The translations under genes were made by a program, and so were the position numbers. The notes under the pieces are model-generated. The model saw nothing but the letters and a program-made list of their open reading frames with translations, was not told the origin of the DNA and ran no database searches. From positions 9,107 to 73,106 of the forward strand of contig CAYYXF010000001.1 of NCBI GenBank assembly GCA_964475545.1: a stretch of 64,000 nt of DNA, read 5' to 3'. Positions 1 through 64,000 of the stretch are shown piece by piece. This DNA is from an uncultured Candidatus Bathyarchaeia archaeon (GTDB taxonomy: Archaea > Thermoproteota > Bathyarchaeia > Bathyarchaeales > Bathycorpusculaceae). Each line of letters opens with the position of its first letter. The stretch's first letter is position 1.

Positions 1-194
1 AAAACCACAATCAGCCTACTCAAGTGCGACGTCGGCTCACTGGCAGACCATCACATTGTACCCAAACCACTCCTCAACATAGCTGAAAAAGCGCGCGCGA
101 ATTTGAACCAGCACGTTTGGGCCCTGAAGAGATGGAATACACTACTTTACAACAGGTACTGTTCAACTTCAAAGAACGATTCAAAACTGCCTAA
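1..194 (+). pseudogene. fbp: Relic of fructose-1,6-bisphosphate aldolase/phosphatase (class V FBPase): about 36 N-terminal codons joined, with a frame change, to the last ~33 codons
   Basis: Frame 1 (nt 1-108) reads KTTISLLKCDVGSLADHHIVPKPLLNIAEKARANL. As I recall it, this matches the family N-terminus (..TISVIKADIGS.GGH..). Frame 3 (nt 87-194) reads ..EFEPARLGPEEMEYTTLQQVLFNFKERFKTA*, which resembles the family C-terminus (..F.PHRL...EMEYTTLP...L..RF..). The ~300 codons in between are absent, and the next gene starts at 211. The start codon would lie just upstream of the window. Confidence 0.4.
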
Positions 195-210
195 GGCAAT
201 TTCAGTCCGG

Positions 211-774
211 TCACACGCTGCTCTCTGCTTGCTTCCTTACCTTAGCTAGCTCCTCACACCGATTCTTCACAACGTCATAAATTTTTCTACGCAGTTCCTC
301 TCCGAACATTTTCTGTTCTCTGACAAGCAGCGCTTTCCTGGCCAGTTCAACATCGCCTAAGCCGTTGAACCAGGCTTCAAAGTCTCCCCGGTTCGTATGA
401 AATTCTATCGAACCTGGATCAATGGTCATGATTTTCTCACACAAGTCTTGCAGACTTGCGGCATGAATGCCCAGCGGTTTTCCATAATCAGCATAGAACT
501 GGAAGGATTTTTCCATAGGCATATACGCCAAAATCTCGGATGCTTTTTCCTGGTCAATGTCGGGAAGACCTAGCGTCTTCTTTCCTTTCTCGGTTATACA
601 GTAGAACCCCTTCTCAGACGACACTGCATACCCCAAACGTGTGAGCCCTATAATGTGCATCATAACCGAAGGAAAGTTGACACCTGTATCCTTCGCTATC
701 TCTGTAGCTTTAGCCGGCTTGTCGAGCACCCACATAGTTTCAAGGATCAGCCGTTTAACAGGTGATACACTCAT
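211..774 (-). CDS. Winged-helix DNA-binding protein with a C-terminal domain of unknown function
   Basis: 187-aa ORF. The N-terminus (VKRLILETMWVLDKPAKATEIAKDTGVNFPSVMMHIIGLTRLGY) has a MarR/ArsR-like wHTH pattern. The C-terminal half (FQFYADYG..IEFHTNRGDFEAWF) is not assignable by eye. It is divergent from a methyltransferase/glycosyltransferase cluster. Confidence 0.55.
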   Translation of the reverse strand: MSVSPVKRLILETMWVLDKPAKATEIAKDTGVNFPSVMMHIIGLTRLGYAVSSEKGFYCITEKGKKTLGLPDIDQEKASEILAYMPMEKSFQFYADYGKPLGIHAASLQDLCEKIMTIDPGSIEFHTNRGDFEAWFNGLGDVELARKALLVREQKMFGEELRRKIYDVVKNRCEELAKVRKQAESSV

Positions 775-897
775 CTTGTTGCACCCTTACTCCCTTATCG
801 TATCTACCTTATAGACTTTTCAAGCTTTCCATGCTCTTACTCAGTGACAAGACCGAGCCTCTGATGAGACCTGTCGCAGCTGGACCATTATGGCAAC

Positions 898-1605
898 ATG
901 CTTATGAATATCAACCCAAACAAGTACTATAACAATAGAAGAACTGCCCGCTGCAATCCAAGGACGAGGAGACAGTTGACTAAATGGGACCAGATTCTGC
1001 CTGAAAAGGTATACAGCCTGGAACAACCTGACGAGTTCATTATCGACTATGTTCGTTTCCTACGCAACAGCAAGAGAACAAAGATACTGGACCTCGCTTG
1101 CGGCGCAGGGCGGCACGTTGTCTTCATGGCACAGCAAGGGATCAGAGTCAGCGGAACGGATGTCTCAGGAACAGGTTTGGGAATGACGAGAGAGCGGCTT
1201 AGGAAACGGGCATTGAGGGCTGATCTCGTTAAATCAGTGATGACACATTTGCCTTACAGAGATTCATGTTTTGACGCCGTAATATGCACTCGGGCTATTT
1301 ATCATCAAAAACTTGCAGAAATCAGAGAAACTCTCTCGGAAACACGCAGGGTTCTACGAAGAGGCGGCGCCGTTCTCATTGACTTTCTGTCGAAGAAAAC
1401 ATACAGCTATAGAAAAGGCGATGAAATTGAAGAAAACTCATTTGTCGAAACAGAAGGCCCTGAAAAGGGAGTCATCCATCATTTCGCTGACAAAAAAGAG
1501 CTAGAACATCTTTTCAATTGCTTTGAAATACTTCGCATAGAATTGCGCGAGAAGGAAGTTGAAGGCAAACTCCGAAGCCGTCTGATAGTCCAGGCAACTA
1601 AATGA
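898..1605 (+). CDS. Class I SAM-dependent methyltransferase
   Basis: 235-aa ORF with SAM-binding motif I (ILDLACGAGRH), an acidic motif II (GTDVS) and a post-I pattern typical of Methyltransf_11/25 proteins. The start is ambiguous (ATG at 898 or 904). Confidence 0.8.
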   Translation: MLMNINPNKYYNNRRTARCNPRTRRQLTKWDQILPEKVYSLEQPDEFIIDYVRFLRNSKRTKILDLACGAGRHVVFMAQQGIRVSGTDVSGTGLGMTRERLRKRALRADLVKSVMTHLPYRDSCFDAVICTRAIYHQKLAEIRETLSETRRVLRRGGAVLIDFLSKKTYSYRKGDEIEENSFVETEGPEKGVIHHFADKKELEHLFNCFEILRIELREKEVEGKLRSRLIVQATK

Positions 1606-1687
1606 TGTATTATCACTGAGGAAGGTAAATAAGTAATGCTTTTGTAAGCATAAGGCAACGTTGGGAAATCGAAGACGGTGAAAAACA

Positions 1688-2938
1688 ATGAAGATGGCAG
1701 TGCTTGTTTACGAGTACCCCCCGAAGATTGTGGGCGGTTTGGGGACATATGCAGCTGAAATTACGCGCAAGTTTGTCCTGATGGACAACGATATAACCAT
1801 TTTCACGATGAATGATGATACAGGCAGTCTTCCAACACGCGAAATTTGGCGAGGCATAGAAATCCACCGCCCCATAGACATCGACGTTTCGGACTCACTT
1901 CCAGACGTAATCGCAGAAGACATCAAAAAATGGGGCAGAGGCATCCATCTGTTCTCCAAAATTCTTGTTTACAACTACCTGAGTGCCTCAAAACTAGTCA
2001 ACGAACTCATCAGAAAAGAAGGCATAAAATACGACCTTGTGGTTGCCCATGACTGGCTCTCAGCAATAGGTGGAATAACCGTCAAGAAAGAAGTCGGGCT
2101 GCCGCTGGCTTTCCATGTTCACTCAACTGAAAAAGGAAGAACACTAGGAAACGGCTCAGAAACTGTAAGCAACATTGAACTCCACTGTGCCATGGCAGCT
2201 GACGTGATAGTCACCGTTTCCTACGCCATGAAAGACGAGCTCACAAAGCTTGGGTTCCCAAAAGACAAGATACAAGTATGCTACAACGGTGTCGACCCGC
2301 AGAAATACAGCCCAGAAACAGTAAATGCTGAGCAAATCAAAAAAGTCAGAGAATTCTACGGCATAAAGGATGGCGAACTAATGATTCTCTTTCTGGGCAG
2401 ACTAGTAGGGGTAAAGGGAGTCGACAAACTCATAATGGCCATGCCACATGTTTTACAGAAAATACCAAAGGCGAAACTTGTCATCGTAGGCCTCGGCGAC
2501 CTGCAAGAATACTTGTCTAACCTAGTCAAAGCCACAAAAATGCAGGACTACGTGAAATTCCGCTTCGACTTCATCCCAGAAGAAGAACGCATTCTCCACT
2601 ATGCCGCATGCGACGTGGCTGTCTTCCCAAGCCTGTACGAACCCTTCGGGATCGTTGCGCTAGAAGCGATGAGCATGGAACGCCCGGTCGTAGTCGGCGC
2701 AGCAGGCGTAAGTGGAATGCGAGAAATAGTCATCTGCTGCGGCGAAGAACAATGCGGCTATCACGTGAACCCAAGCAACCCTTCAGACATAGCTTGGGGC
2801 ATAAACAGCGCCCTAGAAAATCCTGAGAAAATCAAATGGCTGGGCAAGAATGGCAGGCGCCGAGTCCTGAGCGAGTTTACATGGGACAAGATAGCTGAAA
2901 GAACGTTAGAGGTATACGAGCAGACCATAAAACGTTGA
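1688..2938 (+). CDS. Glycosyltransferase, GT4/GT5 type (glycogen-synthase-like fold)
   Basis: 416-aa ORF. The N-terminus (AVLVYEYPPKIVGGLGTY) has the (K/R)xGGL-like motif. The C-terminal E-x7-E motif is PSLYEPFGIVALEAM. A GGTGA-like element sits upstream of the ATG. Confidence 0.85.
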   Translation: MKMAVLVYEYPPKIVGGLGTYAAEITRKFVLMDNDITIFTMNDDTGSLPTREIWRGIEIHRPIDIDVSDSLPDVIAEDIKKWGRGIHLFSKILVYNYLSASKLVNELIRKEGIKYDLVVAHDWLSAIGGITVKKEVGLPLAFHVHSTEKGRTLGNGSETVSNIELHCAMAADVIVTVSYAMKDELTKLGFPKDKIQVCYNGVDPQKYSPETVNAEQIKKVREFYGIKDGELMILFLGRLVGVKGVDKLIMAMPHVLQKIPKAKLVIVGLGDLQEYLSNLVKATKMQDYVKFRFDFIPEEERILHYAACDVAVFPSLYEPFGIVALEAMSMERPVVVGAAGVSGMREIVICCGEEQCGYHVNPSNPSDIAWGINSALENPEKIKWLGKNGRRRVLSEFTWDKIAERTLEVYEQTIKR

Positions 2939-3588
2939 GCCTCAGCTCGTTCAAACGAAATGGTGAACCCTTGGATTTTGAAAGCCTAAGCTTAAGAAGA
3001 AGGATTGCCAGAGAGGCCGCGAACCTCCTATATTCCGGAGTTGAAAAAGAGTACAAACAGGCAAAACTTAAAGCTGCAAAAGCTTTTGGAGCAAATCTTC
3101 TTCCAACAAATCTTGAAGTTGCAATGGAACTGGACAGAGCAGCAGAAGAGAACGAAGGCCCAGCCAGGCATGATCGATTAGTCGCAATGCGAAGGGAAGC
3201 CCTAGCGCTGATGGAAATCCTGAAAGAATATAACCCCGTGCTGACTGGAAGCGTTTGGCGCGGAACAATACATCATGGTAGTGACATAGACATAGTTGTT
3301 TACCATGATCAGCCTGAAGAGGTCTTGAAAATACTAAGACGCAACAGCGTCAAGGTAACCCTAGCTGAACAAGTAGCCGTGACAAAGAAAGGAAGCAGGA
3401 AGGGCTCTTTTCACATACACGCAGAGTCTCTGGCTGGAGAAGAGGTAGAGATCAAAGTCTGCAGCCCCGAAGAAGCGGAAGTCAGAGTCAAATGCGAGAT
3501 ATATGGAGATCAGGTCGTGGGCCTTCGAACTGAGGAAGTGAGGAGGGTTCTTGGGCAAAATCCAGTGCAACGATTTGTGCCTTTCTAA
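2935..3588 (+). CDS. Pol-beta-superfamily nucleotidyltransferase domain protein
   Basis: 217-aa ORF. The TTG start overlaps the upstream stop (TTGA), suggesting translational coupling. It carries the GS-x(n)-DxD signature (TGSVWRGTIHHGSDIDIVVY) of minimal nucleotidyltransferases. Confidence 0.6.
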   Translation: MSLSSFKRNGEPLDFESLSLRRRIAREAANLLYSGVEKEYKQAKLKAAKAFGANLLPTNLEVAMELDRAAEENEGPARHDRLVAMRREALALMEILKEYNPVLTGSVWRGTIHHGSDIDIVVYHDQPEEVLKILRRNSVKVTLAEQVAVTKKGSRKGSFHIHAESLAGEEVEIKVCSPEEAEVRVKCEIYGDQVVGLRTEEVRRVLGQNPVQRFVPF

Positions 3589-3687
3589 ATTAGATGCCTC
3601 CCAAGACTGATTTGCCGCTTGCCGAATAGATGTTTAAATATGGCAATTTCCCCTAAATAACATGGAAAAGCTTCGCTTCAGCTGAGT

Positions 3688-4038
3688 GTGCCCATGGCAT
3701 TCGACAAGGAAACGATGAAAAGGATGTTCCCAAACCTTGCCAAGGAGCTAGACCCTGACGATAACAAGGTGGCAATAAACTCAGTGCGGACAGACACACC
3801 AACAGGGGAAAGTGCATCTTCAAAACGTTTTGTACACTACATGCCAGATGTAATAGACTTCATTCGCCGTTGCGACGCAATAGAGCAAGCAGAAGAAATA
3901 ATCGCGTACATGGAAAGAAAAGGTGAAATTCAAAGGCAATATGCTGACAAACTTAGGAACCAATTGAAAAAAGAAGGTCTAAGAAGCTTCGGACCAAAAA
4001 AGGAACACGATTACTACCTTAAACACGGTGAACCCTGA
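3688..4038 (+). CDS. Small conserved-looking hypothetical protein
   Basis: 116-aa ORF (the ATG at 3694 is the likelier start). It is hydrophilic with a basic C-terminus. A TTTAAATA TATA-like box lies at 3633-3640. I cannot assign a family by eye. Confidence 0.45.
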   Translation: MPMAFDKETMKRMFPNLAKELDPDDNKVAINSVRTDTPTGESASSKRFVHYMPDVIDFIRRCDAIEQAEEIIAYMERKGEIQRQYADKLRNQLKKEGLRSFGPKKEHDYYLKHGEP

Positions 4039-4234
4039 CCACAGGACCAGTTGATGCCAGCTCAAGTTCTCAATGCCGTGATAAGTGAACGTTGACCATG
4101 TTTCTATCAGTATTTCCTGAGGCGAATGGGCAAATATATACGCGGCCAGGGCTGGATATTTCCAAAAGTAAATAAATGGGCTTATCAATAGATAGACAGC
4201 TTAAAACTCGGGATGTCAGACGGAGGAAGACCCA

Positions 4235-5950
4235 ATGAAAAGAACAGCTTCACTGTTTACTATTTTAACTGTTGCCATGATAGTCCTTATATCAATTTCA
4301 TTCAACACCAGACCAGTCAAGGCGGAAGGAGAATACAGCATAGACCAAGTCTTTCACACAGTAAAAACCATGTATAATGGCTATGTTTTCATAAATGACA
4401 CTATGACGTTGAATGTGACCGCGGGAGGACCCACTGAATTCTTAATAGGTTTCCCAGACAGATACGGTCAGAGCGTTCTCAAATGTCTTGCCTTCAGCGG
4501 ATCAGAGATCTTTCCTGTGTCTCTTAACGTACCATTTGGCGGTCGCATGGGTTTCTATGGTGCGAGAGTGGATTTTCCGCTCGGAGCACCGCAAACTTTC
4601 ACCGTGGGATTTGTACTCTCCAACAGTCTCGTTATACAGGATCCCCAGAACGAGAGTCTGTATGGGTTGGACTTTCCGGCCTATCCGAGTTTGGTGAAAA
4701 AAGCTGGTCTCTGCAACGTATCAATCATCATTCCGCAAGGCGCTCTGTTCATGGGCGGGACAGTGAACAGTCTTGCGTACGGGCAGGAATTGCAGGAATT
4801 TACGAGTTTACCTGCACGCTTGGCTTTCCTAATATCCGTGGAGAGAATTACGATAGTTGACATAACAAATCTAAACCGCGACATAATCGTAAACGAGTTT
4901 GGTGGAATTAGCGGCGTTGACACCTATGATATCACAAATATGGCATCGCTGCCATTGACGGCCTTTGACGTGTTCCTGCCTCGTAACGCTTCCGATCCTC
5001 AAGCAACGGACCAGTTTGGAAGAAAGATGACTGACTCAACACAATCAGACGCGGATACGAACCGCTACGAAGTCGTTTTCAACGAGCGGGTCGAAAGTGG
5101 TAAGTCAAGCACATTTACCGTGATGTATTCTTTGCCTGGGAATTATCTTGCGCATGAAAGCGCTAACGTTTTCGCTTTGACACTTCCGTTGTTCGAATAC
5201 GAAAATTACTATACTGATCAGGCATGGGTCACCATCACCTTGCCTGAGGGCGCGAATGTCAATCTACTTGAGTACAACCTGACTGGAGAGAATTACAGCA
5301 TTGGAAGAGGAGTCTATCAGGAGACGGTTTCACTGAACCAAGAGCGCATCCTTGTGCTGGACAAGGTTACGCTTGGAGTCTCGTATGAATATGACCCGCT
5401 CTGGGCATCGTTCCGTCCAACCATGTGGGTTTGGGCAGCCGCAATCGTTGGATGCTTGGTTGGTGCTGTTGTTTGGCAGAGACCCAAGGAGCCAAGTCGC
5501 GCTCCTGTATCCGCTGTGGCATCGAAACTTGGTCCAGAATATTTCAGATCATTCGTCGACACTTATGATGAGAAGAAGAAGATAGATTTGGAACTGGACT
5601 CCTTGGAAGCAAGGATGGAAAAGGGCAGGATCCCAAGACAAAGATACAGGGTTCTGAGAAGAACGTTGGAGGCACGTCTCAGCGCAGTGTCCAGAAACCT
5701 AACGGAGTTCAAGGAGAGAATGCGTGCCGCTGGTGGCCAATATTCAGGGTTGATGCTACAGCTTGAAGTTGCAGAAGCCGAAATAAGCGAAGTCAAGGCC
5801 AATATCAAGAATGCTGAGACCCTTCACAATCGGGGAGAGCTCTCGTTAGAAGCTTACCGAAACCGTCTAGCAGATTATCAACGCAAGAAAGAAAAAGCTG
5901 AAACTACGATTAACGGAATTCTCCTGAGACTACGTGAGGAAATCCGATAA
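4235..5950 (+). CDS. Secreted type-I membrane glycoprotein, ribophorin I (OST1)-like candidate
   Basis: 571-aa ORF. It has a signal peptide (..RPVKA/EG), a ~365-aa ectodomain with 7 N-x-S/T sequons, one TM (residues 396-414) and a ~155-aa cytosolic coiled coil. That is the same topology as eukaryotic ribophorin I. Local matches as I recall RPN1: VTITLPEGANVN vs IILPEGAKNI, and RDIIVNEFGGISGVDTY vs [13 protein letters not shown]. The tail GELSLEAYRNRLADYQRKKEKAETTINGIL resembles [30 protein letters not shown]. Confidence 0.5.
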   Translation: MKRTASLFTILTVAMIVLISISFNTRPVKAEGEYSIDQVFHTVKTMYNGYVFINDTMTLNVTAGGPTEFLIGFPDRYGQSVLKCLAFSGSEIFPVSLNVPFGGRMGFYGARVDFPLGAPQTFTVGFVLSNSLVIQDPQNESLYGLDFPAYPSLVKKAGLCNVSIIIPQGALFMGGTVNSLAYGQELQEFTSLPARLAFLISVERITIVDITNLNRDIIVNEFGGISGVDTYDITNMASLPLTAFDVFLPRNASDPQATDQFGRKMTDSTQSDADTNRYEVVFNERVESGKSSTFTVMYSLPGNYLAHESANVFALTLPLFEYENYYTDQAWVTITLPEGANVNLLEYNLTGENYSIGRGVYQETVSLNQERILVLDKVTLGVSYEYDPLWASFRPTMWVWAAAIVGCLVGAVVWQRPKEPSRAPVSAVASKLGPEYFRSFVDTYDEKKKIDLELDSLEARMEKGRIPRQRYRVLRRTLEARLSAVSRNLTEFKERMRAAGGQYSGLMLQLEVAEAEISEVKANIKNAETLHNRGELSLEAYRNRLADYQRKKEKAETTINGILLRLREEIR

Positions 5951-6016
5951 ATCAACCTAAATGCTTTTATGCCAGCACCAGATTTTCAATGAAATTCACG
6001 CAAAGAGGAGAAGCAT

Positions 6017-6199
6017 ATGGTTAAGATAGCAATTGATAACCATAAATGCACCGGATGCGGAACATGCAAAGACACATGCCCCGTGGGCGTCTATGAAATA
6101 AAGGACGGAAAGTCAGTCGCTGTGAAACCAGACGAATGCCTAGTCTGCAGAGCATGTGAGGTCCAATGTGCCGAAGGAGCAATCCAAGTCATAGAGTAA
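6017..6199 (+). CDS. fdx: 2x[4Fe-4S] ferredoxin
   Basis: 60-aa ORF with two CxxCxxCxxxCP-type clusters (CTGCGTCKDTCP and CLVCRACEVQC). A GGAG-containing element sits upstream of the ATG. Confidence 0.9.
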   Translation: MVKIAIDNHKCTGCGTCKDTCPVGVYEIKDGKSVAVKPDECLVCRACEVQCAEGAIQVIE

Positions 6200-6323
6200 T
6201 CCCAAAGCATCTCACATCAACCTCAAACTGACGTTCTTATCAAGTATCCAAAAGCTCATCGAACATTCTTTCCCTTCTTAAGGTCTTTTCACCCTGCAAG
6301 CGCGCGCTTCGAAGGTAGGGAAC

Positions 6324-7313
6324 TTATAGCCTCCTAGGCACGACCAGATCAGCAATGTCTACACTATGCTCGTAGATCTGCCTAAGGAATGAAGCTACTG
6401 CCAGAACCAGCGGCACCACCTCAAGCGACTGCCTCCTAGCAACCGTCTCAATGTCAGCATAAGTCTTTTCAATTTTCTCTTGCATTTCCCGCACGCCCCC
6501 AGCCAAGGTTATGTCTCCTGTTAGGAAGGCGCTCAGAGCGTTCTCATGGGCAGCGAAGCAAGACGCGTGAAAATCTACGAACAACTTTCGAATATCCTCC
6601 GTCAACTTGGTACCTTTCAACTCAATCGTTTTCTGAGCTGCATGGACACATTCGTCTCCAATAGCTTCTACCAGACTTGCAACCAAGCGGTAGTCAAGAC
6701 ATTCGATGGGAGCAACACCTAATTTCCCACTCAGACTCGGGTTCTGAACGATAGTCCGCAAGATGCGCACCAGAAGGAAGTAAAGTCTGTTCCCCTCATC
6801 ATCACGTGCTACAACGCTCTTTGCCAGTGGCACATCCCCATCCACAAAGGAATTAACCACGTCACGATGCATTCCCACAGCAATCGCATAGCTTCGTCGC
6901 AGAATCTTCTCAGGTGGAAACCCCGAAGGTTCCAACAAACACTGCAAAACAATGCTGGAATAGTCCTCTTCCACTATCTCCAAACCAATCAGATGATCGA
7001 CAGTGCTCTTGACAGTATCTCGGACCTCAAAACTGACGCGATTTCCAGGTTCAATACGAATTATGTCGAAGCCTAGCAAATATTTGCCTATGATTTCACG
7101 ACTTAAATACGGGCTCGATTTCAAAGTAATCGTACGGGGAGATGGAGCAACGTCATATTCAGGATCAATGAGCAATTTCCCGTCCGCCGTTTCGCTTACC
7201 GTAACGAGGGAGCCTCTGTTCAAACCATAATGTTCAGCCCAAGACTTCGGCACACAAACAAAAAAAGTGCCACTTGGGGTGCGCTGGACCTTGCGAACAA
7301 TACTCACATACAT
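6324..7313 (-). CDS. PhoU-family regulator with an N-terminal AbrB/SpoVT domain
   Basis: The ORF track extends it to 7340 (GTG start); the ATG at 7313 gives MYVSIVRKVQRTPSGTFFVCVPKSWAEHYGLNRGSLV, an AbrB-type swapped hairpin. Two PhoU-like helical repeats follow. This architecture is typical of archaeal phosphate-uptake-regulator homologues. Confidence 0.7.
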   Translation of the reverse strand: MYVSIVRKVQRTPSGTFFVCVPKSWAEHYGLNRGSLVTVSETADGKLLIDPEYDVAPSPRTITLKSSPYLSREIIGKYLLGFDIIRIEPGNRVSFEVRDTVKSTVDHLIGLEIVEEDYSSIVLQCLLEPSGFPPEKILRRSYAIAVGMHRDVVNSFVDGDVPLAKSVVARDDEGNRLYFLLVRILRTIVQNPSLSGKLGVAPIECLDYRLVASLVEAIGDECVHAAQKTIELKGTKLTEDIRKLFVDFHASCFAAHENALSAFLTGDITLAGGVREMQEKIEKTYADIETVARRQSLEVVPLVLAVASFLRQIYEHSVDIADLVVPRRL

Positions 7314-7417
7314 CCCCACGAAGACACGAGCGCGTGCCACCCAGATACTAACGTATCTAAAGATCCCTCGAATATATAGATTTGAATAGGCGTGTTTAGA
7401 TTGAATGGGAAACCACT

Positions 7418-7890
7418 ATGGGAAAAGACCTTGCAACAAAACCGGAAAACCCGACAGGCGTAGCAGTTTTACAAAGCAAATCGGTGGAAGCCGGCCTAGT
7501 CTTCACAGACTCGGAAATATCGGAGGAAATTGGAAACTGCAACCCGGCACTAGTAGCAATTGATGGTCCCCTAGGTTTTCCAGACAGAGATTCTGAGAAG
7601 GTCTGATAGAGAAATGATAAAAGGGGGTTGAAGGTCTTTCCTCTGAGCCCTCCAAGCATGAAAACCTTACGACACATGCTATCAGACTAAACAAGTTAAT
7701 AGCAGAAGAGGGATACAAGACAATAGAAGTGCATCTCACATCAAGACGAAGAAGCTAAGCATGCCATCAAAAGATTGGAGAGCAATTCCGATTATCTTCA
7801 AAAGCATGGATTTGGAAGGCGATGCTAACAACGCGAGTCGTCACCTCCTACGAGACCGAAGCAATGACGAGCAAGAAGACCCCATTGTGA
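7418..7890 (+). pseudogene. Decayed DUF429/COG2410-type (RNase H-fold predicted nuclease) gene
   Basis: The intact N-terminus (GKDLATKPENPTGVAVL...ALVAIDGPLGFP) matches the family pattern GIDLA..PENPTG...AIDAPL.LP. Tandem in-frame stops follow (TGA TAG at 7604-7609). Recognisable pieces then continue in shifted frames: RNDKRGLKVFPLSPPSMKTL, YKTIEVH, SMPSKDWRAI..FKSMDLEGD and VTSYETEAMTS. Confidence 0.5.
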
Positions 7891-7906
7891 TCCCTAAAAA
7901 GAGGAA

Positions 7907-9490
7907 TTGGAGAGTTGTTCACCTTTGAGCACACCTGAGAAACTGCGGAAAGCCGTTGAGCTAACCATTGCCGCAGGATACCAGCTAGACCAGGAGGCAT
8001 TTGGATTCTTAACCATAATAGCCGCAACGTCAGACCCGAGTGAAGTAATGAGCGAAGCGATAAAAAAGATGGAAAGCTTAAGCGAGAAACCGCCATTCAT
8101 TGAAAGAGGCTTCTTGGAGCAATTGCTAGAAAAAGCGAAATCAGCAGAAGAAATAGTGGATATCGCGCCAGAAGAACGAACTCCAGAACTGCCCGAGTCA
8201 CAGACAAAACAGTTGACAGAGGGGAAGACGTACTTCCACTCCTACGCAAAGGAAGTCGAGGCAGACATTACCATAATCGAAGATCCTAGCACCAAACTGC
8301 ACACAAGCGGCACTGTCGACGATTTTCTGGCCTATTTCCGAGATCGCTTTAAGCGAACAGAGAAGATGCTGCGACAAAGGATAGACGTCAAAAGCGCTTC
8401 ATCAGTCTTAGACGCTCTTAAGGCTGCGCCCAAGACGAAGATGAAGATTATTGGCATGGTAACTGAGAAGAGAGAATCGAAACAGCGGACTATCCTATCT
8501 GTTGAGGATTTGCAGGCCAATATCACGGTGCTCGTGCCGCAGAACGCCTCTGAAGAGCTAAGGAAAAAGGCACAACTTCTCTTGCTTGATCAAATAGTCT
8601 GCCTAAGCGTTGTCAAGACAAGAAGCAACCTCCTGGTTGCTGACGACATAATCTTGCCTGAAGTAGGTCAAAAACAGCCCCACAAGGCCCCGATTCCAGT
8701 CTACGCTGTGTTAACTTCAGACATGCATGTTGGCAGTACACAGTTCCAAAGAGAATCGTTCAACCGTTTCATTTTATGGCTGAACGGCAAATACGGAAAC
8801 GACCAGATGAAGGAAATCGCAAGCCATGTCAAGTACGTTCTGATTGCTGGCGACATAGTCGATGGTGTAGGAATCTACCCCAATCAGGTCAAGGAATTGG
8901 CAATCAGAGACGTATATAGGCAATATCGGGTAGCTGCAAAATATATGGAACAAATCCCTGACTACATACAGGTAGTGGTCATACCAGGAAATCACGACGC
9001 ACCAAGAAAAGCCTTGCCTCAGCCTGCGATTTCAAATGAGTATTTGGAGACTCTTCAAGAGTCAAGAGCTGTTTGCTCTCTTGGCAACCCTTGTTATCTC
9101 AGTTTGCACGGTGTAGAAGTGCTGATGTATCACGGGCGTAGCTTGGACGACGTGATCTCCACAGTCCCAGACATGAATCATAACAACCCGGAGAAAGCAA
9201 TGCGTCTGCTTTTGCAGAGCCGCCATTTAGCGCCAATTTACGGTGCGAAGACCACGCTGTCACCGGAGAGCAGAGATTTCCTTGTCATAGAGCGCGTACC
9301 AGACATATTTCACGCCGGCCACATCCATGCGCTAGGCTACTGCAATTACCGTGGGGTTTTGGTTGTAAATTCAGGCGGTTGGCAAGCACAGACAGGTTAC
9401 ATGCAGAGACTCGGGTTTATGCCGACTCCTGGGAAGGTGCCAGTTGTGAACCTTCAAACGTTGGAATCCATGGTAGTTTCGTTCTCCTAG
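7907..9490 (+). CDS. polB: DNA polymerase II (PolD) small subunit DP1
   Basis: 527-aa ORF (TTG start as called). It carries the calcineurin-like phosphoesterase motifs DMHVGS, GDIVDGVG, IPGNHD and AGHIHA, plus the OB-fold region typical of DP1. Confidence 0.9.
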   Translation: MESCSPLSTPEKLRKAVELTIAAGYQLDQEAFGFLTIIAATSDPSEVMSEAIKKMESLSEKPPFIERGFLEQLLEKAKSAEEIVDIAPEERTPELPESQTKQLTEGKTYFHSYAKEVEADITIIEDPSTKLHTSGTVDDFLAYFRDRFKRTEKMLRQRIDVKSASSVLDALKAAPKTKMKIIGMVTEKRESKQRTILSVEDLQANITVLVPQNASEELRKKAQLLLLDQIVCLSVVKTRSNLLVADDIILPEVGQKQPHKAPIPVYAVLTSDMHVGSTQFQRESFNRFILWLNGKYGNDQMKEIASHVKYVLIAGDIVDGVGIYPNQVKELAIRDVYRQYRVAAKYMEQIPDYIQVVVIPGNHDAPRKALPQPAISNEYLETLQESRAVCSLGNPCYLSLHGVEVLMYHGRSLDDVISTVPDMNHNNPEKAMRLLLQSRHLAPIYGAKTTLSPESRDFLVIERVPDIFHAGHIHALGYCNYRGVLVVNSGGWQAQTGYMQRLGFMPTPGKVPVVNLQTLESMVVSFS

Positions 9491-9543
9491 AATAACGTGT
9501 ATTGAACCGCACCCCTACGAGGATCTCGATTCCGGAGACACCC

Positions 9544-10794
9544 TCAGCTTCCACCGCCCCTGTGCTTTGAAAGGCATTTGGGCTCGTAGTCAACCAAACG
9601 TCCAAGCCTGTTATCACTGGCGAAAACGTTCTTGATGAGACTACGCGCTATTTCAAGTCTTATCTTCTTTGTGCGACCGTACCTCCCCATACTTATGACT
9701 TTCGCATTTAATAGGCCCATGGAGTCAAGCTCATTCACTAGCGAGCTTAGCCTTCGCTGGGTCAAGGGGGTCACCCCCATCTCTGCACATAGTTCATTGT
9801 AAACCTCGTAAATTTCGCCTGTAATTGCCCTAAGCACGTCAGCCTTGTTCAAGTGGTAGACACTTAGGACGACAAGTTTGGAATGCAAAGTCAAATTCTT
9901 CAGGGCTTCAATTACGCGGTTATGTTCAATGTGCTTCTCAGCCTCTCGAACGTGATCTTCGAGCACGACGCTTGCGCCTGATCGCTCCGCAACCTCGCCT
10001 GCAACTCGAAGAAGATCCAAAGCTCGCCGCGCATCCCCATGTTCAGCTGCAGCCAAGGCGGAACAGAGGCTCAGCGCTGACTCAGACAGCGCACCTTCAC
10101 AGAAAGCTGAAGTCGCACGCTCAAAAAGAATATTCCTTAGCTCACTGGCATCATAAGGCCTGAAAACCATCTCCTCTTCGCTGAGAGAACTCAGAACGCG
10201 AGGATCCAAAAACTCCTTCAACCGGAGATCGTTAGATATACCAATTAGGGAAACCTTACTGCTGGATAGAGTTTCATTTACCCTTGTCAATTCATAAAGA
10301 ACACCATCGCCTCGGATCTTTATCAACGCATCAGCTTCGTCCAAAGCTATTATGAATATAACCCTCGACACGTCCAGACCCGCCCTGAAACGATCAAACA
10401 ACTCTCCCACTGAGAGTCCCGTGAAGGGGACTGAAAGGCCTACACTCTGACATAAGCTAGCGAAGATCCGATATTCTGATCCAACCATCCGGCAGTTCAC
10501 ATAACAGAACTTGACCGGCGCGCTGAACTCCTTTGCTTTGGTCTCGAGATGACTCAGCACATATTTCGCTACTGCCGTCTTGCCAGTCCCAGTCTTCCCA
10601 TAGATGAAGACGTTGGAGCTGCGAGCACCCTTCAAAGCCGGAGCCACCGTCTCGCCAAGCTGTCTGATTTGCTCTTCCCTGTGAGGCAACCTGTCAGGCA
10701 AATAGTCATCTCGTAGGACCTCCCTATCCTTGAATATCTTTGCATTGTTGACGAATTTTTCGAACACGACATCAAGTATGTTAGGTTCAGGCAT
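9544..10794 (-). CDS. cdc6: Orc1/Cdc6 replication initiator
   Basis: AAA+ Walker A (GKTGTGKT), Walker B (IIALDEAD), sensor regions and a C-terminal winged helix. The ORF track starts at GTG 10827. The ATG at 10794 gives a 416-aa protein of typical length. It lies directly next to ORB repeats. Confidence 0.9.
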   Translation of the reverse strand: MPEPNILDVVFEKFVNNAKIFKDREVLRDDYLPDRLPHREEQIRQLGETVAPALKGARSSNVFIYGKTGTGKTAVAKYVLSHLETKAKEFSAPVKFCYVNCRMVGSEYRIFASLCQSVGLSVPFTGLSVGELFDRFRAGLDVSRVIFIIALDEADALIKIRGDGVLYELTRVNETLSSSKVSLIGISNDLRLKEFLDPRVLSSLSEEEMVFRPYDASELRNILFERATSAFCEGALSESALSLCSALAAAEHGDARRALDLLRVAGEVAERSGASVVLEDHVREAEKHIEHNRVIEALKNLTLHSKLVVLSVYHLNKADVLRAITGEIYEVYNELCAEMGVTPLTQRRLSSLVNELDSMGLLNAKVISMGRYGRTKKIRLEIARSLIKNVFASDNRLGRLVDYEPKCLSKHRGGGS

Positions 10795-10940
10795 ACATTT
10801 TCCCTCAGCAAGCTCCAGAGGTAGCACCTCTCTTTCCAGTTGAAGACATAAGCTCTGTCGTACAGAAAAATGGATGTACCCTACAAGAATCCTAAAACAG
10901 AAGCAGCTTGAACGTAGACTAAATCACCTGACATGACTGC

Positions 10941-10965
10941 CACACCCCAGAATTTCCTGTGGAAC
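10941..10965 (-). repeat. ORB-like origin recognition box 1
   Basis: The reverse complement reads GTTCCACAGGAAATTCTGGGGTGTG. It is 20/25 identical to ORB-2 and in inverted orientation. Confidence 0.75.
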
Positions 10966-11124
10966 TCTTTATTCCTTTGAGAAGTAATGTTGATTTCTTC
11001 TTCGTAGAAGAAAATACTCTGAACGGTAAGTATACAAAAATGACTATATTGCTTACTGTTGAACAAATTAAACATACACTACAAAGTTTCACATTACTAG
11101 TGCACTGAGTTTGCAGGCCTGAAT

Positions 11125-11149
11125 GTTCCAGTGGAAATCATGGGGTGTC
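11125..11149 (+). repeat. ORB-like origin recognition box 2
   Basis: GTTCCAGTGGAAATCATGGGGTGTC. It contains the classic archaeal ORB core TCCAGTGGAAA followed by a G-string. Confidence 0.75.
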
Positions 11150-11390
11150 TCGCTAGCAGTTCATCCTTTTTTCAAATATCCTCAGCACCGCCTGCATCCT
11201 GTACTTGTTAGTACACTTTCATCGCTAGCTACCTTCGCTTATTTGGCTCGCAGTTTGATAGATTCTCCCCCATATTTTTAGCGCACGCGTGTTCACTTTT
11301 TGAGAAGACCTTGTGAAATTAGCTTGATACTGTTTGATTTTCAGCCCTCGTTTCCAAATTATTTACTGCTTTATGCCTGTTTTATGTGAA

Positions 11391-11418
11391 CTAGACACCC
11401 CTGCGTTTCTACTGGAGA
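11391..11418 (-). repeat. ORB-like origin recognition box 3
   Basis: The reverse complement reads TCTCCAGTAGAAACGCAGGGGTGTCTAG, with the same TCCAGTnGAAA..GGGGTGTC architecture as ORB-2. Confidence 0.65.
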
Positions 11419-11612
11419 TCAGCTTATTTCCTTCAGTCCTTTCCGGTTCTGTCTTTCAGACAGCTGTGAAGCGTGTGTTGCATAACAGACTGCAATTTAT
11501 CCTTCTTTTCAGATTTCCTCCCTGAAAAGCGTCCTCTAGCCAGGCGCCGTTTCACCATAACAGCTATAACCTGTGAACTGTAGACTTGTGAACACCCAAG
11601 CGTGTTTCGCCA

Positions 11613-12044
11613 ATGCCTACGAGAAAGATGCGCGTCGAACTATTCGATAATGATGGCAATCGGTATACGATAGCGTTCGAAGGGCAAGTGACTAGAGAGA
11701 AAGCAGTACGGCTACTAGATTTGGTTGAACTCCTCGGTGGAATGCCTAATGAAGGAGGCAACGCTGAACCAAACCTGAATGTTCTTGGTAATGGACTCTC
11801 AAAATATGGCAGGGTTCGAGCGGTTCTCCAAAGGAGCTTTCCTCTCATTTGGTTCTGTTCAAAAGAGGTTCAAAATGCTTATGAGCAGGAATTCAAGGAG
11901 CCAATAACACTGAGCACTGTGGCTACGTACCTCTCAAGGCTGGCGACGAAAGGAGCGCTGATGAAGGCCGGGGCTCTTAACAGCCTAAAGTACAGGCTCG
12001 TGCAAAGCCCTCCAAAGGCCCAAGTTAAGCAATCAATACACTGA
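11613..12044 (+). CDS. Hypothetical protein with a C-terminal winged-helix-like domain
   Basis: 143-aa ORF immediately right of the origin. The C-terminal half (ITLSTVATYLSRLATKGALMKAG..LKYRL) looks like a wHTH recognition helix plus wing. Confidence 0.5.
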   Translation: MPTRKMRVELFDNDGNRYTIAFEGQVTREKAVRLLDLVELLGGMPNEGGNAEPNLNVLGNGLSKYGRVRAVLQRSFPLIWFCSKEVQNAYEQEFKEPITLSTVATYLSRLATKGALMKAGALNSLKYRLVQSPPKAQVKQSIH

Positions 12045-12070
12045 TTGGAAGAAACAAGCTCGCGCAGCGT

Positions 12071-12784
12071 CTAAGCTGCTGCACTTTCGGTCTTCTTCAA
12101 AAGTGCTTCCATCTCTTTCTTAACAGTATACTTGAATGGAATTTTGCTAGTATCCCTCTCTAAGTAGCCACCCTCGTAAAGCTTCTTCATCAGCCTTGCC
12201 GTGTGCTCGCGACTGAGTTTCACGCGATCCTTGATCTCAGGGGCCGTCTTCGGGCCCTCAGACGCCAACATTTCAAGAACAGACAATTCGGTCTCAGTTA
12301 GGGGTGCTAGAGCCTTGTCCCTCTTAAATGGAATCGCAGCCTCAACGTTGGCTTCAGGGATGACGGAGAGTTGCTTGACCTGTTCGTCCAAACCGGAGAT
12401 TCTTGCTGCAAAATTTGATTGTGAATTGATGACTTCCCGGACATTTTTGCCAAATTCCTCCAATCTTGACAGCATGCTGTCCTTATCTTGTAGGGCGGTG
12501 GAAACTCTGGCATCCATGGTTTGTGTAGCCTTTTGCACATCTTCCATCTTCTTCAAGGTTCCGTCAACCTTGGAAGAAAGGGCTTCCACTTTGAAAGCAG
12601 TAGCGTCAATTTTCTCGGCTTCGCGCTGCAATTGTCTACTATAACTCAATACAATGTCTTCTACAGCCTCTCTTGCCTTTTCGTATTCTCTTTGGGCCTT
12701 GCGGAGGATCCTATAATACCTGATCGCAGCACCTGCTGTCACAACAATCAAGAAGCTCATAAGAACCGTCAGCATATCTATCAC
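12071..12784 (-). CDS. Membrane-anchored coiled-coil protein with a C-terminal MarR-like wHTH
   Basis: 237-aa ORF. It has an N-terminal TM (LTVLMSFLIVVTAGAAI), ~130 aa of heptad-rich coiled coil, then LTETELSVLEMLASEGPKTAPEIKDRVKLSREHTARLMKKLYEGGYLER (wHTH). Confidence 0.6.
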   Translation of the reverse strand: MIDMLTVLMSFLIVVTAGAAIRYYRILRKAQREYEKAREAVEDIVLSYSRQLQREAEKIDATAFKVEALSSKVDGTLKKMEDVQKATQTMDARVSTALQDKDSMLSRLEEFGKNVREVINSQSNFAARISGLDEQVKQLSVIPEANVEAAIPFKRDKALAPLTETELSVLEMLASEGPKTAPEIKDRVKLSREHTARLMKKLYEGGYLERDTSKIPFKYTVKKEMEALLKKTESAAA

Positions 12785-12832
12785 GTGATTTCCCTCCGTG
12801 ATCTAAGTGTGATTACAGGCAACTCCATCACG

Positions 12833-12849
12833 TTGCGTCACACATCACA
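12833..12849 (+). repeat. 17-mer repeat copy C (TTGCGTCACACATCACA)
   Basis: It shares GTCACACATCACA exactly with copy A. It lies 17-33 nt downstream (minus sense) of a TTAAAT TATA-like element (12865-12870), at the expected TSS of the 12071-12784 gene. Confidence 0.5.
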
Positions 12850-12904
12850 CTCATTCCATACGAGATTTAAGTCTTATGGTGTTTTTGCCTGGCTGATGGT
12901 CGCA

Positions 12905-12921
12905 TGACGTCACACATCACA
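12905..12921 (+). repeat. 17-mer repeat copy A (TGACGTCACACATCACA)
   Basis: It contains the palindrome TGACGTCA fused to CACATCACA. It forms an inverted repeat with copy B (16/17 identity). Confidence 0.5.
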
Positions 12922-13063
12922 ATGGGGTCGCCGGCGGGCTCTCTTCGGTGATAAGGAATTGCTGTGCGATAACTGCCCTTTTTCTCGTCCTTTTTGGTTT
13001 TCGGGCTTGTCCGAAGCTTTTTTCTCTGTCCGTTTCTTTCGGTGTGTTTTGTTGGGCGTAGCT

Positions 13064-13080
13064 TGTGATTTGTGACGTCA
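13064..13080 (-). repeat. 17-mer repeat copy B (reverse complement TGACGTCACAAATCACA)
   Basis: Inverted copy of A with one mismatch. It overlaps the stop codon of the 13078-13557 gene. Confidence 0.5.
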
Positions 13081-13557
13081 CGGGGACCTTTTTGATGGAC
13101 TGGAGAGCTGTTTTAGGCTCATTTCTAGCTGTTCCCTGACCATTTCTATAACTTTTAGGTGACTTCCAAGCTCCTCACCCTTGTCAGGTAGGTGCTTGTA
13201 TGCTTCGAGGTATGTGTGGAGTTTGTTTGCTATCTCAAGGTAGGGGTCAAGAGCCGTGTCTTCAAACACTCCCAAGTAGCCCAAGAGTAGTATAGTATAG
13301 ATGGACTTTATGACATTCTCTTTGGCCTGTGCCAGAGTCCTGTTAAAGGCTCCGCGGCTTATTTTGGCCTTTGTTAGCCTCAATTGGGCCTTTTCGTCGT
13401 ATTTCAGCTGTTTCCCAGTGATGCTCTCGGCCAAAATGTCAATGAGCAGGGTTTCGAGCTGTGTCTTCGTTAAGTGGCTGTTTTTGGCCAGTATATTAGT
13501 TATGGGGTCGTTTAGGGAGCTATTTATCCACAGTTGGATGTCTTCTTTAAGCTTCAT
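13078..13557 (-). CDS. Hypothetical protein, possible Tfx/sigma-70-region-4-like HTH
   Basis: 159-aa ORF. The segment LTKTQLETLL...ISRGAFNRTLAQAKENVIKSIYTI resembles the LTxRQ..vL...SRanVs..e..AreNI.kA..T pattern of Tfx/LuxR-type HTH proteins. The similarity is weak. Confidence 0.4.
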   Translation of the reverse strand: MKLKEDIQLWINSSLNDPITNILAKNSHLTKTQLETLLIDILAESITGKQLKYDEKAQLRLTKAKISRGAFNRTLAQAKENVIKSIYTILLLGYLGVFEDTALDPYLEIANKLHTYLEAYKHLPDKGEELGSHLKVIEMVREQLEMSLKQLSSPSKRSP

Positions 13558-13690
13558 TATTGGTGTCCGTCCGCCCTTTGGAAAGGATACAGTTTCGTAT
13601 ACCTGCTCTGCTTTTAAATCTGTCGCGTTTTGGTGATTTGCACGCCAGCGTTCCTTTCACAAGCATTTTATCTCCTAATAGAGAACGCAT

Positions 13691-14878
13691 ATGGAGGAGT
13701 GCACATTGCCTTCGGGGTTTGAGCCCGCAGACCGCCTGAAACGCTTGAAATCGTCTGGAATACGCCGCTTTTTCAGTTCGGCGAAGAAAATGCCTGACAC
13801 TGTCAATTTAAGCGTTGGAGAGTCGGACTTTTGTCCCCCAGAGTATGTGGTTGACGCGAGTGCTCGAGCCGGAGGTGAGGGGAAGATGCATTACGAACCC
13901 ACCAATGGGTTACCTGAGTTGCGTGAAGCCCTAGCACAGAAGGCGCGTAAGGAGTATGGCTTGGGCTACAATCCGGACAATGAGGTTCTGATCACTGTAG
14001 GTGCCAGTGAGGCGATTTTCGCCACATTATTTGGGATAGTGAACCCAGGCGACGAGGTCCTTGTTCCGGACCCAGGCTTTGTGCTCTATGCACCCTGTGT
14101 GAGGCTGGTAGGCGGTGTCCCAATTTCTGTTCCGTTGCCGGAGGAGCGTGGTTTCAGATTGTGTGCTGATGATGTGATGTCACTAATCACAGATCGATCA
14201 CGTGTGATTATCCTGAACTATCCTAACAATCCCACTGGAGGCGTTCTTACATATGGGGAAGTTGTAGCTCTGGCAAAGGTTGCGGTTGAGCGTGATCTGA
14301 TCGTGATTTCTGATGAGGTTTATGAGAAGTTAGTCTATGATGGTGCTGGGCACCACTGCTTGGCAGTCTTTCCAGGCATGCGAGAGAGAACACTGATTGC
14401 CAATTCATTCTCTAAGACATATGCTATGACTGGCTTGCGAGTTGGATATGCTTATGGTCCCAGTGAGCTCACTTCGGCTCCTTGGCTTGTACACGAATAC
14501 ACTGTTACTTGTGTTAACAGCTTGGCACAGTATGCTGCTTTGGCAGCTTTGAACGGACCTCAGGATTTTGTAAAGGATCTGGTGAGGGAGTTTGGCAGAC
14601 GGCGAAACCGTGTTCACAAGCGGCTCAACGCGATTGGGGGCTTTCGTTGCGCCCTTCCGAAAGGCGCGTTTTACGCGTTCCCAAACATAGAAACGTTTAG
14701 CATGTCGTCGGAGCAATTCTCTGGGTCACTCGTGAAAGATGCTGGAGTCATCACGGTTCCAGGTTCTGCCTTCGGCAGCCACGGCGAAGGCTATGTCCAG
14801 ATTTCCTACGCTGCCGCGTACGAAGTCCTTGAAGAGGCATTGGATCGCATTGAAACTAGGGTCAGGAAATTAGGATGA
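13691..14878 (+). CDS. Class I/II PLP-dependent aminotransferase (aspartate aminotransferase-like)
   Basis: 395-aa ORF with the PLP-lysine motif SFSKTYAMTGLRVGY, an NPTG motif (NYPNNPTGG) and family-typical length. Confidence 0.85.
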   Translation: MEECTLPSGFEPADRLKRLKSSGIRRFFSSAKKMPDTVNLSVGESDFCPPEYVVDASARAGGEGKMHYEPTNGLPELREALAQKARKEYGLGYNPDNEVLITVGASEAIFATLFGIVNPGDEVLVPDPGFVLYAPCVRLVGGVPISVPLPEERGFRLCADDVMSLITDRSRVIILNYPNNPTGGVLTYGEVVALAKVAVERDLIVISDEVYEKLVYDGAGHHCLAVFPGMRERTLIANSFSKTYAMTGLRVGYAYGPSELTSAPWLVHEYTVTCVNSLAQYAALAALNGPQDFVKDLVREFGRRRNRVHKRLNAIGGFRCALPKGAFYAFPNIETFSMSSEQFSGSLVKDAGVITVPGSAFGSHGEGYVQISYAAAYEVLEEALDRIETRVRKLG

Positions 14879-14884
14879 TGCCTT

Positions 14885-15718
14885 CTAGAGTTCTTCCGCG
14901 GCTTCCTTCAGCTTGTCGAATAATTCAGGACGTAAATCTCTCAATGTGGGGACGAACGTCTCAACAGGTGTGATATCGGCGTAGTCAATGTTACCCGTGA
15001 CTAGGTCCTCCTCGTCATACTTTGCCTTGACAAGGATTTTTCCTTGGGGTCCAACCAGTCTGCTCCCTCCCCAGAACTGCAAACCATCTTCAATTCCCAC
15101 GAGGTTCACATAAGCAAGAAAAGCGGTGTTTTCTAGGGCCCGTGCCACCGTTAAGGTTTCAAAGAAGGCTCGTCTGACTCCTGGAGACGCTGAAATGCAA
15201 ACGATAAGCTGGGCTCCCTTCAGCCGTGTAAGTCTGGTTACTTCTGGAAAGAAGATGTCATAGCATATGATTAAACCTATTTTCCCAAGCTTCGTGTTGA
15301 AAACTGCTGCCTCATAGCCGGGTCGGAAATACCTTTTCTCCTCGAAGACACTGTGGGTTGGCAAATACATTTTTCGATATTTCCCGATGAAGCCTTGGGG
15401 GCCCACGAGGACAGCCGTGTTGTGTATTGTGGCTTGAGTTCTGTTGCTTAGCTCCGGCATGCCGAATACAATGTGCATTCTTGTTTTCTTCGCGATGGTG
15501 GCTAGAATGTTGGTTGATGGTCCTGGCACTGTTTCTGCAAGCTCGTAGATTTGATCTCTGACAACGTACCCTGTCAATGAAAGTTCCGGAAATATGACGA
15601 TGTCTGCGGATTGCATTTTGGCCTCAGTCAATGTCTTCTCCATCTTCTTCAGATTCTCGGCTTTGTCCCCTGCTTTGCAGCATATTTGTGCTAGGCATAT
15701 CTTGAATTGCTCTTTCAA
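14885..15718 (-). CDS. Carbon-nitrogen hydrolase (nitrilase superfamily); likely glutaminase partner of NadE
   Basis: 277-aa ORF with the catalytic triad context FPELSLTGY (Glu), YRKMYLP (Lys) and LIICYDIFFPE (Cys). It starts 4 nt after the nadE stop on the same strand. Confidence 0.8.
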   Translation of the reverse strand: MKEQFKICLAQICCKAGDKAENLKKMEKTLTEAKMQSADIVIFPELSLTGYVVRDQIYELAETVPGPSTNILATIAKKTRMHIVFGMPELSNRTQATIHNTAVLVGPQGFIGKYRKMYLPTHSVFEEKRYFRPGYEAAVFNTKLGKIGLIICYDIFFPEVTRLTRLKGAQLIVCISASPGVRRAFFETLTVARALENTAFLAYVNLVGIEDGLQFWGGSRLVGPQGKILVKAKYDEEDLVTGNIDYADITPVETFVPTLRDLRPELFDKLKEAAEEL

Positions 15719-15721
15719 TTG

Positions 15722-16558
15722 TTACCCTCTCCTAAGCCTGAAATCTACTCCAACTGTGCGATATCCGATTTTCGTTGTCAGCAACATTCGCCTTTTGTGC
15801 TCCGCGTGAAGCCACCTTTGTTTGACCTCATGAACAATCTCATGCTCAATATTCAACTGCCCAGCTATAGCCTCTTCCTTCATAAAGTGCTCGAGCCCAT
15901 ACAGAATGAGGTCAAGAATCTCATATTCTAGGCCGAGTTCTCCCTCCGCAGTCTGACCTGGCCACAAGGCAGGTGAGGGCGGTTTATTTACGATTTCTTT
16001 CGGTATACCTACATGTCTCGCAAGTTTTTTGACTTGCGTCTTGTACAAGTCCATTATGGGGGATATGTCTGACGCAACGTCTCCCCATTTCGTAAAGTAT
16101 CCCATCATTGTTTCTGACTTATCTGAGCTTCCGCAAACAATCCTGTTGAGCTTGTTTGCATAATAGTAGACGTAGATCATTCGCGTCCTAGCCTTTATGT
16201 TGCCTTTACAGACTCTTTCTCCAGGATCGAAGATTGGGATCGAGTGATAGATGGCTTCTAGGGTTGATGTGACATCACATTCTTCCGCCTCAATTTTGAA
16301 CTTCTTGGCTACGAGCCTGGCATGACGTGCATCAGTAGCGTTGTATGTTTCCTTCTCTGGTAACATAAGCCCATGGACCTTCTTCCCGCCCAAAGCCAAG
16401 GCAGAAAGCGCGGCTACAATGGAGCTGTCAATTCCTCCAGACAAGCCTAGAACCACGCCGTCTGCACCACATTTTTCCAAGTAATCCGTTATGAATCGCA
16501 TTATCTTCGTTTTTATATCTGGCCAGTCTAAGTCTAGAGTTGAAGGTGTCAACTCCAA
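15722..16558 (-). CDS. nadE: NAD+ synthetase
   Basis: 278-aa ORF with the PP-loop ATP pyrophosphatase motif GLSGGIDSS and downstream NadE patterns (GSSDKSE, YFTKWGD). TTG start as called. Confidence 0.9.
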   Translation of the reverse strand: MELTPSTLDLDWPDIKTKIMRFITDYLEKCGADGVVLGLSGGIDSSIVAALSALALGGKKVHGLMLPEKETYNATDARHARLVAKKFKIEAEECDVTSTLEAIYHSIPIFDPGERVCKGNIKARTRMIYVYYYANKLNRIVCGSSDKSETMMGYFTKWGDVASDISPIMDLYKTQVKKLARHVGIPKEIVNKPPSPALWPGQTAEGELGLEYEILDLILYGLEHFMKEEAIAGQLNIEHEIVHEVKQRWLHAEHKRRMLLTTKIGYRTVGVDFRLRRG

Positions 16559-16763
16559 GGAAATGCAGCCTCAGTGTTGTATGGCTGTGGTGGGGTATTT
16601 AAGGACAAGCTAAACGCGTGGAATTCTCATTTAGGTCGAATTATCAATCGCTGATCACCATTACTACTTGCGAAAACCCAGCGTCCATTGTCCTAACATT
16701 TTTAAAGGCAAACATAAAATACTGGAGCAGAGTGGATTCTAGGGCATAGAAGGATAATGAAAA

Positions 16764-17030
16764 ATGGGGCGAAGAAGGAGAAAGGTTGTTCACATCCCCA
16801 AAAAGCGGTTACCCAAGCTTTTTTCTTGCCCAAAGTGTGGTAAGGAAACCGTAAGGGTTGAAATATATCGCGATCAAAAGCGCGCTATAGTGGCTTGCGG
16901 TGGTTGCGGCGTAAAGGAAGAGTTCCCGATCAAGCCCGTGCAGGGCGAGATTGACGTGTACTGCATGTTTACCGACAAATTTTACGGAAGTCCGAGAAGA
17001 CCTTCAGCGACCGAAATTGCAGGTGCATGA
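16764..17030 (+). CDS. Transcription elongation factor 1 (Elf1) homologue, zinc ribbon
   Basis: 88-aa ORF. A basic N-terminus ([14 protein letters not shown]) precedes FSCPKCG...CGGCG, a C4 ribbon with the spacing and flanks of eukaryotic/TACK Elf1. Confidence 0.75.
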
Positions 17031-17043
17031 TAAGCTGATTTCC

Positions 17044-17796
17044 ATGACAGGCCCTGTCGAGAAATCTCTGCTCGAGCGCATAGCGTCCGAGGGTTCTATT
17101 CACATAACTCTGATTGACCCGGAGAAAGCGACGCCTCCACAGGCTTCCAGAATCGCGATGAGGGCCAAGGCAAGCGGCACTGCGGCTGTCATGGTTGGTG
17201 GGTCAACGTTTGTTTCAGCGGCCCATCTGGACGATGTGGTTAAAATCGTTAGGCGTACAGTGGATATTCCTATAATTCTTTTCCCAAACAATATCACGGG
17301 CATAAGCCGCTACGCTGACGCCATCTGGTTCATGTCTCTTCTGAACTCGGTTGACCCGTACTTCTTGATCGGCGCCCAAGTTCTAGGCGCACCGCTTGTA
17401 AAGAAATACGGTTTGGAACCTATCCCACTTGGCTACGTAATCGTCGGAGAAGGGGGTACGGCTGGTGTTGTAGGCAAGGCGGTCCCAGTTCCGTATAGTA
17501 AACCTGAACTTGCCGCCGCTCATGCTCTGGCGGGGCAATATCTAGGGATGCGGTTCATATATCTGGAAGGAGGATCGGGGGCTAGAGTACCCGTGCCGCC
17601 GGGAATGATCCGTGCTGTCAAGCACTACATTGATGTTCCTCTAATCGTCGGAGGAGGCATACGAACTAGAGGGCAAGCCTTGACGGCAGCATCTGCCGGT
17701 GCCGACGTAATAGTTACTGGCAACATCGTAGAAGACGGCGGAGTGAAGCGCAAAGTTTCCGAGATCATCGAGGGCATAAGACACCGAAGAGAATGA
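17044..17796 (+). CDS. Geranylgeranylglyceryl phosphate synthase (PcrB/GGGPS family)
   Basis: The ORF track starts at 16951, inside the elf1 ORF. The ATG at 17044 gives MTGPVEKSLLERI..IHITLIDPEK, a typical GGGPS N-terminus. The C-terminal phosphate-binding pattern is YLEGGSG..LIVGGGIR. Confidence 0.85.
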   Translation: MTGPVEKSLLERIASEGSIHITLIDPEKATPPQASRIAMRAKASGTAAVMVGGSTFVSAAHLDDVVKIVRRTVDIPIILFPNNITGISRYADAIWFMSLLNSVDPYFLIGAQVLGAPLVKKYGLEPIPLGYVIVGEGGTAGVVGKAVPVPYSKPELAAAHALAGQYLGMRFIYLEGGSGARVPVPPGMIRAVKHYIDVPLIVGGGIRTRGQALTAASAGADVIVTGNIVEDGGVKRKVSEIIEGIRHRRE

Positions 17797-18071
17797 AGAT
17801 CAAAAGACATGGAAAAACCGCTTCACTACCCTGGATTCATGTGAACCAAGACCGGCATCATAACCATTACATTGCCATCAGCGCAGTGAATACTTGAGGA
17901 GATTGTAGATCAAGGTGAGGCACAAGGGAAGAGTGATTCACGCTCTTTCTGTGTAGAAACAGAATGGAATACTGGCGCTTTCTGGACTGCTTTTTGATTT
18001 GTTCTTGTCAGAATATAGAAATAAGCTCTGGAAGCAACTAGAACTCAGGGGGAAGTCTCTTGGGGCTTCAG

Positions 18072-21000
18072 ATGAGCGAGACATACAGGCAATACACTGA
18101 GAACTTGGAAAGCAGGCTTGGGCTGATGCATACGCTAAGTGATAAAGCAAGGGAAAAGGGTCTTGACCCAGCGCTGAAGACGGAGTGCAGGCTGGCAAAA
18201 GATCTAGCGGATCTTGTAGAAGGCCTTGTGGGACCACCTGGCGTTGCTGCAAGCATCAGGGAATTGAGCACAAAGCTCCCAAGAGAAGAGCTAGCGTTCA
18301 AAATCGCTGAAGAAATAGTCTATGGTAAGTTCGGACATGTGGAACCTGAAAATGCTGCAAACCAGGCAATACGCACAGCTCTCGCAATATTCACCGAGGG
18401 CTTGACCGCAGCGCCACTGCAGGGAGTGGCGAAAGTTGCAATCAAAACAAATCATGATCGGACGCGCTATCTTGCCGTTTATTTTGCAGGTCCAATGCGA
18501 TCCGCCGGCGGCACGGACCAGGCACTAACATTAGTCGTCGCAGATTTTGTGCGCCGGCTGCTCGGGCTTGAACGCTATAAGCCCACAGAGGACGAAATCT
18601 CACGGTTCATTGAGGAGATAAGACTCTACGAGCGATCTGTGACCAGGTTTCAATACCACGTCTCAGATGAGGAACTTCGAAAGGCACTTGAATGGATTCC
18701 AATAGAAGTCACTGGAACAGAATCAAATCCGATTGAGGTCTCGTCTTTCCGAAACCTTCCACGCATAGAGACCAACCGAATAAGAGGAGGCGCACTCCGC
18801 GTTGTAAATGATGGCATCGTCGGACGCGCCCCAAAAATCATAACGATAATAGAGCGACTTGGTTTCCAAGGATGGGATTGGCTGAGGGAGGTCCGAAGAA
18901 AATCTGAAAAGAAATCTGCAGGGTTCATGGATGAAGTTATCGCCGGTCGTCCAATATTCTCTTTTCCATCCAGACGTGGGGGGTTCCGCTTAAGGTACGG
19001 CAGGGCCCGAAACACTGGATTGTCGTCGGTTGGGATTCATCCGGCGACCATGCTTGTTCTTCAGGGGTTCCTTGCTGGCGGAACGCAACTCCGTTTAGAG
19101 CTTCCAGGGAAGGGCGGAATCGCTGTGCCAGTGGACACGGTGGAGTCGCCTGTAGTCCGTTTAAGGGATGGATCAGTCGTCCGCGTCTCGGTTGGCAACT
19201 TCGACAAGCTGAAAGGTGACATTGAGAGAATTCTGTTCCTAGGCGACATTTTGATCAGCTTCGGCGACTTCCTATATAACAGTCAAGTTCTCGCGCCTTC
19301 CGGGTACGTTGAAGAATGGTGGACGAGCGACTTGCAAAACGCTATCGCAGTGCGGTTCAATGGAAGCCTTGAAAACGCCGCAGAAACTGCCAGGGTTCCG
19401 CCGGAGAGACTGAAGGATTTTCTTAAGGGCCCCTTCACGTGCAAGCCCACCGTTGAAGAGGCCATAGCCTTGTCGTTGGCATTACCTGTGCCTCTACACC
19501 CGCTTTTCACGTTCTTCTGGTCAAATCTCTCCTCAGTTGAAGAGCTTCAAGTGCTCAGAAAATGGGTTCTCAATTCCAAACTGCAGCGTTCAGCAGGTAT
19601 AACTATTCAGATCACAGGCGAATTCGACACTAATGTCAAGCAAGCAATGGAGCTGCTGTATCTGCCGCACAAGGTTTCAGAAGGCAAGATAATCATCGAA
19701 GGCGAGGATGCCCACGCTTTTGCTTCTTGCCTAGGCCACGACCATACTACTGCTGCGGACCTCTCTGCAGCCAAGTCAGTTTCAGACGCGCTCTCTCTGG
19801 CTTCTGGCATTCAAATAAGAGAGAAGGCCCCCACCTTTGTAGGCGCCCGGATGGGAAGACCTGAGAAGGCGAAAAGACGTGAGATGAAGCCTCTGGTACA
19901 CGTGCTCTTTCCAGTCGGCTTGTCTGGAGGCTCACATAGAGACCTTGTTGAGGCGGCGGGGCACGGACCAACGCTTGTCGAAACAGTCAAGCGCAAGTGT
20001 CCAAGCTGCAAGACCTTTACTTCCAAGGTAAAATGCCCCTCATGCGGCTCTGAGACTCTTCCTGACAAAATCTGTCCTCGATGTGGAAAGACCCTAAAGG
20101 AAGATGAATGCCCGGTTTGTAAAGTGCCAGCAAGGCAGTATCAGAAACAGGCTGTTAACTTCAAAGAAATGCTTGAGAGTGCGTGCACCGGGTTAGGCGT
20201 TTCTGTTCCGAAGATTCTAAAGGGTGTCAAAGGCTTAACGAATGATACGAAGACTCCTGAGAGCATTGAAAAGGGCGTGCTTCGCGCGAAGTACGACTTG
20301 TCGGTTTACAAGGATGGAACAATCCGTTTTGATGCCACGAACGCTCCGTTGACACATTTCAAGCCTGCCGAGATTGGAGTTCCAGTTGAAAAGCTACGCG
20401 AGCTTGGCTATACTTGCGACGTCTACGGTGCAAAGTTGACAGAGGCAAATCAGACATGTGAACTGAGACTGCAAGACGTTGTTATCCCAAGGAAGAGCGC
20501 GAGCTACTTCATGCGAGTGGCTAACTTCATGGACGAACTGCTGGTGAAAGTCTACGGACTTCCTTCTCACTACAACCTCAAAAACACGGATGACCTTGTT
20601 GGACAGTTGATAGTCGGTTTGGCTCCGCATACATGTGCAGGAATCTTAGGTCGCATAATAGGATTCACAAGCCTAAGCCTCTGCTATGCACATCCAATTT
20701 GGCATTCAGCTAAGCGGAGGGACTGTGACGGGGACGAAGACGCACTAATGCTCGCTTTGGACACTTTGATCAACTTCTCACGCGCTTACCTGCCTTCGCA
20801 AATAGGCGGAATAATGGATGCCCCCCTTCTTTTAATCCCGGTTGTCAACACGGAGGAGGTACAGAGGCAGGCTCATGATTTTGATGTTGCAGCAGCTTAT
20901 CCATCTGAGTTCTACGGCAAAACCTGTGAGAAGGCAGAAGCTAGACAGGTAGCTCCAACAATAGACCTGATCGGATCACGTCTGGGAACTGAAGCGCAAT

Positions 21001-21476
21001 TTGAAGGGTTCAGCTTTACAACGCCGGTGTCCAATATCAACATGGGAAATGTCGAAAGCTCATACAAACGGTTCAAGACAATGGTTGAAAAGCTTGACGG
21101 TCAGCTTGCATTGTGCCAGAAAATTGAAGCAGTAGATGCCAGGAAAGTTGCACTTAAGGTCCTGACCACACACTTCATTCGGGACATTGCTGGAAATCTG
21201 CGGGCCTTCTCCACTCAGGCTTTCAGATGTAAGACTTGCAACAAACGTTACCGGCGGATTCCTCTGCGGGGCAAGTGCCCAATCTGTGGCGGACAATTGA
21301 CTTTAACCGTTTATCGCGGAGGCATCGAAAAATACGTAGAAGTAGCGCTGCAGTTGATTGAGAAATATGGATTGCCACAGTATTACGCTCAGAGGATACT
21401 GCTAATGAAAGAGGAGATTGGAGCCATGTTTGAAGGCAAGAAGCCGAAGCAAATCAGCTTGTCAGACTTTGTATGA
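18072..21476 (+). CDS. polC: DNA polymerase II (PolD) large catalytic subunit DP2
   Basis: ~1134 aa from the ATG at 18072. The N-terminus has the DP2-typical pattern (..AREKGLDPALKTECRLAKDLADLVEGLVGPPGVA..). There is a central Cys-cluster block (CPSCKT..CPSCGS..CPRCGK..CPVCK) and a C-terminal Zn module (CKTCNKRY..CPICGG). The size indicates no intein. Confidence 0.92.
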   Translation: MSETYRQYTENLESRLGLMHTLSDKAREKGLDPALKTECRLAKDLADLVEGLVGPPGVAASIRELSTKLPREELAFKIAEEIVYGKFGHVEPENAANQAIRTALAIFTEGLTAAPLQGVAKVAIKTNHDRTRYLAVYFAGPMRSAGGTDQALTLVVADFVRRLLGLERYKPTEDEISRFIEEIRLYERSVTRFQYHVSDEELRKALEWIPIEVTGTESNPIEVSSFRNLPRIETNRIRGGALRVVNDGIVGRAPKIITIIERLGFQGWDWLREVRRKSEKKSAGFMDEVIAGRPIFSFPSRRGGFRLRYGRARNTGLSSVGIHPATMLVLQGFLAGGTQLRLELPGKGGIAVPVDTVESPVVRLRDGSVVRVSVGNFDKLKGDIERILFLGDILISFGDFLYNSQVLAPSGYVEEWWTSDLQNAIAVRFNGSLENAAETARVPPERLKDFLKGPFTCKPTVEEAIALSLALPVPLHPLFTFFWSNLSSVEELQVLRKWVLNSKLQRSAGITIQITGEFDTNVKQAMELLYLPHKVSEGKIIIEGEDAHAFASCLGHDHTTAADLSAAKSVSDALSLASGIQIREKAPTFVGARMGRPEKAKRREMKPLVHVLFPVGLSGGSHRDLVEAAGHGPTLVETVKRKCPSCKTFTSKVKCPSCGSETLPDKICPRCGKTLKEDECPVCKVPARQYQKQAVNFKEMLESACTGLGVSVPKILKGVKGLTNDTKTPESIEKGVLRAKYDLSVYKDGTIRFDATNAPLTHFKPAEIGVPVEKLRELGYTCDVYGAKLTEANQTCELRLQDVVIPRKSASYFMRVANFMDELLVKVYGLPSHYNLKNTDDLVGQLIVGLAPHTCAGILGRIIGFTSLSLCYAHPIWHSAKRRDCDGDEDALMLALDTLINFSRAYLPSQIGGIMDAPLLLIPVVNTEEVQRQAHDFDVAAAYPSEFYGKTCEKAEARQVAPTIDLIGSRLGTEAQFEGFSFTTPVSNINMGNVESSYKRFKTMVEKLDGQLALCQKIEAVDARKVALKVLTTHFIRDIAGNLRAFSTQAFRCKTCNKRYRRIPLRGKCPICGGQLTLTVYRGGIEKYVEVALQLIEKYGLPQYYAQRILLMKEEIGAMFEGKKPKQISLSDFV

Positions 21477-21520
21477 ACAAGACTTTTCTATACAAATAAC
21501 CTACTTGATAGCAGATAAGA

Positions 21521-21793
21521 ATGGTCAGAGAAATTTGGCATCCCAATGCCTACTTGTCAGCAATAAGGAACATCAAACTTGGTTTGAGGGCTAGAACCAG
21601 AATACTAAGCGCGTTGGAGAAAAATTCTAGCGATGCCCGAACCATTGCTAACGAAACAGGAATGCATTATGGAGTTGTCATGCACCATCTGAAGCTTCTT
21701 GAAGCGGAGGAAATTGTTGAGCGGAAAGGCAGCAAGCCGTATGTCTGGATGCTCACCGGCGTCGGTCAGAGACGCTTGCTGAGCACGCCCTAA
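21521..21793 (+). CDS. ArsR-family small wHTH transcriptional regulator
   Basis: 90-aa ORF with RTRILSALEKNSSDARTIANETGMHYGVVMHHLKLLEAEEIVER, the canonical ArsR/SmtB HTH pattern. Confidence 0.75.
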   Translation: MVREIWHPNAYLSAIRNIKLGLRARTRILSALEKNSSDARTIANETGMHYGVVMHHLKLLEAEEIVERKGSKPYVWMLTGVGQRRLLSTP

Positions 21794-22137
21794 AAGGTAC
21801 ATTGGCAGGGTGAACACTTACACTTAGGACATTTGTCGTTGTATTTGCTGAGAGCGGCCTTCTCCAGATCCACATTGACAACATTTGCCAACGAGGCCAA
21901 CCAGGCAATAACGTCTGCAAATTCCCTCTCCAGTTCTTCCTTGTTTCCATTTTCTAAGGCTTCGCCCAGTTCTCTTGTCTCATCTGCAAGCCAATCATAT
22001 GTCCCCTTGCTGCCTCGCTTAGAGTCTCTGTGAAAATACAGGCGATGCATCATGTCCTGAAACTCTCTTATGTGCATACTTCCCACCACTTCAATGGAAT
22101 AGACGCTTCCTGAGATCCTTGTTGCTTCTTCTCCCAC
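21790..22137 (-). CDS. MazG-like nucleotide pyrophosphohydrolase with a Cys-rich C-terminal tail
   Basis: 115-aa ORF. The EExGE-type metal-binding helices (ETRELGEALENG..EELEREFADVIAWL) are typical of all-alpha NTP-PPases. It ends in CPKCKCSPCQC. Confidence 0.7.
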   Translation of the reverse strand: MGEEATRISGSVYSIEVVGSMHIREFQDMMHRLYFHRDSKRGSKGTYDWLADETRELGEALENGNKEELEREFADVIAWLASLANVVNVDLEKAALSKYNDKCPKCKCSPCQCTF

Positions 22138-22251
22138 TCTGTAAGTATTGGTTCGAAGCTATCAGTCGACCATTGATTTCTGATCTTCAGCTATGTCTTC
22201 TTTTGTATTCACGTTCGATTCTATAGGCAGGATCACGTGTCGTTGGGCATT

Positions 22252-23577
22252 CTAGCGGATCTTCATATACTTGTAGGCTTCTGTCTTGTTCTCAAAGCAG
22301 TAATGTACTTTTTGATATTCTTTCCTGAACTCTGCAACGTCAAGTCTCACCTTCTCTAGTGGCTCCTTGTCTATTATGACGCGCTTGACAAACTCCGCTA
22401 TCTGAGCCATTTCTGGTTCTTTCATTCCAAGCCTTGTGACCTCTGAAACGCCCATCCTTATGCCTCCCGGATGCATGAAATGTCTTCCCTCCTTAATGTC
22501 CCATGGCAGCAAGTTCCTGTTTATGATTATGTTTGCCTTTTCCAGCGTCTCCTCGATTGTGCCACCGTCTCCGTGCTTTGTTATGTCTATCAGGATAACG
22601 TGCGACTCTGTGAAGCCCTTGTGTTCTGCTAGAACGTTGAATCCTTTCTCGTAGAGGGCTTGGGCCAGAGCTTTAGCGTTTTTCACTATCTGGCTTGCGT
22701 ATTCTTTTCCGAATTGAAGCATTTCGGCGCATGCAATTGTGAGGCCTGCAACTTCGTGAAGATGATGGTTGCTGACCATTCCTGGGAAGGTTGCCTTTTT
22801 TATTCTTTCAGCGTTCTTCTCCCAAGACAAGATTCCGCCATGTTGGGGACCGAAAAACGTCTTGTGCGTACTTAAGCTTACGACATCTGCGCCTTCTTTG
22901 AGTGGGTCTTGGAATTGCCCTCCCGCAATTAGTCCTGCAACATGTGCTGCGTCGTATCCTGCGGTTGCGTTCACTGAATGGACGGTTTCAACTAGCTCTT
23001 TGACGGGGTGTGGAAACGGGAAAACGCTTGCGCCGAACATGACAAATTTCGGCGGCTTACCCTTTGCGCCAAGTTCTTGGATCTTGCTCTTTGCCTTGTC
23101 AACGTCAATGTTCAATTCCTTGTAATCCAAAGGTAGGTATTCAACGACTAGACCTTTAACAGCGCCTGCTGTTCCTCCGAACTCTTTCTTTCCTGATGTT
23201 ATGTGCCCACCGCACGGGATGGATAGTGCCAGAAGAATGTCACCTGGCTCCGTAAAAGCGGTGTAGACGGCTAGGTTAGCGACGACTCCTGATATGGGTC
23301 TGACGTCTACGAATTCGGCGCTAAAGAGTTTCTTCATCAGCTCGATGCATTTGAACTCGACCTGGTCTATGAAGCGGCAGCCTGCATAGACTCTTTCTCC
23401 AGGCCACCCTTCAGCGTAGCGATTTCCAAAATCTGTGATGAGGGCCTCGCGTACGGCTGGGCTTGGAATGTTTTCGCTTGCTATGAGCGGGATGCTTTCC
23501 TGAAACCACTTATGATGCTGTTGCAGAAGATCAAAAACGTGATCATACTCGTCTCTGGGTGTAGCCATTACAAGCAC
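22252..23577 (-). CDS. glyA: Serine hydroxymethyltransferase
   Basis: 441-aa ORF with the PLP-lysine motif VVSLSTHKTFFGPQHG and the N-terminal pattern LIASENIPSPAVREA. Confidence 0.92.
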   Translation of the reverse strand: MLVMATPRDEYDHVFDLLQQHHKWFQESIPLIASENIPSPAVREALITDFGNRYAEGWPGERVYAGCRFIDQVEFKCIELMKKLFSAEFVDVRPISGVVANLAVYTAFTEPGDILLALSIPCGGHITSGKKEFGGTAGAVKGLVVEYLPLDYKELNIDVDKAKSKIQELGAKGKPPKFVMFGASVFPFPHPVKELVETVHSVNATAGYDAAHVAGLIAGGQFQDPLKEGADVVSLSTHKTFFGPQHGGILSWEKNAERIKKATFPGMVSNHHLHEVAGLTIACAEMLQFGKEYASQIVKNAKALAQALYEKGFNVLAEHKGFTESHVILIDITKHGDGGTIEETLEKANIIINRNLLPWDIKEGRHFMHPGGIRMGVSEVTRLGMKEPEMAQIAEFVKRVIIDKEPLEKVRLDVAEFRKEYQKVHYCFENKTEAYKYMKIR

Positions 23578-23688
23578 CTTTGTATCAGACTATCGCTTGT
23601 TCAAAAATTAAAAACCTTTCGAAACAACATAACCTTAATAATAGAGAAAATGCTAGGAATTAGTTGCCAGATCCAAGAGGTCTCCTAG

Positions 23689-23859
23689 ATGAGCAGAAAG
23701 AAGAAGAAGGAAAAATCTGCCCCAATGCCAGCTGCGAGTGCTGGACTGTTAAGGTTCTTTGAAGAGGAGACCGAAGGCGTTAAAATCAGACCTGAGATGC
23801 TTGTGGTCTTCTCAGTTGCGTTAATAGTTGTGTGCATTCTGGCACATGTGTTCTTCTGA
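23689..23859 (+). CDS. secG: Preprotein translocase subunit Sec61-beta (SecG)
   Basis: 56-aa ORF below the ORF-track cutoff: MSRKKKKEKSAPMPAASAGLLRFFEEETEGVKIRPEMLVVFSVALIVVCILAHVFF. It has a basic N-terminus, the SAGL(L/M)R(F/Y)F(D/E)E motif and a tail-anchor TM. Confidence 0.8.
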   Translation: MSRKKKKEKSAPMPAASAGLLRFFEEETEGVKIRPEMLVVFSVALIVVCILAHVFF

Positions 23860-23869
23860 GGCTGACGTG

Positions 23870-24157
23870 CTAGCGTCTGGCAGGCACATGTAGAACTTCT
23901 ATTCTTTGGACAGAATTAAGGTGAACAAATATTTCACTTCTTTCTTCCCTGCTTGCAACTTGCGGTATGGGTTGGGCAATTGTGGCCCTTAGAATAATGG
24001 CCTCCGCGTCCGAAAGCCATATCCCTGCAGGTTCCCGAGTCACTGCCATCAGAGTGCCTTCAAAACCATAGGCTGGATCCAAAATTACCCGTATGTGATT
24101 TCCCACATTCTTCTCCAACATGTGAAATATAGTTAGAGGGATGTTCTGGTCTGGCAT
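23870..24157 (-). CDS. Sm-like (LSm-fold) domain protein, tentative
   Basis: 95-aa ORF. The pattern LEKNVGNHIRVILDPAYGFEGTLMAV..GIWLSDAE ... IFVHLNSVQRIEV resembles Sm1/Sm2 strand patterns. This is a weak, by-eye call. Confidence 0.35.
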   Translation of the reverse strand: MPDQNIPLTIFHMLEKNVGNHIRVILDPAYGFEGTLMAVTREPAGIWLSDAEAIILRATIAQPIPQVASREERSEIFVHLNSVQRIEVLHVPARR

Positions 24158-24444
24158 GGGCTCCGCAAAACCTTACTGATCAGCAATTCAAGAATAAAAC
24201 ACTTGCTCCTCTTAAGGCCTTCGGCGTCAATGCTAACCTTGTAGGCAACCAGTTCTATTGGAACCTAGCTATCTCAACGTTCATGTCAAAATGCAGAAAC
24301 CACTTCATCAGTCCATTATCCTTAAGATGTAATAACTGTCTATCTCGGCGGGTTTCACAACATCTTAATATGGTTGAAGAATACCCTCTAGGAAATCCGA
24401 CCGAAGGGATGGAAGTGGGATCGCACGATTCGTTAACCCAATCT

Positions 24445-26250
24445 ATGGACACCGCAGTTAAGCACTATGCATCATTGTTCAAACTTCCATCCTACAAGAA
24501 GGTCGTCTTGTTTCTGGCCTTGATTTGCGTAGGTGGCACCTTGCTCTCCGTAATCCTACTATTTCGCTCATACGAATGGCTGGCTTATGGAGCTCTATTG
24601 GGTCTCTCCCTATTCCTGACAACTTTTGTCCTTGACTACGCAATGAGCAAGCTAGCTTTGAAGCGGGACCCAATCTACAATTCCAGACGGATCGCAACGC
24701 TTTCCCTTTTCTGCTGGATAATCTGGTTCTTCTTCATATTGATAGGCACAGTAGCCGGCATATTCTACGGTGTGTCATGGTGGGTTAGACTCTGTCTTCT
24801 AGGGTTTTCGGCCGTGCTGATTTTTCGCCTAATAGTGTTCAACTCGACATCTTTTGTGGACCCCAAACGCCTCGCTCTAGTCTCTCTACTTCCGCCATGC
24901 TTAAACATTACTTCATTCATTGCATTGTGGGCGACGACGGGCCCAACGATAGGCTATACTATTCCACTCCAAGGTATTCTGTTGTTTCTCATTTTCTCTC
25001 CAGTTCTGAGCGCAATTGCAAGCTACCTCTTCCTCTATCTCATAGACAAAGTGGCCGACGAAACTCTAGGCGTTCCCGCCTTGTCCCTTCTCAAGGCGTT
25101 CCTGCTCAGCTGGATAGTTGACCTTAATGCTCCTTTTGAAGCCTTCTTGGAGAGGTTGGGCGAACAGCAGAATGTCGACCTTGCCTTGTTCAAGTTTGAC
25201 TCCCCTGAAAGAAGGACATACATCGTTGTTCCTTCTGTCCATCCTGGACCCTTTAAGAATATTGGAAGCAGTATCTTGCCGTCTTTGCTTAAGAATGCCT
25301 TGGAAAAGAAGCTTGGGCGCACAGCATGTGTACCGCATGGGCTCTTTGGGCATGAGCTTGATTTGGCTTCGCAGGTGCAGAATCAGAAAGTCGTGAATAG
25401 TGTTGTTGATGCAATGGATTTCCAGACCCTGCTGGCGGAGGCTTCGCCTTTTGTCACCGCAAGCAACGGTTTTGCATCTGCATGTTGCCAGATTTTTGGT
25501 GATGCTGCATTCTTGTCTGTCACCTTGGCACCTAGGACAACCGAAGACATACCACAAGAGTTGGGTCTGTTCATTCGCCAGAAAGCGGAGCAGCTTGGGC
25601 TGGCTTGTTGTGTGGTGGTCAATGCTCACAACAGTATCGACGGAATAAATGGCATGCCTGAAGCTCTTGCTTCCTTAAAGGCCGCAGCGGCTTCTTGTTT
25701 GGAGAAGGCGGCTTCAGCGCCTCGCTTGCCTTTCGAGGTTGGGGCCAACACAGTTTTCCCAGAGGAATTTGGTCTCAGAGATGGCATGGGCTATGGCGGG
25801 ATCACTGCCGTGGTATTTAGAGTAGGGGATCAAAGAGCTGCATATGTGACAATCGATGGTAATAATATGATCTCTGGGCTTCGCGAAAGAATCCTTTCAG
25901 CTCTAGGCTCCGCGGGCATCGACAAAGGGGAAGTATTCACGACGGACACGCATTCCGTAAGCGGCATAGTCTTGGGCAGGCGAGGTTATCATCCGATAGG
26001 TGAAGTCATGAACCATGAGAAGCTGATTGGCTACATCAAGCAGGCAACCTTTGAGAGCATGGCGAATCTGAAACAGGCCAAGGCTGGTTGCAAGAGTATA
26101 TCAGTTCCAGATGTCAAAGTCATCGGGAAGGAACGACTTGAAAGTCTTTCACTGTTAATCGACAAAGGGCTCCAAAGGGCAAAGAAAACAATCGTGCCGA
26201 TCTGTCTTGCCAGCGGGTTTCTGTTGATGTTGCTTTTGCTGTTTGTCTAG
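24445..26250 (+). CDS. Polytopic membrane protein with a large C-terminal soluble domain (DUF2070-like)
   Basis: The ORF track starts at 24283. The ATG at 24445 (MDTAVKHYASLFKLPS) immediately precedes the first of ~7 TM helices. The ~330-aa C-terminal domain ends with one more TM. The architecture matches the archaeal DUF2070 family as I recall it. Confidence 0.5.
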   Translation: MDTAVKHYASLFKLPSYKKVVLFLALICVGGTLLSVILLFRSYEWLAYGALLGLSLFLTTFVLDYAMSKLALKRDPIYNSRRIATLSLFCWIIWFFFILIGTVAGIFYGVSWWVRLCLLGFSAVLIFRLIVFNSTSFVDPKRLALVSLLPPCLNITSFIALWATTGPTIGYTIPLQGILLFLIFSPVLSAIASYLFLYLIDKVADETLGVPALSLLKAFLLSWIVDLNAPFEAFLERLGEQQNVDLALFKFDSPERRTYIVVPSVHPGPFKNIGSSILPSLLKNALEKKLGRTACVPHGLFGHELDLASQVQNQKVVNSVVDAMDFQTLLAEASPFVTASNGFASACCQIFGDAAFLSVTLAPRTTEDIPQELGLFIRQKAEQLGLACCVVVNAHNSIDGINGMPEALASLKAAAASCLEKAASAPRLPFEVGANTVFPEEFGLRDGMGYGGITAVVFRVGDQRAAYVTIDGNNMISGLRERILSALGSAGIDKGEVFTTDTHSVSGIVLGRRGYHPIGEVMNHEKLIGYIKQATFESMANLKQAKAGCKSISVPDVKVIGKERLESLSLLIDKGLQRAKKTIVPICLASGFLLMLLLLFV

Positions 26251-26370
26251 CCTAATATTAATATGGCTCGACTTTTAGAAATATCCCGAAGTTAAAGTTG
26301 CAACATAGCCCTCTGCCTAGTGGGAGCAGGTGGAACCTGCAGTTACAAGGTGGAACGAGCCGGATTAAGG

Positions 26371-26604
26371 ATGGCGAAAATCACCATAGATGAAGAATAC
26401 TGTAAGGGTTGCACACTCTGCATCAGCTTCTGCCCCCAAAAAATTATTCGAACTGCCGGTTCAATCAGCAAGAAGGGCTATCACCCGGCGGAGCTTTTTG
26501 ATCCTGGGGGGAAATGCACAGGATGCACTTTGTGTGCCATCATGTGTCCCGATGCAGCTATCACTGTCTATAGAGACAAGAAGGTTGCAGGTGACAGAAA
26601 GTGA
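26371..26604 (+). CDS. korD: 2-oxoacid:ferredoxin oxidoreductase, delta (ferredoxin-like) subunit
   Basis: The ATG at 26371 gives MAKITIDEEYCKGCTLCISFCP...CTGCTLCAIMCPDAAI (two 4Fe-4S motifs). Its stop overlaps the start of the alpha subunit. Confidence 0.85.
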   Translation: MAKITIDEEYCKGCTLCISFCPQKIIRTAGSISKKGYHPAELFDPGGKCTGCTLCAIMCPDAAITVYRDKKVAGDRK

Positions 26605-27665
26605 CCGAGAAAAAGTTCATGGCTGGAAACGAAGCGATAGCTGAGGCCGCTGTCCAAGCGGGATGCAGATACTATTTCGGTTACCCGATAACGCCACAAA
26701 ACGAAATTGGCGAATACATGGCGTGGAGGATGCCTGAGGTCGGCGGTACCTTCCTTCAGGCAGAAAGCGAAGTGGCAGCCATATACATGGTGTTTGGCGC
26801 TGCTGGAGCAGGTGCGAGAGCTATGACCTCTTCTTCCAGTCCAGGAATCAGCCTAATGCAAGAGGGGATTTCCTACATCGCCGCCGCTGAGCTTCCATGT
26901 GTGATAGTGAACATGATGCGAGGCGGACCAGGACTTGGTGGCATAGCGCCCTCGCAATCAGACTATTTCCAGGCAACAAAGGGCGGCGGCCATGGAGATT
27001 ATCACTTGCTTGTGTTGGCCCCATCAACGGGTCAAGAGGCAGCAGACCTTACAATGCTGGCCTTCGACTTGGCCGACAAGTACCGAAATCCGGTTATGAT
27101 TTTGGGGGACGGGAATATTGGCCAGATGATGGAGCCCATTGAATTCAAGCCGCTAGGCAAGACATCTGCACCCGTTAGGAAAGACTGGGCCATTACAGGG
27201 TCTTCAAATGGAGGTCGAAAGCTGCTAAAGACTCTCTTTCTTGATCCTGTAATTTTGGAAAAGCGCAACTTGGTCATTGCTCAGAAGCTTCGCGAAGCGG
27301 TTAAGAATGAAGTGCGGCTCGAGTCTTACCTGACTGAAGACGCGGAGGTGGTGATCGCCGCCTATGGGACAGTGGCTCGCATTGCAAAGACAGCTATTAA
27401 AATCCTCCGTGAGAAGGGTTTGAAGGTAGGCTTACTGAGGCCAATATCGCTATACCCGTTCCCCTACGAAGCATTTGCCAGGATGGCTGAACGGGTGAAG
27501 AGCTTCCTGGTGGTTGAAATGAGTATGGGGCAAATGCTTGAGGACGTACAACTTGCTCTCTGTGGCAAGAGCCAACTGCACTTCTACAGCAGGGTTGGCG
27601 GAATAGTTCCAAGCTACGAGGAAATCGTCGGGGAAGTGGAAAGGATCGCCATGGAGGCAAAGTAA
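26601..27665 (+). CDS. korA: 2-oxoacid:ferredoxin oxidoreductase, alpha subunit
   Basis: 354-aa ORF with the N-terminal pattern [28 protein letters not shown] typical of OFOR alpha subunits. The gene order delta-alpha-beta-gamma resembles oorDABC/kor-type (2-oxoglutarate) enzymes rather than porGDAB. Confidence 0.85.
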
Positions 27666-27667
27666 AG

Positions 27668-28411
27668 ATGGAAACTGTCTACGAAAGACCAAAGACCCTC
27701 ACCACCGCAAGCACGCACTACTGCCCAGGATGCGGTCATGGAATCATTCACCGATTAATCGCGGAAGTGATAGACGAGCTTGGAATCCGCGACAAAACAG
27801 TGGTCGTCGCTCCCGTAGGCTGTGCCGTGCTCCTCTACAACTACTTCAACCTAGACTCGTACGAAGCAGCGCATGGCCGTGCTCCTGCCATTGCCACCGG
27901 GTGCAAACGCGTCCACCCTGAATTAGTTGTTTTCACCTACCAAGGAGACGGTGACCTTGCTGCAATAGGGACGGCAGAAACAGTGCACGCAGCAGCGCGC
28001 GGAGAAAAAATCACAACCATTTTTGTCAACAACGCAATCTACGGAATGACGGCGGGGCAAATGGCGCCGACGACACTCATTGGTCAGAAGACCACAACCA
28101 CCCCTGATGGTAGAACCCCTGAAAGAGCTGGCTACCCCATTCGCATGTGCGAGATGCTGGCCACACTCGAAGGTGCAGCGTATATTGCAAGAGTCAGCGT
28201 GAGTAGCCCCAAAAACGTCGTTCAAGCAAAGAGAACCATCAAGAAAGCGTTTGAAACTCAAATCAAAGGATTAGGCTATTCGCTTGTGGAAGTCCTGTCT
28301 CAATGCCCGACAAACTGGCATATGACGACTGTTGAATCGGTGAAGTGGGTTGACGAAAAATTGGCTTCCTATTTCCCACTGGGAGAGTTCAAGTCGCCTA
28401 AGGAGGGATAG
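27668..28411 (+). CDS. korB: 2-oxoacid:ferredoxin oxidoreductase, beta (TPP-binding) subunit
   Basis: 247-aa ORF with the CPGCGHG cluster-ligand motif and the TPP motif GDGD..AIG...(N)NAIYGMTGGQ-like ([23 protein letters not shown]). Confidence 0.88.
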
Positions 28412-28413
28412 AG

Positions 28414-28995
28414 ATGGCGAAACCAGTGAAGAAAGCCTTCTATGAAGACGTTGTAATGGCGGGCTTCGGCGGCCAAGGCCTTATGTTCATTGGGAAACTA
28501 TTAGCCTACAGTGCAATGAAAGAAGGTCGGCACGTGACATGGATCCCATCCTATGGGCCTGAAATGCGCGGAGGGACAGCCAACTGCACGGTCGTCGTTT
28601 CAAGCGAAGAGATAGGATCACCAGTGACGCCCCACCCTCGGGCGATAATTGTCATGAACAACCCTTCGCTGGAAGCTTTTGAACCAAGGTTAGAGCGCAA
28701 CGGCTTGCTTCTTCTCAGCAGCTCACTTGTGAATAGACCGACAACGAGAGGAGACGTCAAGATTGTGTCGGTGCCGGCAAGCGAGATTGCAACCTCCGCG
28801 GGCACCGAAAGAGCCGCAAACATGGCTATGCTCGGCGCCTACGTTGCCCTTACAGGGGTTGTTGCTAAAGAAAGTATAGTTGAGGGCCTTAAGGAATTGT
28901 TTGGGAAAAAGATTGACCTTTTTGAGACAAATGTGCGCGCGTTTGAAGAAGGAATGAAGTTTGCGGAGACGCAGTCGCCCAAGCGGGTCGGCTAA
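28414..28995 (+). CDS. korG: 2-oxoacid:ferredoxin oxidoreductase, gamma subunit
   Basis: 193-aa ORF with the pattern VVMAGFGGQGLMFIGKLLA..PSYGPEMRGGTANC, characteristic of OFOR gamma subunits. Confidence 0.88.
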   Translation: MAKPVKKAFYEDVVMAGFGGQGLMFIGKLLAYSAMKEGRHVTWIPSYGPEMRGGTANCTVVVSSEEIGSPVTPHPRAIIVMNNPSLEAFEPRLERNGLLLLSSSLVNRPTTRGDVKIVSVPASEIATSAGTERAANMAMLGAYVALTGVVAKESIVEGLKELFGKKIDLFETNVRAFEEGMKFAETQSPKRVG

Positions 28996-29140
28996 CATGA
29001 GACAATGGCGACAGCTCGCAATATCAAGCCAGAGCAGCGGTTCCTGCAAGGTATGGAAAGATATAAGAAGCCAAAATTCGTGATATACACTGCCCATCGC
29101 AGGTAAACTACCGTCTGCTAGTGAAGAATGGAGGTATAAC

Positions 29141-29521
29141 ATGCCAAAACCAAAACAGAAGAAAGCCTCTGAAAAGAAAGAGAAGGCACCGAAAGCGCCG
29201 AAACCCGCAGAATCATCAAAGCCACCAAGCCCTGAACCGAAAACGGAGATTAGCGAGAAAGTCGTGTATGTCGGTCAGAAACCAGTGAAGAACTATGTGA
29301 TCGCTTGTCTGACATCTTTCAATGCAGGCTCGAACAAGATCGTTCTAAAGGCCAGAGGCCGGGCAATCTGCAAAGCCGTGGACACTGTAGAATTGCTTAG
29401 GCGAACGTTCTTGAAGGACGCGCAACTTCAAGGCATCAGCATCTGCACGGAGCAGGTGGCAAGAGAGGGAGACAGAAAAGCAAACGTCTCCGCCATTGAA
29501 ATCACGCTGATCAAGGCATAG
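29141..29521 (+). CDS. albA: Alba DNA/RNA-binding protein with an N-terminal Lys/Pro-rich extension
   Basis: 126-aa ORF. The Alba core is VVYVGQKPVKNYVIACLTSFNAGSNKIVLKARGRAICKAVDTVELLRR...VSAIEITL. It is preceded by ~38 aa of low complexity: MPKPKQKKASEKKEKAPKAPKPAESSKPPSPEPKTEIS. Confidence 0.85.
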   Translation: MPKPKQKKASEKKEKAPKAPKPAESSKPPSPEPKTEISEKVVYVGQKPVKNYVIACLTSFNAGSNKIVLKARGRAICKAVDTVELLRRTFLKDAQLQGISICTEQVAREGDRKANVSAIEITLIKA

Positions 29522-29667
29522 CCGCGTGGTTACTTACAGCACTTGTCAGAATTCCAGCGGGTCTTGGTAGGGCAGCGATCGTTTATCTATCGTATTTTTG
29601 TGAGAAGAATCATCGTTAGCTATATAAGCCATTCTTTCTAACGGTAGTCTCCGATCGGTGATGCGAA

Positions 29668-31005
29668 ATGAGTGGTTACCCAAAAATTGTTGTTACTCCA
29701 CCAGGACCCAAAGCAAGAGAATTGGTCAAGAAGGACGAAAGTCTGATTTCTCCATCTTATGGGCGGTTCTATCCGCTTGTTGTTGAGTCGGGCAAAGGTT
29801 GCATAATAAAAGATGTTGACGGAAACGAGTTCATCGACTTCAACTCCGGCTTAGTATGCATGAACGTTGGGCACAATCATCCTAAAGTGGTCACGGCCAT
29901 TAAGAACCAGTGCGACCGCTTTCTACACTATTCAAACACGGACTTCTACTACAAGGAAGTCATAAATTTGGCGGAAAGACTTGCGGAAATCACGCCTGGA
30001 ACGCCTGACAAGAAGGTCTATTTCGGCAACAGTGGGGCTGAAGCCATTGAGGCAGCGATCAAGCTTGCAAAGTGGCACAGCCGCAGGCAACTGTTCATCG
30101 GCTTCATAGGTGCTTTTCACGGGCGCACAGTAGGCGCTTTGTCTTTCACTGCCAGCAAACCCACTCAAAAGCGCTATTTCTTCCCGTTGATGCCCGGGGT
30201 CACCCATGTTCCATATGCATATTGCTACCGTTGCCCCTTCAAGCTGACCTATCCTGACTGCCACTACTGGTGCGTGGATTTCATTGATGAGTATGTCTTG
30301 CAGAAGTATGTGCCTCCTGAAGACACGGCGGCAATAGTGCTTGAACCCATTCAGGGTGAAGGCGGATATGTTGTTCCACCACCTGAATACTTCCAACGGA
30401 TAAAGAAGCTTGCAGATAAATATGGTATACTGCTAATAGATGATGAGGTGCAGGCAGGCATTGGAAGAACTGGAAAATGGTTTGCCATTGAACACTGGAA
30501 CGTTGAACCCGACATCGTATGCAGCGCAAAAGGATTAGCGTCAGGCTTGCCGTTGGGTGCGACAATAGCTAAGTCCAAAGTGATGGATTGGGTTCCGGGA
30601 TCACATGCGAGCACGTTTGGCGGTAACCCGCTTTCATGCGTTGCGGCGAGCGCCGTTATAGATGTCATACAGGAAGAGAAGCTCATGGAAAACGCAACTA
30701 AGCAGGGCAACTACATCATGAAAAGAATGGGCGAGATGAAAGAGAAAAGTGAGATTGTAGGCGATGTGAGGGGCAAGGGATTGATGATAGGCGTTGAAAT
30801 CGTTGAAAACAAAGAAAACAAGAAGCCGGCCCCACAGAAGGTCAGCGAGATTATGACGCGCTCATGGAAGCGGGGTGTCAACGTCATCACTTGCGGTGCG
30901 TCAACGATTAGGATGGCGCCGCCGCTTGTAATCACAAGGGAGCTTGTTGACGCAGCCTTGGACATTATTGAAGATTCGATAAGAGAGGTCGAGAAAGAAG
31001 GTTAG
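29668..31005 (+). CDS. Class III PLP-dependent aminotransferase (GabT/4-aminobutyrate aminotransferase-like)
   Basis: 445-aa ORF with the patterns FGNSGAEAIEAAIKLA, DEVQAGIGRTG and the PLP lysine in VCSAKGLASGLPLG. Confidence 0.85.
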   Translation: MSGYPKIVVTPPGPKARELVKKDESLISPSYGRFYPLVVESGKGCIIKDVDGNEFIDFNSGLVCMNVGHNHPKVVTAIKNQCDRFLHYSNTDFYYKEVINLAERLAEITPGTPDKKVYFGNSGAEAIEAAIKLAKWHSRRQLFIGFIGAFHGRTVGALSFTASKPTQKRYFFPLMPGVTHVPYAYCYRCPFKLTYPDCHYWCVDFIDEYVLQKYVPPEDTAAIVLEPIQGEGGYVVPPPEYFQRIKKLADKYGILLIDDEVQAGIGRTGKWFAIEHWNVEPDIVCSAKGLASGLPLGATIAKSKVMDWVPGSHASTFGGNPLSCVAASAVIDVIQEEKLMENATKQGNYIMKRMGEMKEKSEIVGDVRGKGLMIGVEIVENKENKKPAPQKVSEIMTRSWKRGVNVITCGASTIRMAPPLVITRELVDAALDIIEDSIREVEKEG

Positions 31006-31018
31006 CTTGCGTATTCGC

Positions 31019-31447
31019 ATGCAAACCCGAAAACTAACCATAGACGACTATGCAGCAATAGCCCAACTTTGGAAGAGAGCCGGGCTGTCCTTCAGACCGC
31101 GAGGGCGAGATAGTAGGGAAGCAATAGCAAAGGAAATGGCGGCAAATCCTGACTTTTTTCTAGGAGCCTTTGTGCAAGATCGCTTGATCGGCGTGGTCAT
31201 TGTGAGTTGCGACGTGAGAAAAGGCTGGATAAACCGCTTAGCCGTCGATCCGGATCGGAGGCATCGAGGTGTTGCCAAGGCTTTGATTGCGGAATCTGAA
31301 AGGATACTCAGAACGCGGGGTGTTAGGCTCTTCTGTGTTCTAATTGACGCTGACAACATGCCGTCAAAGGAATTGTTTAGAAGATGCGGTTATGTTGAGC
31401 ATCATGACATAACTTACCTCAGCAAGCGTGACAGTGAAGAGGTCTAG
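31019..31447 (+). CDS. GNAT-family N-acetyltransferase
   Basis: ~142 aa from the ATG at 31019 (the ORF track uses TTG 31007). The acetyl-CoA motif A is LAVDPDRRHRGVAKALI. It follows the aminotransferase with almost no spacer. Confidence 0.8.
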   Translation: MQTRKLTIDDYAAIAQLWKRAGLSFRPRGRDSREAIAKEMAANPDFFLGAFVQDRLIGVVIVSCDVRKGWINRLAVDPDRRHRGVAKALIAESERILRTRGVRLFCVLIDADNMPSKELFRRCGYVEHHDITYLSKRDSEEV

Positions 31448-31575
31448 CCAGATGCAAGATTGGCTGTTGCCTTGCAGTTCTGACTGCTTTTACGGCGAGA
31501 ATGTTGGCTTTTGAGCGAGTCCGGGGCATTCAGACTTGCTGGAAAACTGCATATGACTGGTCATGCGGAACGTGA

Positions 31576-32148
31576 TTAGAAGTCGCTCGGTTTTGCTATG
31601 ACTTCTCTTATTCTCAGATCGAAAAACTTTGCAGCGTTTGCTGGAAAAACGCGAAGTGCTGTGTCAGCGCCCCTGCCCGTTCCAGCAATAGCAACAATGT
31701 CTATGTCCATTGGGATGAGCCCTGCATCGGCGGCCATCAGGGTTATTTCTACGCATACTTTAGTTCCTTCTCCCATAAGCCTGAGCACGTTTGCTATCAT
31801 TTCTAGGGGCTGTATAGTGCCGAAATTCCTGCGTATGGCCCGCTCGGCGCTGCTTAGAGCGTGCGTGCCTGTGAAGATTTTTGCTCCGTTCTTCAGAATT
31901 TCATGCTTAAACTCTTCCCGTAGTTCTGGTTTTCCCTTTTCCTGAAATCCACAGAAATGGGTAACTACCACAACATTAAAACCCTTAAACAGCTTGGAAG
32001 TTTTGGCTCCAGTCTCGCCAGTCGTTGAAGCAACCACGATGTCTTTAATGCCCTCTTTCTCCACGTATTTTCTGACAAGTTTAAGCAAGGCGTCAGTATT
32101 CTGCTTGCCCGTTACTCCAAAATAGGTTGCCTTCTTCTCCAAGCTCAT
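31576..32148 (-). CDS. Pyruvate-kinase C-terminal (alpha/beta) domain-like protein (COG1751-like)
   Basis: 190-aa ORF. The pattern DIVVASTTGETGAK...VVVVTH..G......GTHALSSAERA matches the stand-alone PK_C-like archaeal family as I recall it. Confidence 0.5.
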   Translation of the reverse strand: MSLEKKATYFGVTGKQNTDALLKLVRKYVEKEGIKDIVVASTTGETGAKTSKLFKGFNVVVVTHFCGFQEKGKPELREEFKHEILKNGAKIFTGTHALSSAERAIRRNFGTIQPLEMIANVLRLMGEGTKVCVEITLMAADAGLIPMDIDIVAIAGTGRGADTALRVFPANAAKFFDLRIREVIAKPSDF

Positions 32149-32188
32149 GAGCCATCGCTCGCCTAGGTCTATTTCAGAAAGACTCTAT

Positions 32189-32752
32189 TTATGTGCTTGG
32201 GGAGTCTTGGCTAAGCTGGCTTCTTCTTAACGGTTTCCTCTTCAGTCTGGTTCCGCATATTTCGCATGTTTTGGCCTTGCTGTCTGCGGCGTATCTTTTG
32301 TGGCAGGCTGGGCAATACCTTATCCATGTCAGACGAACGCGGATGCCGAAGGTTGCCAATGAAGCAAATTCCATGTTCATTTGGTCTGCAACGTTCTGTA
32401 TCGAATAGTCATCGGTGACAATCAACGGAGAATGGCCCTCTGCCTTGAGCTGAAGTGCTAGCGCCAAGAGCTGGAGGTCAGTCTCTGACAGGAAAAACTT
32501 GTCGCCGACCAGAATTGCAGAGGCCTTGACCTTGTCGATGAACTCTTCTTCAGGCGCCCGGACTTTCAGCCTGCCGCTCGCTACTGCCGCTTCGAATCTT
32601 ACTTCAGGCATAGAGCTTTCTGCTATCTCCTCTTTGACCATTGGAACCGTGTATTCTTCTCCTTCCGATGAAAATGGATCAAGACCTGCTATGAATGCTG
32701 ACGTGTCCAAAACTGCAACTTTCTTCGGGGTCGTGTGCGTTGGGTTTCTCAC
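32189..32752 (-). CDS. nob1: Nob1-type PIN endonuclease with a C-terminal zinc ribbon (16S rRNA 3'-end maturation)
   Basis: 187-aa ORF. It has a PIN acidic motif (VAVLDTSAFIAG, ..VTDDYSIQN) and a ribbon (CPACHKRY...CEICGTRL). It overlaps the nadK stop by 4 nt. Confidence 0.75.
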   Translation of the reverse strand: MRNPTHTTPKKVAVLDTSAFIAGLDPFSSEGEEYTVPMVKEEIAESSMPEVRFEAAVASGRLKVRAPEEEFIDKVKASAILVGDKFFLSETDLQLLALALQLKAEGHSPLIVTDDYSIQNVADQMNMEFASLATFGIRVRLTWIRYCPACHKRYAADSKAKTCEICGTRLKRKPLRRSQLSQDSPST

Positions 32753-33600
32753 CCCGTTGCCTTGAAAAGCAGTCTGCTTTTCAGTCGATGGTAGAAGTCT
32801 TCTCTAAACCTTATGAAAGATGTTTCATTTTTGGACCGTGTGACTGTTAGGCTTGGAAGTCTAGAATCTATGATTTGAGTATGTTGGCCGTCGATCAACA
32901 CGAGCATTCTTTTGGGTTTGTGAACTTCAACTGTCACGCGCGAGTCAGCTGGAAAGACGATTGGTCGGAAATCGGTCAAGGGGCATATAGGTGTTAGAAC
33001 AAAAGCGTCGACATCCGGATCTAAGACGGGTCCACCTGCTGAAAGCGAGTATCCTGTGGAGCCCGTTTGTGTGGATATCAGCAGGGAATCTGCTTGGCAG
33101 TTTAGGATGGGTTCCCCGGTTCTTAGGACACGCATGTAAAGCAGTTTTGCCGGCTCGTCGTGTGTGACTACAACCTCGTTCAATGCGTCTGGAAGTTCAA
33201 TGTTGTCTGCATTGACGGCGAGCTTCATGCATTTCTCAATCCTGTGTTCTCCCTTCAGGCACTTGTCCACTGCGTCGAAAGCTAGGTTTGGTTCCACCTC
33301 GGTGAGAAAGCCTCGAATCCCCACGTTTACTGCAAGGATTGGCGGTTCAGGCTTAGGGAGTGAGAGACAAGCCCTAAGTATTGTACCGTCGCCGCCGATG
33401 GTTACTATGAAGTCGGTTCGCATACTTTTCAGAGGGAGAGTCTTCCATTTTGCCCTGATCTTGCCGGCTAGGGTATTTTCCACATAGACTTCTACCCCTC
33501 TCTTGCTCAAGTGTTCAGCTAGGTCTTCCACAAGTTTTACCGCTCTCTTCCTGTCAAAGCGGGCGACCAAGCCGGCGCTTTTGAACACGCTTTTCACCAT
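32749..33600 (-). CDS. nadK: NAD kinase
   Basis: 283-aa ORF with the GGDGT motif (VTIGGDGTILRA), a conserved NE motif (ALNEVVV) and the C-terminal TGSTGYSLSAGGP pattern. Confidence 0.9.
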   Translation of the reverse strand: MVKSVFKSAGLVARFDRKRAVKLVEDLAEHLSKRGVEVYVENTLAGKIRAKWKTLPLKSMRTDFIVTIGGDGTILRACLSLPKPEPPILAVNVGIRGFLTEVEPNLAFDAVDKCLKGEHRIEKCMKLAVNADNIELPDALNEVVVTHDEPAKLLYMRVLRTGEPILNCQADSLLISTQTGSTGYSLSAGGPVLDPDVDAFVLTPICPLTDFRPIVFPADSRVTVEVHKPKRMLVLIDGQHTQIIDSRLPSLTVTRSKNETSFIRFREDFYHRLKSRLLFKATG

Positions 33601-33683
33601 CGACCTATTAGCGGCACCTTAATCTATATATGGGTGTTGTTAAGAATTGCTCTGAGTAAGGGGCTGCGAAAGTTGGTGTTAAT

Positions 33684-34076
33684 GTGACTCGCCCTATTGA
33701 TGTTGGAAGTCTCCGTGTTGGAGGATACATGATTATCGATGGAGAGCCTTGCCAGATAGTGGACATAACAAAGTCGAAGCCCGGAAAACACGGTTCAGCC
33801 AAAGCAAGAATCGTAGCCATAGGCGTTTTTGACGGAGCAAAGAGGCAGTTTGTTAAACCCGTGGACTTGAACACTGAAGTACCAATAATTGACAAGAGGA
33901 TGGGGCAAGTGTATGCGGTGAACCCTTCAGGCATTCAGATAATGGACCTTGAGACCTATGAGTATTTGGATGCTCCTTACCCAGAAGACGCGGGGTTGAA
34001 GGCGAAGCTTGTGCCCGGCGTTGAGATTGAGTACTGGAAAATAATGGGCAGAATGAAAATCGTGAGGAGCAAGTAG
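33684..34076 (+). CDS. eif5a: Translation initiation factor 5A (aIF5A)
   Basis: 130-aa ORF (GTG start) with the hypusination loop TKSKPGKHGSAKARI and a C-terminal OB domain. Confidence 0.92.
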   Translation: MTRPIDVGSLRVGGYMIIDGEPCQIVDITKSKPGKHGSAKARIVAIGVFDGAKRQFVKPVDLNTEVPIIDKRMGQVYAVNPSGIQIMDLETYEYLDAPYPEDAGLKAKLVPGVEIEYWKIMGRMKIVRSK

Positions 34077-34212
34077 CACGTGCGCCATCGTTGACAGCAA
34101 ACGGGCTATGAACCTCGCCTGAGCTTAGCTTCCAAATTAAAGGAGCAATTTGAAACTCATATTTTGGGGAAAACGGAAAATATCATGACGAGTTGGCGAC
34201 GGGCTTGATTCT

Positions 34213-34446
34213 CTACTCAGCAGTGTTTGCTTGCTTCTTTGGGGCATGTTCACTCCACCAGTCCCAGCCGAGCACTTTGAACCCAATATAAAGGACCAGG
34301 AGCGTTACTCCCCAGCTTAAAGCGATAGCTGCTACCTGCAGAATTAGCTCTGCCAGAAACGCATGGCTGATCCAAGCGCTTAATGAGCACAGACCTATCA
34401 GTATAAGAACGAACATGGTCACGTGGATAGCTCGTTCTCCAGGCAT
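34213..34446 (-). CDS. Small two-TM membrane protein, hypothetical
   Basis: 77-aa ORF with two clear hydrophobic helices (VTMFVLILIGLCSLSAWI and VAAIALSWGVTLLVLYIGF) and a basic C-terminus. Confidence 0.5.
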   Translation of the reverse strand: MPGERAIHVTMFVLILIGLCSLSAWISHAFLAELILQVAAIALSWGVTLLVLYIGFKVLGWDWWSEHAPKKQANTAE

Positions 34447-34542
34447 TTGGTCTCACTTGCTAAACGTTTACAGTTTAAGGTCCGTTCGCGTTAAAAGATT
34501 TGCCATCAAGGTTTATTTCATTGTGGCGCATAGCATGTTCTA

Positions 34543-34603
34543 GAGCCGATGATGCTAGAAGAGCCGTCTGACTTGTGACGATACTTATATGGGGCTGAGG
34601 CTT
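34543..34603 (+). ncRNA. C/D-box sRNA candidate (2'-O-methylation guide)
   Basis: It lies in a 327-bp ORF-free spacer. Layout: terminal stem GAGCC(34543-47)/GGCUU(34599-603); C box AUGAUGC (34549-55); 12-nt guide; D' CUGA (34568-71); 3-nt linker; C' GUGACGA (34575-81); 13-nt guide; D box CUGA (34595-98). The spacing matches the canonical archaeal C/D architecture. Confidence 0.5.
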
Positions 34604-34773
34604 CAGCACATTGCTTCGTGCGGGCAGAGTCCAATCCATTTAGGCTCGTTTCACGGGGGGCGCCACGTCATCTTTGGAGAGGAACGTCCTACAGAGGTGC
34701 ATGCTATGCGCTCGCAGTTGAGCCACTATCATGATTGAGAAAGAACTTGCGCTCAGGCCGCAGATTCTGGTAT

Positions 34774-35208
34774 TCAACTTCTGCGCTTACGTGGCAAGTG
34801 AACTTCTAAGATTCCTTTCTTGAGGCTGATTTTCATCTTGTCCATTTTCACAGGCACTGGAATGCGAGAATGACAGTGGAGTCTCTGGAATTCTCCTTTA
34901 TGGTGTGTTATCCCCATTTCCTTGAAGGTCATTTTTCGTTTCATTTCTGCGGAAATTTCAAGTGTATCCTCATCCAGCGGTTTCACTTGCACCGTCTTCT
35001 CTTTTGTAAGAGGGAGGTCAACGGTCACCACGACTTCGGTCGGCGTCACTATCATGTCGCGGAGCGGCTCCATTGTGGAGGCTTTCTGGTTCCAGCTTGG
35101 CCTTTCCATTAGCCTCTCTCTCCGCCTTTCAAATTCCTTTTCCAAGTCGTCAAAATAGTCGTCAAAAAGATCCATGACTGAACGTTTTCTCTTGATCGCC
35201 ATTATCAT
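34774..35208 (-). CDS. hsp20: Small heat-shock protein (Hsp20/alpha-crystallin family)
   Basis: 144-aa ORF with alpha-crystallin domain patterns VVVTVDLPLTKEKTVQVKPLDEDTLEISAE and ISLKKGILEVHLPRK. Confidence 0.7.
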   Translation of the reverse strand: MIMAIKRKRSVMDLFDDYFDDLEKEFERRRERLMERPSWNQKASTMEPLRDMIVTPTEVVVTVDLPLTKEKTVQVKPLDEDTLEISAEMKRKMTFKEMGITHHKGEFQRLHCHSRIPVPVKMDKMKISLKKGILEVHLPRKRRS

Positions 35209-35216
35209 CTTCCTCC

Positions 35217-35960
35217 CTACGACACGTATACCGGTATGTCGTACTCTTGGGTCTTCTTCATTTTGGACATCTCTTCCTGAGTTCGCTTCATCACATCTCT
35301 AGCCTTTAGCCGTATTTCCTCACCTTTTTCCAAGAGTTTCGCAATGTCCACTTTTATTCCCGTTACCTTCGCCAAACCCTTCAGCACCTCCGCGGCCGCC
35401 TCCGGATCTGGATAGTTGACGAAACATTGTGCAAGTAGCGTCATTGCTGGTAAGCCTATTTGGGCACAACGCATGAGCATGATTGCCTGGGGGCCGACCA
35501 GGTAGCCTTCCAACAAGGCTTCAATGCCTTTGTCCTGAACCATTTTTAGCATTTCTGGAGTTGACGCGGCCGCAAACACCTTCAATTCCTTCGCATCCTG
35601 CCTGTCTTGGATGGGTATACCGCTCAACGAAACCATCATCTTGACCTTCTTAGCCTTTCCCCAATCAATTAAAGCATCAATCACTGGATAGATGACGTCC
35701 GCAGCTAATGGCATCTCAGAGACGGCCAGCAGAATATTATGGTTCCCAAAGATCCTTATGCTAGAATGAGGCAGTCCATCGTGTAGGACTATGAGCGGCG
35801 GCAGCAATTTTGAATCCATGTAGGCCACCTCGGCCAGGTTAAGCTCTTCCATCAAATGCGAGGCTGCTATCACTCCGACCAGTCCGACGTCTGGGAAACC
35901 GAAGAGCATAGTGGCCCCTTGTGGAATCTGCTTCTTTTCTATGATGTTAATCTCACTCAA
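35217..35960 (-). CDS. PAC2-family proteasome assembly chaperone (COG1938)
   Basis: 247-aa ORF (TTG start). The N-terminal pattern GATMLFGFPDVGLVGVIAASHL is characteristic of archaeal PAC2/PbaA-B-type proteins. Confidence 0.7.
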   Translation of the reverse strand: MSEINIIEKKQIPQGATMLFGFPDVGLVGVIAASHLMEELNLAEVAYMDSKLLPPLIVLHDGLPHSSIRIFGNHNILLAVSEMPLAADVIYPVIDALIDWGKAKKVKMMVSLSGIPIQDRQDAKELKVFAAASTPEMLKMVQDKGIEALLEGYLVGPQAIMLMRCAQIGLPAMTLLAQCFVNYPDPEAAAEVLKGLAKVTGIKVDIAKLLEKGEEIRLKARDVMKRTQEEMSKMKKTQEYDIPVYVS

Positions 35961-36073
35961 ACGTGATTCCTCAAATACTTAGAAATGTGTTTGCTGTAAA
36001 AAGCTTATTGAGAGCAACCTTAAAGGGCAGAATACCTATCTAGAGACTTAGCACTTCAAGTCTGGAGAAAATC

Positions 36074-37408
36074 ATGGCAATAGAACATTTAGGCTCTTCT
36101 CTTTACGATGCGATAAAAAAACTCTTCAAAGCATCTGTTATAGACGAGGCTGCCGTCAAGGAGCTTGTGCGTGACATACAGAGGGCTCTGCTACAATCCG
36201 ACGTTAACGTCAAGCTTGTACTTGAGATTTCAAAGCGAATAGAGGAAAGAGCACTGAAAGAGAATGTTCCGCCAGGAATTTCGAGGCGTGAGCATGTAAT
36301 AAAAGTTGTTTATGAGGAGCTTACGAGATTTCTGGGAGAAAAAGCTGTCGCAGTAAAGTTTGAGCCCGGAAAAAGAAAGACAATCATGCTTGTTGGCATC
36401 CAGGGTTCCGGGAAAACAACAAACGCTGCCAAGCTCGCTAGATACTTCCAAAAAAGGGGTCTCAAATCCGCATTGATCTGTGCAGACACATTTAGGCCTG
36501 GTGCCTACGCGCAGCTTCAACAGCTGGCCAACAGAATAAACGTGCCGATATACGGCGATGTGAAAGCCAAAGACTCTCTGAAAGTGGTAAACGAAGGACT
36601 AAAACAGTTCGCAGACAAAGACGTGATAATCATAGACACTTCTGGTCGTCACAAAGAGGAACAGGAATTAATCAAAGAAATGAGAATGCTTGAGAACAAT
36701 ATTAGGCCGGATGAAGTAGTGCTAGTGATCGACGGAACAATCGGCCAGCAGGCACTGGCTCAGGCTGAAGCTTTCAACGAGGCAACACCAATAGGCTCAA
36801 TTCTCGTAACGAAGCTGGATGGTTCAGCAAGGGGAGGAGGGGCGCTCTCAGCAGTTGCGGCAACTGGGGCACCTATAAAGTTCATCGGAACCGGAGAGAA
36901 AGTTGAAGACATCGAGCCTTTCGTTCCCTCCCGGTTTGTTGGGCGACTTTTAGGCATGGGAGACTTGGAGACTCTGCTTGAGAGAGTGCGTGACGCAGAA
37001 GTTAAGGTTCCTCAAAAGAAGGCTAAGGCCATTCTCAGCGGCAAGTTCACGTTAACAGATATGTATGAGCAGTTTGAAGCCATGAAGGGAATGGGTACAT
37101 TTCGAAAGCTTCTGAAAATGATACCTGGCATGTCTTATGACATACCCGAAGATATGCTAAACACCGCTGAGGGCAGGCTGGAAAAATGGCGTGTGATGAT
37201 TCAGTCCATGACTCCCCAGGAAAAGGAAAATCCGAAGATCTTCAATGCCTCAAGGATGAAGAGAGTGGCCAGAGGTTCTGGAACAGGCGAGAAAGAGGTG
37301 AAGGAACTCCTGAAGCAATATGTAATGATGCGCCGTATGCTCAAGACTCTCAGGAGAAAGAAGAAGCTGCCCTTTTTTGGAAAAGGTATGCCTCTTGACT
37401 TGAAATAG
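36074..37408 (+). CDS. srp54: Signal recognition particle protein SRP54
   Basis: 444-aa ORF with GTPase motifs GIQGSGKTT, DTSGR and TKLDG, plus a Met-rich M domain (MKGMG..LLKMIPGM). Confidence 0.95.
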   Translation: MAIEHLGSSLYDAIKKLFKASVIDEAAVKELVRDIQRALLQSDVNVKLVLEISKRIEERALKENVPPGISRREHVIKVVYEELTRFLGEKAVAVKFEPGKRKTIMLVGIQGSGKTTNAAKLARYFQKRGLKSALICADTFRPGAYAQLQQLANRINVPIYGDVKAKDSLKVVNEGLKQFADKDVIIIDTSGRHKEEQELIKEMRMLENNIRPDEVVLVIDGTIGQQALAQAEAFNEATPIGSILVTKLDGSARGGGALSAVAATGAPIKFIGTGEKVEDIEPFVPSRFVGRLLGMGDLETLLERVRDAEVKVPQKKAKAILSGKFTLTDMYEQFEAMKGMGTFRKLLKMIPGMSYDIPEDMLNTAEGRLEKWRVMIQSMTPQEKENPKIFNASRMKRVARGSGTGEKEVKELLKQYVMMRRMLKTLRRKKKLPFFGKGMPLDLK

Positions 37409-37433
37409 TTGGAGAGGTCTAGAAGGTCCTTCT

Positions 37434-38774
37434 ATGAGTGTTCTGCAAGAATCGCTAAGAATGATCGAAAAATATCCTCTGTGCGATAATTGCTTGGGAA
37501 GACAGTTCGCCCTGCTCGGGCACGGAGTTGAAAATGGCGAACGTGGAAAATCAATAAAACTAGCCTTGACATTAGAGGCCCACAGAACGTCTCTCAGCAG
37601 CAAAGAGGCTGTGAAGATTCTTAAAACCCTCGCCACCAACGGTTTCTCAAGAACGGCACAAGAAATACTGCAGAAAATGAAGAAACGTGTCCCAAGCAAA
37701 AGCTTTCCGAAGAAATGCTATCTTTGCGAAGACAGATTCGAAGAAATTGAACGCATGGCAAAGAAGGCCCTAACAATGCTAAAGCCATATGAATACAGCA
37801 ACTTCCTGGTAGGAATAGAATTGCCTATAGACGCGGCTGAGCGCGAGGACGAGTTCAAAGCCGAGTTCACAGTCGAGCATGGAGAGAGCATGCGAAACGA
37901 ACTTGGACGACTGATAGGGAAGAGACTTGCCCAAGAAAACGGAAAAACTGTGGAGTTTATGAAGCCGGAAGTGGTTGTGCTTGTCAATCCATACACTGAG
38001 GCAGTGAAGCTCCAAGTGAACCCACTATTTGTCGCTGGACGGTACCGAAAGCTGGTCAGGAATATTCCACAATCAAAGTGGTTCTGCTCAGATTGCCGAG
38101 GGCGAGGCTGCGAAAAATGCAACTGGACTGGCAAGATGTATCCACAGTCAGTAGAAGAAATCATTGGAAAACCCTTCTTAGACGCGACAAGTGGTGTAAC
38201 CTCGTCATTCCACGCGTCTGGAAGGGAGGATATCGACGCTCGCATGTTAGGAAATGGACGACCATTCGTAATTGAAATAACAAGGCCTAAACAGCGCTTC
38301 TTAGATCTTGAGAAGCTTGAGAAGGCCGTAAACGCCCATGGAAAGGGGAAGGTCAAAGTTTCAAACTTGGGGCTTGCAAACAAAGACGTTGTGAGAGGGT
38401 TGAAAAGGGCGGAATCAACACAGAAAGAATATCGTATGACTGTTGAATTCGAAAATGATGTCAGGGTCAAGGATCTGGATCTGTTGAAAGAGAAGCTAAA
38501 AAACTCCATGATCGCTCAGAAGACTCCGATTCGTGTTCTGCATAGGCGTGCAGATCTAACGCGGGAAAAGTACATATACGACGTGAATATAAAGAAACTC
38601 TCGCCCAAAAAGGTTGAGATGAAGCTACGTTGCCAAGGAGGGCTTTATGTTAAGGAGTTGGTGACTGGAGATGAAGGAAGGACAACGCCTAGCGTTTCAG
38701 AGATCCTCAAAAACAAGGGCAAACCCTCGAAACTTGATGTTTTGAACGTGATTATGGGAGATTCGGGAAGGTAA
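37434..38774 (+). CDS. pus10: tRNA pseudouridine(54/55) synthase Pus10
   Basis: 446-aa ORF. It has an N-terminal zinc module (CDNCLGRQF.., CYLCEDRF, CSDCRGRGCEKC), a THUMP region and the catalytic motif ASGREDIDARMLGNGRPFVIEI. Confidence 0.85.
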   Translation: MSVLQESLRMIEKYPLCDNCLGRQFALLGHGVENGERGKSIKLALTLEAHRTSLSSKEAVKILKTLATNGFSRTAQEILQKMKKRVPSKSFPKKCYLCEDRFEEIERMAKKALTMLKPYEYSNFLVGIELPIDAAEREDEFKAEFTVEHGESMRNELGRLIGKRLAQENGKTVEFMKPEVVVLVNPYTEAVKLQVNPLFVAGRYRKLVRNIPQSKWFCSDCRGRGCEKCNWTGKMYPQSVEEIIGKPFLDATSGVTSSFHASGREDIDARMLGNGRPFVIEITRPKQRFLDLEKLEKAVNAHGKGKVKVSNLGLANKDVVRGLKRAESTQKEYRMTVEFENDVRVKDLDLLKEKLKNSMIAQKTPIRVLHRRADLTREKYIYDVNIKKLSPKKVEMKLRCQGGLYVKELVTGDEGRTTPSVSEILKNKGKPSKLDVLNVIMGDSGR

Positions 38775-38778
38775 AAAG

Positions 38779-39075
38779 ATGAGAGGGTCAAAGGGTTATC
38801 GTTCAGGTGCACGGCGACTACTGACAAAAGAACCTAGAGAGCGCGGGAAAATCAAGCTGAGCAAACTGCTGCAGGAGTATCAGCTTGGGAGCCGTGTTGT
38901 CGTTAAAATCGACCCAAGCGTCCAAAAAGGGATGCCGCATAGGCGCTATCACGGCAGAATTGGCACTGTAACCGAGAAGCGTGGACGAAGCTACGTTGTG
39001 ACCGTTTCCCAGGGAGACACAGTAAAGGAAATTATTGTCAGACCCGAACATCTGGAACCGTTCAAGGGTGATTAG
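38779..39075 (+). CDS. rpl21e: 50S ribosomal protein L21e
   Basis: 98-aa ORF: MRGSKGYRSGARRLL...GMPHRRYHGRIGTV, the canonical eL21 pattern. Confidence 0.92.
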   Translation: MRGSKGYRSGARRLLTKEPRERGKIKLSKLLQEYQLGSRVVVKIDPSVQKGMPHRRYHGRIGTVTEKRGRSYVVTVSQGDTVKEIIVRPEHLEPFKGD

Positions 39076-39076
39076 A

Positions 39077-39415
39077 ATGTCGAAAGAAAGCGTTGCGGAA
39101 AAGAAGCTCACGCTTCCACAAGTCAAGAAGCTGCTGGAATCAGGCGGTGAAGAGAACTTGGATCAACTGCAGCGCCGAACGTTTGATTACGTGTCCAAAT
39201 TTTCCAAAGTGAGCGTTGAAGCAGCCGAAAAATTGGTGGAAAGACTTGTAAGAGAATTCGGCTTGGAAGAGGAAGAGGCAGTCCAAATAGTCAATTGCAT
39301 GCCGAAGACAGTTGATGAGTTGAGAGTTTTTCTTGCTGGCGGTCGCAAGATTGTCGATGTCTCAATAATGAAGACCATCGTCAGCCTCCTGGATGAACAT
39401 CAAAAGGCGAAATAG
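39077..39415 (+). CDS. rpo4: DNA-directed RNA polymerase subunit Rpo4 (RpoF)
   Basis: The ATG at 39077 comes right after the L21e stop (the ORF-track start at 39035 overlaps L21e). The 112-aa helical protein has the Rpb4/RpoF pattern (LTLPQVKKLLE..RTFDYVSKFSK..AEKLVERL) and sits in the conserved L21e-RpoF-DUF655-KsgA context. Confidence 0.8.
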   Translation: MSKESVAEKKLTLPQVKKLLESGGEENLDQLQRRTFDYVSKFSKVSVEAAEKLVERLVREFGLEEEEAVQIVNCMPKTVDELRVFLAGGRKIVDVSIMKTIVSLLDEHQKAK

Positions 39416-39474
39416 CCAGAGCGGTGGTCTAGCAACCATTTTTTAAGCAACAAAAACGTAAGATAGAGGCTAAT

Positions 39475-40050
39475 ATGACCATGATGGAGAAGCGGTACGA
39501 AGAGTACGCTTACGTTTTAGATTTCCTGTCACACGGCCGCGCTGGAGTACGCCCAACTGGAAGAGCAGGGTATCGAGCGGGAGCTCTAGTTCAGTTGATG
39601 GGCGAAGAGTTCTTCACGCTGTTAGAAGCCTTAGTAAAGGACAGCGTAACGTTGAAGGCTCAGGACCGCGTCTACGTCGGAAAAGAACCGCGCGAAGAAA
39701 TCACTTACATCATTGGCAGAATAGGATACGACGAGCTGACAGCCACCGCGAAGATGGAAATATCAGCAGTCATAAGCAGAATAGTACTGAGCCGCGAAAA
39801 CTGGTTCATAAATTTCTTCAATAATGCAAGAGCAATAACGCCGAGAATGCACGCGTTGGAGCTGATTCCTGGAATAGGGAAGAAATACATGTGGCAGGCC
39901 ATAAATGAACGTGAAAAAAGACCTTTTGAAAGCTATGATGATCTACAGAAACGCACAGAGCTGCCTAATCCTGTCAAATTGATAACCAAGAGAGTCATGG
40001 AAGAACTGTCAGGCGACAGCAAATACAGACTGTTCACAAGAGCCCAGTAG
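39475..40050 (+). CDS. DUF655/COG1491 nucleic-acid-binding protein (OB fold + HhH)
   Basis: 191-aa ORF with YAYVLDFLSHGR at the N-terminus and LELIPGIGKK (HhH) near the C-terminus. It holds the conserved position between rpoF and ksgA. Confidence 0.75.
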   Translation: MTMMEKRYEEYAYVLDFLSHGRAGVRPTGRAGYRAGALVQLMGEEFFTLLEALVKDSVTLKAQDRVYVGKEPREEITYIIGRIGYDELTATAKMEISAVISRIVLSRENWFINFFNNARAITPRMHALELIPGIGKKYMWQAINEREKRPFESYDDLQKRTELPNPVKLITKRVMEELSGDSKYRLFTRAQ

Positions 40051-40061
40051 TGTAGCCGAAC

Positions 40062-40898
40062 TTGTCCACGAGTGATATGAGCCTCCTAGAAAGAACGAAG
40101 CTTCTGCTTCGAAGATATCGAATCTCTCCGAACAAGCTACTAGGGCAAAACTTCATGATTGAGCCTTCAATTTTCCAAAGCATGAGTGACTATGTCTCAT
40201 TAGACCAAGATGACGTGACGTTGGACATTGGCGCGGGTCTTGGCTTCCTCACACGTTTTCTGGCGGAAAAGTGTAGAAGTGTTTTAGCTGTTGAAGCAGA
40301 CGGTAGGCTTGTGACGGTTCTACGCGAACAACTTCAGGATTTGCCGAAGGTTACAATAATCAAAGGTAACGTGCTCAAAATTCAGATTCCAGAATTCAAC
40401 AAAGTCGTGTCGATTCCCCCTTACCAGATTTCTTCGCGCCTTCTCTTGTGGCTCTTCAAAAGGAATATCGCCTCTTCAGTTTTGATCCTTCAGAAGGAGT
40501 TTGCGAATCGCCTAATGGCTCCAGTGGGAAGCGAAGACTATGGATGGCTAACAGTTCTCACATATTATAATACAGAGTGTGAGCGCTTAGATTTCGTGCC
40601 AAAGTGGGTGTTCTATCCACAGCCTGAAGTGGATTCGACCATCGTGCGCTTGAAGCCGAGAAAGCATTCACCTTTCGAGGTGACCAACGAAGCCCTGTTT
40701 ACCAAGTTGGTGCAAAGCATTTTTGCTCAACGCAATAGAAAAGTCAGAAATGCTATTCGCCCGTTTCTGAAAGGCGTGCTCGCAAGAACTGACGAAGATG
40801 CTGAGACTATTGCTCAAAGGCTTCCGCATTGCAGTGAACGGGTGAGACAGCTGGCGCCAGAAGATTTCGGAGCGTTGTCTAATGCCATTTCCAGCTAA
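40062..40898 (+). CDS. rsmA: 16S rRNA (adenine1518/1519-N6)-dimethyltransferase KsgA/RsmA (Dim1)
   Basis: 278-aa ORF with the pattern LGQNFMIEP, SAM motif LDIGAGLGFLT and IPPYQISS. Confidence 0.9.
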   Translation: MSTSDMSLLERTKLLLRRYRISPNKLLGQNFMIEPSIFQSMSDYVSLDQDDVTLDIGAGLGFLTRFLAEKCRSVLAVEADGRLVTVLREQLQDLPKVTIIKGNVLKIQIPEFNKVVSIPPYQISSRLLLWLFKRNIASSVLILQKEFANRLMAPVGSEDYGWLTVLTYYNTECERLDFVPKWVFYPQPEVDSTIVRLKPRKHSPFEVTNEALFTKLVQSIFAQRNRKVRNAIRPFLKGVLARTDEDAETIAQRLPHCSERVRQLAPEDFGALSNAISS

Positions 40899-41499
40899 AC
40901 AAGTGTTCTTTGCCGACTACGTCTTCAATGTCCCTGAGAATGTCTACGTGCCCGCCGAGGATTCATTTCTCTTTGCTGAGAACCTAGCGGTTGAACGAGG
41001 CGACTACGTTCTTGACATCGGAACTGGATGCGGAATCTTGGGCATAGTCGCAGCAACGAACGCCGCCAAAGTTGTCGCCGTGGACATAAATCCCCACGCG
41101 ATTAGGTGCGCAAAAGAAAACGCGAAGCTGAACAACATGATCGACAAGTTGCTCTTAATACAAGGAGACTTACTTTCCGCATTGAGAACAGAAGAAAGAT
41201 TCGATCTGATCCTTTTCAACGCTCCATACCTTCCAGCAAGCCATACTAAACACGGATCTTGGCTTGAACGCGCTTGGGCAGGCGGAAAGAATGGCAGGCA
41301 AGTCATAGACAGATTCATCTGCCAATTGCCAGATCACATGATGCCTGACGGTCGAATCCTACTGCTGCAATCAACACTGTCCAATCTCAACAGAACTGTG
41401 GAGAGCTTCAACGACGGGGGTTTGAAAACCCGAATTATCGCCTCACAGAATTTGCCGTTCTTCGAGTCAATAGCTCTGATCGAAGCAAGACACAGTTGA
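40882..41499 (+). CDS. HemK/Mtq2-like N5-glutamine methyltransferase
   Basis: 205-aa ORF with VYVPAEDSFLF, SAM motif VLDIGTGCGILG and an NPPY-type motif present as FNAPYLP. It overlaps the ksgA end by 17 nt. Confidence 0.75.
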   Translation: MPFPAKQVFFADYVFNVPENVYVPAEDSFLFAENLAVERGDYVLDIGTGCGILGIVAATNAAKVVAVDINPHAIRCAKENAKLNNMIDKLLLIQGDLLSALRTEERFDLILFNAPYLPASHTKHGSWLERAWAGGKNGRQVIDRFICQLPDHMMPDGRILLLQSTLSNLNRTVESFNDGGLKTRIIASQNLPFFESIALIEARHS

Positions 41500-41530
41500 G
41501 CAATCTATTCAAGCTTGAAAAAGCATCGGG

Positions 41531-42139
41531 TTAATCAAGGATTTTCTGCATTCTCAACTCATCTCTCACTGGTAGTCCGCCGATGCCCGGCAGGATCTGA
41601 CCGTGCTTCTCTGCTATGACGTTTGGTTTTACAGCAAAAATCTGAAAGCCTAACGACTGGTAGAACGCTAAGGCTGGTAGATTGTCATTTGAAGTTGAAA
41701 CCAACAGCTTCCTATTTCGTGATCCTCTAGCCTCTGCTTCAACCTTCCCGATCAAAGTATTACCAATCCCAGAACCCTGATATTCAGGTCGCACGCCCAA
41801 GGCTATAATTATCAAGTTGTCCTCATCTTTAGCAAAAGAGACAAACCCCGCAGTCTTCCTGCCTATTTTTGCTACGTATGCTAGTTGCTCGGAAACGTTG
41901 AATCTTCTGTCGAAGGTGAGCTGTTCCTCTTCTCCCCAAAATCGTCTGACGAACTCTCTGATCTCCTCTTTCTCTCTTTTTGACGAAAGCCTCTTAACAA
42001 CATGCCTTGCCTTGTTTTTCGCTAAGCATGAAGGGCATATTATCCGCTGTTTTGCATGTCCTTCACATACAAGCGTGCCACAACCACCGCATCTGTAAAC
42101 TGCGGCATTCCCGCAGTATTTGCAGTTCAATGGATTCAT
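41531..42139 (-). CDS. GNAT acetyltransferase with an N-terminal cross-brace (HIT/B-box-like) zinc finger
   Basis: 202-aa ORF. The N-terminus CKYCGNAAVYRCGGCGTLVCEGHAKQRIICPSC has the pattern C-x2-C-x7-C-x2-C-x4-C-x2-H-x6-C-x2-C. The GNAT motif A is LGVRPEYQGSGIGNTLI. Confidence 0.7.
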   Translation of the reverse strand: MNPLNCKYCGNAAVYRCGGCGTLVCEGHAKQRIICPSCLAKNKARHVVKRLSSKREKEEIREFVRRFWGEEEQLTFDRRFNVSEQLAYVAKIGRKTAGFVSFAKDEDNLIIIALGVRPEYQGSGIGNTLIGKVEAEARGSRNRKLLVSTSNDNLPALAFYQSLGFQIFAVKPNVIAEKHGQILPGIGGLPVRDELRMQKILD

Positions 42140-42222
42140 CTTCTCTTCACTTGTTTTGTCGAAAAACTATATAACGTGAAAGGTTCAGTATTGTAGGAAA
42201 GCTTTGGGGGAGGTCTAACGCA

Positions 42223-42744
42223 ATGTGCGTGTTAGGCAAGGACAAGCTAAGAGAGCTTATTGAAAACTACAAGTGCATATACCCGTATGATTACACCTTG
42301 CTCGATGGAGACGGGTATATTCTAACAGTCAAGGAAGAAACGACCTTGCACTATCTAGAACATAAGAACCTGATATCATATGAAGTGGTTTTTGTCCCGC
42401 CTAACTATGTGGCTCATTTGACAGCCAAGAGTAAATACGGCAGAATGGGGCTGTCCTTCTTGAACGCTGCAAAAGTTCACAGCGGATTCGTAGGAAGACT
42501 GGCCTTGGAACTAGTAAACTTGAGCAACGAGCGGCACCCAATTACAATTAAGCGTGGAGACCCTTTCATGCACATTGAATTCGTCACTCGAGAAGGTCTA
42601 CCGGCACCCTACAATGGAGAATACCAGTTCCAATACCTGACTGATGATGAAATGCAGATGTACATACCAATTATGAAGAAGGTTTTCCCGAATTACGATG
42701 AGCTTGCCAAAATGTGGTTCAAGAACAAACGATTGTTGACATGA
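42223..42744 (+). CDS. dcd: dCTP deaminase / dUTPase-superfamily protein
   Basis: 173-aa ORF with the patterns AHLTAKSKYGRMGLSF.NAAKVHSGFVGRLALELVNLS and IKRGDPFMHIEF, typical of trimeric Dcd/Dut enzymes. Confidence 0.7.
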   Translation: MCVLGKDKLRELIENYKCIYPYDYTLLDGDGYILTVKEETTLHYLEHKNLISYEVVFVPPNYVAHLTAKSKYGRMGLSFLNAAKVHSGFVGRLALELVNLSNERHPITIKRGDPFMHIEFVTREGLPAPYNGEYQFQYLTDDEMQMYIPIMKKVFPNYDELAKMWFKNKRLLT

Positions 42745-42789
42745 CCAGCAAGAGCAAGCAAATGTTACATTGTCTCTTAACATCCGATT

Positions 42790-44085
42790 CTACTTCTGAA
42801 GAACAGTAATTTCACGGCCGATCTTGTGCCTTTTTTCCATGTCGACAAAAGATGATATTCTCGTCAATTCCTCAACTGATGAAGCCTTACTGGCAAAGAC
42901 TTCCTTTTCGAATGGTTGGACTATTTTGAAACCTATTGCTTCTACTTTGTCTTCGAGGTATACGGTGACGAAGCTTCCGGAACGTGTTCTCACATAAGGG
43001 GTTACGAGGACAAGAGTTCCATCGGCTTTTAGTGCCTTGTAGGCTCCTTTTAGGAAATCATAATATAGAGGGTTCAGCTTGTCAGTGATTCTTTTTGCGT
43101 ATGACTCGGTAGGGAGGTGGCGCAAGGCTGGTCCGAGATCGGGTTCTGTCACGATGCAGTCCACTGTTTTCTCATTGATTTTCTCCGTCAGCTTGCGCGA
43201 GTCTCCTTGCAGGATTGTGTACTTCGCCTGTCCCAGATCGTATTCATTTCTTAGCCAATCAAGATTCTTGCAAGATGCTTCAATACACCATGGGTCTATG
43301 TCGATCCCAATCACTTGTGCCTCTATGAGCAAGGCTTCTTGCAGAATTGTGCCTACGCCGCAAAAAGGGTCGAGTAAAACTTTTCCAGGCAAGCACTTGG
43401 ACAAGTTTACCATGATTTTGGCTAATCTCGGCGGGATTGAGAAGATCTTTCGTTGTACAGGCCTGCACACGTCTCTTTTTTGGAATTCAAAAGGATTATG
43501 AACGGCTAAGGTTCTTGATACAAATGCATATTCTCTTCCTATGCAAAATAGTATCTCTACGCCTTCCTCGATTAGCTTCTTTTTCAGCACTTCAACGTGG
43601 GTCAGCTGTGGAAACTCTCTGCTCTTAGGAAACCCCATGAACTTGGCTTTCGCTCCCCTCGAGGCCAACTCGTCCTTGAAGCAACTTCCCACAAACCTCT
43701 GCATCTTCTTAGAAAAACGGAGAAGACGAGGGTTCTCGAAATATAGACTGACCCCAAAGATGAACCTAGTTGGATACGTTTTAAACAAATCGCCAAAGAC
43801 GTTGTCAGACTGAAGGCACATCCTAACCTGCGCGAGAGCCCGCTTCTCCGCGTGGAGGAAGGCGTCTTCAATTGCTTCCGAAGGAATTTGGGATATGATT
43901 CTTCCAATTTTTATGATGCCCCCTAGGCTGTCTAGAAGAGACGGATCCAAAGTGCTCTCAGTCGTGACCACAAAGAAGGATTTTGAGAAGCTGACAACTC
44001 TGAAGCTGAGTTTCCTGGCTTTGAGGAACGATACAAGCTCGGCTAAGGAAAGTCTCCAATTCTTCCCTGGTATGAACACATACAT
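42790..44085 (-). CDS. THUMP-type class I RNA methyltransferase (Trm11/TrmG10-like)
   Basis: The ATG at 44085 (MYVFIPGKNWRLSLAEL) is the preferred start; the ORF track uses 44148. It has the SAM motif LLDPFCGVGTILQEA. The motif IV position reads VTEPDLGP instead of the usual DPPYG. Confidence 0.6.
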   Translation of the reverse strand: MYVFIPGKNWRLSLAELVSFLKARKLSFRVVSFSKSFFVVTTESTLDPSLLDSLGGIIKIGRIISQIPSEAIEDAFLHAEKRALAQVRMCLQSDNVFGDLFKTYPTRFIFGVSLYFENPRLLRFSKKMQRFVGSCFKDELASRGAKAKFMGFPKSREFPQLTHVEVLKKKLIEEGVEILFCIGREYAFVSRTLAVHNPFEFQKRDVCRPVQRKIFSIPPRLAKIMVNLSKCLPGKVLLDPFCGVGTILQEALLIEAQVIGIDIDPWCIEASCKNLDWLRNEYDLGQAKYTILQGDSRKLTEKINEKTVDCIVTEPDLGPALRHLPTESYAKRITDKLNPLYYDFLKGAYKALKADGTLVLVTPYVRTRSGSFVTVYLEDKVEAIGFKIVQPFEKEVFASKASSVEELTRISSFVDMEKRHKIGREITVLQK

Positions 44086-44307
44086 GAATTGTTGGGGGCA
44101 CAACGTCCTCACGTTTGAACGAGCTACGCAGATAAATCCTGCAAACAATGATTGCTTATACTACTATGCCGCTATTTTAGCATTCTAGCTTTCGATTAAG
44201 CAGAAGCTGGCGCGAAATACGCGGTTTGTGAATGCTGAATATGTATTATTCAACCAGAAAGTAGATCAGTAGTCCTGGACACTTACATGAGTTTGTTTGA
44301 AAATATG

Positions 44308-44315
44308 TTTAAATA
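44308..44315 (+). promoter_or_regulatory. TATA-box candidate for rpl10e
   Basis: TTTAAATA lies 34-41 nt upstream of the ATG at 44349 in a 200-bp divergent spacer. Confidence 0.35.
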
Positions 44316-44348
44316 CGACGGTTATGGTATGCTGAAGGGGAATATTGA

Positions 44349-44867
44349 ATGCATGCGAAGAACTATCGACCCGTTAAAGGCCAGTCAAACACAAGGAAAG
44401 AATTTGCGAAGGGATTTCCACCACCGAAAATAACAAAGTTCACGATGGGAGACACCAAGGCTCGCTTTGACTATGAAGCAAGGCTTGTCGCCTTGGAGCA
44501 GGCCCAGATCCGCCACAACTCGTTGGAAGCTGCTCGTATAGCTTCTAACCGTATCCTGCTGGATAAACTGGTGAACAATTACCGCCTGGATGTCTTGCCC
44601 TACCCGCACAATATTCTGAGGGAGAATAAGATGATCTTCGGAGCGCATGCTGACCGTTTGCAGCAAGGCATGCGTCAATCTTTCGGCAGACCGATCGGCA
44701 CTGCCGCGCGGGTCAGAGCCAACCAGACGATCATCAGTGTCCACGTAAATGCAGAAGGCGTTGAAACGGCGAAAACTGCTTTGAAACGTGGAAGTGCTAA
44801 GCTTCCCATTCCATGTCATATAGTCGTTGAGAAAGTGCAGAAGGAAGAGGCGAAAATAATTGAGTGA
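44349..44867 (+). CDS. rpl10e: 50S ribosomal protein L10e (uL16)
   Basis: 172-aa ORF with ..YRPVKGQSNTRKEF..GFPPPKITKF..G, the canonical archaeal L10e N-terminus. Confidence 0.92.
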   Translation: MHAKNYRPVKGQSNTRKEFAKGFPPPKITKFTMGDTKARFDYEARLVALEQAQIRHNSLEAARIASNRILLDKLVNNYRLDVLPYPHNILRENKMIFGAHADRLQQGMRQSFGRPIGTAARVRANQTIISVHVNAEGVETAKTALKRGSAKLPIPCHIVVEKVQKEEAKIIE

Positions 44868-44868
44868 A

Positions 44869-47319
44869 ATGCGACAAGACTTAGTAATTTGGTTCGAGAG
44901 CTTAAGAAAAACTGATATCCCCTCGGTGGGCGGGAAGAATGCAAATCTGGGCGAGATGACTAGCGCTGGAATCGCTGTTCCACCAGGTTTCGCCATAACA
45001 GCGTATTCCTACAAGAAATTCATTGAAGAGACGGGGATATCCTCGAAAATCTACGAAATCATAAAGGAGACGGTCACAAATCCGAACGACCCGAAACTGT
45101 ACGAAATTGCTTCGAAGAAGATCAGGGAGCTGATAGAAGCAACGCCGATGCCCAAAGACACTGAAAATGCCATCAGGTCGGCATATGAGCAATTGTGTAA
45201 GAAGCTTAATTTGAATGATGTCTTTGTGGCTGTGAGATCGAGCGCGACAGCTGAGGATTTGGCTGACGCGTCATTCGCCGGGCAACAAGAGACATTTCTG
45301 AATGTAAAAGGTGCCTTGGAGGTTCTGAAGTATACAGTAAAATGCTGGTCGAGCCTTTTTACGCCTCGTGCAATTTACTATCGCACTGAGAAGGGTTTTG
45401 CGCATGAAAAAGTCTTCATAAGCGTGGGGGTTCAAAAGATGGTGAATTCGAGAGCGGCAGGAGTTATGTTTACCATAAATCCTGTCACTGGAGACACTAG
45501 TCAGATAGTAATCGAGGGTACCTATGGTCTGGGCGAGGCTGTCGTCTCCGGAGCCGTCAACCCTGATGATTTTGTGGTTGACAAGAAGACTCTAAAAATA
45601 GTCGAGCGGCGTTTAGCTAAGAAGACCGTTCAGTATATTCGTGACCCGAACACTGGCAAGACCGTTCATGCAGAAGTGCCTGCTGAAAAACGAGAGCAAC
45701 CGTGCATTAGTGACGAGGAAATACTGAAACTTGCAGAGTTAGCTAAAAGCATTGAGCAGCATTATGGGAAGGCTCAAGATATTGAGTGGGCGATCGAAAG
45801 AGACTTGCCTTTTCCGATCAACATCTTCATGACACAATCAAGACCTGAGACAGTTTGGTCCCAAAAGACAGCAGAGGTTCCTAGCAAAGCAGAAACAGAG
45901 AGGGTCAAGCCAACAGAAATGTTGAACGTTGTTGTGAGAGGAATTGCGGCTGGAAAAAGGGGTTTCGGCATAGGCGTCGCAAAAGTTGTTGCGGACACTG
46001 AAGAAGCCTCAAAAATCATGCAGAAAGGCGACATACTCGTTACTGACATGACTAACCCTGATTATGTGCCTTTCATGAAGCTATCCGGAGCAATAGTCAC
46101 TGATAAGGGTGGAGTAACATGCCACGCAGCCATCGTAAGCCGTGAACTAGGCATTCCATGCGTAGTGGGAACTGAGAACGCCACAAAGCTTATGGTCACT
46201 GGGAGAGAGTACACTGTTGATTCCAAAAGCGGCATCGTCTATGAAGGCGTGCTACAGACCTTAACTGCGCAACTCTCGTCAGCCAGCGGAGCCACCGTTT
46301 CTGGCTCCGCACTTACTGGAGGCGTGTACCAATCTGTGCCAGTTACCGCAACAAAGATCTACATGAACTTGGGTGTTCCAGAAAAGGTTGAAGATTACAA
46401 AGACCTGCCCTTTGAAGGCATCGGACTCATGCGCATGGAGTTCATCTTGGCCAGCTACATAGGCGAGCACCCAATGTCCTTTGTGGATACGGGTCGCTCA
46501 CAAGTTTTCGTAGATAAACTGGCTGAAGGAATAGCTACGGTTGCAAGGGCAATACAACCACGCCCAGTTGTAGTACGCTTCAGCGACTTCAAGACGAACG
46601 AATATCGCGAGCTGAGGGGCGGCGACAAATACGAAATTGTAGAAGCCAACCCGATGCTTGGCTGGAGAGGATGCAGCAGATACATAAGCGAATGGTATGA
46701 GAAAGCCTTCAGACTTGAATGCCAAGCAATCCGAAAATGCCGCAAAGAATGGGGCCTCAAGAACGTGTGGGTAATGCTTCCGGTGGTCCGTACAGTTTGG
46801 GAAGCAAAGAAGGTTTTAGAGATCATACGGGAAGAAGGGTTGGAGAGATCAAAGGATTTCAAGGTTTGGTTCATGGCTGAAACCCCGTCAATTGCTATAC
46901 TTGCTGATCAGTTCTCGAAACTCTGCGACGGATTCTCCATAGGCTCAAACGATATGACACAGGGCATTCTCATGATTGACAGAGATTCAGAACGCTTAGG
47001 TCAAATGGGCTACTTCGATGAAAGAGACCTGGCGGTAGAAAGGATAATTGCCCACCTGATCAAAGTGGCTCACGAGAATGGGGTAACAGTATCGATATGT
47101 GGTGAGGGCCCTTCAAATCTGCCAGACTTTGCAGAGTTTCTCGTGAGAGTTGGAATCGACAGCATATCAGTGAACAATGACGCAGTTGTCGCGACCAAAA
47201 GACTCGTGGCGAGCATAGAACGCAAAATAATGCTTGAGGAGCTTGCTGAACAACACGAGAGGGCGCATCGTCGCCCAACCCAAACGTCAAAACAAGATTT
47301 GGAATGGGCACTTGAATAG
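44869..47319 (+). CDS. ppsA: Phosphoenolpyruvate synthase (pyruvate, water dikinase)
   Basis: ~816 aa. It has an N-terminal ATP-grasp (VGGKNANLGEM), the phospho-histidine motif GGVTCHAAIVSRELGIPCVVG and a C-terminal PEP-utilising TIM barrel (GSNDMTQ). The start is ATG 44869 or TTG 44860. Confidence 0.93.
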   Translation: MRQDLVIWFESLRKTDIPSVGGKNANLGEMTSAGIAVPPGFAITAYSYKKFIEETGISSKIYEIIKETVTNPNDPKLYEIASKKIRELIEATPMPKDTENAIRSAYEQLCKKLNLNDVFVAVRSSATAEDLADASFAGQQETFLNVKGALEVLKYTVKCWSSLFTPRAIYYRTEKGFAHEKVFISVGVQKMVNSRAAGVMFTINPVTGDTSQIVIEGTYGLGEAVVSGAVNPDDFVVDKKTLKIVERRLAKKTVQYIRDPNTGKTVHAEVPAEKREQPCISDEEILKLAELAKSIEQHYGKAQDIEWAIERDLPFPINIFMTQSRPETVWSQKTAEVPSKAETERVKPTEMLNVVVRGIAAGKRGFGIGVAKVVADTEEASKIMQKGDILVTDMTNPDYVPFMKLSGAIVTDKGGVTCHAAIVSRELGIPCVVGTENATKLMVTGREYTVDSKSGIVYEGVLQTLTAQLSSASGATVSGSALTGGVYQSVPVTATKIYMNLGVPEKVEDYKDLPFEGIGLMRMEFILASYIGEHPMSFVDTGRSQVFVDKLAEGIATVARAIQPRPVVVRFSDFKTNEYRELRGGDKYEIVEANPMLGWRGCSRYISEWYEKAFRLECQAIRKCRKEWGLKNVWVMLPVVRTVWEAKKVLEIIREEGLERSKDFKVWFMAETPSIAILADQFSKLCDGFSIGSNDMTQGILMIDRDSERLGQMGYFDERDLAVERIIAHLIKVAHENGVTVSICGEGPSNLPDFAEFLVRVGIDSISVNNDAVVATKRLVASIERKIMLEELAEQHERAHRRPTQTSKQDLEWALE

Positions 47320-47384
47320 CCGCCACTGCTCATTCCATTTTCCATGACTTGATTCTTGATAGACTGGACTTCGAGAGTGCTTAG

Positions 47385-48386
47385 ATGAAGAACTTCGATT
47401 TTGAAGAGGAAAGAGTGAAGCAAGAAATACTGAAACTTGGAGCTAAGCGTGTCCTGCTGCAGCTTCCTGAAGGCTTGAAGCCTGAAGCCCCGCGTTTGGC
47501 CAAGATTATCGAAAAGACAGGCGCCTTGCCTATTGTTTCAGCCGACCCATGCTACGGAGCATGCGATCTAGCAACGGAAGCCGCAGAAAGCCTAGGAGTA
47601 GATATGATAATTCACTACGGACATGCGAAGTTGCTGAAACATGCGCCTGTACCCGCAGTCTATGTTGAGGCAAGAGCAACCGTAAACGTTAATGAAGCTG
47701 TCGAAAAGGCCTTGCCTCTGCTGAGAAAATGGCAGAAGATCGGTTTGACCACCACAGTTCAGCACGTTCAAACCCTGGACGCAGTAAGAGAAACCCTAGT
47801 TCGCGCAGGAAAAACCGTCATAATAGGCGACACTGGAAGACTAGGCTATCCTGGACAGGTTATCGGATGCGATTACACCAATGCCAAATCAATATTGAAA
47901 GACGTGGAAGCCTTCCTCTTCGTAGGTGGCGGACGATTCCATGCCTTAGGAGTAGCGTTGTCAACCTCAAAGCCCACAATAGTTGCTGACCCATATAACA
48001 ACCAAGCTTTCTCAGTTGCCGACGACGCTAAAAGAATCATCAGACAACGATGGAGAAGCATAGAGGAAGCTGAAAAGGCAAGGAGTTTCGGAATCCTGAT
48101 TGGATTGAAGCCAGGACAGAAAAACATGGAGCAGGCTTTGCAGATAAGACAGAAGTTTGAAGAGAAAGGGAAAACTGCCTGTCTACTTGCCCTGAAAGAG
48201 GTCACGCCTGAAGCGCTTATGGAATTCCCAACGATAGAAGCCTATGTGAACACTGCATGTCTAAGACTGTCCGTTGAAGATGCTCAAAGATACAGAGTGC
48301 CGGTGCTTTCGAAGAATGAAGCTCTAGTGGTTGTTGGAGAAATGTCTTGGGAAGAATTATGCAGAAAAGGATTGTTCGAAAATTAG
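47385..48386 (+). CDS. dph2: Diphthamide synthesis protein Dph2 (2-(3-amino-3-carboxypropyl)histidine synthase)
   Basis: 333-aa ORF with the pattern [13 protein letters not shown]...ADPCYGACD...HYGHA. It sits in the conserved archaeal neighbourhood with csl4/rpoL. Confidence 0.85.
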
Positions 48387-49066
48387 ATTTGGAAATGCTG
48401 CTTTCTCGTGTTGAACCTCATCCGACACCTAAACCTAGCATTGAGCAATACACTGCACCTGCTGGCGTTGCAGCAACAATGCTCTACATTGCTGCGTATG
48501 CGAACAACAGCATTGCTGGCAGATCTGTTTTGGATCTGGGATGTGGCACAGGAAGGTTAGCTTTGGGTGCAGCCTTCTTAGGCGCGAAAAGGGTCCTAGG
48601 CGTGGACATTGACAAAACTGCCATTAACATGGCGATTGAGAATTCGACGAAAATAGGCATGAAGGGGAAAGTGGACTGGCTTGTCGCTGACATAGATGCC
48701 ATCTGGGGAAGATTTGACACTGTTCTGCAAAACCCGCCATATGGTGTGCAGACGACGAGGGCTGATAGAAAGTTTCTTGAAAAAGCCTTGGAAGTTGGCA
48801 AGACAGTGTATTCGCTTCATAAGAACCCGCAGAAAGACTTGACTTTCTACAAGAGGTTGAAGGCTGACTCCAGGGGAATACTGCCAGTTGCCCCGGCTCC
48901 TTTCTTGAGGGCATTTATTGAAGGGCACGGGGGAGAAATCAAAGCTGTCTACGCCATGATTATGTCAATTCCGCATATGTTTAGTTTTCACGCCAAGAAG
49001 AAGCACGAGTTTATAGTTGACCTCTACATCATAAGCGGTCAGCCGATTAATCAAAAGGTTTATTGA
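48359..49066 (+). CDS. METTL5-like (COG2263) N6-adenine RNA methyltransferase
   Basis: The ATG at 48359 gives ..[15 protein letters not shown].., SAM motif [15 protein letters not shown] and catalytic LQNPPYG. Confidence 0.75.
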
Positions 49067-49171
49067 GAGGCATGGAAAACTACAGTTATACCCATCGAGC
49101 GAACAGGTAAACCTAATCATGTTTGAATATTGGACTGCACACAGGGTGCAAAACAAGAAAAGTGAATTTGA

Positions 49172-49753
49172 ATGAGTTCGAAACCAGCTGAACAGAAAAG
49201 TGGGCAGCTAGTTCTGCCCGGTGAACGCTTAGGCGTGATCGAAGAGTTTGTCCCGGATGCGGGAACCTTCGTGAAAGACGGAGTAATCTACTCTGAAGTT
49301 GTCGGCCGAGCCCTGCTTGACCCCGCAACCAGACGTGTCGCAGTTAATCCAGTCGGTCGAAGCGTTTTGGTCCCAAAAGTCGGAAGCATCGTGATAGGTC
49401 AAGTTTCAGGGGCTCAACCTGAGAATGCTAACGTGCGCATCCTTCTGGTGGGGGATAAGAAGCTTTCAGGCGTTTTCACGGGAGTCCTGCACATTTCTGA
49501 TGTACATTTGAGATACGTTGATTCTATGTTTGAAATCTGCAAGGCTGGTGACATCATAAGGGCCAAGGTCATCAGCGACAAGAATCAGACTTATCATTTG
49601 TCAACCAAGGATAAGGAGTTGGGTGTTATCTACGGCTTTTGCTCAACCTGCGGGGCCACACTGGAATTGAAGAGGCAGAGCATGCATTGTCCAAGATGTG
49701 GGAGAATTGAAACGAGGAAGACCGCGTTTGACTATGGAAAAGCGGCGGTCTAA
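49172..49753 (+). CDS. csl4: Exosome complex RNA-binding subunit Csl4
   Basis: 193-aa ORF. It has the N-terminal pattern LVLPGERLGVIEEF.PD.GT, a central S1 domain (GDIIRAKVIS) and a C-terminal zinc ribbon (CSTCGA...CPRCG). Confidence 0.85.
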   Translation: MSSKPAEQKSGQLVLPGERLGVIEEFVPDAGTFVKDGVIYSEVVGRALLDPATRRVAVNPVGRSVLVPKVGSIVIGQVSGAQPENANVRILLVGDKKLSGVFTGVLHISDVHLRYVDSMFEICKAGDIIRAKVISDKNQTYHLSTKDKELGVIYGFCSTCGATLELKRQSMHCPRCGRIETRKTAFDYGKAAV

Positions 49754-49765
49754 AACAGGAGGAAC

Positions 49766-50056
49766 ATGTGGATGAAGGTCAAGGTTTTGAACAAGACTCC
49801 TGACGAGCTGAAATTGGAAATTGAAGGCGTCGGGCACACTCTCTGCAATCTGCTTCAGAAAAGGATCTTGGAAGAGGAGAATGTGGATCTGGCTGGTTAC
49901 GACATTCCCCATCCCATGACAGCGAGCGCAATAGTCTATGTGCGCACGAAGGGCAAGACAAAGCCTGAAGACGTTCTGAAGCACGCAGCGGCAAAGGCAC
50001 GAGAGCTGAACGCTGAGTTCGGCAAAGAATTTGAGAAAGCCCTCAAGAAAGCTTGA
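49766..50056 (+). CDS. rpo11: DNA-directed RNA polymerase subunit Rpo11 (RpoL)
   Basis: 96-aa ORF: KVKVLNKTPDELKLEIEGVGHTLCNLLQKRILEEENVDLAGYDIPHPM, the Rpb11/RpoL signature (EDHTLgNlL..L). Confidence 0.88.
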   Translation: MWMKVKVLNKTPDELKLEIEGVGHTLCNLLQKRILEEENVDLAGYDIPHPMTASAIVYVRTKGKTKPEDVLKHAAAKARELNAEFGKEFEKALKKA

Positions 50057-50420
50057 TTCTCTCCACTATCTTCTCAAGAAGCCTACTTAAAGCCTCAGCA
50101 GGATCATCGTCTTTTTCGAGCATTGCCACACTTTCCTCTAAGGTAATGTGACCGTGCAGCCAAGCGTAGACTATCAATGCTTCAGCTGCATCGGCCAACT
50201 CATGACTAGTCATGCTAGATGGCGCATAAGGTCTCAAACCAGCTCTTCTAAGCCCCTCGGCAAGAAGACTACCCTTCACTTTCGCGCCAGAAGGTCTGCC
50301 ATTCTTGCCTGATAGAGCCAAAGAATAGACAAGATTGACGAACGCATCGCCCAGTGATGCCAATCTGTGGTCTGTCATGACTCCAGTCAGGCTGTTATGT
50401 GTCGGTATGAAAGAGAACAT
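50043..50420 (-). CDS. Mini-RNase III-like protein (RNase III catalytic domain only)
   Basis: 125-aa reading from the ATG at 50420. It carries LASLGDAFVNLVYS (compare the Mini-III LAY(L/I)GDAV.E motif) and SHELADAAEALIVYAW (compare the RNase III ..ADa.EAliGA motif). There is no dsRBD. The 245-aa ORF-track extension overlaps the next gene and is rejected. Confidence 0.6.
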   Translation of the reverse strand: MFSFIPTHNSLTGVMTDHRLASLGDAFVNLVYSLALSGKNGRPSGAKVKGSLLAEGLRRAGLRPYAPSSMTSHELADAAEALIVYAWLHGHITLEESVAMLEKDDDPAEALSRLLEKIVERIKLS

Positions 50421-50449
50421 TCTAACATTTTTCTTCAACTTTGAGCACG

Positions 50450-51109
50450 TCACCGACTTTGGCTTTCCTGACTGCGAATTCTTTGCCAAAGCTTGGGAAT
50501 GAAGCGTCCAGTCTTCTTTTGATACTCCATATATTCGCGACCAAACCGTTGTTCCAAGAGCTTTTCTTCTTGGAAAGTGACTTGAAAGTACCCGGGGATT
50601 GCAATAAGCGGAATTAGTGTGAGCCAACTTGGCCAGATTGCGAGAAGACCGATAAACATGGAGAAGTAGGCGAGATAAGATGGGTGACGCACATACCGGT
50701 ATGGCCCCAATGTGACAAGTTTGTGTTTGTCGCGCATTGCCCATGAGGTTGCATATTGTCCACGCGCGACGACGCTCCACAGGAATAGGGAGTATCCAAA
50801 TGTCGTTAGGAGCAGGCCTGAGATTTGTGCGTAGGGAATAAAGGTGGGTTGGAGGCCGAAGACGAAAGGGCTTAGCAATGAGATAGAATTAGCCAAAACT
50901 AGGAGGGGATGCAGGATGGCTTCGATGAAGTAGACCAGTGTTCCTAGAGCTGCCATGCTTACGGTGATGCCTGAGGGGCGGTCAATCTCTGCATGTGGAG
51001 TCACCGCGTCTTCTGTTCTATGCGTCACCAAGATATTGTGCAGGTTAACCGCGAAAAACAGTCCCAGACATATTAGAAGGAAACTGGCTATGATGGTTTC
51101 CATCAGCAT
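50450..51109 (-). CDS. ICMT/PEMT-family membrane methyltransferase
   Basis: 219-aa ORF with ~5 TM helices and the C-terminal signature GPYRYVRHPSYLAYF...E..L...FG..Y..Y, typical of isoprenylcysteine carboxyl / phospholipid methyltransferases. Confidence 0.75.
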   Translation of the reverse strand: MLMETIIASFLLICLGLFFAVNLHNILVTHRTEDAVTPHAEIDRPSGITVSMAALGTLVYFIEAILHPLLVLANSISLLSPFVFGLQPTFIPYAQISGLLLTTFGYSLFLWSVVARGQYATSWAMRDKHKLVTLGPYRYVRHPSYLAYFSMFIGLLAIWPSWLTLIPLIAIPGYFQVTFQEEKLLEQRFGREYMEYQKKTGRFIPKLWQRIRSQESQSR

Positions 51110-51178
51110 GATGTTAGTTGACCAAAGTATCAGCTTATAAATCTATGTGCGTTCATATTTTCTAGCGACTTTGAGGCA

Positions 51179-51778
51179 TTGTTTTTGTCGTGCAAAAGAT
51201 TTCGCGTTGTCAAGCCTGAAATTCGAGTTTTAGGAGTTGACGATGGAGTATTTACCCCTCATGTGAAGGGTCTTGCCCTAATCGTCGGAGTGGTCTTTCG
51301 CGGTGGATACTGGCTTGACGGCGTGATGCATACGAAAGTGAAGGTGGATGGGTTAGATGCCAATCGCAAGATAGCTTCCATGATAGTCAACTCGCCTCAT
51401 TACAAGCAACTTAGGGTAATAATGCTTAATGGAGTAACGTGCGCAGGCTTCAATGTTGTCGACATCAGAAGGCTCAACAGGGAAACACGGCTTCCCGTCA
51501 TAGCAGTTACTCGAGACAAACCGAACTTTGCAGAAATTCGACGGGCTCTGGAAAATCTGCCGCACAGCGAAAAACGTTGGAATGCCATACGAGGAACAGA
51601 CGAACTGTTTGAAGTATGCACCAGAAGCAGGAATGCTAAAATTTACATGCAGATAGCGGGAATTTGTAAGGAGGACGCTGAAAAAACCCTGCAGATAACT
51701 TCTACAAGGAGTAACATTCCCGAAGCCTTGCGAGTAGCACATCTAATCGCTTCGGGAATCAGCATAGGAGCAACTTAG
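51179..51778 (+). CDS. DUF99/UPF0215 family protein (endonuclease V-like fold)
   Basis: 199-aa ORF (TTG start as called) with the pattern IRVLGVDDGVF....LIVGVVFRGGYWLDGV...V.VDGLDA, typical of archaeal UPF0215. Confidence 0.7.
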   Translation: MFLSCKRFRVVKPEIRVLGVDDGVFTPHVKGLALIVGVVFRGGYWLDGVMHTKVKVDGLDANRKIASMIVNSPHYKQLRVIMLNGVTCAGFNVVDIRRLNRETRLPVIAVTRDKPNFAEIRRALENLPHSEKRWNAIRGTDELFEVCTRSRNAKIYMQIAGICKEDAEKTLQITSTRSNIPEALRVAHLIASGISIGAT

Positions 51779-51806
51779 CGACGATCTTTATTGGAACAAG
51801 AAAAGG

Positions 51807-51814
51807 TTTAAAAG
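51807..51814 (+). promoter_or_regulatory. BRE/TATA candidate for tfs
   Basis: AAAAGG followed by TTTAAAAG lies ~30-37 nt upstream of the ATG at 51844. This would give a leaderless or very short-leader transcript. Confidence 0.4.
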
Positions 51815-51843
51815 AGACTCTGCTAAGGGAAAACAAACGGACA

Positions 51844-52212
51844 ATGGAGCATGCTAGCATGGAATTTTGCCCAAAGTGCGGATCTCGTCTCGCACCCAAG
51901 AAGGGAAAAGCCGGCAAGGAAGCGGCGCTAGTGATGGTCTGTCCAAAATGCGGCTACAGAAAACGAGTATCCGAAAGAAAGGTTGAACCGAAGGCTGCCA
52001 AAGTAATCCAGCCCAACCCGCACCAGCTTGTCGCAGTAATTGGCAAGGAAGAGCAGAAGCTTCGAACATTGCCCACAGTAAGAATCGAATGCCCAAAATG
52101 TGGCAACAACTTGGCTTATGTTTGGCAGGTTCAGACCAGAGGCGCAGACGAATCCTCAACGCAGTTCCTACGCTGCACGAAATGCGAATACACATTCAGA
52201 GAATACAGCTGA
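51844..52212 (+). CDS. tfs: Transcription factor S (TFS; TFIIS/RpoM-type)
   Basis: 122-aa ORF. It has an N-terminal ribbon (CPKCGS...CPKCG) and a C-terminal TFIIS ribbon (CPKCG..AYVWQVQTRGADESSTQFLRCTKC) with the acidic catalytic loop. Confidence 0.88.
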   Translation: MEHASMEFCPKCGSRLAPKKGKAGKEAALVMVCPKCGYRKRVSERKVEPKAAKVIQPNPHQLVAVIGKEEQKLRTLPTVRIECPKCGNNLAYVWQVQTRGADESSTQFLRCTKCEYTFREYS

Positions 52213-52294
52213 GCATTGTACGTCTAGAGGCAAGTTTCTTCCACAAGTCATAATCTCATAGCAATGATACTGGGCGATAGAAGACAGTGTTCAA

Positions 52295-52474
52295 ATGAAG
52301 ACGAAGGCAAAGTGGGGACGTTTCATGATAGTTGGTGGATTACTTTTGCTGTTGGCACTCAGCCTGCTCAGGGCGATTCCCCCCTTTGCTTGGGAATTCT
52401 TCGCTGGTCTTTTTCTCTCGGCATTAGTACTAATTGCAGCTGGATTGGCATTGGCCTATCAGCAACACTCCTAG
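52295..52474 (+). CDS. Small two-TM membrane protein, hypothetical
   Basis: 59-aa ORF (below the track cutoff): MKTKAKWGRFMIVGGLLLLLALSLLRAIPPFAWEFFAGLFLSALVLIAAGLALAYQQHS. It is far more protein-like than the overlapping 95-aa track ORF at 52264-52551. Confidence 0.5.
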   Translation: MKTKAKWGRFMIVGGLLLLLALSLLRAIPPFAWEFFAGLFLSALVLIAAGLALAYQQHS

Positions 52475-52611
52475 AAATCCCGGTCCACAAAAGTCGAATG
52501 CATGCTATTCTGCTTAGGACTACGATTGAAAACCCTCCAATTCCGGGCTGAAGGTTAATATGTAAAGTCTTTTATTAGCAACTGAGCATAACGAATTAGA
52601 AGGTGACTTCA

Positions 52612-53367
52612 ATGTTCAAACTCAAGGTCGCAGATGCCAAGCTTCTGCGGGACATGATAACGTCTATCTCGATCCTCGTTGATGAAGCCACATTCAAGCT
52701 TGACTCTGAAGGCATGAAGCTCCGCGCTATGGACCCGTCTAGGGTTGCCATGATAGACTTCGAGTGGCCTAGAACCCTTTTTGAAGAGTACGTGTGCGAT
52801 ACGCCTGCAAAAATGTGCATAAACATAACTGAACTGCTGAAACTGTTGAAGAGAGCTGGAAAAGACGAAGTTGTAGGGCTATCTCTTGATGAGAAGACTG
52901 GGCGTCTGCAAGTCGCCATAGCCGGTAAGTACTCGCGGAACTTTACGATGCCTACTCTTGAAGCGTCAGAGGAAGAGGTTCCAACGCCGAAATTGACCTT
53001 CAACGTGAGAGTCAAGGCCACAACTGATGGTCTAACTCAGGCAATAGAGGATGCTCAGCTCGTGAGCGATCACGTCAAGCTTGAGGCCGACCCTGAGAAA
53101 CTGGTTTTCAACGCGGCAGGCGACCTTATGGGCGCAACCATAACCATTCAGAAAGGAAGCGACACATTACTGGAATTGGAAACGAAAGAGCCTTCAAAGG
53201 CAACGTTCAGCCTGAGTTACCTTACAGAAATCATCAAGGCAGCATCTGCCACCTCTGATATTGCAACGCTGGAATTTTCCTCAGACATGCCAATAAAGCT
53301 TGACTTTCAGCAAATAAAAGGTGGAAAACTGGCGTTCTATCTAGCGCCGAGAATTGAAACAGAATAA
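52612..53367 (+). CDS. pcn: DNA polymerase sliding clamp PCNA
   Basis: 251 aa from the ATG at 52612 (AGGTGA lies 6 nt upstream). It reads MFKLKVADAKLLRDMITSISILVDEATFKLDSEGMKLRAMDPSRVAMIDF, the canonical archaeal PCNA. Confidence 0.93.
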   Translation: MFKLKVADAKLLRDMITSISILVDEATFKLDSEGMKLRAMDPSRVAMIDFEWPRTLFEEYVCDTPAKMCINITELLKLLKRAGKDEVVGLSLDEKTGRLQVAIAGKYSRNFTMPTLEASEEEVPTPKLTFNVRVKATTDGLTQAIEDAQLVSDHVKLEADPEKLVFNAAGDLMGATITIQKGSDTLLELETKEPSKATFSLSYLTEIIKAASATSDIATLEFSSDMPIKLDFQQIKGGKLAFYLAPRIETE

Positions 53368-53380
53368 CGAGAAAAACAAG

Positions 53381-54427
53381 ATGCAACGCTCTGCCGCCAG
53401 ATTCACAAAGAATGACCTGGCAAAATACCCATTTCTCAAAGAAACCACAGACTATGTTAAGAAACTTGATCTGAAAGTCGAAGATCTGGCAAGCCCAGCT
53501 TTGGCCACTGTTCTTCAACGTGCCGAAGAAAGGGTTGAAGAAGCAATCTTGTATACAATGACTGGCGTCAAGCTGCGAAATGCTGAAATCGAAATTCTGT
53601 CCTTCCCAGCTGCGATCCTGTTAGTAATCGCAACCGAGAACAGTTTCATAAAGAAACGATATGCGTTGGCTGAGGCGAAACAGGCACATGAAGAAATGAG
53701 GCTTGAGTCTAGGGAAAAAATCTTGTCGATCGCAGAGAATTTCAGCTGGAAGCTGACAACAAACAATCGAGCTGAGATTCCATGCGAGTTCTCGCTGAGC
53801 TTCGTGGATTATGTAAACAACACTACACACTTGCGGGACAAGAAATGGAAACTCGTCAACAGACTGCTGTCTAGCGGCAACGTTTACCTAACGAGAAATG
53901 AAGCTACAAGGCTATTGAGCGAAGAGGTTCGCAAGCATATCGAAAAGCGACTAGAAATAAGAGAGCGGCCTAGTTTCCCAGCAATAATAATCGAAGCAGC
54001 TGAGAGAATAAAGAAGCTGGCAGTTGATAAGATAGGAAAAGCTGAGATGGAAGGCTTTCCGAAAATCACTGTGCAAACAGCTTTTCCACCGTGCATAGAA
54101 GTTCTATACCAAGCTTTCACTTCTGGCAGGCACTTGTCCCATGTTGGTCGATTCACACTTACCTCATTCCTGGTAAACGTGGGGATGTCACCCGAAAAAG
54201 TGATCGAGCTCTTCAGGAACTTTTCTGACTTCAGCGAGAGGGTGACACGTTATCAGGTTGAGCACATTGCGGGAGAAAAAGGTTCAAGAACCCGCTACAT
54301 CCCCCCGAGATGTGACACATTAAAAACCCATGGGGTCTGCCCTGGTCCTGAAGTGCTGTGCCAGACGATACGCCACCCATTGGCCTATTATAGACGGAAA
54401 CTGAGGGCGTCTGGCTCCAAGGCATAG
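53381..54427 (+). CDS. priL: DNA primase large subunit PriL
   Basis: 348 aa from the ATG at 53381. It has an N-terminal helical domain (LAKYPFLKE..) and a C-terminal Fe-S domain with four Cys (PPCIEVL, PPRCDTL, GVCPG, VLCQ). Confidence 0.85.
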   Translation: MQRSAARFTKNDLAKYPFLKETTDYVKKLDLKVEDLASPALATVLQRAEERVEEAILYTMTGVKLRNAEIEILSFPAAILLVIATENSFIKKRYALAEAKQAHEEMRLESREKILSIAENFSWKLTTNNRAEIPCEFSLSFVDYVNNTTHLRDKKWKLVNRLLSSGNVYLTRNEATRLLSEEVRKHIEKRLEIRERPSFPAIIIEAAERIKKLAVDKIGKAEMEGFPKITVQTAFPPCIEVLYQAFTSGRHLSHVGRFTLTSFLVNVGMSPEKVIELFRNFSDFSERVTRYQVEHIAGEKGSRTRYIPPRCDTLKTHGVCPGPEVLCQTIRHPLAYYRRKLRASGSKA

Positions 54428-54450
54428 AAAAGAATCTGCAATAGGGATGC

Positions 54451-54460
54451 TTTTATATAT
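54451..54460 (+). promoter_or_regulatory. TATA-box candidate for the GT2 (Dpm1-like) gene
   Basis: TTTTATATAT lies in the 46-bp spacer after priL. AGGTGA at 54491-96 precedes the ATG at 54507. Confidence 0.35.
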
Positions 54461-54506
54461 CCAGTGCTCTTAAGTGAACGCTAATACTAAAGGTGATCAG
54501 CCGACA

Positions 54507-55256
54507 ATGGACTTTCCATCGGTGGAAGGAAACGTAGGGATAAATTCCGAAGTCGGATTGATTCTACCAACATATTGTGAAGCGGCAAGCATTGAAAAAT
54601 TAGTTCATGAAATTGAAGGACTAAACCTTAACATTTCCATATTAGTTATCGACGATTCAAGCCCAGATCACACGGCAGACATGGTGAGGAAACTTCAGGG
54701 GAAATACAGCAATATACTTCTTCTTGTGAGACCCAAAAAATCCGGGCTTGGAACCGCAATAACAGACGGTTTTAAAACATTTCTATCCTTTGTGAAGCCT
54801 CCCAAATACATAGTCACGATGGACGCAGATTACTCGCACAACCCAGCAGATGTTCCATCAGTGGTCTCAGCAGCAAAGGAAGTAAAGGGACTTGCAATAG
54901 GAAGCCGATATTGCGAGGGTGGAAGAGTGGCAAACTGGAGTATGGTTCGATGGCTGATAAGTCGTGTCGCCAACCTACTGTCCTCTTTTCTAGTAGGAGC
55001 AGCAATACACGACTATACAAGCGGCCTGCGCTGCTACTCAACTGATCTGGTCAAGCAAATAGTCAATGACCTGCACAGCCAGACCTATGAAATCCAAATA
55101 GAAACAATAAGGCAGTCCCACCGCCGCGAATTCATAATAAGAGAAACTCCGATAACCTTTGTTAACAGAAAGAAAGGAAAATCAAAACTCACTATCAACG
55201 AAATAAAAGAATTCTTCCGTTACATCCTGCTGAAAGTTGTCCTGAAGAGAAGCTGA
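54507..55256 (+). CDS. GT2 polyprenyl/dolichyl-phosphate glycosyltransferase (Dpm1-like)
   Basis: 249 aa from the ATG at 54507 (the track uses GTG 54474). The patterns LILPTYCEAASIEKL, VIDDSSPDHTADMV and TMDADYSHNP are typical of dolichol-P-mannose/glucose synthases. Confidence 0.8.
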   Translation: MDFPSVEGNVGINSEVGLILPTYCEAASIEKLVHEIEGLNLNISILVIDDSSPDHTADMVRKLQGKYSNILLLVRPKKSGLGTAITDGFKTFLSFVKPPKYIVTMDADYSHNPADVPSVVSAAKEVKGLAIGSRYCEGGRVANWSMVRWLISRVANLLSSFLVGAAIHDYTSGLRCYSTDLVKQIVNDLHSQTYEIQIETIRQSHRREFIIRETPITFVNRKKGKSKLTINEIKEFFRYILLKVVLKRS

Positions 55257-55289
55257 TACGTCGTAGTTGAACAACATCGCGGGCATTCT

Positions 55290-56459
55290 CTAGCGTTTGC
55301 AGCTACTTTTTCTGATTGCTTGACCGTAAATAAACTCCAGCTTGTCAACAACCTTCTCCCATGTATACTTGTTTTTGATAAGCTCAAAAGCATTATCAAC
55401 AAGCGTATCTCCTAACTGACGATCTGTCAAGACTTCGCGGATCGATCTAGAGATTTCTTGAGGAGTAACACTCTGAAGCAGCCACGCATGCACTCGATGC
55501 TTCAAAATGTCGCCCGGGCCTCCGAACGGAGAAACAACTACTGGGATTCTGCTTGCCATCGCCTCTAGCATGCTTAGACCAAACCCTTCGTATGAAGACG
55601 GCAAAATGAAGATATCCGCGCTAGAATAGAATTCTTTCAGTCTCGATGCTGGAACTTTCCCTGCCATGACAAGCGAATGCTTGACCCCGAGTCTTGAGGC
55701 CAAGCCTAACAATGTGCTTGAAAGATTTGCATAGTCGGGGCCGACAATGACGAACTTTGCGGATGGAAACTCCTTCAATATAAGCGGCATTGATTCAATG
55801 ACTTTGTCTATCTGTTTGTTCCAGTCGATTCTCCCCACATAAAGCAGTATTGGATCACCAGAGCCTAATTCGTTCAGAATCTTCTGACTCTTTTCATGCG
55901 TGTATTCTTCTGTATTGACGCCATTTGGCACGACGGTTATCTTATCAGCCGATGCTCCTAATTGCATTATCAGACGCACATTGTGCTCGCTTAACGCTAT
56001 TATTCTGTCAGAGAAATTGAGAAGCAGACGTCCAGCGGTGTGATCAAAAACTGCCTTCAACAAGACATTGGAGACGGATCGCGAAGGATAAATGCCGTGA
56101 GGCGTCAGGATCACTGGAACATGATTTAGCCGGGAAAGCGAAGCTGCAGTGCATGAGCTTAAGCATCGATACCCGTGCACATGAACCACATCACCCTTGA
56201 TCTGACCCAGAATCTGCAAAATGCCTGGTATGAACCAAAGCTCTCTAGTCAGTTTCGACATAAACAACGGAAATCGGTAAACATCAATCCCCTTCACATT
56301 CTCAGTTTGGACGGAGTTGCTCTTGCCATCAATGTCGTCGGAAGTAACCACACTTACTTTGTGGCCACGCTTAGAGAGTTCAAGGGAAATCCTGTAAACA
56401 TGCTCCTCTACTCCTCCAATCGCTGGTGGAAACCGCGGCGTAACCTGTACTATATGCAT
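55290..56459 (-). CDS. GT4-family glycosyltransferase
   Basis: 389-aa ORF with the N-terminus MHIVQVTPRFPPAIGGVEEHV and the E-x7-E motif PSSYEGFGLSMLEAM. Confidence 0.85.
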   Translation of the reverse strand: MHIVQVTPRFPPAIGGVEEHVYRISLELSKRGHKVSVVTSDDIDGKSNSVQTENVKGIDVYRFPLFMSKLTRELWFIPGILQILGQIKGDVVHVHGYRCLSSCTAASLSRLNHVPVILTPHGIYPSRSVSNVLLKAVFDHTAGRLLLNFSDRIIALSEHNVRLIMQLGASADKITVVPNGVNTEEYTHEKSQKILNELGSGDPILLYVGRIDWNKQIDKVIESMPLILKEFPSAKFVIVGPDYANLSSTLLGLASRLGVKHSLVMAGKVPASRLKEFYSSADIFILPSSYEGFGLSMLEAMASRIPVVVSPFGGPGDILKHRVHAWLLQSVTPQEISRSIREVLTDRQLGDTLVDNAFELIKNKYTWEKVVDKLEFIYGQAIRKSSCKR

Positions 56460-56475
56460 TCGCAGTCACATTTCA

Positions 56476-57744
56476 TCAGTTTGTTTCTCGCAATCCTCCA
56501 TTGTTAGAAATAACTGCGTTCAAGACTTGGTCAAATTGGTTCGCCAGAAATGTCCAGTCATACCTCACTTCAACTGTCCTTCTCGCATTCTGCCCTACCT
56601 TCGCAGCAAGCGCTTCCGAAGCCAATATAGTCTCAAGCTTTTCAACCCATTCATCGATATTGTCGGGGTCCGCGAGAAAACCGTTCTCTCCGTCGGAGAT
56701 CACATCTTCAACCCCACTTACCCTACTTGCAATTACAGGTTTCTGCATGGCCATTCCCTCAAAGAGCTTCAGTGGACTTGCTGCGTTAGAGACCTCGTTG
56801 CTGGGAAAGGGAATCAGGACAATATCTGCATCTGCTAATAGAAGTGGAATCTTTTCGTGTGGCGTTTCTCCCAGAAAAATAGCGTTTTCTTTGCAGAATT
56901 CCCTGCTTGCTCCGCTTCCTGTGAGCACAAACTTCACATTCAATCCCTTCTCTCTTGCCCTGTCACACAGCTTTGATATTATGTTCAGCCCGGCCCATGC
57001 GTCTAGGCGTCCATAATAGTGGCATGTCTTCCTGTTGTGATTACCTAACTTCGCGTCGGTTCGAACAGAAGCGTATCGATTGGGATCGAATTCGCTTGTA
57101 TCAACACCATTGGGAATTGTCACTAAATTCCTTTCAGGTACTCCTAACGAGGCTGCGTAGTTTCTGATAAACCGTGTTGGTACTGTGACCTTTCGAGAGT
57201 TTCTGGCAATAAACTCTTGGATAAGGACAATTAGCTTGGCCATAAAGCCACTCTTTTTGATGTTAAGGAGCTCTATAGCGTATTGAGCTATTAGATCATT
57301 AAAATCTAGCACAACGGGTTTTCTCCACAGCCTTCCCAATGTGAGTCCGAGCAAGCCAGTGTAGGGACTCGGATAGTTCAGCACAATAATATCTGGCTTC
57401 ATCCTTCCAAAAACCTTCGCAGCCTCTTTTAGTACCCACACGGAAGTCAAGAGAAATGCTAGTGGGAATGAATATTGCCAAATCTTGGCAATTCTAGCTG
57501 ATATTGGAATAAAATGGCCCGTGATTTTCGCATGCTTTTCGGTGCTAGTTATCTTTTGGAGATGAAGCTTGTCAACGCCTTCATTCTTTTGCATTCCTCT
57601 TAACAACATTCGCATCGGAGGGAAAACTATGAAGTGTATCTCATGTTTCTGCGATAATCTTTTCATAATCTCGAATATCCTTCTATCACTCCCGAGCTTG
57701 GGTGGAAAATACTCGACAAAGACTGCGACGTTCATGTTATCCAA
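56476..57744 (-). CDS. GT4-family glycosyltransferase
   Basis: 422-aa ORF with VAVFVEYFPPKLGSDRR at the N-terminus and a GT-B C-terminal domain (..PLKLFEGMAMQKPVIAS). Confidence 0.8.
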   Translation of the reverse strand: MDNMNVAVFVEYFPPKLGSDRRIFEIMKRLSQKHEIHFIVFPPMRMLLRGMQKNEGVDKLHLQKITSTEKHAKITGHFIPISARIAKIWQYSFPLAFLLTSVWVLKEAAKVFGRMKPDIIVLNYPSPYTGLLGLTLGRLWRKPVVLDFNDLIAQYAIELLNIKKSGFMAKLIVLIQEFIARNSRKVTVPTRFIRNYAASLGVPERNLVTIPNGVDTSEFDPNRYASVRTDAKLGNHNRKTCHYYGRLDAWAGLNIISKLCDRAREKGLNVKFVLTGSGASREFCKENAIFLGETPHEKIPLLLADADIVLIPFPSNEVSNAASPLKLFEGMAMQKPVIASRVSGVEDVISDGENGFLADPDNIDEWVEKLETILASEALAAKVGQNARRTVEVRYDWTFLANQFDQVLNAVISNNGGLRETN

Positions 57745-57904
57745 TTTTAAGTGTCCGCTGTTGCCGTTTATGGTTTTCTAATGAATCGGAGCTGCTGGCT
57801 TGGACTTGCGGCTCCTGTGCCGACAGCGAACAAGCATTATAAGAGTCAGAGGTGTTCATAATGGGCTACTCAGAAGGAGATCGTTATCTTTTTAAGAGTA
57901 TGGA

Positions 57905-60439
57905 ATGTGTAGAGAGGCTATAAGGGAAAAATTGATGGTGCTCCTAGTCCTGCAGTTGCTCTTTTTCATGTTTCTTATGATAGTTAACGGTGAGCCTTTG
58001 AGGTTCTACTTGCTTCGCCATCTAAGATTGTTTTCAGATTTGGATTTTGTGCAAATCTGCATTCTAGACGTCTATCTTGGTGGGCTGCTCCTCTACGTAA
58101 TTGCTATGCTGCCGCTTATGCTCTTTAATCGGTTCATTATTCTCGGGCTAACAGTTCTGGGCTTTGGCGTCTCTGTCTTCGCCCATTCCAATGCACTGCG
58201 ACAGGTGACAAAACCGGACAGAATACGCGCCTTTTTGGGGGATAACAAGGCTATATTCTATGACTATTTGCCTCTATTTGCGATGTTCATAATTGTCCTG
58301 CTCGTTGACCTCACTGCCATATCAGGCTATGTTTTCGGCGGTATATTCGACGAATCCATACACGCTCTTAAAACGCAAGTCATTGTGGAAAACAACTATG
58401 TACCATTGACTCTGCAACCTTACTTACAAGAAGGAAACATCTATCCGCAAGCGTCCCATGTTATCTTTGCTTTTGGCAACTATGCGTTAAATATAATAAT
58501 TCCGAAAGTCGTTTTTTATGTGAGTGTCCTCTTCAAGGCGCTGACCGTGTTTGGCGCCTACTTTTTGGGTAGGAAGCTCAGTCTTGCAAGAGAATACTAC
58601 TTGGGTCTGAGTTTTGTTTTCACCTTTATTTCCAGCTGGCCTCTCTTCGTTGCGTGGGGAGCAAATCCTTTCCTTGTGGGCTTTCCCCTTTTTCTTGTCT
58701 GTCTAGGGCTCCTTTATTCCTTAATCCGTTCCCAAACGAAAGCGAGTTACAAGGAACTCGTAGCCGCTGGTCTGCTTTTAGGATTAGCTGGAGCGATTAT
58801 TGTTACTTATCTGCAGACCCTAATGATGGTCGCAGCTCTCGTTTCCATCTATTGGCTTGTTACGAAGTCGAAATCAGTGCGCCGCAAGCTTTTCGAATTC
58901 GTCATCATATTCTCGGTCAGCCTGCTTGTTCTGAGTCCCTTCCTGTATAGGTTCGTTGCCTTCTATCGGTACCCTGGGCACAACATCGGCATTCCGGAGG
59001 ATTTTTCCGGGTATCAGAAACAAGGTTTTGCTTTGACTCAAGCTGTGCAATGGGCTTTTGACAATTTGTCTCCGTATTTTGAGTTGCGACTATTGATGTT
59101 GTTTCCGCTTGTTGGCCTCTGCGTGCTTGTTTGGATAAATCGAAAATCCAATAACATGAAGTCTATGTTGGCTTACGCTTCTGCCATCTTCCTATCTGCA
59201 GTTTCACTGTCCTTCATTGCATTCTTTCTTCCTGGAGACTTCGAAATAGTATCATGGGGCCATCAAGGCATAATTATCGCAATCTCACTGAATCTCTTCG
59301 TACTGGCCTTCTTCCTGGAACTCGCGCGGCTCATCAAGGGGATGAAATTTACATGGTTGTCAAGGCTCTCTTCGAAATTCTCTCGTGTCAATCTGATGCT
59401 AGCTGTTGTGATTCCTGCGCTGATAACTGCCCCGTTCATATATCATAGGATAATGATAGACCCAAACAGTCTGAGTGGCACCTATCGAATGTTTGCAGTC
59501 ACAACTCAAGATGACCTTGACTTGATGACGTGGATGCAAGCGAATTTGTCTTCTAACGCGGTAATTCTAGTTAGCTTATATGAACCTGGTCTATACATCC
59601 CGATTATTTCACATCACAGAATAGTCTATCCGTATTCTGCTAGCAGCTTCAGTCTTTCGTATCAGACTTTGTTGGGTTCTCTTGACAGTAATGTTGTGAA
59701 CAGAACAGTGTATGATCTCGCTTCCAACTTGTCCATATCTCACGTGTACGTGGGCTCTAATGGCGCCTACTGGTGGTTTAAGCAGCGCAAATGGAATCCT
59801 GAACTATTTCTCGGCAATCCAAACTTTGAGCTTGTGAAAAGCTTCGGCAACGCTTACCTTTTCAAACTCAATTACACGAATCCTAATACGGTTTTTCTGG
59901 ACGACTTCGAGCATGAACGTTGGGATGACTACGGATGGCAAGCCTTCTTTGAAGGCAACGGTTTAGGAAACGTAACGATACAAAATGACTTTGAAAACCA
60001 TTCGCAAAGAAGCCTAAGAATCACCTCTCAAGCCATTTATACCGTCTTCACGTGGAGACATGCGACTTACGTCACAAGAAGAATCTTCGTGCAAAACGAT
60101 TCCGATGTTACTCTTTCATTCCGCCTGAATGCCACCGAAGGCTTCAATGGCCAGGACACTTTCGCCATACTGATCTCTAATATTTATCGCAACCAAACCT
60201 TGATAATGACGACTCCAAACGGAGTCTACCGAGACTACAGGCACTCCCAGCTGCTAAATCAATCTGTGGAAACTTGCGAGTTCAAGGGCCCATCGAGCAT
60301 AAGCAGCCTGTGGCTTCAGAATTTCAACACGAGTCTCCCCGCTACCCTCATCATGGAAATTGTCAATTACGATTTCGACGGTATAGAAAACGTCGCTTAC
60401 GTCGATAACATAACTGTTACGAGTACACCTGTTGGCTAG
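57905..60439 (+). CDS. Large polytopic GT-C-like membrane protein with a periplasmic AglB/STT3-like module and a C-terminal jelly-roll/CBM-like domain
   Basis: 844-aa ORF with ~13 TM helices in residues 1-520. An extracytoplasmic loop carries FDESIHALK (compare the FDPYYHxR-type acidic loop of STT3/AglB). The post-TM segment TTQDDLDLMTWMQANLSSNAVILVSLYEPGLYI parallels STT3 [27 protein letters not shown] but lacks WWDYG. Residues ~660-844 are beta-rich with many N-x-S/T sequons. Confidence 0.45.
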   Translation: MCREAIREKLMVLLVLQLLFFMFLMIVNGEPLRFYLLRHLRLFSDLDFVQICILDVYLGGLLLYVIAMLPLMLFNRFIILGLTVLGFGVSVFAHSNALRQVTKPDRIRAFLGDNKAIFYDYLPLFAMFIIVLLVDLTAISGYVFGGIFDESIHALKTQVIVENNYVPLTLQPYLQEGNIYPQASHVIFAFGNYALNIIIPKVVFYVSVLFKALTVFGAYFLGRKLSLAREYYLGLSFVFTFISSWPLFVAWGANPFLVGFPLFLVCLGLLYSLIRSQTKASYKELVAAGLLLGLAGAIIVTYLQTLMMVAALVSIYWLVTKSKSVRRKLFEFVIIFSVSLLVLSPFLYRFVAFYRYPGHNIGIPEDFSGYQKQGFALTQAVQWAFDNLSPYFELRLLMLFPLVGLCVLVWINRKSNNMKSMLAYASAIFLSAVSLSFIAFFLPGDFEIVSWGHQGIIIAISLNLFVLAFFLELARLIKGMKFTWLSRLSSKFSRVNLMLAVVIPALITAPFIYHRIMIDPNSLSGTYRMFAVTTQDDLDLMTWMQANLSSNAVILVSLYEPGLYIPIISHHRIVYPYSASSFSLSYQTLLGSLDSNVVNRTVYDLASNLSISHVYVGSNGAYWWFKQRKWNPELFLGNPNFELVKSFGNAYLFKLNYTNPNTVFLDDFEHERWDDYGWQAFFEGNGLGNVTIQNDFENHSQRSLRITSQAIYTVFTWRHATYVTRRIFVQNDSDVTLSFRLNATEGFNGQDTFAILISNIYRNQTLIMTTPNGVYRDYRHSQLLNQSVETCEFKGPSSISSLWLQNFNTSLPATLIMEIVNYDFDGIENVAYVDNITVTSTPVG

Positions 60440-60453
60440 CTGGAAGCAAACCC

Positions 60454-61293
60454 ATGGATAATCCTAAAGTATCGATAATAGTTCCTACTTACAATTCAGG
60501 CGCCACACTCGAACAATGTCTCAGAAGCATACACCATCAGAACTATTCCCCGATCGAAATCATACTTGTTGACAACCTAAGCATTGACACAACCACAGCA
60601 ATTGCGGCGCGGTATAAAACCAAAATGATACAGCGAAAATCCACCCCTGCCTCAGCCAGAAACATGGGCATAGCCAACTCCACGGGCAAATACGTCTTTC
60701 TTGTTGATTCAGACCAAGTCTTATCGCCTTCGGTTATCGAGGAGTGCGTTGAAAAATGCGAAAAAGAAGGTGCAGGGATGGTTAAGGTTCCGGAAGTTTT
60801 CGTGGGAAAAGACTTCTGGGGTTCCTGCTCTGCCGAATGGAAGAATATCTACGGAAGAATTGAACAGAAGTATGGAGCAACTAGAAACATTCTAGCAGGC
60901 GACCCCCGGTTCTTCACAAAGGAAGCGATAGTTCGTGCGGGCATGTTCAATGATGGCCTAGTCTGGGGGGAAGACTACGACCTCTACAAAAGAGCTAGGA
61001 GAATGAATGTAAGAGAAACGTGGGTCAAATCTGAACTCTGTCACTATGAGCCCACCTCAATTCGAAAGATATTGTTCAAGTCTTTCCGCTATGGCAACAC
61101 CATGCCTACTTTTGCGAGGCGTACCAAGCAGCGGATCCTATGGCCAATGGTCAACCACTCGCTTCTGGCTTTAAGAGAGCTTCTGGGGGAACAAGGTAAA
61201 CATCCCGCAATAATCGTAGGGTGTGCTGTTCTTTTCTGCTCGAAAACACTAGTTATGGCCATCGGCCTGATGATAGGTTCCTTGGCACACTAG
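60454..61293 (+). CDS. GT2-family glycosyltransferase
   Basis: 279-aa ORF with VSIIVPTYNSGATLEQCLRSI, a DxD-type motif (LVDSDQ) and family-typical length. Confidence 0.85.
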   Translation: MDNPKVSIIVPTYNSGATLEQCLRSIHHQNYSPIEIILVDNLSIDTTTAIAARYKTKMIQRKSTPASARNMGIANSTGKYVFLVDSDQVLSPSVIEECVEKCEKEGAGMVKVPEVFVGKDFWGSCSAEWKNIYGRIEQKYGATRNILAGDPRFFTKEAIVRAGMFNDGLVWGEDYDLYKRARRMNVRETWVKSELCHYEPTSIRKILFKSFRYGNTMPTFARRTKQRILWPMVNHSLLALRELLGEQGKHPAIIVGCAVLFCSKTLVMAIGLMIGSLAH

Positions 61294-61761
61294 AATTAAG
61301 ATTCGTGCTGCAATGCTTAGGATCGGCGCGAAACCCCACGTGTACCTCGGATTTGGCATTATTGCGGCTCTGTCTATCAAGAATGAGGACTTAGGTGAAA
61401 CGTGTTTGGTTGAAAGCGCGCGCTGCGCAAGAATAGGAAAAGACTGGAACGGCAGCCCCATTCCTAGGAAGAGCAACATTGGAGATACTCACTTCAATGT
61501 TGAGCCTGCGACACCACATGTTCTTTCAGCCGAAAAAGCAGCATAGGCCATACGACACTGTGACGCGCAACCGCCACTCCTACACCCTACAGAATAACTG
61601 AAACACGTGAACACTCAACATAGCCACCTAAACCCACTCACTCTGGAACAGTCACACCAAACGCCAGGAAAAAGCCCGTGACTGAGAAGCAGGTCCAGTT
61701 AGACATAATGTCATCAATAATCCAAACATGGCAAGAAACTAAAACTAGAAAACACGAACAC

Positions 61762-62778
61762 TCATACCTGCACCACAGGTCTCGCAGTTCTCCACTCTCT
61801 GATTTTCGCCCAGATCATCCGACTTCCAATTATCAGCAGAGGATAGGAAACTATCCAAGTGATAGAATACAACTGGCCATAATAGTCATGAAAAGCCATG
61901 GCGGCATCCTGGCCATTGTTGAACGCGATGACCACAATGGTGACTACCCTGAGAACGTTGATCAAATATGTGACCACGGCTCCCAGTATGAAATATCTTG
62001 CTCTTTGCTTCCAAGAAAATGCGCTATCCTTCAGAAACAGCAGAATGGTAACCGCATAAATCAAAAGACTCTCAACGCCCGAACATGGCCACGACACATT
62101 GAACTGCGCCCAATTTCCCCCGGCTACTCGAACCATCAATCTAGAACCACCATCAGGAGCCACGCCGTTCAGGTACGCAGGATAGCCCATCGCTCCCAGA
62201 ACACTTGCTGCAAGCGCAGCCGTCGTGGGAACAATCATCTGAAAGGGAGTGAAGCGACCATTAGGATAAATGTTGTCTATCATGTATATCATCCCGATAA
62301 TCCCAAGAAAAACTGTGGAGATTAGAAACTTGCCCAACCCCTTTGTCCCATACTCCAGCAACACTATCAGGATGAAAAGCATCGCGAACACCAGATATTC
62401 CACCGAGAGAGGCATCGCGCCGGCCCAAGGTTGCGGAATATTATTGGCAATTGAAAAGCTCACAATCGCAGTATTCAGCCCATAGAAATTGGTGGCAATA
62501 ACGTATATGGTAGGTAGTAGAAGAGCTAACACGAATGCAATAGTTCGTGCGGAGAACACTCCTGCAAGCCTGCTTTGAATCTTTTCCCACCCTAGAATCA
62601 GTTCCATCGAAACCAGCCACAGAAAGAAAATATCGAAGATCCTGCCCTTCCAAGTCTTCTCAAAAACCATCGGGTCTAGAGAGTACAATATGATCAAAGG
62701 TACTATGAATGAGAGGATTGGCAAAGCCTTCTTGAAGACATCGGCGTACCTCTCGCTTTTCTGTGTACGGTCTTGCAT
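61762..62778 (-). CDS. Archaeosortase (exosortase/archaeosortase family transpeptidase)
   Basis: 338-aa ORF with ~8 TM helices. It has the catalytic Cys motif WPCSGVESLLIY, a conserved Arg (YLINVLRVV) and His (MAFHDYYG). The subclass (ArtA-F) is not assignable by eye. Confidence 0.75.
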   Translation of the reverse strand: MQDRTQKSERYADVFKKALPILSFIVPLIILYSLDPMVFEKTWKGRIFDIFFLWLVSMELILGWEKIQSRLAGVFSARTIAFVLALLLPTIYVIATNFYGLNTAIVSFSIANNIPQPWAGAMPLSVEYLVFAMLFILIVLLEYGTKGLGKFLISTVFLGIIGMIYMIDNIYPNGRFTPFQMIVPTTAALAASVLGAMGYPAYLNGVAPDGGSRLMVRVAGGNWAQFNVSWPCSGVESLLIYAVTILLFLKDSAFSWKQRARYFILGAVVTYLINVLRVVTIVVIAFNNGQDAAMAFHDYYGQLYSITWIVSYPLLIIGSRMIWAKIREWRTARPVVQV

Positions 62779-62989
62779 TCAGCGTTCCTCAACCATTGTC
62801 TCTCATTGGTTGGAAATGGTTATTTCATATCTACAACAAGCGTTATTTATGAATCTAGCCTTCCACAAGCTGCCTTTTATTGACACTAGAGCAGAGAGCA
62901 GTGTTCTGCCTAAGCGCACGACTAAATCTTATAAAACTCTTCAAGCGTTCTTCTTTCAAGGTTAGACTGAGTTGATCCTATCCTCGTTG

Positions 62990-64000
62990 ATGTTCATCAA
63001 ACAGAAATTTGCAGAATACTACCAGGAAAACCCATTCAGTATTCTTTCGCCTTCATTCACCGAAAGCCGTGAATTTGGCTTCGCCCTGTTTGAAGGACAA
63101 ATGCTGCGACACAAAGGTTTCAGCAAAAGCGAGGGCCTGAAAGCGTTCTTGCAAACCTGTGTTCCTTCAGATGCCTATTTTTCATGCGCATACTACGAGA
63201 ACCCTCAGGCCGAAATGGACAAGAAGGGTTGGTTGGGGGCAGATTTGATTTTTGACATTGACGCTGACCACATAACTACTGGCTGTGGCAAAGTTCATGA
63301 CACTTGGACTTGTGGTGGATGTGGTTTCGATGGGAGAGGTCTTACCCCTGAAAAGTGTCCAATATGTGGCGGACAAAAATTCGATACTAAAACTTGGCCA
63401 TGTGAAGCCTGTCTAGAATCCGCGAAGGACGAAACAGTCAAGCTTCTGGATATGTTGTTGAGGGACTTTGGCTTCTGCGAAAAGAGCGTGCACGCTTTCT
63501 TTTCAGGTCATCGCGGCTACCATGTCCACGTTGAAAACGAGTCGATCAAGGCACTTGATGCTGTTGCACGCAAAGAAATCGTAGACTATGTCTCTGGTCT
63601 GGGCCTGGACATGGGCTTTAGCAGTCTGGACAAAAAAGGCTCTGGCAAGCCAAGCTTCCCAAATGTACCTCACTTAGATGATTCAGGTTGGCGTGGACGA
63701 ATCGCCAAATGCATGTACGACTTCATCCTGAAGGGCAAAGAAGAGGATTGTGCCAAGCTAGGACTGAGACGGAATGTCGTTGAGACCATAATTCAAAAGA
63801 GAGAAACGATTTTGAAAAGCTGGAACGATGTGGGACCTTACCGTGCCGTAAAAGGGCTAGGCTTCGAAACATGGAGAAAAATAGTTGATAGTTGCACAGA
63901 ATCTATGTCCGCCAAAATAGACACTGTCGTCACAACCGACTTACATCGCCTGATCAGGTTAGTCGGTGCCCTGCATGGAAAAACTGGTTTGAAAAAGATC
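62990..64000 (+). CDS. priS: DNA primase small (catalytic) subunit PriS, 3'-truncated by the window end
   Basis: This open frame is not in the ORF track because it has no stop within the window. It reads MFIKQKFAEYYQENPF... with the catalytic DLIFDIDADH, a zinc knuckle (CGKVH..CGGCG...CPICGG..CEAC) and SGHRGYHVHV. Confidence 0.88.
   Translation, partial: MFIKQKFAEYYQENPFSILSPSFTESREFGFALFEGQMLRHKGFSKSEGLKAFLQTCVPSDAYFSCAYYENPQAEMDKKGWLGADLIFDIDADHITTGCGKVHDTWTCGGCGFDGRGLTPEKCPICGGQKFDTKTWPCEACLESAKDETVKLLDMLLRDFGFCEKSVHAFFSGHRGYHVHVENESIKALDAVARKEIVDYVSGLGLDMGFSSLDKKGSGKPSFPNVPHLDDSGWRGRIAKCMYDFILKGKEEDCAKLGLRRNVVETIIQKRETILKSWNDVGPYRAVKGLGFETWRKIVDSCTESMSAKIDTVVTTDLHRLIRLVGALHGKTGLKKI

Follow-up and report, generated by a model that had tools for sequence, protein, structure and literature searches.

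Introduction

Ribophorin I (OST1; RPN1 in human, Ost1 in yeast) is a non-catalytic subunit of the eukaryotic oligosaccharyltransferase (OST), and in the available eukaryotic OST structures its membrane-proximal domain and transmembrane (TM) helix contact STT3 and Ost5. It is usually classed as a eukaryotic signature protein, with its prokaryotic homologues attributed to Asgard archaea (e.g. Eme et al. 2023). However, OST1 and OST3/6 have been stated to occur in TACK as well as Asgard archaea (Carilo et al. 2024, PMC11417166), and the premise of a preliminary description of the present locus, that the protein had been reported mainly from Asgard archaea, was thus partly outdated. The cytosolic tails of human OST1 and of OST1 from Ca. 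Prometheoarchaeum syntrophicum MK-D1 pull down ribosomes, those used with the MK-D1 tail being human and not archaeal (PMC11417166).

Here we describe a gene within a 64-kb window (the whole stretch of DNA that was analysed) whose host belongs to the Bathyarchaeia, kingdom Thermoproteati (TACK), and not to the Asgard archaea. The evidence supports the gene as an orthologue-grade ribophorin I/OST1 member of the Bathyarchaeia.

Gene structure and topology

The open reading frame and ATG start proposed in the preliminary description were borne out, and the product is a type I membrane protein with a signal-like N-terminus (Table 1). Hydropathy peaks over residues 1-28, AF2 places a helix at residues 2-22, and this hydrophobic segment is succeeded by V-K-A(30) and then E, with A30 invariant and a small-x-A motif present in 31/31 family sequences. 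A signal-like segment is therefore evident, as had been claimed, and cleavage at the V-K-A motif would be predicted from the sequence. Seven N-x-S/T sequons had been counted, which is correct for the ectodomain (N54, N60, N139, N161, N251, N348 and N353), but leaves out an eighth in the cytosolic tail (N488). The single TM segment, previously placed at residues 396-414, coincides with the sole internal hydrophobic peak (395-415) and with an AF2 helix at 390-415.

Table 1. Features of the OST1 locus, with positions numbered along the window.
Feature	Position	Strand	Remarks
Conserved non-coding element upstream of gene	4164..4203	+	AAAAGTAAATAAATGG (BRE/TATA-like block) then GCTTATCAATAGATAGACAGC
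Shine-Dalgarno-like GGAGG	4222..4226	+	8 nt 5′ of ATG, from sequence
CDS, ribophorin I/OST1-family protein	4235..5950 (stop codon included)	+	ATG start, 571 aa
Signal-peptide-like segment, residues 1-30	4235..4324	+	hydropathy, AF2, V-K-A cleavage-type motif
Extracellular region, residues 31-388	4325..5398	+	two beta-sandwich domains, 7 sequons, LPEGA motif (337-340)
Single transmembrane helix, residues 389-415	5399..5479	+	hydropathy, AF2, alignment to RPN1 TM helix
Juxtamembrane linker, residues 416-433	5480..5533	+	flexible, basic, proline-rich; low pLDDT
Cytosolic four-helix bundle, residues 434-571	5534..5947	+	OST1 ribosome-binding-domain type

The full-length AF2 model has a pLDDT of 82.7. 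Its ectodomain divides into beta-sandwich domains at residues ~31-205 and ~206-388, with strands between residues 34 and 385 mostly modelled at pLDDT > 80, and the linker falls below 50 at residues 414-430. The type I orientation was assigned from hydropathy, the small-x-A30 motif, the AF2 TM helix, the enrichment of sequons in the ectodomain and the positive charge of the tail. Conservation across the family differs by region, with identities of 46-55% in the ectodomain, 63% in the TM helix, 44% in the linker (the lowest) and 72% in the tail (the highest).

Membership of the OST1 family

A scan of the translation against Pfam returned PF04597 (ribophorin I) at 32.3 bits (gathering cut-off 25, E = 7.6e-8), the match spanning residues 241-404 and only positions 257-427 of the 437 in the profile, i.e. 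the C-terminal ~40% of the model. A profile built from the family matched human RPN1 (6S7O_E) at E = 7.4e-8, aligning residues 237-427 with 272-476 and including both the LPEGA motif and the TM helix; HMMER thereby reproduced the alignment of the LPEGA block given in the preliminary description, whereas the 'ERITIV...' block aligned there falls immediately beyond the stretch covered by the HMM. A Foldseek search of the PDB with the full AF2 model gave eight top matches that were all RPN1 or Ost1 chains from the human and yeast OST (8B6L_O, 8PN9_E, 6S7O_E, 8AGB_E, 6EZN_A, 7OCI_A, 6C26_1 and 6S7T_E), with E-values from 5.5e-26 to 7.8e-20 and TMt of 0.47-0.62. The next match stood at E = 3.9e-7, a gap of ~13 orders of magnitude. 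The ectodomain fold matched both yeast Ost1 and human RPN1 over ~450 columns, at identities to eukaryotic OST1 proteins of 14-16%, and it is the modelled structure that ties the N-terminal domain to Ost1. Taken together, these data agree with the preliminary description of a ribophorin I-like protein, and the gene product almost certainly belongs to the OST1 family.

Other matches were discarded. NCBIfam returned nothing but coiled-coil noise (SMC and Rad50), far under the cut-offs, and weak Pfam and PDB matches to GvpG, CdvA, PUMA_CC and keratin were dismissed as reflecting helical composition.

The cytosolic tail

The tail had been described as a cytosolic coiled coil of ~155 aa. It is indeed helical, at 157 aa, but it forms a four-helix bundle (helices at 434-462, 468-499, 502-532 and 538-570) and not a generic coiled coil. 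When modelled alone it reached a pLDDT of 94.9, and a tail-only Foldseek search returned a single match at or below 1e-3, the crystal structure of the ribosome-binding domain of Lokiarchaeon MK-D1 OST1 (8WHN; TM 0.84/0.83, RMSD 2.3 Å). The similarity extends to sequence, with 8WHN detected by phmmer (E = 3.3e-6) and by the family profile (E = 2.5e-8), and hhalign against Asgard OST1 tails giving 98.6% probability (E = 1.2e-15) with the TM helix included. The loop motifs R-I-x-x-x-x-Y, GGQ and RGxL[SP]..AY are common to the tail and MK-D1 OST1. A direct alignment of the tail with that of human RPN1, also given in the preliminary description, found no support from sequence: sequence searches failed to recover the human RPN1 tail, and the relationship is one of fold resemblance (8B6L_O; TMq 0.64, RMSD 4.2 Å), whilst sequence homology is to Asgard OST1.

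The tail is basic (33 K+R vs 25 D+E), and a basic residue occupies each of 23 positions in at least 90% of family sequences, with a cluster around the loop between helices 1 and 2 (K463, R465, R468, R470, R472, R475 and R476). By analogy with the MK-D1 and human tails (PMC11417166), we infer that the Bathyarchaeia tail may bind ribosomes.

The upstream region

A conserved non-coding element precedes the gene. Its 16-mer is identical in 9/11 aligned loci, with slight differences in loci L006 and L007, and persists unchanged in locus L009, even though the proteins of L009 and the window share only 40% identity. This 16-mer is unique within the window when up to 3 mismatches are allowed, occurs as one copy per close locus, always 5′ of the OST1 gene, and was not found in distant lineages. 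It is a putative gene-specific promoter/operator, a reading that we prefer to one based on RNA structure: RNAalifold found no more than a 6-bp hairpin, weak at -5.98 kcal/mol and backed by a single compensatory pair. Rfam identified no RNA family in the window. At the Shine-Dalgarno-like site, all 11 aligned loci have the GG core, and most have the complete GGAGG. We also weighed whether a 69-aa antisense ORF (3979-4188), which contains a single TM-like segment, might encode a small partner of the Ost4/5 kind, and rejected this because the ORF is not intact across loci.

Genomic context and proposed role

All polytopic ORFs in the window were scanned, and no STT3/AglB or OST3/6 (OST3_OST6 domain) gene was found, so that the earlier observation of no AglB/STT3 beside the gene holds for all 64 kb. 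Polytopic proteins there are limited to DUF2070, DUF6541 and one that resembles exosortases. The 844-aa DUF6541 protein (57905-60439) was examined as a cryptic AglB and rejected, having no STT3 match in Pfam, NCBIfam or PDB sequences. Moreover, no AglB/STT3, OST3/6 or other OST subunit gene lies within 10 kb of the gene at the 17 loci examined, and a search for AglB adjacency in four distant lineages found none. Therefore, genomic context does not tie the gene to the catalytic subunit. Its conserved neighbours encode a GT4 glycosyltransferase, a nucleotidyltransferase, DUF2095 and a ferredoxin, none of which is known to act in N-glycosylation. One distant lineage has its OST1 gene in the company of sugar-nucleotide genes and of a gene for Glycos_transf_4 (AglH/Alg7-type). 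Per 100 aa, the ectodomain carries 1.3-3.0 sequons and the tail 0-1.1, and N54-x-T is retained by 31/31 family sequences; the protein itself is probably N-glycosylated at this invariant N54-D-T site.

The protein is likely to be a non-catalytic partner of AglB that docks ribosomes. Once the protein had been inserted by way of Sec and its signal peptide removed, its TM helix and the domain next to the membrane would pair in the cell membrane with catalytic AglB (the STT3 homologue), the gene for which would lie elsewhere in the genome. On the cytosolic side, the basic and highly conserved bundle would dock the large ribosomal subunit beside SecYEG, such that nascent secreted and membrane proteins could be scanned and N-glycosylated co-translationally, an arrangement that would represent an archaeal counterpart of the mammalian OST-A/translocon. 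One ribosomal contact of mammalian RPN1 is eL28, which to our knowledge is not a typical archaeal protein, and the contact would therefore have to differ in archaea. In the literature we found neither a report of an archaeal OST1-AglB complex nor an archaeal OST1 shown to affect glycosylation. We lean slightly towards this pairing and docking mechanism, and the whole explanation, comprising an OST1-family member, this role and an ancient vertically inherited gene, appears reasonably probable.

It is unlikely, in our view, that the protein has the OST1 fold but acts independently of AglB, as a stand-alone ribosome receptor, an accessory of the SecYEG translocon or a chaperone-like binder of nascent secreted chains. 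N-glycosylation would then not depend on it, a situation that recalls the original ‘ribophorin’ idea. Such a role would suit the lack of a linked AglB at every locus examined, the established ability of archaeal AglB to work as a single subunit, and the fact that conservation is highest in the ribosome-binding-type bundle, which is also the part best matched to MK-D1 OST1. However, the STT3/Ost5-contacting elements are precisely those that can be detected against RPN1 and Pfam, with the TM helix well conserved, and the glycan-biosynthesis neighbourhood of the one distant lineage also counts against such independence.

Distribution and origin

A non-Asgard host had been suspected, and 10 syntenic genome loci confirm it, all being Bathyarchaeia/Bathyarchaeota MAGs with the exception of one probable mis-bin. 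The family profile matches 597 clusters (50% identity), and the best 150 of the 597 cluster representatives fall into 14 clades at 30% identity (grouped via MAFFT), all with lengths of ~560-610 aa. Divergence within Bathyarchaeia reaches ~21-26% identity, and the named members all carry Bathyarchaeota, Bathyarchaeia or generic Thermoproteota/Nitrososphaerota labels. When the MK-D1 OST1 tail was used as a query for full-length Asgard OST1, 22 partial fragments of 77-231 aa were obtained. In the window the gene has Cdc6, PolD and PcrB nearby, a position that it also keeps in a lineage whose protein is only ~23% identical.

The gene thus looks ancient and vertically inherited within Bathyarchaeia. 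More tentatively, OST1 with a ribosome-docking bundle may have been present in the common ancestor of TACK and Asgard archaea, with vertical descent in Bathyarchaeia thereafter. If so, a multi-subunit, ribosome-coupled, co-translational oligosaccharyltransferase would be older than the TACK-Asgard split and not an innovation of Asgard archaea or eukaryotes, and ribophorin I would leave the list of Asgard-restricted eukaryotic signature proteins.

Horizontal transfer into Bathyarchaeia from co-occurring Asgard archaea, OST1 not being native to TACK, would make the gene a poor guide to how old the multi-subunit OST is. The two groups share sediment habitats, and human RPN1 is more remote from the tail than is Asgard OST1 (23% identity, TM 0.84). 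The named non-Asgard carriers in our searches are limited to Bathyarchaeia and the generic labels, which may mean that most other TACK classes lack OST1. Against this stand the deep divergence within Bathyarchaeia and the fact that two deeply separated lineages both keep the gene in a region of core replication genes. Together these exclude a recent transfer and are compatible with an ancient one into the Bathyarchaeia stem, and we regard transfer as distinctly improbable.

Lastly, a glycoprotein of the archaeal surface or associated with the S-layer, unrelated to OST1, with a coiled-coil tail of generic type and resembling ribophorin by chance or composition, could account for the weak coiled-coil matches (SMC, Rad50, keratin, CdvA and GvpG) and for a beta-sandwich ectodomain, a common type of fold seen in the M1 aminopeptidase N-domains and integrins among the lower Foldseek matches, but this highly implausible reading is effectively refuted by the Foldseek gap below the last Ost1 chain, the hhalign result and 8WHN as the sole significant tail-only match, to which are added a Pfam score over the curated cut-off, the loop motifs common with MK-D1 OST1 and the absence of any unrelated surface-protein family as best match.

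The presence of an OST1-family protein in Bathyarchaeia is solid but only moderately novel. Most relatives already carry a precomputed PF04597 tag, a distant family member (KYH37769.1) is named ‘dolichyl-diphosphooligosaccharide--protein glycosyltransferase subunit1’ in GenBank, and TACK OST1 has been stated by Carilo et al. 2024 (PMC11417166), all of which limit novelty. The homology is visible in Pfam and GenBank and has had one mention in the literature; we rate the practical impact as moderate. What matters is that an OST1 of full length and true to the known structure is ubiquitous among Bathyarchaeia, where it has diverged deeply, and that it comes with a ribosome-binding-type bundle of the mammalian/Asgard kind that yeast lacks. 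Either the minimum age of the non-catalytic OST scaffold moves back, or an ancient transfer between Asgard archaea and Bathyarchaeia is exposed. Moreover, a second, abundant archaeal lineage becomes available for asking whether ribosome-SecYEG-AglB co-translational coupling exists without an ER.

Comparison with known OST1 proteins

The Bathyarchaeia protein and human RPN1 (6S7O/8PN9 chain E, 8B6L chain O; OST-A/OST-B) are both of type I topology. Each has a pair of beta-sandwich domains on the extracellular or lumenal side, with LPEGA in the one nearer the membrane, a single TM helix and, at the C-terminus, a cytosolic bundle of four helices, and the full-length Foldseek alignment extends over 598 columns (E = 5.5e-26). 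However, identity is only 14-15%, the N-terminal domain and tail are undetectable by sequence, and the ectodomain of RPN1 resides in the ER lumen whereas that of the Bathyarchaeia protein faces the cell exterior. The ectodomain and TM helix of yeast Ost1 (6EZN_A, 6C26_1, 7OCI_A and 8AGB_E) superpose with TMt of 0.58-0.62 and RMSD of 6-7 Å over ~450 columns, but the modelled yeast chains are of ~430 residues and the alignments stop at the TM helix. Yeast Ost1 is without the cytosolic four-helix bundle, and the Bathyarchaeia protein, unlike it, has a tail of the mammalian/Asgard type.

Among archaea, OST1 of Ca. Prometheoarchaeum syntrophicum MK-D1 (WP_147663064.1; 8WHN) has the same overall architecture (PMC11417166). 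Its tail is homologous in sequence and nearly identical in fold, with loop motifs and basic patches conserved, although tail identity is ~23% and the Bathyarchaeia host belongs to the Thermoproteati and not to the Promethearchaeati. KYH37769.1 (P0268, from a sediment MAG) and ~600 Bathyarchaeia relatives with precomputed PF04597 tags are of the same family, length (~560-610 aa) and architecture. The KYH37769.1 gene likewise lies beside PolD DP2, PcrB, Elf1, DP1 and Cdc6. However, its product is only ~23% identical to the protein of the window, and its locus has neither the conserved upstream element nor the GT4-nucleotidyltransferase-DUF2095 block that marks the window's clade.

Membership of the OST1 family

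The preliminary description had read the gene as encoding a ribophorin I homologue, and the features it listed (an open reading frame, an N-terminal hydrophobic segment, seven sequons, a single TM and a tail) are all present. The N-terminal hydrophobic segment ends in V-K-A(30), with A30 invariant and a small-x-A pattern in 31/31 relatives. Residues 31-388 contain seven N-x-S/T sequons and the tail one more, one internal hydrophobic peak covers residues 395-415, and the C-terminal tail is net-basic and 157 aa long.

The protein matched Pfam Ribophorin_I (PF04597) above the gathering cut-off of 25 (32.3 bits, E = 7.6e-8), the alignment covering the membrane-proximal part only (residues 241-404 to profile positions 257-427 of 437); NCBIfam gave no model for it. 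A phmmer search against all PDB sequences returned one real match (E = 3.3e-6), in which tail residues 437-561 align to 8WHN_A ('Ribophorin 1 superfamily protein'). With a profile built from the 31 relatives this match improved to E = 2.5e-8, and human RPN1 was also found (6S7O_E and five other entries, E = 7.4e-8, residues 237-427 to 272-476). The latter alignment runs on through the TM helix and includes LPEGA, reproducing a match to human RPN1 given in the preliminary description; the alignment of the two tails given there is not recovered by sequence searches.

A full-length AF2 model, computed with the family alignment, is confident (pLDDT 82.7, pTM 0.60). Its beta strands, spread over residues 34-385, form two domains; after them come a helix (390-415), a disordered linker (414-430) and four long helices. 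The eight best Foldseek matches in the PDB are all RPN1/Ost1 chains (E = 5.5e-26 to 7.8e-20, TMt 0.47 to 0.62); they belong to the human Sec61-TRAP-OST-A translocon, to human OST-A/OST-B and to four yeast OST structures, with alignments of ~450 columns for yeast Ost1 and ~598 for human RPN1. As the E-value at rank nine is only 3.9e-7, for beta domains of integrin and M1-aminopeptidase, the comparison speaks clearly against an unrelated surface-protein family. Supported by Pfam, the RPN1 profile match and Foldseek, the protein almost certainly belongs to the OST1 family.

The cytosolic tail

8WHN is the OST1 cytoplasmic domain of Lokiarchaeon MK-D1, solved by Carilo et al. 2024 (PMC11417166), in whose study human ribosomes were pulled down by both the MK-D1 and the human OST1 cytoplasmic domains. 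The Bathyarchaeia family profile matched one built on 16 Asgard OST1 tails (98.6% probability, E = 1.2e-15), with the final beta strands, the TM helix and all four helices aligned. A tail-only AF2 model (pLDDT 94.9, pTM 0.81) has 8WHN as its sole Foldseek match at or below 1e-3 (TM 0.84/0.83, RMSD 2.3 Å, 138 columns). Both AF2 models replace the coiled coil first proposed for the tail with a four-helix bundle. The tail is also the most conserved region of the family, with 72% mean identity (TM helix 63%, the two ectodomain domains 55% and 46%, linker 44%) and 23 positions where at least 90% of sequences have a basic residue, a pattern that points to a conserved cytoplasmic partner.

Host and breadth of the family

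Scanning one genome per GTDB species gave 10 loci with the gene, nine of them under the name Candidatus Bathyarchaeia or Bathyarchaeota, a 2.17-Mb chromosome among them. Bathyarchaeia fall in kingdom Thermoproteati (TACK), outside the Asgard lineage, and the host was therefore correctly taken for a non-Asgard archaeon; the window also encodes PolD DP1/DP2, Cdc6/Orc1, PcrB, primase large subunit, SRP54 and Pus10. The tenth locus (DASPTR010000160.1) carries the name of a bacterium, 'Candidatus Acidoferrum sp.', and the full archaeal Bathyarchaeia block at 59-93% aa identity. As the gene block is the same despite this label, the contig is probably mis-binned in a public MAG.

The word-indexed search yielded 603 relatives, of which the first 120 are without exception at least 50% identical, with lengths of ~570 aa. 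Exhaustive HMM searching of 1.84 billion cluster representatives gave 597 clusters at E<=1e-3, 230 of them at E<=1e-30. Full-length representatives among the best 150 of the 597 form 14 groups at 30% identity, all of 540-620 aa, with identity to the window protein as low as 21-26%. All organism-named members are Bathyarchaeota, Bathyarchaeia or generic 'Thermoproteota'/'Nitrososphaerota archaeon'. Three OST1 tail fragments (P0283, P0292, P0298) bear the public metagenome names 'flagellar biosynthesis regulator FlaF', 'seryl-tRNA synthetase' and 'MerR regulator', names that were probably given in error because of the helical composition.

Genomic context

Features of the window discussed in the text
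Feature	Position	Strand	Remark
Fixed gene block	211-6199		L001-L010 (close loci); wHTH-DUF5752 gene on (-)
Strongly conserved non-coding region	4127-4226		upstream of OST1-like gene
Second TATA-like box ATGGTTAAATATATACGC	~4127-4145		
16-mer AAAAGTAAATAAATGG	4164-4179		upstream of OST1-like gene
GGAGG, Shine-Dalgarno-like	8 nt upstream of OST1-like ATG		read from sequence
OST1-like CDS	4235..5950	+	ATG start, 571 aa
PolD small subunit DP1	7907-9490		
Cdc6/Orc1	9544-10827	-	
PcrB/GGGP synthase	16951-17796		
PolD large subunit DP2	18060-21476		
GT4	55290-56459	-	
GT4	56476-57744	-	
Membrane protein	57905-60439	+	844 aa, ~13 TM segments; only DUF6541 match
GT2	60454-61293	+	
Exosortase/archaeosortase-like protein	61762-62778	-	

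Block order is fixed in 10/10 close loci: wHTH-DUF5752, SAM methyltransferase, GT4, nucleotidyltransferase, DUF2095, OST1-like and a 60-aa 2x[4Fe-4S] ferredoxin. The GT4 of the block (1688-2938), whose best NCBIfam match, glgA_Coryne-type glycogen synthase, is below cut-off, is unusually conserved across these loci (81-94% aa identity), whereas OST1 reaches only 40-71%. A core replication gene cluster follows (7907-21476), and a replication origin may adjoin Cdc6. An Rfam scan of the 64-kb window gave no family at gathering score, tRNA included.

In one distant lineage (L011, protein ~23% identical) the OST1-like gene directly follows PolD DP2/PcrB/Elf1/DP1/Cdc6, the core region that the window carries too. 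In three others (L013/L014/L015, L016, L017) its immediate neighbour is a hexapeptide-repeat (LbH) transferase gene. In the L013-L015 lineage (~9200-17800) TrmB/PLDc regulator and Trm112 genes come after the OST1-like gene, followed within 6 kb by GFO/IDH/MocA oxidoreductase, UDP-sugar dehydrogenase, DUF354 and Glycos_transf_4 (AglH/Alg7-type) genes. Since neighbours vary among the distant lineages, with sugar genes in one, linkage to glycan biosynthesis is occasional.

The window holds no STT3/AglB or OST3/6 domain, its polytopic proteins being DUF2070, DUF6541 and exosortase-like only; the earlier remark that no AglB/STT3 gene lies beside the OST1-like gene thus extends to all 64 kb. Nor was AglB linkage seen in the close loci or distant lineages examined. 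A glycan-biosynthesis-like cluster occupies 55290-62778; its DUF6541 protein, in which an STT3/AglB signal is absent, could be a GT-C-type enzyme.

An upstream element

The 16-mer AAAAGTAAATAAATGG is identical in 9/11 aligned Bathyarchaeia loci, with slight differences in L006 and L007, and is kept in L009 although the protein there is only 40% identical. It is unique in the window with up to 3 mismatches allowed, occurs once per close locus, each time upstream of the OST1-like gene, and is absent from the loci of distant lineages. A weak inverted repeat, TGGGCT-N15-AGCCYA, comes after it; the element supports a weak hairpin only. The simplest reading is a putative gene-specific BRE/TATA promoter with an adjacent operator.

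Proposed role and comparison with known systems

By analogy with eukaryotic OST/translocon structures in the literature and with the pull-down on MK-D1, we slightly favour a role as an AglB partner that docks ribosomes. The protein would be inserted by Sec and its signal peptide cleaved; the TM helix and membrane-proximal domain would bind AglB in the cell membrane, and the basic four-helix bundle would touch the large ribosomal subunit beside SecYEG, allowing co-translational N-glycosylation. The main rival is an AglB-independent ribosome receptor or translocon accessory. The protein may itself be a substrate of AglB, to judge from the invariance of its N54-D-T sequon and from the way sequons are enriched in its ectodomain.

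The observation stands and its reading is correct, and the kind of protein is already known. Eme et al. 2023 treated Ost1/ribophorin I as rare among prokaryotes and 'previously reported in Asgard archaea', and other Asgard papers do likewise, in line with the preliminary description; however, one sentence of Carilo et al. 2024 (PMC11417166) already places OST1 and OST3/6 in eukaryotes, TACK and Asgard, one GenBank MAG protein of the family is named OST subunit 1, and most relatives carry precomputed PF04597 tags. Our literature search found no published analysis of Bathyarchaeia OST1-like proteins and no functional data on any archaeal OST1 in glycosylation. New here are the breadth and depth of the family in Bathyarchaeia, its conservation centred on the tail, the conserved gene-specific upstream element and the full-length structural equivalence to OST1, mammalian/Asgard-type tail included. 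They bear on how old the multi-subunit, ribosome-coupled OST is and are, for specialists, useful more than very surprising. The tail shares the loop motifs R-I-x-x-x-x-Y, GGQ and RGxL(S/P)..AY with MK-D1 OST1, and next after 8WHN its model most resembles the human RPN1 tail (TMq 0.64).

Follow-up and report, generated by a model that had tools for sequence, protein, structure and literature searches.

A probable oriC1-type replication origin beside orc1/cdc6 in an uncultured Bathyarchaeia archaeon, with TTCACA boxes around its distal ORB

Within the 64,000-nt stretch of Bathyarchaeia DNA analysed here (the window), the region from 10818 to 11600 is very probably a chromosomal replication origin of the oriC1 type, specified by the Orc1-1-type initiator that is encoded next to it. 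A preliminary description of the same DNA had read the region as an origin, and this reading is supported by the Orc1-1 gene, by repeats that match the consensus of origin recognition boxes (ORBs), by a standard layout, by a motif that is unique in the genome, by conservation among relatives, and by a switch of GC skew in a closed chromosome of the same genus (G006). The arrangement had been called textbook, and rightly so; it is the ordinary archaeal origin in which a duplex-unwinding element (DUE) lies between two inverted ORBs, beside orc1/cdc6. The preprint on Ori-Finder-Arch, a tool that was run on 16,409 archaeal assemblies, describes the order ORB(-)/DUE/ORB(+) as the minimal pattern with which an archaeal origin functions (bioRxiv 10.64898/2026.08.15.744077).

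Our literature search found no paper on a Bathyarchaeota origin. The present locus would fix the origin, and with it the arrangement of the replichores, in a large class of uncultured archaea, and the class-specific ORB matrix serves to find the origin in draft genomes. By itself, an origin built on the familiar Orc1-1/oriC1 plan adds little to what is known; the more useful lead is a set of TT(C/A)ACA boxes and an origin-linked winged-helix gene, which are common to the cultivable ammonia oxidisers as well. The features discussed below are collected in Table 1.

Table 1. Features of the proposed origin and its flanking genes (window coordinates)
Feature	Position	Strand	Remarks
DNA polymerase D small subunit (DP1) gene	7907-9490	plus	Pfam DNA_pol_E_B 3.4e-19, Metallophos 5.2e-12
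orc1/cdc6 initiator gene, Orc1-1 class	9544-10794	minus	416 aa from the conserved ATG 10794
Degenerate ORB (mini-ORB)	10818-10843	minus	TCAACTGGAAAGAGAGGTGCTACCTC (10843-10818); ends 24 nt upstream of the cdc6 ATG
ORB1	10941-10965	minus	GTTCCACAGGAAATTCTGGGGTGTG; PWM 31.7 bits; left member of the inverted pair
Duplex-unwinding element (DUE)	10966-11124		159 nt; 67.9% A+T versus 52.7% for the window
ORB2	11125-11149	plus	GTTCCAGTGGAAATCATGGGGTGTC; PWM 35.4 bits; right member of the inverted pair
Box F, degenerate (TTCTCA)	11301-11306	minus	accompanied by an inverted AGTGAA (11292-11297)
TTCACA box E	11312-11317	minus	11 nt from box F
TTCACA box D	11385-11390	minus	directly abuts the G-string end of ORB3
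ORB3	11391-11418	minus	TCTCCAGTAGAAACGCAGGGGTGTCTAG; PWM 35.3 bits; distal, same orientation as ORB1
TTCACA box C	11465-11470	minus	box scan
TTCACA box B	11572-11577	minus	72-locus alignment, box scan
TTCACA box A	11587-11592	minus	72-locus alignment, box scan
Gene for an unnamed 143-aa protein	11613-12044	plus	origin-adjacent; relatives L033-L112 and L208-L257

The three repeats listed in the preliminary description read exactly as it quoted them, and they exceed chance: TCCANNNGAAANNNNGGGGTGT has three exact matches in the window against 0.15 expected, a count that was reached in 0 of 100 shuffles. It had been pointed out that an origin would be doubtful if the motif were frequent in other places. 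This is not the case, as even with one mismatch allowed the whole 1.53-Mb, 162-contig assembly contains the same three sites only. A PWM built from 227 ORBs of relatives, with the window's own sites left out, was also run across the genome in search of further origins, as had been suggested; the three ORBs score 31.7-35.4 bits, and the next best site reaches 15.6 bits, which leaves a gap of 16 bits. No other ORB cluster was found by this genome-wide scan, in a MAG rated 100% complete.

Each ORB is a repeated element made up of a dyad and an asymmetric G-rich part, and matches the published consensus. A repeat search recovered ORB1 and ORB2 as an inverted pair with 24-nt arms (83% complementary) and a spacer of 159 nt, and ORB3 lies 241 nt beyond ORB2. 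The dyad halves of ORB1 and ORB2 are proximal to the DUE and their G-strings distal, a placement that fits the published model of opposed ORB polarity. A search of Rfam with positions 10700-11700 returned no RNA family, its sole match (uxuA, E=0.44) being due to chance.

For the stretch bracketed by the inverted pair, the earlier hand count (159 bp, about 68% A+T) agrees with the computed values given in Table 1. The most AT-rich 40-mer of the entire gap (11031-11070, 77.5%) falls inside it. A TTCTTC/GAAGAA hairpin to which attention had been drawn is present at 10995-11012, but it is not conserved in relatives and was given too much weight. The blocks of the DUE that are conserved in an alignment of 72 loci are, in minus-strand reading, TCAGAGTAT (11022-11014) and TATGTTTAAT..CAATAT (11076-11046).

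A Sulfolobales-type ucm/UBP module was considered for this locus and rejected: there is no conserved 11-12-bp ucm in the DUE of 74 relatives, and the neighbour protein lacks a sequence match to any solved chain. The window's own DUE does contain TATACAAAA (11032-11040, plus strand), which matches 9 of the 12 nt of the Sulfolobus islandicus ucm probe ATTATACAAAAG. This resemblance is probably a matter of chance, because only 2 of the 74 relatives have even TATACAA in their DUE.

When delimiting the initiator gene, one should keep in mind that the mechanical ORF extends to a GTG at 10827 (9544-10827). With that start the non-coding gap is 785 nt long (10828-11612), as had been reported; however, the ATG at 10794 is conserved in the 72-locus alignment and the relatives align from there, so that the gene is best taken as 9544-10794 and the gap as 818 nt. 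The encoded protein contains the Pfam domains Cdc6_C (2e-27), Cdc6_lid, and AAA, and, at 505.6 bits, exceeds the cut-off (501) of the NCBIfam equivalog NF001625. Among solved structures, it is closest to Orc1-1 of S. solfataricus (2QBY_A, 4.9e-112) and ORC1 of Aeropyrum pernix (2V1U, 3.4e-107). As judged from its sequence, the product is an initiator of the Orc1-1 clade, with full-length AAA+, lid, and winged-helix regions and a score above the cut-off of the clade model. The DP1 gene is convergent with cdc6 and faces its 3' end.

A mini-ORB had also been described upstream of cdc6 (10834-10846). The element is real and conserved, but it had been placed on the wrong strand; it reads on the minus strand, which is that of cdc6. 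It differs from the full repeats in having TCAA where they have TCCA and GGTG in place of GGGG; a conserved CCTC comes next. An ORB core with at most two mismatches is found about 48 nt upstream of cdc6 in 49 of 81 loci (class consensus TCCACAcGAAATAacGGTGTTgCCTC). Its location, 24-49 nt before the ATG, suggests autoregulation, and we infer that it is a probable site at which Orc1 controls its own gene.

There is a second Orc1/Cdc6 paralog (G000, contig C79, 148-1254; L002), which is 30% identical to the first. It is classed as Orc1-2-like because it passes NF001623 and has 1FNN as its closest solved chain. The gap upstream of this gene is short, and no ORB-like repeats were found near it, either on contig C79 or at its counterpart in G006; the paralog is probably not an initiator.

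Conservation was assessed with 80 oriented loci from other Bathyarchaeia species, in which cdc6 is 75-87% identical; per-element counts are given out of 81. In the relatives, with approximate positions counted from the start of cdc6, ORB3(+) lies at -610, ORB2(-) at -352, and ORB1(+) at -168; many loci have a degenerate ORB at -48 as well. About 75 of the 80 other species show these elements in this order and with constant spacing, and the full '+-+' or '+-++' pattern is seen at 71 of the 80 loci. ORB1 is present in 80 of 81 loci, and ORB2 and ORB3 in 75 of 81 each, with a median spacing of 260 nt from ORB3 to ORB2. The inverted pair around an AT-rich element is conserved in 75 relatives; the cores of ORB1 and ORB2 are 153-177 nt apart, and the median A+T content is 72% versus 57% for the locus. 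Across the order, the layout persists down to a cdc6 identity of 58-69%. Three records (L036, L107, and P0043) carry a Bathyarchaeia-type cdc6-oriC locus or neighbour protein under the names Candidatus Acidoferrum, Nanoarchaeia, and candidate division WWE3, and are probably mis-binned or mislabelled.

The 143-aa protein encoded next to the origin is modelled with an N-terminal beta-beta-alpha module, a variable linker, and a C-terminal winged helix (AF2; mean pLDDT 71.5, with 81-93 in the winged-helix part). A Foldseek search returned only generic wHTH folds (E ~6e-3), and the protein has no Pfam or NCBIfam family and no sequence match to any solved chain. It has 2676 relatives, and among the best 120 of these nearly all that are named are called 'hypothetical protein'. 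The gene is syntenic in all 71 loci that have enough flank (71/71), also across the order, and a profile search across 201 genomes of the phylum found it exactly once in each of 132. Families f22 and f36 have it beside an ORB cluster with no cdc6 less than 5 kb away. A 99%-identical neighbour protein (P0001) is encoded on a public contig of 1,555,052 bases, so that there is probably a single-contig, near-complete genome from a very closely related strain.

From 11301 to 11592, the minus strand carries five exact copies of TTCACA and one TTCTCA, and nowhere else in the assembly are there at least four TTCACA per 350 nt (5 found, 0.12 expected). Boxes A and B have the start of the neighbour gene on one side and a TATA-like CTATAAC (11563-11569) on the other. 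In 71 relatives the boxes occupy six fixed positions around ORB3: two at the start of the neighbour gene, one before ORB3, one on the G-string of ORB3, and the remaining two 11 nt apart and followed by an inverted copy. What had been proposed as a 'degenerate fourth ORB' (11593-11609) is no such element, but overlaps a conserved block, GGTGTTCACAA, that belongs to the TTCACA boxes. Genome-wide, pairs of TTCACA occur at chance level (11 versus 12 expected), so that they reveal no TTCACA regulon. In family f11, which belongs to the same order, the box reads TTAACA, and the element should therefore be written as TT(C/A)ACA.

With less certainty than attaches to the ORBs, the TTCACA boxes around ORB3 may be regarded as a second cis-element of the origin that would be bound by another factor, the best candidate being the neighbouring winged-helix protein. 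Alternatively, they could be an autoregulatory operator of the winged-helix gene and nothing else, with no part in replication. The location of boxes A and B between the TATA-like element and the ATG would suit such an operator, as would the fact that boxes and gene are adjacent in most lineages; however, four of the six boxes are 120-300 nt upstream and flank ORB3. Family f29 speaks against an operator as well. Here, the gene is located 15-20 kb from cdc6 and has no boxes upstream, whereas the cdc6-adjacent ORB cluster keeps about seven of them at fixed positions. The boxes thus stayed with the ORBs after the gene had moved, which argues that they belong to the origin and not to the promoter of the gene, and we consider a purely autoregulatory operator rather unlikely.

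As to what might bind the boxes as part of the origin, the 143-aa winged-helix protein is, we infer, a candidate. In families f22 and f36 the gene is found beside ORB clusters that lack TT(C/A)ACA boxes, which counts against a simple link between gene and box. Family f13 has lost neither the ORB(-)/DUE/ORB(+) core nor its two Orc1 paralogs; the 143-aa gene is absent from it, and its origin has no TTCACA in 1.5 kb. In two loci of this family (L258 and L259) a small ORF of about 110-115 aa is located between ORB(+) and cdc6, and the place of the 143-aa gene at the ORB pair is taken by a MarR/TrmB-like gene, whose 3' end adjoins the pair. Orc1-2 was also weighed as the binder and rejected: boxes are present in several amoA genomes and in family f23, all of which have only one Orc1, and are absent in f13 despite its Orc1-2.

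Ammonia-oxidising archaea, represented here by closed genomes that were recognised by amoA only, offer a close parallel to this arrangement. They have the same gene order (DP1, cdc6, ORBs, winged-helix gene) and, as read by eye, an inverted ORB/DUE/ORB core beside cdc6. Between three and seven sense TTAACA boxes occur in 10 of their 11 intergenic regions (P 1e-6 to 1e-9), the core of the box having A, not C, at position 3; one amoA genome of higher GC content has TTCACA instead. The ORBs of the ammonia oxidisers differ from those of Bathyarchaeia in their sequence, GCCTGGAGTGGAAATAAAGGGGT, and in that the two strongest form a direct repeat. In one of these records, which is 1,645,259 bp long and may be that of N. 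maritimus SCM1, cdc6 stands at the very start (197-1282) and the neighbour gene closes the sequence. The single origin of N. maritimus is cited in PMC4010727 as having been mapped by marker frequency (Pelve et al. 2013).

We tentatively suggest that the origins of Bathyarchaeia, ammonia oxidisers, and several other Thermoproteota families may share a cis-element that has not been described before, namely 5-8 TT(C/A)ACA boxes at set positions around the ORBs, together with a dedicated, single-copy 143-aa winged-helix partner, in most cases encoded next to the origin, that would bind these boxes and modulate firing. This suggestion is a possibility worth pursuing, and one on which we would not yet rely. 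If true, the 143-aa protein and its boxes would play a role comparable to that of ucm and UBP in Sulfolobus, with unrelated parts.

Among the known systems, oriC1 of Sulfolobus (S. solfataricus and S. islandicus) shares several properties with the locus. The initiator matches Sso Orc1-1 at 4.9e-112, there are three ORBs of which two are inverted around an AT-rich DUE and one is distal, and the origin lies directly upstream of orc1-1 (PMC12141716). The two differ in that the DUE alone measures 159 nt here, whereas the whole ORB3-DUE-ORB2 region of S. islandicus spans about 130 bp; in that the ucm (ATTATACAAAAG) is not conserved here; and in the extra degenerate ORB at the cdc6 promoter and the TTCACA boxes of the present locus.

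Pyrococcus abyssi oriC and Haloferax volcanii oriC1 are similar in being single, cdc6-adjacent origins with ORBs and mini-ORBs, and in having replication genes, including PolD DP1, nearby (PMC4010727; PMC1868953). Over its first 13 nt, ORB2 agrees fully with the ORB consensus published for euryarchaea, GTTCCAGTGGAAAC-AAA----GGGGG (PMC1868953), and its match to this consensus covers GTTCCAGTGGAAA. The G-string reads GGGGTGT here, unlike the long G-run of haloarchaea, and there are far fewer ORB copies than in Pyrococcus.

In the published model, Orc1 monomers sit on ORBs with fixed polarity; where two ORBs are opposed, the winged-helix and lid regions of the monomers point at one another from either side of the DUE, the place of MCM loading (PMC6742236; PMC12141716). 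By analogy with the work on Sulfolobus, Aeropyrum, and Pyrococcus, one ATP-bound Orc1 monomer would occupy each ORB of the window in a fixed polarity, its winged helix contacting the dyad and the ISM of its AAA+ domain the G-string. The monomers on ORB1 and ORB2 would then be opposed across the DUE and load MCM there, giving rise to bidirectional replication. ORB3 would act as an auxiliary site, and the degenerate ORB, which ends 24 nt before the cdc6 ATG, would serve in self-repression by Orc1.

The preliminary description had recommended that GC skew be inspected for a switch at this place. Such a switch is found at the ORBs of G006, and the archaeon's own contig agrees; the signal is weak in G014, a representative of another genus, and no minimum falls at the ORBs in G188, a closed genome of another family. 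On the 98-kb contig that contains the window (C1), the cumulative G-C minimum lies at 20-22 kb, which is the position of the ORBs, and left and right sides differ with P=0.04. The nearest closed genome, G006 (2.17 Mb, OY970072.1), was examined through a profile in which 55% of the chromosome was sampled, and its global minimum lies just before the ORBs; the maximum is at 1.16-1.18 Mb, compared with an antipode at 1.01 Mb. In a contiguous 310 kb divided into 5-kb bins, the cumulative minimum falls in the bin that holds the ORBs, with 22 of 28 bins negative on the left and 26 of 32 positive on the right (P=1.5e-6).

Across the entire G006 chromosome the difference between replichores is 0.024, with P=0.025 at the pre-specified site and P=0.30 when all candidate sites are scanned (permutation test). 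The minimum of G014 is 4-8 kb from the ORBs, and its left/right difference is not significant (P=0.13). In G188 no skew minimum occurs at the ORBs, after which the slope only flattens. Skew thus gives strong support in the nearest closed genome and does not speak against the origin elsewhere, though this support is not uniform and the signal is weak genome-wide.

These profiles bear on another explanation of the locus, in which the ORBs are Orc1 operators and no more, regulating cdc6 and the winged-helix gene, which are divergent; replication would then begin at another place or by recombination, and the origin would be dormant. The degenerate ORB 24-49 nt upstream of the cdc6 ATG would be in keeping with such a role, the skew of G188 is ambiguous, and origin-independent growth has been documented in Thermococcales (PMC11005403, PMC5663688). 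As some archaea grow without using their origin, conserved ORBs are no proof of use in every condition. On the other hand, an inverted ORB pair around an AT-rich element of conserved length is the geometry of a loading site and not of an operator, the skew minimum coincides with the site in both G006 and the own contig, and the complete-rated MAG offers no other ORB cluster. We therefore regard operators without an active origin as very unlikely.

An integrated plasmid or virus with its own orc1, as proposed for the secondary origins of Sulfolobus and haloarchaea (captured elements are the presumed source of archaeal secondary origins that have an orc1 of their own; PMC4010727), can be practically dismissed as the source of the locus, given that the initiator is the conserved Orc1-1 equivalog, that the locus shows synteny with DP1 and has been retained in 80 species as well as in ammonia-oxidising archaea, that its composition resembles the rest of the genome, and that the chromosome-wide skew minimum of G006 is located at it.

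The sampled profile of G006 displays one further feature, a secondary local minimum near 1.45-1.47 Mb from which the curve rises until about 1.75 Mb. This minimum does not coincide with the second Orc1 paralog, which is located at 0.569 Mb, and it could reflect either a rearrangement or a second initiation zone.

Follow-up and report, generated by a model that had tools for sequence, protein, structure and literature searches.

A conserved three-gene block beside a bathyarchaeial replication origin, with a predicted membrane-anchored winged-helix protein and a candidate operator array

Three small genes lie directly to the right of the replication origin in the genome of an uncultured Candidatus Bathyarchaeia archaeon, and the question they raise is whether their products act on the origin or are only its neighbors. 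An initial annotation of the 64,000-nucleotide stretch analyzed here (the window; contig CAYYXF010000001.1, positions 9,107 to 73,106) had taken them for a possible system of putative DNA-binding proteins, one of them membrane-anchored and suited to tether DNA to the membrane. We find the three open reading frames, of 143, 237 and 159 aa (P1, P2 and P3; Table 1), in place, and the origin where it had been said to be, with an Orc1/Cdc6 gene and three ORB-like 24-mers alongside. Because P1, P2 and P3 have 2,676 to 4,281 homologues and each is single copy in relatives, these are real genes and not chance open reading frames. Literature searches found no description of the cluster in Bathyarchaeia or Thaumarchaeota.

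Table 1. Features of the origin-adjacent region, numbered from the first nucleotide of the window.
Feature	Position	Strand	Basis or location
Orc1/Cdc6 initiator, origin-linked paralogue (Orc1-1)	9544..10827	-	Pfam
oriC spacer with three ORB-like elements	10828..11612	.	Inverted 24-mers
ORB-like 24-mer	10942-10965		
ORB-like 24-mer	11125-11148		
ORB-like 24-mer	11393-11416		
P1, 143 aa: N-terminal beta-hairpin and helix domain, disordered linker, C-terminal wHTH	11613..12044	+	AF2, Foldseek
P2, 237-aa predicted single-pass membrane protein	12071..12784	-	Pfam, KD, coiled-coil matches
Site C, 17-mer TGTGATGTGTGACGCAA	12833..12849	-	TGTGA heptad array
TTAAAT box	12870-12865		
Site B, 17-mer TGTGATGTGTGACGTCA	12905..12921	-	Upstream of P2 TATA box; B-C distance 72 bp
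Site A, 17-mer TGTGATTTGTGACGTCA, inverted	13064..13080	+	Overlaps P3 stop codon
P3, 159-aa all-alpha protein	13078..13557	-	AF2

The origin and the three predicted proteins

The initiator gene is identified by its Cdc6_C (2e-27), Cdc6_lid (2e-24) and AAA domains in Pfam, and its orthologues adjoining the trio in relatives share 58-86% identity; a second Orc1 paralogue, 30% identical to it, lies on another contig. The 785-bp spacer between this gene and P1, immediately left of the trio, carries the ORB-like 24-mers as inverted GTTCCAGTGGAAATCATGGGGTGT elements that are 79-83% complementary, and a scan of distant lineages placed TCCAGTGGAAA-like motifs between Orc1 and P1 in most of them. The gene for the PolD small subunit, an identity confirmed by Pfam, is also near the trio.

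P2 is the protein on which the tethering idea turns. Its reading frame begins with GTG, with GGAGG 8 nt upstream, and its layout is a TM segment at about residues 3-22, a coiled coil of ~130 aa at about residues 28-150 and a wHTH of MarR/TrmB type at residues 162-221. The N-terminal hydrophobic 19-mer, with a K/R-rich stretch after it, has a mean KD of 2.05, the central region matches coiled-coil proteins only, and residues 162-221 exceed the Pfam cut-offs (in parentheses) for MarR at 29.8 bits (24.6), TrmB at 28.6 (25.6) and HTH_27 at 27.3 (22.2), with a weak match to Lrs14/Sta1 besides; the composite architecture first proposed for P2 is thus confirmed. It is kept in P2 homologues from Bathyarchaeia through the thaumarchaeal Nitrosotalea, whose homologue has the TM segment, as do 116 of 120 P2 homologues; in two families (f43 and f50) the homologue is apparently without a TM helix. 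The recognition helix SREHTARLMKKLYEGGYLER is invariant, and P2 is found, always in single copy, in 144 of the 201 genomes of the class.

The likeness of P2 to archaeal MarR/TrmB/Lrs14-type regulators, which extends to a putative autoregulatory operator over its own promoter, lies in a wHTH core of ~55 aa, and only by this core does P2 fit MarR (PF01047) and TrmB (PF01978), above the curated cut-off in each case. Whereas MarR proteins are soluble homodimers of ~150 aa with dimerization helices N- and C-terminal to the wHTH, and TrmB proteins have a C-terminal domain that binds an effector, P2 outside this core is made up of a TM helix and a long coiled coil, which replace the MarR dimerization helices; no TrmB_C or other effector-domain match was found, nor is there a ligand-binding domain. 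We also rejected P2 as a membrane-bound one-component regulator of the ToxR/CadC type, because its hydrophobic stretch, which begins near residue 3, leaves only about 2-4 residues outside the membrane, with no room for an extracytoplasmic sensor domain.

The C-terminal wHTH attributed to P1 is likewise borne out. The AF2 model (pLDDT 68) has the H-H-H-beta-beta topology of a single wHTH, Foldseek aligns it with the winged helices of Fur, PadR, RosR, MecI and AspA (prob 1.0, E about 0.01), and the sole Pfam match up to E 1 is to Penicillinase_R, below threshold (E 6e-4; 20.6 bits, cut-off 22.6). No fold match for the N-terminal domain was returned by Foldseek, and all 2,676 homologues are annotated as hypothetical. 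Two assignments for P1 were rejected: the BlaI/MecI/CopY (Penicillinase_R) repressors, which combine an N-terminal wHTH with a C-terminal dimerization/cleavage domain, since the match is below cut-off and the wHTH of P1 is C-terminal, after an unrelated beta-hairpin domain; and the WhiP/Cdt1 winged-helix initiators, since there is no Cdt1-type profile match up to E 1 and a single wHTH is present instead of two in tandem.

P3 is the most conserved of the trio, with 82% identity within the genus and a single copy in 164/201 class genomes (111/121 of high quality), and has remote homologues in other classes. Its AF2 model (pLDDT 71.7) consists of seven helices, and its conserved motifs, LTxxQLETLLID ... 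(S/T)RGAFNRTLxQAxxNV ... YTxLLLGYLG, probably correspond to an HTH plus a helical C-terminal half. The Tfx/sigma-region-4-like HTH suggested earlier survives as a likeness of motif: LTxxQLExL ... (S/T)RGAFxRxLxQAxxN recalls Tfx, sigma-70 region 4 and DUF134 by eye only, the DUF134 matches being weak and limited to 2 of 75 diverse family members at E of at least 0.019. P3 has no Pfam match at E <= 1 and no NCBIfam match, Foldseek found nothing significant among PDB folds (best E 0.11, TM <= 0.37), and PDB sequence profiles returned nothing for P1 or P3. Neither P1 nor P3 is thus assigned by any profile to a characterized family. A defense system was rejected as well, as PADLOC had no match for P1 or P3 and only wHTH and coiled-coil noise for P2.

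A TGTGA array on the P2 promoter

Between P3 and P2 lie three 17-mers, each composed of TGTGA pentamers repeated at 7-bp spacing, which together form an array over the promoter of P2 itself, at a distance of 1.4-1.7 kb from the nearest ORB. Site C starts 21 nt downstream of the TTAAAT box, at the expected P2 transcription start, and follows the consensus TGTGATgTGTGATGCAAC in 79 relatives, in roughly half of which a TATA-like box (by simple match) is found 20-23 nt upstream of it. The spacing between B and C is 67-73 bp in 79 relatives; site A follows the consensus TGTGACGTCACAAATCACA in 80, and its distance from B is 138-206 bp, with a spacer of variable sequence. The 1.53-Mb assembly contains no further copy of the three 17-mers, and the array is the sole spot in it with at least four TGTGAT hexamers per 300 nt, where 0.13 would be expected.

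The array follows P2. Upstream of P2 in other Bathyarchaeia orders and in Nitrososphaeria there are 6-11 copies of TGTGA against about 1 expected, and all loci in which P2 adjoins P3 have the array (2-10 copies), whereas in the 10 loci with P3 and P1 that lack P2 it is essentially gone (0-2 copies); the families concerned lack P2 genome-wide. Its loss alongside P2 can be simple co-deletion, which does not of itself make P2 the binder; P3 or P1 could also bind. The ORB spacer contains no TGTGAT motif, and thus nothing links the trio proteins to oriC DNA itself.

Other explanations of the P3-P2 spacer fared poorly. An RNA element was rejected because Rfam had no match at E <= 1 over 10500-14000 and because the arms of the inverted 17-mers vary without compensatory changes, which fits a protein-binding DNA site and not an RNA stem. 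A small open reading frame between sites A and B (12917-13081, 54 aa) is unlikely to be a gene, since the A-B spacer is conserved in neither sequence nor length.

Conservation and loss of the block

The block is common to Bathyarchaeia, Nitrososphaeria and several other Thermoproteota classes. Among close loci the order Orc1-ORB-P1-(NurA/HerA)-P2-P3 was found in all 80 in which the contig extends far enough; in other Bathyarchaeia families, most of which share the order Orc1, ORBs, P1, P2, P3, Orc1 and/or the PolD small subunit gene is within 10 kb of P3 in 38/39 loci; and the order PolDs-Orc1-P1-P2-P3 is identical in other classes, including Nitrosotalea devaniterrae of the Nitrososphaeria (homologues CUR50767 and CUR50770). 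In one family (f35) the block has flipped with respect to Orc1 yet is intact, with ORB-like motifs on both sides. The trio is therefore co-conserved, and is linked to the origin in most Bathyarchaeia lineages as well as in Nitrososphaeria and other classes, as the initial annotation had asked of it. Since the PolD small subunit, NadE and C-N hydrolase genes are also syntenic within the order, part of this linkage is plain inheritance.

The comparison does not support an obligatory three-part system. At least five Bathyarchaeia families (f14, f23, f25, f26 and f27) have lost P2 and several have lost P1, with P3 kept; neither P1 nor P2 is thus essential to origin function. P1 directly abuts ORBs in most lineages, is missing from 7/7 tested genomes without Orc1-1 and is present in 8/11 with it, a co-loss count that ignores phylogeny and may reflect few events, while P2-P3 remain beside the PolD small subunit gene in lineages without Orc1-1. 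The block is in fact two separable modules, P1 on the one hand and P3-array-P2 on the other. A P1-NurA-HerA operon was rejected as the real system: the NurA-like/HerA-like pair occurs in only part of the order, is missing from the window's genus, is decaying in another genome (G007) and was not found in any locus from other Bathyarchaeia families or other classes, and is therefore an accessory insertion.

Origin attachment and its alternatives

The reading that we prefer, tentatively, is that of an ancient origin-adjacent block of two modules in which P2 would repress itself through the array and in so doing pin origin-proximal DNA to the membrane. In the first module, the promoter region of P1 is the ORB-bearing spacer, with P1 kept only where the origin-linked Orc1 is kept, and P1 may be an origin- or Orc1-associated DNA-binding factor or else a gene gated by Orc1 occupancy of the ORBs. 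In the second, the N-terminal helix of P2 would sit in the membrane with almost nothing outside the cell, the protein would probably dimerize through a cytoplasmic coiled-coil stalk of ~130 residues, and the MarR/TrmB-type winged helices displayed at its end would bind the three conserved 17-mers. As these lie on either side of the P2 TATA box and over the expected start of transcription, P2 would repress itself, and as P2 would be fixed in the membrane, an occupied array would hold there the DNA 1.4-1.7 kb from the nearest ORB. P3, soluble and more widely conserved, would be a partner or co-regulator with a probable HTH, encoded immediately upstream of P2. The tether proposed at the outset thus gains from the conserved architecture and from a genome-unique array found only with P2, and loses from the lack of TGTGAT in the ORB spacer; we infer a link of origin-proximal DNA to the membrane.

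Such anchoring would follow the logic of the bacterial RacA (Bacillus subtilis), RocS (Streptococcus pneumoniae) and RicO (Staphylococcus aureus), which are origin-to-membrane or pole anchors. Origins in Firmicutes are anchored by proteins that combine an HTH, a coiled coil and a membrane helix, and a TM domain can stand in for the amphipathic helix of RocS (bioRxiv 10.64898/2026.03.06.710092). Like these proteins, P2 is a single polypeptide that joins a DNA-binding domain, a coiled coil (self-interacting in theirs) and a membrane attachment. Their specific binding sites cluster near oriC; the candidate array for P2 is 1.4-1.7 kb from the nearest ORB. The differences are several: the domain order of P2 is reversed, with the TM helix N-terminal and the wHTH C-terminal; its DNA-binding domain is of MarR/TrmB type, theirs an N-terminal MerR-type domain, and no MerR-family match is among the best 25 of the 44 Pfam matches of P2, which cover all up to E 0.047; its anchor is an integral TM helix, theirs an amphipathic helix or the partner DivIVA; and RicO has nine ricS sites, P2 a single array of three 17-mers on its own promoter. 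The binding sites of RacA, too, are multiple. The host of P2 is moreover archaeal, and no sequence homology to the three was detected.

The array itself may have a parallel in plasmid partition. Omega of pSM19035 (7-bp WATCACW heptads) and ParR/parC of R1 are centromere-binding autorepressors on iterated short repeats; omega and ParR are ribbon-helix-helix proteins, and their repeats, placed on the promoter of their own operon, are both operator and centromere. We take the array to resemble these sites, with short repeats spaced by 7 bp, some direct and some inverted, and a core ATCAC/GTGAT in common with the omega heptad, whereas the candidate binders here are (w)HTH proteins, and the block genes examined include no ParA/ParM-type motor. 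A stronger form of our preferred reading, an attachment in the style of the replicon model in which P2 on a centromere-like array would hold or segregate the origin region, with P1 as an Orc1-1-dependent factor and P3 as a soluble partner, we consider doubtful.

The main alternative is that the three are ordinary autoregulated transcription factors, their adjacency to oriC an inherited gene order without a role in replication, segregation or DNA positioning, and that P2, located in the membrane, simply represses itself and possibly also P3 or neighboring genes. We regard this as a real possibility, if not the one to which we incline. The sites have the classical geometry of archaeal repression, with site C at the expected transcription start and site B above the TATA box; the wHTH of P2 is of MarR/TrmB/Lrs14 type; the wider neighborhood is syntenic too within the order; some lineages do without P1, and some without P2; and an autoregulatory operator is fully accounted for with no role in chromosome positioning. 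The haloarchaeal oapABC (= arvABC) genes offer a precedent: three conserved, clustered genes that flank the main oriC across from the origin-linked Orc1 (PMC7002104) and whose products, a small Arf/Sar-like GTPase, a DUF2073 and a DUF2072 protein, proved to drive the formation of extracellular vesicles and not replication (PMC10927574; PMC7002104). Our trio is likewise made of three conserved genes across oriC from the origin-linked Orc1, and by analogy its adjacency to the origin need not mean origin function. Its proteins (wHTH, TM-CC-wHTH and all-alpha orphan) are unrelated to those of oapABC, which form one co-directional operon, and homology to OapABC/ArvABC was rejected on domain content, with no such match for P1, for P3 or among the best 25 of the 44 for P2. 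However, the Orc1/ORB linkage outlasts moves of the NadE, C-N hydrolase, aminotransferase and even PolD small subunit genes across classes, as well as a local inversion; with no other target in the genome and no sensor domain there is no obvious regulatory purpose; and a membrane-fixed repressor would necessarily pull its operator to the membrane.

It is improbable that the trio (or P1 and P3 at the least) acts directly at oriC with Orc1-1 as accessory initiation factors, P2 being a later addition. Such factors might be a winged-helix loader of the WhiP/Cdt1-like kind or a regulator specific to the origin. Wherever Orc1 lies, even 3 kb away or on the opposite side, P1 still abuts the ORB cluster, and its absence from all seven genomes without Orc1-1 and the near-universal, single-copy conservation of P3 in the class would be in keeping with such a role, as would the best Foldseek matches of P3, none of them significant, which are to replication proteins (DnaB N-terminal domain, GINS). 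Yet neither P1 nor P3 matches a replication family in Pfam or NCBIfam (up to E 1 for P1), P3 and P2 remain in lineages without Orc1-1 and P1, three genomes with Orc1-1 lack P1, and the co-loss may, as noted, be the product of few events. That P2 is a membrane-sequestered transcription factor freed for distant genes by regulated proteolysis (anti-sigma/RIP-type) is most improbable, for although its membrane anchor and cytoplasmic DNA-binding domain are compatible with such release, so few residues outside the membrane mean no sensor, the genome has neither a further copy nor a further cluster of the cognate-looking motif, and a conserved protease gene is missing from the block.

To our knowledge, the positioning and segregation of archaeal chromosomes are largely unknown outside SegAB in Sulfolobus, and we know of no origin-membrane link described for Thaumarchaeota or Bathyarchaeia, two groups that rank among the most abundant archaea of soils, oceans and sediments. 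The block provides a concrete, low-cost experimental handle on this question: three small proteins, one defined, genome-unique array of ~250 bp and homologues in cultivated ammonia oxidizers. If P2 binds the array, origin-proximal DNA would be held at the envelope by a membrane-fixed protein, whatever the purpose, and should the stronger, segregational form prove true, this would be a previously unrecognized chromosome-organization module of PolD-bearing Thermoproteota. If the genes are instead ordinary regulators, they would be the second documented case, after haloarchaeal oapABC/arvABC, of origin-adjacent conservation without origin function, and that outcome would also define three widespread orphan families.

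The three proteins beside the origin

The three open reading frames to the right of oriC (P1, P2 and P3) occupy exactly the coordinates that the initial annotation gave them. The DNA is archaeal, and homologues carry source names that put the organism in Bathyarchaeia. A second Orc1/Cdc6 paralogue (30% identity) is encoded at G000:C79:148-1254, on a short contig of the window's assembly, and a second origin may lie near it.

Features of the origin region (window coordinates)
Feature	Coordinates	Strand	Remarks
PolD small subunit (PolDs)	7907-9490	+	Pfam
Orc1/Cdc6 gene	9544-10827	-	Pfam
Non-coding spacer			785 bp, between Orc1/Cdc6 and P1
Three 24-nt ORB-like repeats, GTTCCAGTGGAAATCATGGGGTGT	10942-65, 11125-48, 11393-416		Inverted orientation, in the 785-bp spacer
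P1	11613-12044	+	143 aa
P2	12071-12784	-	237 aa
P3-P2 spacer			293 bp; three copies of 17-mer TGTGATGTGTGACGTCA, two direct, one inverted on the P3 stop codon
TGTGA array	12833-13080		Nearest ORB ends at 11416
P3	13078-13557	-	159 aa

The description of P1 as a 143-aa protein with a C-terminal winged helix-turn-helix (wHTH) was borne out by a single, sub-threshold Pfam match to Penicillinase_R and by an AlphaFold2 model from a 36-sequence alignment (pLDDT 68, medium confidence), in which residues 4-41 form a beta-hairpin plus helix, a disordered linker follows, and the C-terminal part is an H-H-H-beta-beta winged helix. Foldseek related this winged helix to Fur, PadR, RosR, MecI and AspA (probability 1.0, E about 0.01) and returned no structural match for the N-terminal domain.

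P2 had been read as an N-terminal transmembrane (TM) helix, a coiled coil and a MarR-like wHTH, and Pfam, hydropathy and coiled-coil matches all agree with this. The protein scores above gathering for MarR, TrmB and HTH_27, in a match confined to residues 162-221; for residues about 28-150, the matches listed were all to coiled-coil proteins, with Filament, tropomyosin, the stalks of chemoreceptors and designed coiled coils among them. Because the first 19 residues are hydrophobic (mean Kyte-Doolittle 2.05) and the 24 residues at positions 22-45 that come after this start include 7 K/R, a short N-terminal end is predicted to lie outside the cell and the remainder in the cytoplasm. In an alignment of 12 sequences (37-70% identity), the recognition helix SREHTARLMKKLYEGGYLER is invariant and the stalk variable, and thaumarchaeal homologues retain the TM helix and the same recognition helix with a shorter coiled coil. 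The homologues at loci L150 (f43) and L153 (f50), from two families of other classes, seemingly lack the TM helix; these would be soluble coiled-coil-wHTH proteins, unless translation in fact begins upstream of the frame read.

For P3, neither Pfam nor NCBIfam gave a match, the all-alpha model (pLDDT 71.7, medium confidence) had no significant fold match in the PDB, and only 296 clusters were retrieved when 1.84 billion representatives were searched with its profile. No Pfam family recurred among 75 diverse members of the P3 family, DUF134 appearing weakly in 2 of them. The designation of P3 as a Tfx/sigma-region-4-like HTH protein is tentative: by eye, its conserved motifs, LTxxQLETLLID and (S/T)RGAFNRTLxQAxxN, resemble a GerE/sigma-r4/Tfx-type HTH. 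A 120-aa thaumarchaeal P3 homologue (cluster of protein P0512, Nitrosotalea) is called 'Mg2+ and Co2+ transporter CorA' in some JGI records, and among the JGI names of P2 homologues are 'SbcCD ATPase subunit' and 'chromosome segregation ATPase'; in all these cases coiled-coil or low-complexity sequence has evidently misled the annotation.

Conservation at the origin and two modules

Co-conservation and origin linkage of the trio held in relatives, both in 80 close loci and in other classes. Each gene occurs once per genome in 33-35 of 41 genomes belonging to the same order, nearly all of which carry the Orc1 orthologue on the same contig as each trio member, and all 80 loci fetched by the P3 profile, judged only as far as each contig extends, have the order Orc1-P1-(NurA-like, HerA-like)-P2-P3-(aminotransferase)-CN hydrolase-NadE. 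Because this order among close relatives could by itself be explained as inheritance, wider lineages were examined. P3 was found in 164 of 201 genomes of the class (111 of the 121 high-quality ones) and P2 in 144 of 201; within 10 kb of P3, Orc1 and/or PolD-small was present in 38 of 39 loci of other Bathyarchaeia families, in 28 of which P2 was called, mostly adjoining P3. A phylum-level search extended the range of P3 relatives to ten more families, all from other classes, and local profile searches of 20 such loci recovered the order PolDs-Orc1-P1-P2-P3 in six of these families. One of the six is represented by Nitrosotalea devaniterrae, whose homologues CUR50767 and CUR50770 (both listed as 'conserved protein of unknown function') adjoin orc1 where the genome record begins. 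The names given to trio homologues in databases are all 'hypothetical' or 'MarR family', and a literature search found no description of the cluster.

ORB-like TCCAGTGGAAA motifs lie in the Orc1-P1 spacer in most of the distant lineages examined. In family f35 (L128, L129, L130, L138) the P1-P2-P3 block is intact but inverted relative to Orc1, with TCCAGTGGAAA on both flanks, as if the breakpoints were inside the origin; in f26 the ORBs remain with P1, though Orc1 is 3 kb off. One genome, G211, has two complete PolDs-Orc1-P1-P2-P3 copies on different contigs (L136, G211:C1; L137, G211:C58), explained either by duplication of the origin region or by mixing in the bin. In many relatives two further genes stand downstream of P1, on the same strand and converging on P2 (L013:4554-7137, G014; L014:4518-7095, G040). 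One is NurA-like, codes for 341-351 aa and matches PF09376 weakly; the other codes for a HerA/FtsK-like ATPase of 519-527 aa that matches PF01935 and, weakly, the CedD/HerA families of NCBIfam. The pair is missing at 12044-12071 in the window and throughout its genus; a deletion still under way is suggested by G007, where only fragments are left (C1:22658-23227).

Six genomes (L112-L114 in f24, L107 in f18, L110 in f21, L126 in f33) have lost both P1 and the orthologue of Orc1-1, the origin-linked Orc1/Cdc6 paralogue; P3-P2 there abut PolD-small, and the sole Orc1 left is a paralogue at about 33% identity. Several Bathyarchaeia families thus seem to be entirely without the origin-linked Orc1. 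Orc1-1 and P1 are likewise missing from G116 (86% complete). Since the two are missing together in Orc1-1-less genomes and P1 is present in 8 of 11 tested genomes with Orc1-1, P1 goes with Orc1-1, and P2-P3 depend on neither, by co-occurrence counts for the four genes that are raw rather than phylogeny-corrected. In f14, f23, f25, f26 and f27, P2 is missing in a genome-wide search that included positive controls, and P3 and mostly P1 are kept; the P3-P2 pair is intact 12-30 kb from Orc1 in f52 and f47, and P1-ORB-Orc1 stand together without P3 in f64. The trio is two modules, not a single obligate system.

The TGTGA array between P3 and P2

Each 17-mer is built of TGTGA pentamers that recur every 7 bp, in direct-direct-inverted order. 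It occurs nowhere else in the 1.53-Mb assembly (up to two mismatches), where the array is also the sole place with at least four TGTGAT/ATCACA hexamers per 300 nt (0.13 expected); the ORB spacer has none of these hexamers. The three sites, with consensus A = TGTGACGTCACAAATCACA, B = TGTGAtgTGTGAtgTCAT and C = TGTGATgTGTGATGCAAC, are kept in 79-80 close relatives, at a B-C spacing of 67-73 bp and a variable A-B spacer of 138-206 bp, and in relatives where a TATA-like box was matched, it precedes site C by 20-23 nt. An RNA helix was rejected, with no Rfam match; because changes in its arms are uncompensated, the array is taken as a DNA site. A 54-aa frame (12917-13081, minus strand) exactly covers the A-B spacer, which is A-rich on the coding strand at 12923-13030, giving T-tracts on the plus strand. 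A gene or sRNA there is doubtful because neither sequence nor length is conserved in relatives.

TGTGA is also enriched between P3 and P2 in other Bathyarchaeia orders and in Nitrososphaeria loci (6-11 copies versus about 1 expected). Family f24 has this spacer enlarged to 0.6-2.4 kb, at L112 by AT-rich DNA with TGTGA arrays on its flanks. Because the array is present (2-10 copies) at every locus of the class where P2 adjoins P3, P1-less loci included, and absent (0-2 copies) from ten with P3 and P1 but without P2, it is tied to P2, though as part of P2's own promoter it would be lost along with P2.

A possible membrane-held origin locus

The geometry of the array, with one site at the expected transcription start and another upstream of the TATA box, matches that of an archaeal repressor acting on its own promoter. 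Its most economical binder would be P2, a protein of MarR/TrmB type; conservation of the P2 recognition helix and of the candidate half-site reaches to the same phylogenetic depth. P2 is predicted to be integral to the membrane, and nothing points to its release; an occupied operator would therefore bring the locus to the membrane. We tentatively favor autorepression by P2 through the array that would hold the origin-proximal locus at the membrane, after the manner of RacA, RocS and RicO, as a quite conceivable reading.

The main rival, in which the proteins are ordinary regulators of their own expression and their place beside the origin is a legacy of history, is possible if somewhat doubtful; its best precedent for origin adjacency without a replication role is haloarchaeal oapABC, which is highly conserved beside the origin and was long suspected of a part in replication (PMC7002104). 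In that cluster a small GTPase is encoded together with DUF2073 and DUF2072, and its function is to drive the formation of extracellular vesicles (PMC10927574). The oapABC genes are unrelated in sequence to P1-P2-P3. It is unlikely that P1 or P3 acts directly in replication initiation, as the joint loss of P1 and Orc1-1 could suggest, given that profile support is nil. Release of P2 by proteolysis is very improbable, with no external domain in P2 and no further copy of the motif in the assembly.

The membrane-held autorepressor that we favor would have its parallel in RacA, RocS and RicO of Firmicutes, where an HTH is joined to a coiled coil and a membrane helix and the sites bound lie near the origin, the RocS helix being replaceable by a TM domain (bioRxiv 10.64898/2026.03.06.710092). 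P2 would share their working principle but differs in domain order, HTH class and number of sites, with no detectable homology; by this analogy, P2 would be a protein that 'works like' RacA, RocS and RicO, not a member of their family.
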